From Thermodesulfovibrionales bacterium (lineage in GTDB: Bacteria; Nitrospirota; Thermodesulfovibrionia; Thermodesulfovibrionales; SM23-35), in the NCBI GenBank assembly GCA_963715195.1, contig CAVQRT010000029.1, positions 1 through 16,573 of the forward strand: DNA of 16,573 nt. Reading direction: 5' to 3'. Below, piece by piece: positions 1 to 16,573 of the stretch. The notes beneath the pieces were generated by a model. That model ran no database searches. It saw nothing but the letters and a program-made list of their open reading frames with translations, and had not been told where the DNA came from. Within the stretch, counting starts at the first letter, position 1, and each line of letters starts with the position of its first letter. The position numbers and the translations under genes are program-made.

Positions 1-51
1 ATTGAGAAGTGTCGATGGTGTTCAGTTGATGAAGACATCCTCAATATTTGA
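1..51 (+). CDS. 3' end of an unknown protein (IEKCRWCSVDEDILNI*), partial at window edge
   Basis: Frame 1 is open from base 1 to TGA 49-51. A diverged in-frame copy (IKKCEWCAVDEEVKNL*) at 980-1030 is conserved at protein level, including the stop position. Confidence 0.55.
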   Translation: MEKCRWCSVDEDILNI

Positions 52-85
52 AAAATCTCAAGACTATTGAATATTAGGTGTTAGG

Positions 86-127
86 AAGAAAAAGGCTATG
101 CGTCCTTCTGGGCAAAAGGCGCACAGC
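86..127 (-). terminator. Putative intrinsic terminator
   Basis: Minus strand reads GCTGTGCG-CCTTTT-GCCC-AGAAGG-A-CGCATAGC followed by CTTTTTCTT. G-U pairs favour the minus strand. Confidence 0.5.
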
Positions 128-201
128 ATTCCAAACAGGCTCCGAAAGCAAAGCTCCTTCCTGAATGCAGCAAAATTGTTGTTTTATAAGAAGCGGCAGA
201 G

Positions 202-225
202 TGCTATTGTTAATCAACAATAGCA
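202..225. repeat. Perfect 10-bp inverted repeat (operator-like, or top of a longer hairpin 188-240)
   Basis: TGCTATTGTT-aatc-AACAATAGCA. The flanks AAGAAGCGG (188-196) and CCGCTCTT (233-240) can also pair. Confidence 0.6.
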
Positions 226-352
226 AGGCATCCCGCTCTTGAGCCCTTTCATCATATGAAATGCGAAATATCTTCAGAGTATCCACAGCGAGCAGCAGCA
301 CCATGAATAAAGAATTTCTTGCCCATGACTCCCGGTAGTCTGACACTGCAAC

Positions 353-361
353 TGGTATAAT
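353..361 (+). promoter_or_regulatory. Extended -10 promoter element for the DUF4833-like gene
   Basis: TGGTATAAT (TGnTATAAT), 65 nt upstream of ATG 427. Confidence 0.45.
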
Positions 362-426
362 GAGTGGGAACGACCCATTAGCATATGTGCTGGTTTGCCG
401 TGAAACACTTATTTATTCAGAGACAA

Positions 427-1030
427 ATGAACAAGATATTGTGGTGGATTGCCGTTCTGGTATTGATTACCCAGGCTAATGCCCAGATTACTACTTCACC
501 GCTGTTTATCATCGAGCAGACAAGATGCAAATGTCGTGCATTACGTCGCCCAGCTAACCGCTGATGGCAAGCTTGACCCCAATGAGCCGGTGACTGCATA
601 CTGGGTAATGCTCGCCGAAGACGGTCGCCGCAAAAAACTAAACTGGATCGAGAAGAGAAAAGCCTATGGGTTTACCATTAAGCATGGAGTGTCGGCAAGT
701 AGCTATATAATGACCCTGGTGGCATACCCCGAACTTCAGATTACGGTCAAGCAGGAGAACGATTCCGTTCTTGCCGAGACGGTTATCAATGGTAGGCCTG
801 CTGTCTTGGGAAAGATGTTTATCAACGCATCCGAAGGGCTATTTGGACCCACAGTCCTATCCATTGAAGTATATGGTAAAGATCTACAGACAGGGGAGAT
901 GCTCCGCGAAAAGTTGGTGCCAGGAATAATCATCTTCGTACCGTCGTCTTTCGTTAGATTCCCTTTAAAGGTCACACAGATCAAGAAGTGTGAATGGTGC
1001 GCAGTTGATGAAGAAGTGAAAAATCTGTGA
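427..1030 (+). pseudogene. DUF4833-like exported protein, frameshifted
   Basis: ATG 427 encodes a signal peptide MNKILWWIAVLVLITQANA followed by ..PLFIIE. The body (DANVVHYVAQL..LDPNEPVTAYW..LNWIEKRKAYG..GKDLQTGE) is in the next frame (ORF 479-1030), with the shift near 515-525. The probable native stop TAA 927-929 is out of frame again. Family name is from recall. Confidence 0.6.
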
Positions 1031-1157
1031 AAGCAATCTTGGGTGTCTCTTCCCATTAGTACTGATCATGGCAAGTAAAAGTTATGGAATTGTGAATGTC
1101 TCATCCCGATAATATTAAGTAGTAATAATTGCTATCTTCGTTTGCAGTTGAGCGTCT

Positions 1158-1940
1158 TTATAGGACTCCGAGTATCCAACCCTCGATGCCGGCAACAGTC
1201 TTTTCCGGTGGTGTGAGCGGCGGATTAAAAAACATCTGCAGTGAGTTATCAAGGTCCGCGCGACGGAGCCAAGCAGACACGCTATAAGCCGCCTGTTGGT
1301 CGCTGTTCCTATCATCTATTAGGAAGCGACGCATCCAAAGAGATGGATAAACTTCTACTATAAGAGACTTTGAAGGCGATATCGTCCAACCATCAAATGG
1401 CCAAAAATGCACGAGTTCTCTGGTGTGCATACGCAAATATCGTAGCCACGGTAGACCCGCGTGCGTCGATTTTGCGACAGAACCTTGGACATCAAATTTA
1501 AAGACAGATTTCGCGGTAGCCGTCCATTCCTCTGTCAATCGGAGCCACGATGGATGTCCCGTTCTCATAGCACCTTGACCATGAAGACCTTCACGTATGA
1601 AATCAACGTACATATGATCTTTGTCAGTTGGCCAGTGTTGCTGAAAATCATCGAGAAACTTTTCCCAGTCAGGCTGTAGAAGATGGGATTCAAAGTAACG
1701 CAGCGGAAATGAAAATCCGTGGTCAATTCCAACAATGGTCAGCCGACCTTTAGATAGTTCATCTCGAAGCCATTCAGCTATTCCACGTCGTGTCCAATAT
1801 CGCCTCGGGCTGGGTGGAGGGTAAACTTCCTGTGGCTGGCTCTCTTTGTTCGCCCTATAAACTCTCAATCCACTTAGGCTCGATGTCGGGGTTTCAGCAC
1901 CTGAGTAATCGATACCTATGTATTGTTCAAATAGTGCCAT
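1158..1940 (-). CDS. DUF429-like predicted nuclease (RNase H fold)
   Basis: 260-aa ORF with motifs YIGIDYSGA, VGIDHGFSFP, RLTE, HFWPFDGW and VEVYP, typical of this family. Confidence 0.7.
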   Translation of the reverse strand: MALFEQYIGIDYSGAETPTSSLSGLRVYRANKESQPQEVYPPPSPRRYWTRRGIAEWLRDELSKGRLTIVGIDHGFSFPLRYFESHLLQPDWEKFLDDFQQHWPTDKDHMYVDFIREGLHGQGAMRTGHPSWLRLTEEWTATAKSVFKFDVQGSVAKSTHAGLPWLRYLRMHTRELVHFWPFDGWTISPSKSLIVEVYPSLWMRRFLIDDRNSDQQAAYSVSAWLRRADLDNSLQMFFNPPLTPPEKTVAGIEGWILGVL

Positions 1941-2028
1941 AGAAATTAACAGAGCCTCATGTTTTGCTGATCATCTAGTGGCCGATACAACATCCGATAT
2001 AGGGAGATAAATAAAGACAGCTATGGTT

Positions 2029-2376
2029 TCAAGCTGTCTTCCGCTTTGCGGTTTCCTTTTCGAGGACATCGACTATATACTTATTAAGCGTGACTCCTCT
2101 CTTCGTTGCCTCCAAGGCAATGTGCTGGTGCAGTCTGGAACCAACCCTAATATTAAAGGATCCCTTGAATGGTTGCTCAGGTTCTTTCCCTGTTTCCTTA
2201 CAGGTCTGAAGGTAGTCGTCAACAGCTTCCTCGAAGGATTTACGCAGTGAGGTAACATCAGTGCCTTCATAGCTGACAAGGGCGCGGATGAACTCGACCT
2301 TCCCGTAAAATACTTTGTCCTCATCGCTGTAATGAACTGATCCGTAATAATTCTTGTATTTCATCATGTCTTTCAT
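2029..2376 (-). CDS. hicB: Type II TA antitoxin HicB
   Basis: MKYKNYYGSVHYSDEDKVFYGKV..FEEAVDDYL..PFKGSFNIRV..LH..LN, with a C-terminal RHH-type segment. Overlaps the hicA stop by 4 nt (ATGA). Confidence 0.92.
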   Translation of the reverse strand: MKDMMKYKNYYGSVHYSDEDKVFYGKVEFIRALVSYEGTDVTSLRKSFEEAVDDYLQTCKETGKEPEQPFKGSFNIRVGSRLHQHIALEATKRGVTLNKYIVDVLEKETAKRKTA

Positions 2377-2627
2377 ATCAATCCCTCTGCTCTTAAGGTT
2401 TCCTCGACTTGCTCCAACTGGTACTTTTTCAATACCGGTGTTGGATGCGGTTTGTGCAAAATAATGGGCGGCAGGGTTTCATGCATGAACTTAACCCTTG
2501 ATCCCCCGGTCTTTCCAGCTTTTGCCAATTTGTATCCAAATCCGTTTAACAGGTTGACAAGTTCCTGCCAGGTGAAGTCACTGGGCCTTGACAGGATACG
2601 ATCGATACTCTTTTTACGTCTACTCAG
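2373..2627 (-). CDS. hicA: Type II TA toxin HicA (mRNA interferase); likely CTG start at 2627 (ORF track starts at GTG 2642)
   Basis: PSDFTWQELVNLLNGFGY..KTGGSRVKF..LHKPHP..LKKYQ. SD AAGGAGG at 2639-2633 lies 5 nt before CTG. Confidence 0.9.
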   Translation of the reverse strand: MSRRKKSIDRILSRPSDFTWQELVNLLNGFGYKLAKAGKTGGSRVKFMHETLPPIILHKPHPTPVLKKYQLEQVEETLRAEGLI

Positions 2628-2667
2628 GGAATCCTCCTTCACAGACTTCCCAATAACTCATGAGCCT

Positions 2668-2710
2668 AGTGTATCAGGAATGAACAACAAAAGCAACTAT
2701 ACTTAGTTGC
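2668..2710 (-). promoter_or_regulatory. hicAB sigma70 promoter with overlapping palindromic operator (probable HicB site)
   Basis: -35 TTGCTT (2696-2691), 17 nt, TGA-TACACT (-10 at 2673-2668). Inverted repeat GCAACTA-tact-TAGTTGC at 2693-2710 overlaps the -35. Confidence 0.7.
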
Positions 2711-2816
2711 AAACTCGCCTAGACAGTACAGTCGGCTTGGATCGTTGTTCCGCTTTTTGATTTCTCTTAAAAGGGCAAAATATGCAAATATTACGTTGAA
2801 GCGTTATTACTGAGAA

Positions 2817-2838
2817 CGTGACTAAATCGTGACAGAAT
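2817..2838. repeat. 11-bp direct repeat, candidate integrase arm-type sites
   Basis: CGTGACTAAAT CGTGACAGAAT, about 120 bp inside the att site. Confidence 0.5.
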
Positions 2839-2955
2839 ATATCCAAAAATATCGAAACATATATAACAATATCTAAATAAGTAGAAACTGTAACTGCTTG
2901 GCGGTTAAGGCTTTTTCTGCTATTTTCAAGCACTTATGAATTCCCGTCAACAAAA

Positions 2956-3000
2956 TTCCTAAACCTGGTGTCGCAGGTTCGATTCCTGCAGGGGGTACCA
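2956..3000 (+). other. 3' half of tRNA-Arg(CCT), an att site duplication rather than a complete tRNA
   Basis: Anticodon loop TTCCTAA, T arm GCAGG-TTCGATT-CCTGC, acceptor 3' strand and ACCA. No D arm or acceptor 5' strand upstream. Confidence 0.85.
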
Positions 3001-3106
3001 TTTCCCTTATTTTTCAAGTACTTTTTGTCAGTCTTCTGGTGACTGATTGCGACTGATTCTAAAGGTAGGTATTTCTAAACACCTTGATTTTAATGAATAA
3101 TTGCAG

Positions 3107-3141
3107 AATCGACACCAGGTTAAATGGTTCTGGTGTCGATT
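3107..3141 (+). terminator. 12-bp perfect hairpin, possible terminator
   Basis: AATCGACACCAG (3107-3118) / CTGGTGTCGATT (3130-3141), with only a weak U tract after it. Confidence 0.45.
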
Positions 3142-3264
3142 TCTTCCTCAGGGTGGTCATCAGTATAGATCCTATTGAAGAATCTGGCAAGAAGTAGGAG
3201 AAGAATTTTTGTTTAGTTTGTTTTAAAACAGAGGTCCCTGTGAGTTCTTATGACAACAGGCGCT

Positions 3265-3280
3265 ATCCGCCTCGGCGGAT
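3265..3280. repeat. Small GC-rich palindrome (REP-like)
   Basis: ATCCGCC-tc-GGCGGAT within an AT-rich intergenic region. Confidence 0.5.
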
Positions 3281-3361
3281 TCGTTGGGGAGAGCCCAAAA
3301 ACTTTTCCTGTACATACGCTTGACATGAATTGCATTTTTTGAATTAAATGCTGATAATCTA

Positions 3362-3871
3362 ATGCAGGAGAAAAGGGACAGAATGCCTCATGACGACATA
3401 TTAGACAGGCATCAGGATGTTAAGAAACCGGCATATCATTATGAAATCCTCATAAAGAGTCCAGGATTTGAACTGTGCAAAAAGAAAGTTCTGCTTTTTT
3501 TTGAAAAATATCGGCTTGTCCGTTTCAGTGTCATTTCAGTACATGAAAGTGCATCTCTTTCTGCTATGCATCCGGCATTTCACGGAAGACTCAGGGAAGC
3601 AATCCTTGCAAACCGCAGAATATTAGATGACCTTATCAGAGAGTTGCAGGAAGAAAAGGTAACGACTCTGAACGACCTGAATTTGCTCCCTCAGGGGTAC
3701 AAAACCAAACTGCTCCACGTCATCACCCATTTTCTCGACGGCTTCTTCGGTATTGACACGTACTTCTATAATCTCATCGAAGATTCGCACTGGGTTTCAG
3801 AGAAAATGCAGAGCGCAATAGGGGAAGCGCCTGCTGATTATTGGCTTCTGTCCCTTGATGCCCGCATTTGA
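3362..3871 (+). CDS. Conserved hypothetical protein (true start may be ATG 3383)
   Basis: 169-aa ORF filling the gap before rpsT, with motif HFLDGFFGIDTYFYNLIEDSHWVS. TTGCAT-N17-GATAAT (3330-3358) plus GGAG 3367-3370 favours the second ATG. Confidence 0.8.
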   Translation: MQEKRDRMPHDDILDRHQDVKKPAYHYEILIKSPGFELCKKKVLLFFEKYRLVRFSVISVHESASLSAMHPAFHGRLREAILANRRILDDLIRELQEEKVTTLNDLNLLPQGYKTKLLHVITHFLDGFFGIDTYFYNLIEDSHWVSEKMQSAIGEAPADYWLLSLDARI

Positions 3872-3932
3872 TATTGCTTTTCAACCGTCCGCTATGGTAT
3901 TTTTATAGTCTAATTTAGACAGGAGGTTCGAA

Positions 3933-4229
3933 TTGCCAGCAAAAGCGAGACCGAAGAAAAACCTTTCAGCCATGAAGAGGGCAAGACAGAGCGTCAAAAG
4001 AAGCCTTCGAAACAGGAGTGTTTTGAGCAATTTGAAAACTATCACAAAGAAGGTTGAGACAGCGATCACTGCAGGGGCCCGGGAAGATGCAGAAAAAGCC
4101 CTCTTGCAGGCAATAAAAGCGTTGGACATGGCTGTGTCAAAGGGTGTGATCCACAAGAATACTGCCTCAAGGAAGATATCCCGGCTTACCCGAAAGGTGA
4201 ATGCAGTCTCTGGAGCCGCAGCAGCTTAA
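3933..4229 (+). CDS. rpsT: 30S ribosomal protein S20
   Basis: SAMKRARQS..RN..LKT..KGVIHKNTASRKISRL. TTG start with SD AGGAGG at 3921-3926. Confidence 0.97.
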   Translation: MPAKARPKKNLSAMKRARQSVKRSLRNRSVLSNLKTITKKVETAITAGAREDAEKALLQAIKALDMAVSKGVIHKNTASRKISRLTRKVNAVSGAAAA

Positions 4230-5106
4230 CAAGAAGGTATTCCACCGGAAAATTCCTTCCCGAGCTTTTCATTTCGATATCTGCCTGATGAAGAAGTCCG
4301 AATATATTCAGGAGATATGCTTTTTCCTGCTGGCTCATCTTTTCACTGAAAAAACGCGCATATTGCCAGTTCAGGGCACCAATCAGGCCATAATCGTCTG
4401 AAGTCTCTTTCAGGGATTTATATATCCGGAATACCCTGTCGGAGTCCTGCTCCCTCAGCGCATTGACCAGGTCAAAAATACCGTACTGCCTTCCCCCGGC
4501 AACAATATCCGAGATGTCATCAATATCGATCTTCTTCTGACCGGCAAAGGAGATTTTTTCGATCTCGGCCGACAGAAGTCCGGGGTCATATCCCACAAGA
4601 CTGATAATATATTCAACAGCATCATCAGAAATATCGATGCCCTTTGCTTTAATGTTCTGCTTTATCCACTGTGGAATTTCCGAGTCCCTCATATCGATGG
4701 ATACGGGCTTGAAGGCCTTGAATTTTTCCTTCGCTACTTTGCTCAGGACGCCAACATGGAAAATTACGAGGACTGAATCCTGCGGCGGTTTTGCAGCATA
4801 TATTGCGAGCTTTTCAAGATCGTCTTTCAGAAATTTCTGAAGGTTTCCAGTCATGATTGTGAACCGTTTGCCGCCGAAGAAGGAGGCGGTGTTTGCTACC
4901 TCGAGAACCCGTTCGAGCGTAGTATTTTCCTCTCCCTGCGTCAAGAGATCAAATATGTGGAGATTGAAGTCTCTTTCGGCAACGGGAACCAATGTTCTGA
5001 CTGCTCCAAGGGCCTCCCGGCAGAGAAACGGGTCTGACACGGAAAAGAGATAGACAGGAGATGGAAGTCCCTTCCGTACCTCGTTCAAAAAAGACTGGAG
5101 ACTCAT
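4186..5106 (-). CDS. holA: DNA polymerase III subunit delta
   Basis: PVYLF..DFNL..ANTASFFGGKR..EIEK..IFDLVNAL, in the canonical leuS-lptE-holA synteny. Confidence 0.9.
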   Translation of the reverse strand: MSLQSFLNEVRKGLPSPVYLFSVSDPFLCREALGAVRTLVPVAERDFNLHIFDLLTQGEENTTLERVLEVANTASFFGGKRFTIMTGNLQKFLKDDLEKLAIYAAKPPQDSVLVIFHVGVLSKVAKEKFKAFKPVSIDMRDSEIPQWIKQNIKAKGIDISDDAVEYIISLVGYDPGLLSAEIEKISFAGQKKIDIDDISDIVAGGRQYGIFDLVNALREQDSDRVFRIYKSLKETSDDYGLIGALNWQYARFFSEKMSQQEKAYLLNIFGLLHQADIEMKSSGRNFPVEYLLVKLLRLQRLHSPFG

Positions 5107-5624
5107 CGGTACATGAGTGCTGCAACAATCTGTTGTGCTATGTCGCGGATTGCCCTTTCGGAGGCAAGTTCCTTGAATGCGAGAAGTGTCGTTAACTGTC
5201 CTGATCCGGAAAAAGAGATGATAAAAGGGGAGCCGATATCCTTGAGCTCTCTGACATACCCTGAGGGGCCTGAAACCAGGAAATCACCCTTCATGACTAT
5301 TTCATATTCAGTAGCTATATCTGACGTTTCAGACAGTATCCGTAATTCAAAAAGATTGATCTTTCCCCGCAGGTGATAATCGGCCCCGGGATGAACCGCA
5401 AAGCCCTGCCTGAGAAGTTCATCGGTTAATGCCAGCGAGAGCTTATCCTGGAGTTTCGGCTCATCGGTTCTGTTTTCTATGCGATCTATCTGTATGGCTT
5501 GAAATGGGAACGATTTCTTGCTGTGGATGGCATATCCACAAGAAAAGACAGTAGATAGTAGACAGTAGATAATAGACAGGATAATTATATTTTGAGTTTT
5601 GGATTTTGATTTCCGGGTTTTCAT
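5103..5624 (-). CDS. lptE: LPS assembly lipoprotein LptE family
   Basis: Lipobox VFS-C29-GY, ENRT-EP-L motif, position between leuS and holA. Confidence 0.85.
   Translation of the reverse strand: MKTRKSKSKTQNIIILSIIYCLLSTVFSCGYAIHSKKSFPFQAIQIDRIENRTDEPKLQDKLSLALTDELLRQGFAVHPGADYHLRGKINLFELRILSETSDIATEYEIVMKGDFLVSGPSGYVRELKDIGSPFIISFSGSGQLTTLLAFKELASERAIRDIAQQIVAALMYR
5546..5618. repeat. Heptamer tandem repeat tracts within the lptE signal peptide
   Basis: AGACAGT AGATAGT AGACAGT AGATAAT AGACAGG (5546-5580). A second, degenerate tract at about 5590-5618 reads ATCAAA ATCCAAA ACTCAAA on the mRNA. Confidence 0.8.
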
Positions 5625-8107
5625 TAATTGCCAATGACTATATTAACCAGTTTTCCCTTAACGACGAGGACTTTCCGTATCTCTTTTTCACCGATTATTT
5701 CCTGAACCCTCCGGTCCGCGAGAGCGATCTTCTTTATATCATCATCCGGCATGCCGACTGATATCATAATTTTTGACCTGAGCTTCCCGTTCACCTGAAT
5801 TACGAGTTCTATCTCCTCTTCCGTGGCAGCTTCTTCATCCCATGCGGGCCATGGCTGCTCAGAAATGCTCGGCCAGTTTCCAATAGCCTCCCACAGCTCC
5901 TCGGCGATATGGGGAGAAAACGGTGAAAGCAGCAAAAGGAGCTGCTGCACTGCAAACCTCAATACCGACTGATCCTCTTCTGATGACGGATCAAAGGAAG
6001 CAATTTCATTCATCAGCTCCATCATTCCCGCTATCGCAGTATTGAAATGATACTCACGTTCGATGTCGGTTGTTACCTTTTTTATAGTCTGATGAGTTTT
6101 TTTGTACAGTGCCGATGCTGAAGGTTGCAGGTTGGAAATATCCTGGATTTTTGATTTAGCATTCTGGATTTTCGAATGGTTTTTGCGGACGACGCCCCAG
6201 AGTCTGTTCAAAAAACGGTATGCGCCGTCAACGCCTTTGTCGGCCCATTCGAGATCTTTTTCCGGCGGAGCGGCAAAAAGGGTAAACAACCGGGATGTAT
6301 CAGCTCCGTACCGATGTATCAGATAATTCGGATCAACAACATTCCCTTTGGATTTCGACATTTTTGCGCCATCTTTGATGACCATGCCCTGCGTCAGGAG
6401 GTTCTGAAACGGCTCGCTGATGTGAATGAGCCCCAAGTCACGGATCACCCGGGTAAAAAATCGGGAATAGAGCAGATGAAGCACAGCATGCTCGACACCC
6501 CCGATATACTGGTCAACAGGCATCCAGTGCTGTACCTCCGAGTCCTGACCCGTCATTTCGGATATGATGTCGATATCTCCCTGCGCAAGACAGTAACGGA
6601 TAAAGTACCAGGATGAATCAACAAAGGTATCCATGGTATCAGTCTCTCGCCGGGCTCTCCCCCCGCATTTCGGGCACGCCGCGTTCAAAAAAGCTGCCGA
6701 CTCAATGAGCGGTGAACTGCCTTTCCCGGTAATCGTTGCGTCTTCAGGCAGTACCACCGGCAGGTCTTTCTCCGGTACAGGAACAGTACCGCAGGTGTCG
6801 CAATATATGACCGGTATAGGAGTGCCCCAGTACCTTTGGCGGGAAATGCCCCAGTCCCTGAGCTTAAAATTTACGACTGCTTTCCCAAGCCCTTCTGCTT
6901 CAATGAACCGAATGATTTCTCGTTTTGCTCCGCCGCTGTTCATGCCGGTGAACATGCCTGAATCGACAAGGACGCCTTCATCTTCATAGGCCTCTTGAAG
7001 TTCCGAAAAGACATCTTCCCCCACCTTTCCCGATTGGGAGGAAGGGGCAGGAATGATAACCACTTTTACGGGCAATCCGTATTTTTTTGCGAACTCAAAG
7101 TCGCGCTGATCATGGGCCGGAACAGACATGATGGCTCCGGTCCCGTATTCCATCAGAACAAAGTTTGCAATATAGACAGGGATTCTCTTACCATTCAGCG
7201 GGTTGACGCAGTAATGGCCGGTGAATAATCCTATTTTTTCTGTGTCTTTCCCGTATTTGGCTTTTAAGGTTTCTACTGCCTCGGAATCGACGGTTAGCTG
7301 CTCGACGACCGGATGTTCAGGAGCGACACACATAAAGGTAACGCCAAAAAGGGTGTCAGGCCGTGTCGTAAAAATTCTTAGTTTCTCGCTTATCCCCTCG
7401 AGGGGAAATTCCACTTCAACGCCTTCTCCTTTCCCGATCCAGTTTTTCTGCATCAGGACCACTCTTTCAGGCCACCCCCGGAGTTCGTCGCACCCCTGCA
7501 ACAATTCTTCCGCATAATGCGTAATTTTAAAAAACCACTGCTCCAGTTTTTTCTGGATAACGATACTGTCACAACGCCAGCATTTTTCGTCGATAACCTG
7601 CTCATTGGCGAGCACGGTAGCACAGGAAGAACACCAGTTCACATAAGAATATTTCCTGTAGGCAAGACCTTTCTCGAGCATCTTCAGGAAAAACCATTGA
7701 TTCCAACGGTAGTATTCCGGCCGGCAGGTGGTGACTTCTCTTCCCCAGTCATAGCTGAGCCCCATCCGGTCGAGCTGTTTCTTCATATTCTCTATGTTCC
7801 GGCAGGTCCATGCGGAAGGATGCACGCCGTGTTTGATTGCAGCATTCTCAGCCGGCAACCCAAAGGCATCCCACCCCATCGGATGGAGGACAGTATATCC
7901 GCACATTCTTTTATAGCGCGCAATCACATCCCCTATGGCATAATTTCTGACATGACCCATGTGGATTTCTCCTGATGGATACGGGAACATTTCGAGGCAG
8001 TAGTACTTCTTCCGGGACGGGGATCTCTCCGTCTTATAAAGCTCCCTTTCCGACCAGTATTCCTGCCACTTTGATTCAACCGTTTGGGGATTGTATTTCT
8101 CTTCCAA
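5624..8107 (-). CDS. leuS: Leucine--tRNA ligase
   Basis: MFPYPSG..HMGH, FTTRPDT editing motif, KMSKS, QVNGKLR. TTG start with SD GAGGAGG at 8123-8117. Confidence 0.99.
6117..6175. repeat. Heptamer tandem repeat tracts in-frame in leuS
   Basis: mRNA strand TCGAAAA TCCAGAA TGCTAAA TCAAAAA TCCAGGA tat TTCCAAC CTGCAAC CTTCAGC, encoding [20 protein letters not shown]. Confidence 0.75.
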
Positions 8108-8139
8108 AAACAGATTCCTCCTCTGATCACTCGAGCGGT

Positions 8140-8148
8140 ATTATATCA
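8140..8148 (-). promoter_or_regulatory. Internal extended -10 promoter for leuS-lptE-holA
   Basis: TGATATAAT on the minus strand, about 33 nt upstream of the leuS start. Confidence 0.6.
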
Positions 8149-8180
8149 AAAAGGGCACTGCAAAAAATGGGGAGATACGG

Positions 8181-9488
8181 TTACGCGGAAAGGTTCAACT
8201 GATAGGTGCTCCATTTTTGACAGGCAGCACACCTCCCCGACCATTCCGGTGAGGTATGCTGGCAATGACTGCAACGGTAAGACAGACTGAACGCACAGGC
8301 ATTTGACTCCAAAGCCTTTTTGTACTCATGCACAGCCTTGTCAATCTGATTTCGCTTAATATAGAGATTGCCGAGCAGTTGATGCATCTCCGGATACACA
8401 GCACTGCCGGTGTCGATCGAGGTCATTATTTCGAATGCGTCGTCGATCATTTCGAGCCGATAATACAGTCTCCCGAGGAAAAACTTGATAACCGGGTCCT
8501 GAGGGTTCTTTAATATATTATTTTTGTAGATTCTGATGAGTCTGAGCGGTTCACCGACACTGATCAGCAGGTCCTCAAGTCGCAGGAGAACGATCATGGA
8601 TGCAGTCTGCTCATGATTCTTTTCGAGAAGGTTGATCGCCTCCTCGTTCTCTCCTTCCCTCAGCAGGACCTCTGCAAGCCCCAGGGTCGCTGGAATAAAA
8701 TCTTTTTCGAGCCTGAGGACTGTCCTGAATGCCTTTTTTGCCTTTTCAAGGGTGCCGCTTTCGAGACTGTGCCTGCCGTACTCATATTTATACCCGACGA
8801 GATTCAGCCGCTCCCGGTTTTTATCCTTCTCGGTATGCTCATTCTTGAGAATGGTTTTCTGGATAAAGACAAGATCATCCCATTTTTCGAGACGTTCGAG
8901 AATATCTCTTTTTTTGTACAGGGCCGACAGGTTTTTATCGTCAATTTCGAGGATTTCCTCGATATATTTCAGGGCATTGGGCCATCGCCCCATCTTCTCC
9001 ATGAGTCTCTCAACGGAAAAGAGCACCTCGATATTTCTTGGATTGAGATCCCGCGCCCGCTCATAATTTTCGCGCGCCGTTTGAAAATCATCCTCAGAAA
9101 GCGCTATGTCCCCGAGTTGAAGCAGTGCGTTCAGATGCTCGGGGTCTTCACCCAACACTGCCTGAAAAAGTTCTTTGGCTTCAGGAATGTTGCGATGTGC
9201 AAACAGATGATTGAGGCCCTTCGCGTATAATTCCTGGATTTTTGCACCACGTTTCTGTTTTTTCTGGTACTGCAGATTACTGACGTATCGTTTAGTATCC
9301 CTCACGATAAAGACAAAAAGCATGGTAAGCGCACCGATTGCGATCGAGAGGAGAATGAGGGCTATGGTTGGTGTTTCATATGCGGTGCCGAACGGGATGG
9401 CAACGGTAGTGGATTGTTGATTATGGATAGCAAAAAGCGCAAGTATTGCCAGGAAGATGACGAAGATAAAAACCATCAGTTTACTCAT
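8181..9488 (-). CDS. LapA(DUF1049)-LapB-like fusion: two TM helices, TPR array, C-terminal rubredoxin-like CxxC..CxxC
   Basis: N-terminus LFAIHNQQSTTV..LILLSIAIGAL is LapA-like. Multiple TPRs follow, then YRCSHCQHTSPEWSGRCAACQKWST as in LapB. Confidence 0.8.
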   Translation of the reverse strand: MSKLMVFIFVIFLAILALFAIHNQQSTTVAIPFGTAYETPTIALILLSIAIGALTMLFVFIVRDTKRYVSNLQYQKKQKRGAKIQELYAKGLNHLFAHRNIPEAKELFQAVLGEDPEHLNALLQLGDIALSEDDFQTARENYERARDLNPRNIEVLFSVERLMEKMGRWPNALKYIEEILEIDDKNLSALYKKRDILERLEKWDDLVFIQKTILKNEHTEKDKNRERLNLVGYKYEYGRHSLESGTLEKAKKAFRTVLRLEKDFIPATLGLAEVLLREGENEEAINLLEKNHEQTASMIVLLRLEDLLISVGEPLRLIRIYKNNILKNPQDPVIKFFLGRLYYRLEMIDDAFEIMTSIDTGSAVYPEMHQLLGNLYIKRNQIDKAVHEYKKALESNACAFSLSYRCSHCQHTSPEWSGRCAACQKWSTYQLNLSA

Positions 9489-9499
9489 ACGCGGTTTCG

Positions 9500-9841
9500 T
9501 TAATCGATCTGTATTCTCTTAGCATCGATCCACAGCTTTTCTAATTCGTAGAATGCCCGTGTCTCCTCTTCAAAGATATGCACAATGATATCTCCGTAAT
9601 CCATAAGTACCCAATGGCAATACCGCAGTCCTTCGACTCTGAGGAGTCCGGCGCCTTGGGCTTTCAGTTTATCTTCGATATATTCTTCGATTGCTTTTAT
9701 CTGGGGGGTGCTCTCACCTGAACAGATTATGAAAAAATCAGCGATGGTAGTTATTCCCTGTAAATCGAGGATAACGACATCTTTTGCTTTCTTATCGAGT
9801 GCTGCCCTTGCCGCGACAAAGGCCTTATCTTTGCTTTCTAA
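9500..9841 (-). CDS. rsfS: Ribosome silencing factor RsfS (missing from ORF track; non-canonical start)
   Basis: Manual translation LESKDKAFVAARAALDKKAKDVVILDLQGITTIADFFIICSGESTPQIKAI..VEG..WVLMDYGDIIVHIFEEETRAFYELEKLW..*, in nadD-rsfS synteny. Confidence 0.95.
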   Translation of the reverse strand, partial: LESKDKAFVAARAALDKKAKDVVILDLQGITTIADFFIICSGESTPQIKAIEEYIEDKLKAQGAGLLRVEGLRYCHWVLMDYGDIIVHIFEEETRAFYELEKLWIDAKRIQID

Positions 9842-9868
9842 AGGTAATCCCTCCCTTCAATAAAAAAA

Positions 9869-9957
9869 TAAAATGAATAGGTAAAAGTGAAAAGCGAACA
9901 ATTAAAAGCAAAAAAAACACCAAACATGACAATGATTCAGTCTTAACTTTTAACTCT
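9869..9957. repeat. Paired, roughly complementary heptamer tracts in the nadD-rsfS spacer
   Basis: TAAAATG AATAGGT AAAAGTG AAAAGCG AACAATT AAAAGCA (9869-9910) and TCTTAAC TTTTAAC TCT (9941-9957). Confidence 0.7.
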
Positions 9958-9958
9958 T

Positions 9959-10612
9959 CTATGTGTAAAGCTTATGAGTAATTATATAGGATTGCACCTT
10001 GGGTGGCAACAGATATTTTATACTTTTCCCCTGCCTGAGAGAGAGGCGTATTTGGGTTGAGGATATACCTACAGGAGTTTGCCTGAGAAGAACGGCATAC
10101 CGCTCCGACTTCAATCTGATGACATTGGTTGTATTCCTGGCAAGGTCGACATCTCTCAAAAGCCTGATGCCCGTTTTCAGATAGGGAGATCCCCGCATCA
10201 TGCTGAACAAGAACCCCGGCCTGGAAAGGACAACGAAATCGGTCATTGAAACAAGTTGTTCCGGTCTCCACCAATGAGGGATGTCGAGAAATGCGTCGAT
10301 ACCGAGGATGAAGAAGAATCTTGTCCCCGGATGGATGTCACGTAAAGCTTCGAGGGTCTTTACCGTATATGCTTTACCGCGTTTCCTGCATTCTATGTCG
10401 GACAGCTCAAAAAAAGGATTTCCCAGCAGTGCTATCCTGAGCATCTCATACCTGTGTTTTGCCGGGACGATCTCCCTTGTCTTAAGAGGTGGTTTGCCTG
10501 AAGGTATGAAAAGGATCTTGTCAAGGCCGAGTTTTTCACGCACCTCTTCTGCAGCCCGCAGGTGGCCAAAATGTACCGGATTGAATGTCCCCCCAAAAAA
10601 TCCAACGTTCAT
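9959..10612 (-). CDS. nadD: Nicotinate-nucleotide adenylyltransferase
   Basis: GGTFNPVHFGH, YTVKTL, FILGID, W motif and ISSTQIR. Confidence 0.97.
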   Translation of the reverse strand: MNVGFFGGTFNPVHFGHLRAAEEVREKLGLDKILFIPSGKPPLKTREIVPAKHRYEMLRIALLGNPFFELSDIECRKRGKAYTVKTLEALRDIHPGTRFFFILGIDAFLDIPHWWRPEQLVSMTDFVVLSRPGFLFSMMRGSPYLKTGIRLLRDVDLARNTTNVIRLKSERYAVLLRQTPVGISSTQIRLSLRQGKSIKYLLPPKVQSYIITHKLYT

Positions 10613-10636
10613 CGGATACTTCCTCTATATAGATTA

Positions 10637-11893
10637 TTATTCCCTCAGTTGCCCATTCCCTAGCACAATAAACTTTGTGCAGGTTAATTCTTCGAGTCCC
10701 ATCGGCCCCCGTGCATGGATTTTGTCAGTAGAAATCCCGATCTCGGCGCCGAGTCCGAACTGAAACCCGTCGTTCAGTCGTGTTGAAGCATTAACAAAAA
10801 CTGCTGATGAATCAACCTCACGCAAAAATCTCATTGCACGCTCGTGGTTCATCGTCACGATGGAATCGGAATGTGCTGACCCGTATCTGGCGATGTGTTC
10901 TGTTGCCTCATCCATGTCACCAACAACCTTCACATTGAGGATCAGATCAAGATATTCGCGGTAAAAATCTTCCTCCTTCACTTCCGGTATGTTCGGATAG
11001 ATTGCAATCGTCTTCCGACAACCCCGCACTTCGACTCCTGCAGTCTCGAACCTTTTCAGCATGACCGGGAGGAATCCATCAGCAATAACCTCATCGACAA
11101 GCATTGTCTCCATCGCATTACACGTCCCCGGCCGCTGGACTTTTGCGTTGAAACATATTTCTTCCGCCATGATGAGATCAGCATCCTTATCCACAAAAAC
11201 ATGGCATACTCCCTTGTAATGCTTGAGAACCGGGATCCTTGAATTTTCTGTTACGGCTCTTATTAACGCCTCCCCGCCTCTCGGTATGATCAGATCAACG
11301 GTCCCCTCGAGCTTCAGCATCTCCATGATTGCCTCTCTGTCAGGAATGTCAATAAAGCTTATAGCACCGCGGTGAAGACCCTGTTTTTTTAACGCATCCC
11401 TCAGAACCTTTACTATGGCCTTATTTGAATGAAGGGCCTCAGATCCGCCCCTAAGGATGACCGCATTGCCTGCTTTCAGACAGAGTCCTGCGGCATCTGC
11501 CGTGACATTCGGGCGCGATTCATAGATAATTCCGATAACCCCGATTGGAACCCTCATCTTGCCGACATTCATTCCATTTGGCCTCTGCCACATTCCGGTA
11601 ATTTCACCGACGGGATCGGGCAGAGCCGCGACCTCTGCAAGCCCTTTTGCCATCTCATCAATCCGTTTTTCGTTTAATGTCAGCCGGTCTATGAGCGCTT
11701 TTGAAAGCCCTTTTCCTCTGGCGAACTGCACATCTTTTTTATTTGCGCTCATCAGTTCCTTTGCTTTTTTCTTCAGGGAGTCTGCCATTGTCATAAGAGC
11801 AGCATTCTTTTGACCGGATAGTGCCCGCGCAAGTCCCCGTGCACCCTCTTTCGCCTCCATTGCGATATCCATCACATACTGTTTTATGTCCAT
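10637..11893 (-). CDS. proA: Glutamate-5-semialdehyde dehydrogenase
   Basis: [61 protein letters not shown] at 11905-11899. Confidence 0.98.
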
Positions 11894-11921
11894 AATTGCC
11901 TCCTCAGATGATATGCTACAG

Positions 11922-11990
11922 ATTATACCTGAAACCGGATCACTTTGAGAAAATCCACAGATTGACTTACCATTACCCTGCTTTTAAAAT
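11922..11990. promoter_or_regulatory. Divergent proA / mutL promoters
   Basis: Minus: TATAAT 11927-11922 (proA). Plus: TTGACT 11962-11967, 17 nt, TAAAAT 11985-11990 (mutL). Confidence 0.65.
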
Positions 11991-11995
11991 GTCAT

Positions 11996-13678
11996 ATGCC
12001 GCAGATCAGGATTCTCCCCGCTGATTTACGAAACAAAATTGCTGCCGGAGAGGTAATCGAAAGACCTGCATCTGTTGTGAAAGAGCTGATCGAAAATTCT
12101 CTTGATGCAGCAAGTACGGATATCCGTATTGAAGTCCTTTACGGGGGGAAGCGTCTCATAAAAGTATCGGACAACGGCACCGGCATGGATAAAGACGATG
12201 CACTCCTCTGTTTTCAGAGCCACGCCACAAGCAAACTAGCGAATGAAGATGATCTGTTCTCTATCAGGTCACTTGGCTTCAGGGGTGAGGCCCTTTCTTC
12301 GATCGCATCAGTTTCGAAAGTCACCCTTGTTACCGCACCGCAGGGGAATCCCCTTGGTGTATCTGTAGAACTCTCCGGCGGTATTGTAAGGGAAGTCAGG
12401 GATTCCCCTGCTCTCGGAACGACAATTGAGGTTAAGGACCTCTTCTTTAATACTCCGGCACGGAAGAAATTTCTGAAGTCGACAAGCACGGAGCTGTACC
12501 ATATCATCGACATAGTTACCAAAGAGTCCTTATCCCACTGGGATACCGCCTTCAGCCTTTTGATTGACCATAAAGAGACTCTCGATGCCGCGCCGTCGTC
12601 AGGCCCGAAAGAGCGGATCATGCAGATTTACGGAGAGGAGTTTGTGAAAGGGTTGAATGGTGTCCGGTCGCAAGCGGCGGGCATACAATGCATCGCCTAT
12701 GTATCGAGGAGCGCCAATTTCCGGAGCACAAAGTCCCATCAGTTCATCTTTCTGAACAAACGGCCGGTTAAGGATCAGGCTTTATCTCACGCAGTATACC
12801 GCGCCTATGAGGGGATTCTTCCCCATGACAAGCATCCGATCTTCTTTCTTTTTCTTGATGTGGACCCGTCAAGAGTTGATGTCAATGTTCATCCGGCAAA
12901 AAGGGAAGTCAGATTTCAGGATAAAGAGTTTGTATACCGGTTTGTTCATGATGCGATCAGAACGCCGGTAAGAGAAGAACGATCGGAATTTATCAGACCA
13001 TTTATGGAGACATCCACAACAACTGTGCCCGGGCACGTTGATGAGCATTCACCATTCAACACATCCCGAATTCCGCAACAGGAAATGACGGTTGCAGAAA
13101 ATCTCGAATTTATCTATACGCCGGCACTGCCCCATCTCTATCTCGGAGACACCTTTATAGCTCTTTCCGGGAAAGGGGGGCTGACCCTCATTGATCATCA
13201 CGCAGCCCATGAACGGATACTCTATGAGAAATTTCTGAAAGGGGTGCATCTGAATGCTCACCATCTCCTGTTCCCAAAACAGGTACAACTTTCACAAAGG
13301 GAATACCGGCTTATCCTCGGGCATACCGGTACGTTAAGGGATTTCGGGATAGATGCTGAGGATTTCGGACACAACACGATCATTATCCGGTCTCTCCCCG
13401 ATATTTTGCAGAATGCTGACATGCAGGGCATTCTCTCTGATATCGCCCGGTACCTCGCCGAAGGCATTTCTCCTGACAAACCTCTTAAAGAGACTCTTGC
13501 AGCAAAGATCGCATGCCACAGCTCTGTCCGCGGAAAGAAAATCTTGAATCAGGAGGAACTGTCAGCCCTGATAACTGATCTGGAGAAGACAGAGCATCCG
13601 GATCAGTGCCCGCACGGCAGGCCGACAAGGATTTTCTTTACGAAGGATGACTTGAAGAAGTTGTTCAAGAGGAAATAA
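11996..13678 (+). CDS. mutL: DNA mismatch repair endonuclease MutL
   Basis: IAAGEVIERPASVVKELIENSLDA, GFRGEAL, DVNVHPAKREVRF, and endonuclease motifs DHHAAHERILYE, ACH, CPHGRP. Confidence 0.98.
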   Translation: MPQIRILPADLRNKIAAGEVIERPASVVKELIENSLDAASTDIRIEVLYGGKRLIKVSDNGTGMDKDDALLCFQSHATSKLANEDDLFSIRSLGFRGEALSSIASVSKVTLVTAPQGNPLGVSVELSGGIVREVRDSPALGTTIEVKDLFFNTPARKKFLKSTSTELYHIIDIVTKESLSHWDTAFSLLIDHKETLDAAPSSGPKERIMQIYGEEFVKGLNGVRSQAAGIQCIAYVSRSANFRSTKSHQFIFLNKRPVKDQALSHAVYRAYEGILPHDKHPIFFLFLDVDPSRVDVNVHPAKREVRFQDKEFVYRFVHDAIRTPVREERSEFIRPFMETSTTTVPGHVDEHSPFNTSRIPQQEMTVAENLEFIYTPALPHLYLGDTFIALSGKGGLTLIDHHAAHERILYEKFLKGVHLNAHHLLFPKQVQLSQREYRLILGHTGTLRDFGIDAEDFGHNTIIIRSLPDILQNADMQGILSDIARYLAEGISPDKPLKETLAAKIACHSSVRGKKILNQEELSALITDLEKTEHPDQCPHGRPTRIFFTKDDLKKLFKRK

Positions 13679-13683
13679 AAAAC

Positions 13684-13741
13684 GATACAGGATACAAGAT
13701 ATATAGGGGTAACATCGAAGGCATCATGCATTCTGCACGAT
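13684..13741. repeat. Paired heptamer tracts in the mutL-miaA spacer
   Basis: GATACAG GATACAA GATATAT (13684-13704) and GCATCAT GCATTCT GCACGAT (13721-13741). The second tract runs into the miaA ATG. Confidence 0.75.
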
Positions 13742-14747
13742 GAATAAAGTCATCATTCTGCTCGGGCCTACAGGCGTTGGAAAAACCGGCGTTTCCCTCC
13801 TCCTTGCAAAAAACCTGAAGACAGAGATCATCAGTGCCGATTCCATGCAGATTTACCGGAATATGGATATCGGGACTGCCAAAGCATCTCCTGCGGAGAG
13901 GAAATGCGTTACGCATCACATGATCGATGTTGCAGAGCCGTGGGAGATGTTTAGTACCGGAAAGTATATTGCAGCAATGAAGCCGATTATTGAATATCTC
14001 CTTATGCAGGGGAAGATTCCGATTGTCGTGGGAGGAACAGGCCTGTATATCAGGGCAATGACGAGGGGTATTTTCAGTGGTCCATCTGCTGACTGGACAT
14101 TACGGGAGGAGCTCCTTACGATTGAACAGGAAGGACGGGGCACCTTGTATGATTCCTTAAAAATCCTCGACCCTGTTGCCGTTGAAAAAATAACACCGAA
14201 TGACACGCGAAGGCTTATACGGGCGCTGGAAGTATGCTTCAAGGGTCGTTCAAAGATTTCAGAACTGCAGAAAAGACTCACCCGGCCTCTGCCCTATGAC
14301 TTTATCAAGATCGGCATTACCCGTAAGAGAGAAGAACTGTACCGGTTGATTGAAGAGCGGGTAGATAAGATGATTGAGGCAGGACTGATAGAGGAAGTTA
14401 AGACCGTAATGAATTTGATGAGTGAGCATGCCCAGATTCAGGCTGCAGCAAGGAAGAAGCAAGATGAAAAAAATCAGGTATCGACGATCAGGGAACATGA
14501 ATATTCCACCCTGCCTTCATTCCAGGCTATAGGATACAAGGAAATTGTTCGCCATCTCCGGGGAGAATTCGGCCTGAGTGAGGCTATAAACCTTATCAAG
14601 AAAGCATCAAAAAGGTACGCCAAGAGGCAGTTTACCTGGTTCAGAAAAGAAGAGGATATCCGCTGGGTTGACATAACCGGGATAACAGATCCTCATGAGG
14701 TTCTCTGTAAGATCAATCCGGTTCTCGAAAAACTCTCCACATCCTAA
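13740..14747 (+). CDS. miaA: tRNA dimethylallyltransferase
   Basis: GPTGVGKT, DSMQIY..MDIGTAK, VGGTGLY, QAIGYKE, YAKRQFTWF. Confidence 0.98.
   Translation: MNKVIILLGPTGVGKTGVSLLLAKNLKTEIISADSMQIYRNMDIGTAKASPAERKCVTHHMIDVAEPWEMFSTGKYIAAMKPIIEYLLMQGKIPIVVGGTGLYIRAMTRGIFSGPSADWTLREELLTIEQEGRGTLYDSLKILDPVAVEKITPNDTRRLIRALEVCFKGRSKISELQKRLTRPLPYDFIKIGITRKREELYRLIEERVDKMIEAGLIEEVKTVMNLMSEHAQIQAAARKKQDEKNQVSTIREHEYSTLPSFQAIGYKEIVRHLRGEFGLSEAINLIKKASKRYAKRQFTWFRKEEDIRWVDITGITDPHEVLCKINPVLEKLSTS
14435..14502 (+). repeat. Degenerate paired heptamer tracts forming an in-frame insertion in miaA
   Basis: GATTCAG GCTGCAG CAAGGAA GAAGCAA GATGAAA (14435-14469), then AATCAGG TATCGAC GATCAGG GAACATG AAT (14472-14502). 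Confidence 0.6.
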
Positions 14748-14760
14748 AAATATACCAATC

Positions 14761-14789
14761 TTGCAATATTAAGAAAAATACTTTATGGT
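14761..14789 (+). promoter_or_regulatory. hfq promoter
   Basis: TTGCAA-N17-TATGGT. The ORF-track ATG 14785 falls inside the -10. Confidence 0.5.
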
Positions 14790-14820
14790 AAAAAAGAAAT
14801 ATAAAGAGGAGATGAAAACC

Positions 14821-15060
14821 ATGTCAAATGCCGGCAAAGGCGTTAATCTGCAGGATCAGTTTTTAAATCAGCTCAGAAAAGAAAAAATTCCCGTTATTAT
14901 TTATCTGACGAATGGGGTGCGGTTGAAAGGATTAATCAAGGCCTTTGATAATTTCGTCGTCCTCTTAAAGGAAAGTAATCAGTCCCTGGTATATAAACAT
15001 GCGATATCGACGATAGTTCCGGAAAAAGAGGTTTCTTTAGTATTCGAAGACCAGCCATAG
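14821..15060 (+). CDS. hfq: RNA chaperone Hfq
   Basis: [49 protein letters not shown] at 14806-14811; mutL-miaA-hfq synteny. Confidence 0.97.
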
Positions 15061-15061
15061 C

Positions 15062-15451
15062 GTGCGGAATCCTCTTCCAACAGTGGATCTTATCATAGAA
15101 TCCAACGATGGCATCATCCTCATTAAGAGGAAAAATCCGCCTGCGGGATGGGCTTTGCCCGGTGGATTTGTAGACTACGGGGAAAGTCTCGAAGCCGCTG
15201 CCATCCGGGAAGCGAAAGAGGAAACCAGCCTGGAGGTTGATATAGTAAAACAATTTCATACATACTCTGATCCAGAGAGGGATCCCCGGCATCATACCAT
15301 TACGACTGTTTTTATCGCACGGGCAAAAGGCAGACCATCTGCCGGGGATGATGCAAAGGCTGCCGGCATCTTCAGGAGGGAAAATCTTCCGGAACAGATC
15401 GCTTTCGACCACCGGGAAATTATTAATGACTATTATTCAGGGAGGTATTAA
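15062..15451 (+). CDS. NUDIX hydrolase
   Basis: Nudix box [33 protein letters not shown] and AFDH motifs. GTG start. Confidence 0.92.
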
Positions 15452-15454
15452 CAA

Positions 15455-16133
15455 ATGCTCAAGGCGATGCGCAAGCATGCACGGTATTTTTATGTTCTTT
15501 TTTTTATTGTCATATTAACATTCATATTCTGGGGAGTGGGAACCGTCGATAAAACAGGCGGGAAAGAAATCCTCGCAGAGGTTGGGAAATACAGGATAAC
15601 GACAGAGGACTACTGGAGGACATACGACAGGGTTTACCGTTTCTACAAGGAAATTTACAAGGACCAGTTTGATGAAGAGATGGAGAAAAAGATGAACCTG
15701 AAAGATAATGTCCTCAATTCCATGATCAATGAGCGTGTTCTGCTTACAGCAGCCCAAAAAGCAGGGATTGCGGTAAGCGATGAAGAACTACAGGATTCGA
15801 TAGCCCGAGAGTCTGCCTTTATGAAAAACGGCGTATTCGACAAAGATGTCTATGTGAACAGATTACGGCTTAACAGAATCACTCCTGAAGAATTTGAACG
15901 TTCACAAAAGCAGGAACTGATTCTGAGCAAAGATGAGACGATTGGTGGAATTGTCTGTCGACGTTCCTGATAGCGCTGACGGTAAGCTTTCTCAGGACCC
16001 GTCAAACGGACAGGCTTCACAGATGATTCATCAGGCTATGCTGAATGATCTCAGGGAAAAAGCCTTAAACTCATATATAGAAGGGCTGAAAAGGAATATA
16101 AAAATAAAGGTCAACAAAGATCTCATAGCCTGA
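15455..16133 (+). pseudogene. SurA N-terminal-domain (PpiD-like) membrane-anchored chaperone with a +1 frameshift (possibly a sequence error)
   Basis: MLKAMRK..TM..FIFWG..AEVG..GIAVSDEEL..F..NGVFD..Y (15455-15970) continues in the next frame as MRRLVELSV..LKRNIKIKVN. Deleting one A at 15929-15931 gives one 225-aa ORF. Confidence 0.75.
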
Positions 16134-16153
16134 GATATGCTCATCCAACAGCC

Positions 16154-16185
16154 TTGAAAACCCGCTGATTTTCGTTTAGTATAAT
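16154..16185 (+). promoter_or_regulatory. tRNA-Leu promoter
   Basis: TTGAAA 16154-16159, 17 nt, TAGTAT overlapping TATAAT 16180-16185, which ends 7 nt before the tRNA. Confidence 0.6.
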
Positions 16186-16192
16186 AAACTGT

Positions 16193-16278
16193 GCCGAAGT
16201 GGTGGAACCTGGTAGACACGCACGTTTGAGGGGCGTGTGGGGTAACCCGTGCGGGTTCAAATCCCGCCTTCGGCACCA
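16193..16278 (+). tRNA. tRNA-Leu(GAG)
   Basis: Acceptor GCCGAAG/CTTCGGC, anticodon arm CACGT-TTGAGGG-GCGTG, long variable arm, T arm GCGGG-TTCAAAT-CCCGC, encoded CCA. Confidence 0.97.
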
Positions 16279-16292
16279 TCAATTCTTTTATA

Positions 16293-16351
16293 TTTCAATA
16301 AGTTGCAAAAATCAATTTTACATAAAACCTGTCACCAAACCGTCACCAGAA
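16293..16351. mobile_element. Candidate attL arm (IHF-like site plus 11-bp-spaced direct repeats) of an element or remnant at tRNA-Leu
   Basis: TTTCAATAAGTTG 16293-16305; GTCACCAAA 16331-16339 and GTCACCAGA 16342-16350. Confidence 0.5.
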
Positions 16352-16439
16352 ATACACTTATACAAAGACTCATTTCTCTCATTTTTTCTTTCACATTTTC
16401 TTCATTCTTCCTTCATATCTTTTGTTTAACCTAAGATTA

Positions 16440-16530
16440 GGACAGTTTGATTTTCACTCCTTTCTCTCAACCAGAGTTCCCCCGACTTTGGTTGACTCAA
16501 ACTGTCCCCCCCATTCCTTCCTCCTCCTCC
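16440..16530 (+). ncRNA. Candidate structured small RNA with C-rich / anti-SD single-stranded segments
   Basis: Outer stem GGACAGTTTGA/TCAAACTGTCC, inner stem TCAACCAGAGTT/GACTTTGGTTGA with CCCCC loop, unpaired CTCCTTT and CCTCCTCCTCC. Confidence 0.35.
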
Positions 16531-16573
16531 TAAACACCTCTTAAGGTCACACGGAGCATACGCCTTCACATAG

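Follow-up and report, generated by a model that had tools for sequence, protein, structure and literature searches.

Tandem heptamer tracts in core operons of a Thermodesulfovibrionales genome and their likely relation to small-gene cassettes

The 16,573-nt stretch of DNA analysed here (the window), from an uncultured member of the Nitrospirota, carries short, closely spaced tracts of degenerate 7-nt repeats in several core operons, some of them translated inside conserved proteins, which raises the question of where such tracts come from. The first-pass annotation had placed paired tracts at five loci, namely lptE, leuS, the nadD-rsfS spacer, the mutL-miaA spacer and miaA, and had suggested that they are possibly empty sites of small gene cassettes.

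Repeat tracts in the window and across the genome

A scan of 14-nt windows for at least 10 matches at lag 7 returned positives at 5541-5579, 5588-5612, 6114-6139, 9876-9900, 9935-9959, 13678-13705 and 14449-14471. Nine period-7 matches were found in 5501-14550 against a mean of 1.26 for codon/block shuffles (maximum 6; none of 300 shuffles reached 9), so that the tracts described earlier do stand out from codon-preserving shuffles, miaA (14435-14502) being marginal when taken alone. TRF gave a single report in the window, 5546-5579, with 77% match at period 7, indicating degenerate units. Genome-wide, tracts scoring at least 10 numbered 48 at period 7 against 4 in one shuffled genome and 27 against 5 at period 8, the corresponding values being 5 against 4 (period 5), 12 against 2 (period 10), 24 against 3 (period 11) and 10 against 7 (period 13). 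At scores of at least 14, 22 tracts of period 7, eight of period 8, two of period 11 and one of period 13 were left, with zero in every null.

The tandem 7-nt units are thus enriched over chance, mainly between co-oriented genes. In the spacers between such genes they are polarised: 28 of the 37 tracts near a stop are purine, and 15 of the 18 near a start are pyrimidine. Many unrelated 7- and 8-mer unit families coexist in this genome, most of them not G-rich, and no set of one to three consensus units accounts for them. The view that units differ between loci while a period of 7 is kept holds for the units, but not for the period, since relatives carry 8-mers at the same sites. Peptides encoded by the arms differ in mean hydropathy (-0.75 for 5' arms versus +0.52 for 3' arms, n=29). 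Peaks inside genes fell at the N-terminus in 11 of 54 cases versus 14% expected, and no genome-wide enrichment was seen in signal peptides (at p<0.02, 16/620 versus 3/366 for hydrophobic segments inside proteins, close to chance); the gene calls of this genome are from a simple caller and some starts are wrong.

Small-gene cassettes with repeat arms in relatives

The idea that such tracts flank small genes of the four-helix-bundle kind (PF05635/TIGR02436) was confirmed in related genomes. Cassette loci numbered 91, or 88 after removal of three under 40 bits (L280, L281 and L334), about 50 weaker PF05635 matches having been left out; L257 and L298 are probably one gene, while L001 and L002, from an assembly with 6.57% contamination, hardly differ from each other. 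After exclusion of seven more cassettes without a 150-nt flank, 51 of 81 genes had tracts on both sides, compared with 3 of 911 control genes. The two arms are reverse complements (5-mer cosine 0.305 versus 0.037; 0/5000 permutations) and share the same period in 48 of these 51 cassettes. In the usual layout, a purine-rich arm follows the upstream stop and its reverse complement precedes the downstream start. Tracts on one side or none were found for 34/88 cassette genes and unrelated tracts for 5/88, while direct copies of an arm occur on both sides of the gene in 19/88; one PIN/DUF2281 pair also sits between direct arms. All six cassettes that were folded (L333 not among them) gave stems of -38 to -70 kcal/mol, and those of L301 and L329 end just 5' of the purine-rich site preceding the next start. 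Four-helix-bundle genes are present in 24/24 same-family genomes, and the genome under study has two cassettes.

Across different sites the unit tracks the lineage of the cassette protein (Mantel r 0.24; 0/5000), with 78 cassettes in the protein tree and 53 in the site test. Units are shared by four of five different-site pairs at 70% protein identity or above versus 28 of 1258 below 45%, and by only 7 of 28 at 55-70%. The permutation values given here and below overstate significance, since the genomes compared are related and do not count as independent.

For 16 of the relatives' cassettes, both flanks could be placed on neighbouring genes of the present genome; 11 of these junctions are pristine, two have a tract pair without a gene, one holds a DUF559 gene and two have longer spacers without a called tract (41 of the 88 cassettes had no flank mapped in this genome). 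The finding that 11 of 16 junctions are tract-free here while the relatives have both arms and gene suggests that arms and gene come in together. A junction in the his operon is filled in four relatives, where two of the fillers are 31% identical and have unrelated units. At orthologous sites, alignment revealed that the unit is exchanged between relatives, mostly on both arms at once, and that lengths vary too, which agrees with the variability anticipated earlier; the host tree (FastTree, 24 rows) has weak resolution and served only to follow unit changes within one supported clade.

Pristine, filled and gene-less junctions therefore exist, as the empty-site reading would have it, but no filled state was encountered at the five window sites, and a four-helix-bundle ORF is absent from between the tracts at all of them. 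For tracts inside genes that reading fails: none of the 88 cassettes, 41 of them without a mapped flank, has its two flanks within a single gene here. No cassette lies inside aroC in the 55 of 57 genomes that gave a match, 26 of 30 loci having been parsed; in the aroC loop many units are one or two bases apart among relatives, and they form an in-frame net insertion. Since gene-sized inserts are also missing from the miaA and leuS orthologues examined, in-gene tracts are not simply empty cassette sites.

The five loci and their orthologues

Scores for the window were also obtained with 10-mers taken from the arms of cassettes in other genomes, the null share being the fraction of null windows scoring as high. 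Null shares for the two tracts of a locus were 2e-5 and 2.6e-4 (lptE), 7e-5 and 0 (nadD-rsfS), 1e-5 and 0.035 (mutL-miaA), 0.0027 and 0.056 (leuS) and 0.02 and 0.21 (miaA). Peaks above the 99.9% null level were confined, in the whole window, to lptE, nadD-rsfS, mutL-miaA and 16388-16427; positions 1-5500 had none. Four of the five loci are solid and miaA is marginal. The units of the nadD-rsfS and mutL-miaA spacers were found again on cassettes L333 and L329. The hairpins envisaged for the two spacers were not supported in the window, as folding was no better than for dinucleotide shuffles at any of the five loci (z -1.07, -0.81, +0.80, -0.95 and +0.17).

The lptE gene (5103..5624, minus strand; PF04390) has a start overlapping the leuS stop. 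Its first tract, A-rich and AAATCCA-type (5589..5612, minus strand), codes for the basic n-region KSKSKTQN of a predicted signal peptide, and the second, TCTACTG-type (5546..5583, minus strand), for the hydrophobic h-region ILSIIYCLLSTV up to the lipobox, whose Cys codon is at 5538-5540. Most of the LptE export signal, as predicted from sequence, would therefore be supplied by repeat tract. The two tracts belong to different families and are mutually non-complementary, and their halves covary across relatives (n=35; 0/5000). In 25 of 36 junctions the periodicity of the h-region exceeds that of codon shuffles, six or more unit families being involved. The frame stays open, with a start 14 or more codons ahead of the mature part, in 35 of the 36, the remaining one having a 14-codon leader without repeats. 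Folding at z<-2 is lacking in 22/36, and none of 39 instances of the leuS-lptE junction (repeats of the same genome included) is in the filled state.

Within leuS (5624..8107, minus strand; leucine--tRNA ligase, TIGR00396), an AAATCCA-type tract (6141..6178, minus strand) codes for 12 residues and is weak alone, with the null share of 0.056, whereas a CCTTCAG-type tract (6114..6139, minus strand) codes for SNLQPSAS. The two are of mixed families and non-complementary, and the halves covary across relatives (n=29; 0/5000). The segment aligns to a solved LeuRS without a gap and has normal length with no residues added; it must thus be an overwrite and not an insertion, contrary to the earlier reading of an inserted segment. 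For leuS this is one of the outcomes that the first-pass annotation had named as refuting its proposal.

In the spacer between nadD (9959..10612, minus strand; TIGR00482) and rsfS (9500..9838, minus strand; TIGR00090, start not fixed), the purine-rich GAGTTAA-type 5' arm (9935..9959, minus strand) is immediately 3' of the nadD stop, and a decayed, pyrimidine-rich CTTTTCA-type 3' arm (9866..9915, minus strand) lies ahead of the rsfS ribosome-binding site. The halves covary (n=42; 0/5000), and folding at z<-2 was seen for 17 of 23 relatives' spacers with tracts versus 3 of 27 without. The filled state is absent from 157 instances (same-genome repeats included) and from a DNA search of 56 other family genomes. 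Two gaps above 1.7 kb, considered as filled sites, proved to be a different gene order in Caloramator. Junctions bearing tracts were also seen to accept unrelated palindromes.

Between mutL (11996..13678, plus strand; TIGR00585) and miaA (13740..14747, plus strand; TIGR00174), a 61-nt spacer holds a GATACAG-type 5' arm (13680..13705, plus strand) and a decayed CATCCTG-like 3' arm (13720..13741, plus strand), the latter being the tract with null share 0.035. None of 23 instances (same-genome repeats included) is filled; two long gaps tried as filled sites contain other genes and no tracts. An in-frame insertion of about 27 codons in miaA (14430..14515, plus strand) includes the marginal decayed tract at 14449-14471, and its halves do not covary (3395/5000 permutations reach the value; n=19).

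Origin of the tracts and relation to known systems

As the window tracts match cassette arms of relatives, they are likely left-over or copied arms. We give a probability of roughly 0.6 to the reading that they are decayed arms from the 7-/8-mer families of four-helix-bundle cassettes. The two spacers and the leuS-lptE junction would then be gene-less scars or arm pairs, and the LeuS and MiaA loops would be arms copied in without a gene at tolerant positions. In a filled cassette the arms are predicted to pair in the operon mRNA as a stem of 25-40 bp, with the cargo looped out and the end near the next ribosome-binding site, so the operon would keep working; cleavage of the stem by an RNase III-type enzyme is possible by analogy with rRNA intervening sequences (IVSs), the only RNA run, in contig form, containing 9% of the words. 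The cassettes may spread by host recombination without a recombinase of their own, using either the conserved genes on both sides or short stretches of homology among same-family arms. Recombination between direct arm copies would delete the gene and leave a scar, and slippage may alter unit number. Three 7-mers encode a 7-residue peptide repeat, polar or basic from purine arms and hydrophobic from pyrimidine arms, and a read-through scar hence looks like the n-region and h-region that signal peptides have; it is likely kept because the leader is cleaved off. A more ambitious and rather unlikely reading is that of a new class of mobile element without a recombinase. Avd-like four-helix-bundle protein lineages would each recognise their own 7-/8-base repeat and use it both to insert themselves at operon junctions, beneath a hairpin in the mRNA, and to write over tolerant parts of essential genes, so that signal peptides and core-enzyme loops would be rewritten time and again from a small library of heptad peptides.

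That the tracts are microsatellites born by slippage wherever tolerated, paired in spacers by selection for hairpins into which small genes later drop, is a minority position that deserves attention. Tracts that stand alone and unpaired are frequent in coding loops, stepwise slippage could have produced the aroC-loop units without any cassette, and site preference follows host sequence, as the commonest nadD-rsfS unit among relatives matches the final nadD codons. Empty sites at all five loci also suit it, as do heptamer repeats over-represented in many bacteria (as cited in the relevant part of PMC4692102). However, it leaves aside that unit type tracks the cassette protein across sites, that one junction has unrelated cassettes with unrelated units and that both arms change together. 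The lineage coupling would equally be expected if the protein, a distant relative of Avd of diversity-generating retroelements (NF033474), bound its own repeat RNA and helped a polymerase or reverse transcriptase to write arms with or without the gene, and whole-unit swaps at fixed protein positions with unchanged length do resemble templated overwriting. We find this quite improbable: the protein's score of 35.6 bits on the Avd model is below the cut-off of 80, physical linkage alone explains the coupling, and no reverse transcriptase is tied to the cassettes. None was found in 12 of 24 same-family genomes (drafts may miss genes), one such genome having 12 four-helix-bundle matches, and the sole cassette-adjacent one (L387), among three loci inspected, is the RT-Cas1 of a CRISPR locus; a reverse transcriptase as a requirement for cassettes was accordingly rejected.

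Selected mRNA elements tuning core operons, such as stabilisers, processing sites or attenuators akin to REP hairpins, would account for tract polarity and for nadD-rsfS hairpins that recur with different sequences, non-heptamer palindromes included. They are very unlikely to be the explanation, however, as among 56 distinct spacers between nadD and rsfS six fall short of 35 nt and 24 others lack both tract and hairpin, the mutL and miaA stop and start overlap without a spacer in 16/23 instances, and the window copies are decayed. We see hardly any chance that the in-gene tracts are contingency loci, with slippage acting as an on/off switch for lptE, leuS or miaA. Gain or loss of one 7-nt copy shifts the frame, but these are housekeeping genes, the lptE frame is so widely kept, and the window units, unlike those of phase-variable simple repeats, are degenerate. 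With no indel listed in the four of four metagenomes covering the tracts (contigs, which hide rare variants), fast phase variation is unlikely.

The closest known system to the preferred reading, that of decayed cassette arms, is the ORF-bearing IVS of 23S rRNA. In the passages of PMC4990558 on Coxiella burnetii, the IVS is cut by RNase III, and heptamer repeats occur in its stem of 28 bp, which encloses the same gene family. Shared features are thus this gene family (S23p/PF05635) within complementary ends and heptamer arms of variable number, with a stem of ~28 bp in the IVS as described there. The elements studied here differ in lying at protein-coding operon junctions instead of a 23S rRNA helix, and in having dozens of 7-/8-mer units, gene-less pairs and repeats inside proteins. 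The long complementary stem recurs in filled cassettes and in the tract-bearing nadD-rsfS spacers that fold, but not in the window copies, and no ORF is present at the five window loci.

Heptamers of Xanthomonas (GGGAATC, often in inverted pairs, 70-75 pairs) and Nostoc (GGGGA(C/T)T) are treated in passages of PMC4692102 as G-quadruplex motifs, with a single unit dominating each genome; cyanobacterial STRR repeats (Mazel 1990) are cited there. As in those passages, the present tracts lie in tandem between co-oriented genes near stops and starts, with few within genes; the link to a cargo gene has no counterpart in them. The P6b hairpin of the cyanobacterial trnL intron is built of complementary 7-nt repeats whose class switched repeatedly while structure was kept (PMC4476775, in part). 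That case, as presented there, concerns non-coding RNA and two classes, whereas spacers and coding sequence are involved here, with six or more classes at a single site.

Rickettsia palindromic elements (RPEs) are palindromes of 100-150 nt with a conserved family sequence that add length to their hosts. The present tracts likewise are repeat DNA read in frame at tolerant positions of conserved enzymes, with in-frame net gain of the RPE type in MiaA and aroC but not in LeuS. Unlike RPEs, they are tandem arrays of 20-40 nt, often unpaired, with units differing between loci, and the window copies do not fold. In the open-access full-text literature we found no paper describing operon cassettes or translated arms.

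Bacterial heptamer repeats have been on record for decades with no origin to account for them; this locus and its relatives link them to a small-gene cassette related to rRNA intervening sequences. In this lineage repeats come and go within essential proteins. The LptE signal peptide, its export role being predicted, appears to have been respelled from unrelated repeat families, i.e., new functional peptide from mobile non-coding DNA. Two questions become testable, namely how a gene moves without a known recombinase and whether the encoded protein binds the repeat of its own cassette. Annotators should be wary of start sites and leaders, which can be repeat-derived in this lineage. The ends of the arms were also observed to merge into host codons.

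Period-7 tracts in the window and the genome

The tracts of 7-nt repeats at lptE, leuS, the nadD-rsfS spacer, the mutL-miaA spacer and miaA are a real feature of the window. Seven of those claimed by the first-pass annotation match a period-7 scan, which gives nine matches in 5501-14550; 300 codon/block shuffles average 1.26 and never reach nine. Genome-wide, 48 tracts of period 7 score at least 10, as compared with 4 when the genome is shuffled; the corresponding counts are 27 vs 5 at period 8, and 5 vs 4, 12 vs 2, 24 vs 3 and 10 vs 7 at periods 5, 10, 11 and 13. At a score of at least 14, 22 tracts of period 7 and eight of period 8 are found, with at most two for periods 5, 10, 11 and 13. 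The gene names assigned earlier are correct, namely holA, leuS, rsfS, nadD, mutL and miaA (NCBIfam) and lptE (Pfam PF04390).

The window was also scored with 10-mers from the repeat tracts (arms) that flank small four-helix-bundle genes in other genomes, such arm-gene-arm units being called cassettes. lptE, nadD-rsfS and the 5' mutL-miaA tract score far above the null, leuS moderately and miaA marginally; nothing is found in 1-5500, which includes the island at 1-3000. A further pyrimidine-rich tract at 16388-16427, 3' of tRNA-Leu(GAG) (16193-16278), scores against the same library.

Four-helix-bundle cassettes and operon junctions

The PF05635 family was detected in 32 of the 41 genomes searched, including all 24 of the same family as the genome of the window. 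That genome (36 contigs totalling 2.81 Mb, of which the window is C29; completeness 97.8 %, contamination 6.57 %) has two such genes (TIGR02436, 120 bits), near-identical copies, each with purine-rich heptamers on its 5' side and complementary heptamers on its 3' side. From 91 loci collected, 88 at 40 bits or more were retained. As guessed from the sequence at the outset, tracts (7- or 8-mers) flank these genes: 51 of the 81 with full flanks have one on both sides, as do only 3 of 911 similarly sized genes in the genome of the window. Both arms share the period in 48 of these 51. Across the set, they match each other's reverse complement far more closely than that of tracts from other cassettes (cosine 0.305 vs 0.037; 0/5000 permutations). 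Arm layouts among the 88 are inverted in 29, inverted and direct in 12, direct in six, self-complementary in two (one also direct), unrelated in five, and one-sided or absent in 34. All six cassettes that were co-folded form predicted stems (-38 to -70 kcal/mol), and in two of them the stem ends just 5' of the purine-rich site that precedes the following start.

Sixteen cassettes of relatives lie between genes that are adjacent in the genome of the window, and across the genomes a junction is seen pristine, filled or gene-less. In the genome of the window, eleven of these junctions are pristine, with gaps of -7 to 27 nt (two His_biosynth genes, ACS-CODH genes, PGM-ManC, a pilin-like pair and a kinase-regulator pair); two carry a tract pair without a gene, at radical SAM-uroporphyrinogen decarboxylase and at T2SS C-secretin, where the second tract falls in the leader at the secretin N-terminus; a DUF559 gene occupies one, and the last two have a longer spacer without a called tract. 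Four relatives carry a cassette at the his junction; two of the encoded proteins share 31 % identity and have unrelated units, so this site has been colonised more than once. Unit type follows the lineage of the cassette protein: units are shared between cassettes at different sites in 4/5 pairs at 70 % identity or more, 7/28 at 55-70 %, 6/71 at 45-55 % and 28/1258 below 45 % (Mantel r 0.24), values that are inflated by kinship of the genomes.

The five sites in relatives

Spacer tracts as a whole show polarity, with purine in 28 of 37 near a stop and pyrimidine in 15 of 18 near a start. Among 56 distinct nadD-rsfS spacers, six are shorter than 35 nt; of the 23 that contain tracts 17 fold at z<-2, and of the 27 that contain none three do so, through other palindromes; the spacer halves covary (n=42; 0/5000). 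The hairpin proposed for the window's own copies is not borne out, fold z-scores being -1.07 to +0.80, and lptE and leuS each combine two tracts from non-complementary families. The nadD-rsfS unit recurs in the arms of locus L333 and the mutL-miaA unit in those of L329. Stop and start of mutL-miaA overlap in 16 of 23 instances, two same-genus genomes among them, and the 61-nt spacer is therefore a recent gain. Between its arms (13705-13720), a purine run and, 6 nt on, an ATC resemble a ribosome-binding site and a decayed start, which may be traces of a cargo gene that has since been lost. REP-like, non-heptamer palindromes occur at nadD-rsfS (L075, L077, L079, L086, L114, L122) and leuS-lptE (L034, L040, L043, L049), sometimes nested between heptamer arms, and in lptE they are translated in frame.

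Units and lengths vary among relatives, as the first-pass annotation had asked, with unit swaps at lptE and leuS and length changes at leuS and miaA. The LptE leader is periodic beyond codon shuffles over its last 20 codons in 25 of 36 junctions, with at least six unit families that vary even within one well-supported clade; in three distant relatives (L060-L062) the leader is plain. Its halves covary (n=35) and only 14 of 36 junctions fold at z<-2. Three 7-mers encode a 7-residue peptide repeat whatever the frame. Peptides of 5' arms are polar or basic (mean hydropathy -0.75; stop within 18/29) and those of 3' arms hydrophobic (+0.52; 6/29), a character that matches what a leader has in its n- and h-regions. 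Tracts are not enriched in leaders genome-wide, so the LptE leader is a local takeover and no general rule. The leuS segment, with different units, measures 31-36 codons in 19 loci of the same family and 24-33 codons in six others; it aligns without gaps to a solved LeuRS (7nty), and hence is an overwrite. In MiaA the anchors are 24 residues apart in 11 loci and 28-58 apart in 17 (two loci unparsed), the protein of the window being about 27 residues longer than a solved MiaA. Several relatives show clear 7- or 8-mer pairs at this insertion, and the miaA halves do not covary overall among relatives. aroC is a sixth case: two of its loops carry tracts, singly or in pairs, that have many different units and always stay in frame. 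Chorismate synthase in the genome of the window (L351, contig C2, 110152-110248) has an in-frame complementary 8-mer pair (fold z -2.6 vs codon shuffles), and relatives have many other units at this loop and at the second one.

The idea that relatives carry a small inserted ORF between the tracts holds for other junctions, which cassettes fill; no filled state was found among 157 nadD-rsfS, 39 leuS-lptE and 23 mutL-miaA junction instances (repeats of the same genome counted), nor for nadD-rsfS in a DNA search across the family. No cassette was seen within a gene.

Origin of the tracts and neighbouring features

Taken as a whole, the tracts are best explained as decayed arms of four-helix-bundle cassettes, to which we give a probability of about 0.6. 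Arm pairing is predicted to loop out the cargo and would hold the stop of the upstream gene close to the start of the downstream one. Cassettes may spread by host recombination, and recombination between direct arm copies, which are present in 19 of 88 cassettes and likewise flank a PIN/DUF2281 pair, could remove the gene. Slippage would alter unit number, and single arms may be copied into coding loops, the least explained step. The data do not call for a retroelement mechanism: the cassette protein scores below cut-off for Avd, no reverse transcriptase was matched in 12 of the 24 family genomes and the single cassette-adjacent RT is RT-Cas1. Phase variation, in which tracts would switch by changes in length, is unlikely, as contigs from four sediment/seawater metagenomes, compared at contig level with two or more runs covering every tract, show substitutions and no indels.

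Rickettsia palindromic elements are a known comparison system. The Coxiella 23S rRNA IVS carries a gene of the four-helix-bundle family within a 28-bp stem; its heptamer repeats are variable in number, and RNase III cleaves it (PMC4990558). By analogy the cassettes may be IVS-type hairpin-armed insertions moved from rRNA to mRNA; they differ from the ORF-bearing IVS in location, and the window has what appear to be decayed arms only. Heptamers of Xanthomonas and Nostoc are described as lying between genes of the same orientation, frequently in inverted pairs (PMC4692102), and those of the Nostoc trnL intron as switching class within one hairpin (PMC4476775). Searches of the open-access literature turned up no description of such cassettes in operons that encode proteins, nor of arms that are translated.

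Some arrangements are more complex. In L389 (G005:C77), at 1121-2576, a GIY-YIG gene splits the four-helix-bundle gene and a DUF2281/PIN pair follows, with arms from one family before, between and after the genes, resembling a small cassette array. In L387 (G023:C32), at 4850-5830, an armed cassette lies between a CRISPR array and the RT-Cas1 gene, its first arm taking the place of the end of the last CRISPR repeat. A PF05635 match at G010:C9:408729-409043 lies within a 470-codon open frame apparently continuing into a pilin-like gene, a possible fusion.

The island carries, upstream of tRNA-free DNA, a HicA-HicB toxin-antitoxin pair (2029-2642; PF07927, PF05534); 479-1030 is a DUF4833 gene, and the ORFs at 1158-1940 (260 aa) and 3362-3871 (169 aa) gave no Pfam/NCBIfam match at the thresholds used. 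Near-identical stretches on separate contigs (L001/L002 on C5 and C3; C10 and C14) may reflect the assembly contamination. In 15455-16133, a SurA-like gene (PF13624) stops at 15970 and a second frame runs on at 15945-16133, which looks like a frameshift or assembly error near 15925. The LapB-like gene directly adjoins rsfS (9488-9500); relatives have a gap of at least 400 nt there in 38 of 103 instances, filled, in the cases inspected, by what is presumably an RlmH-like ORF.
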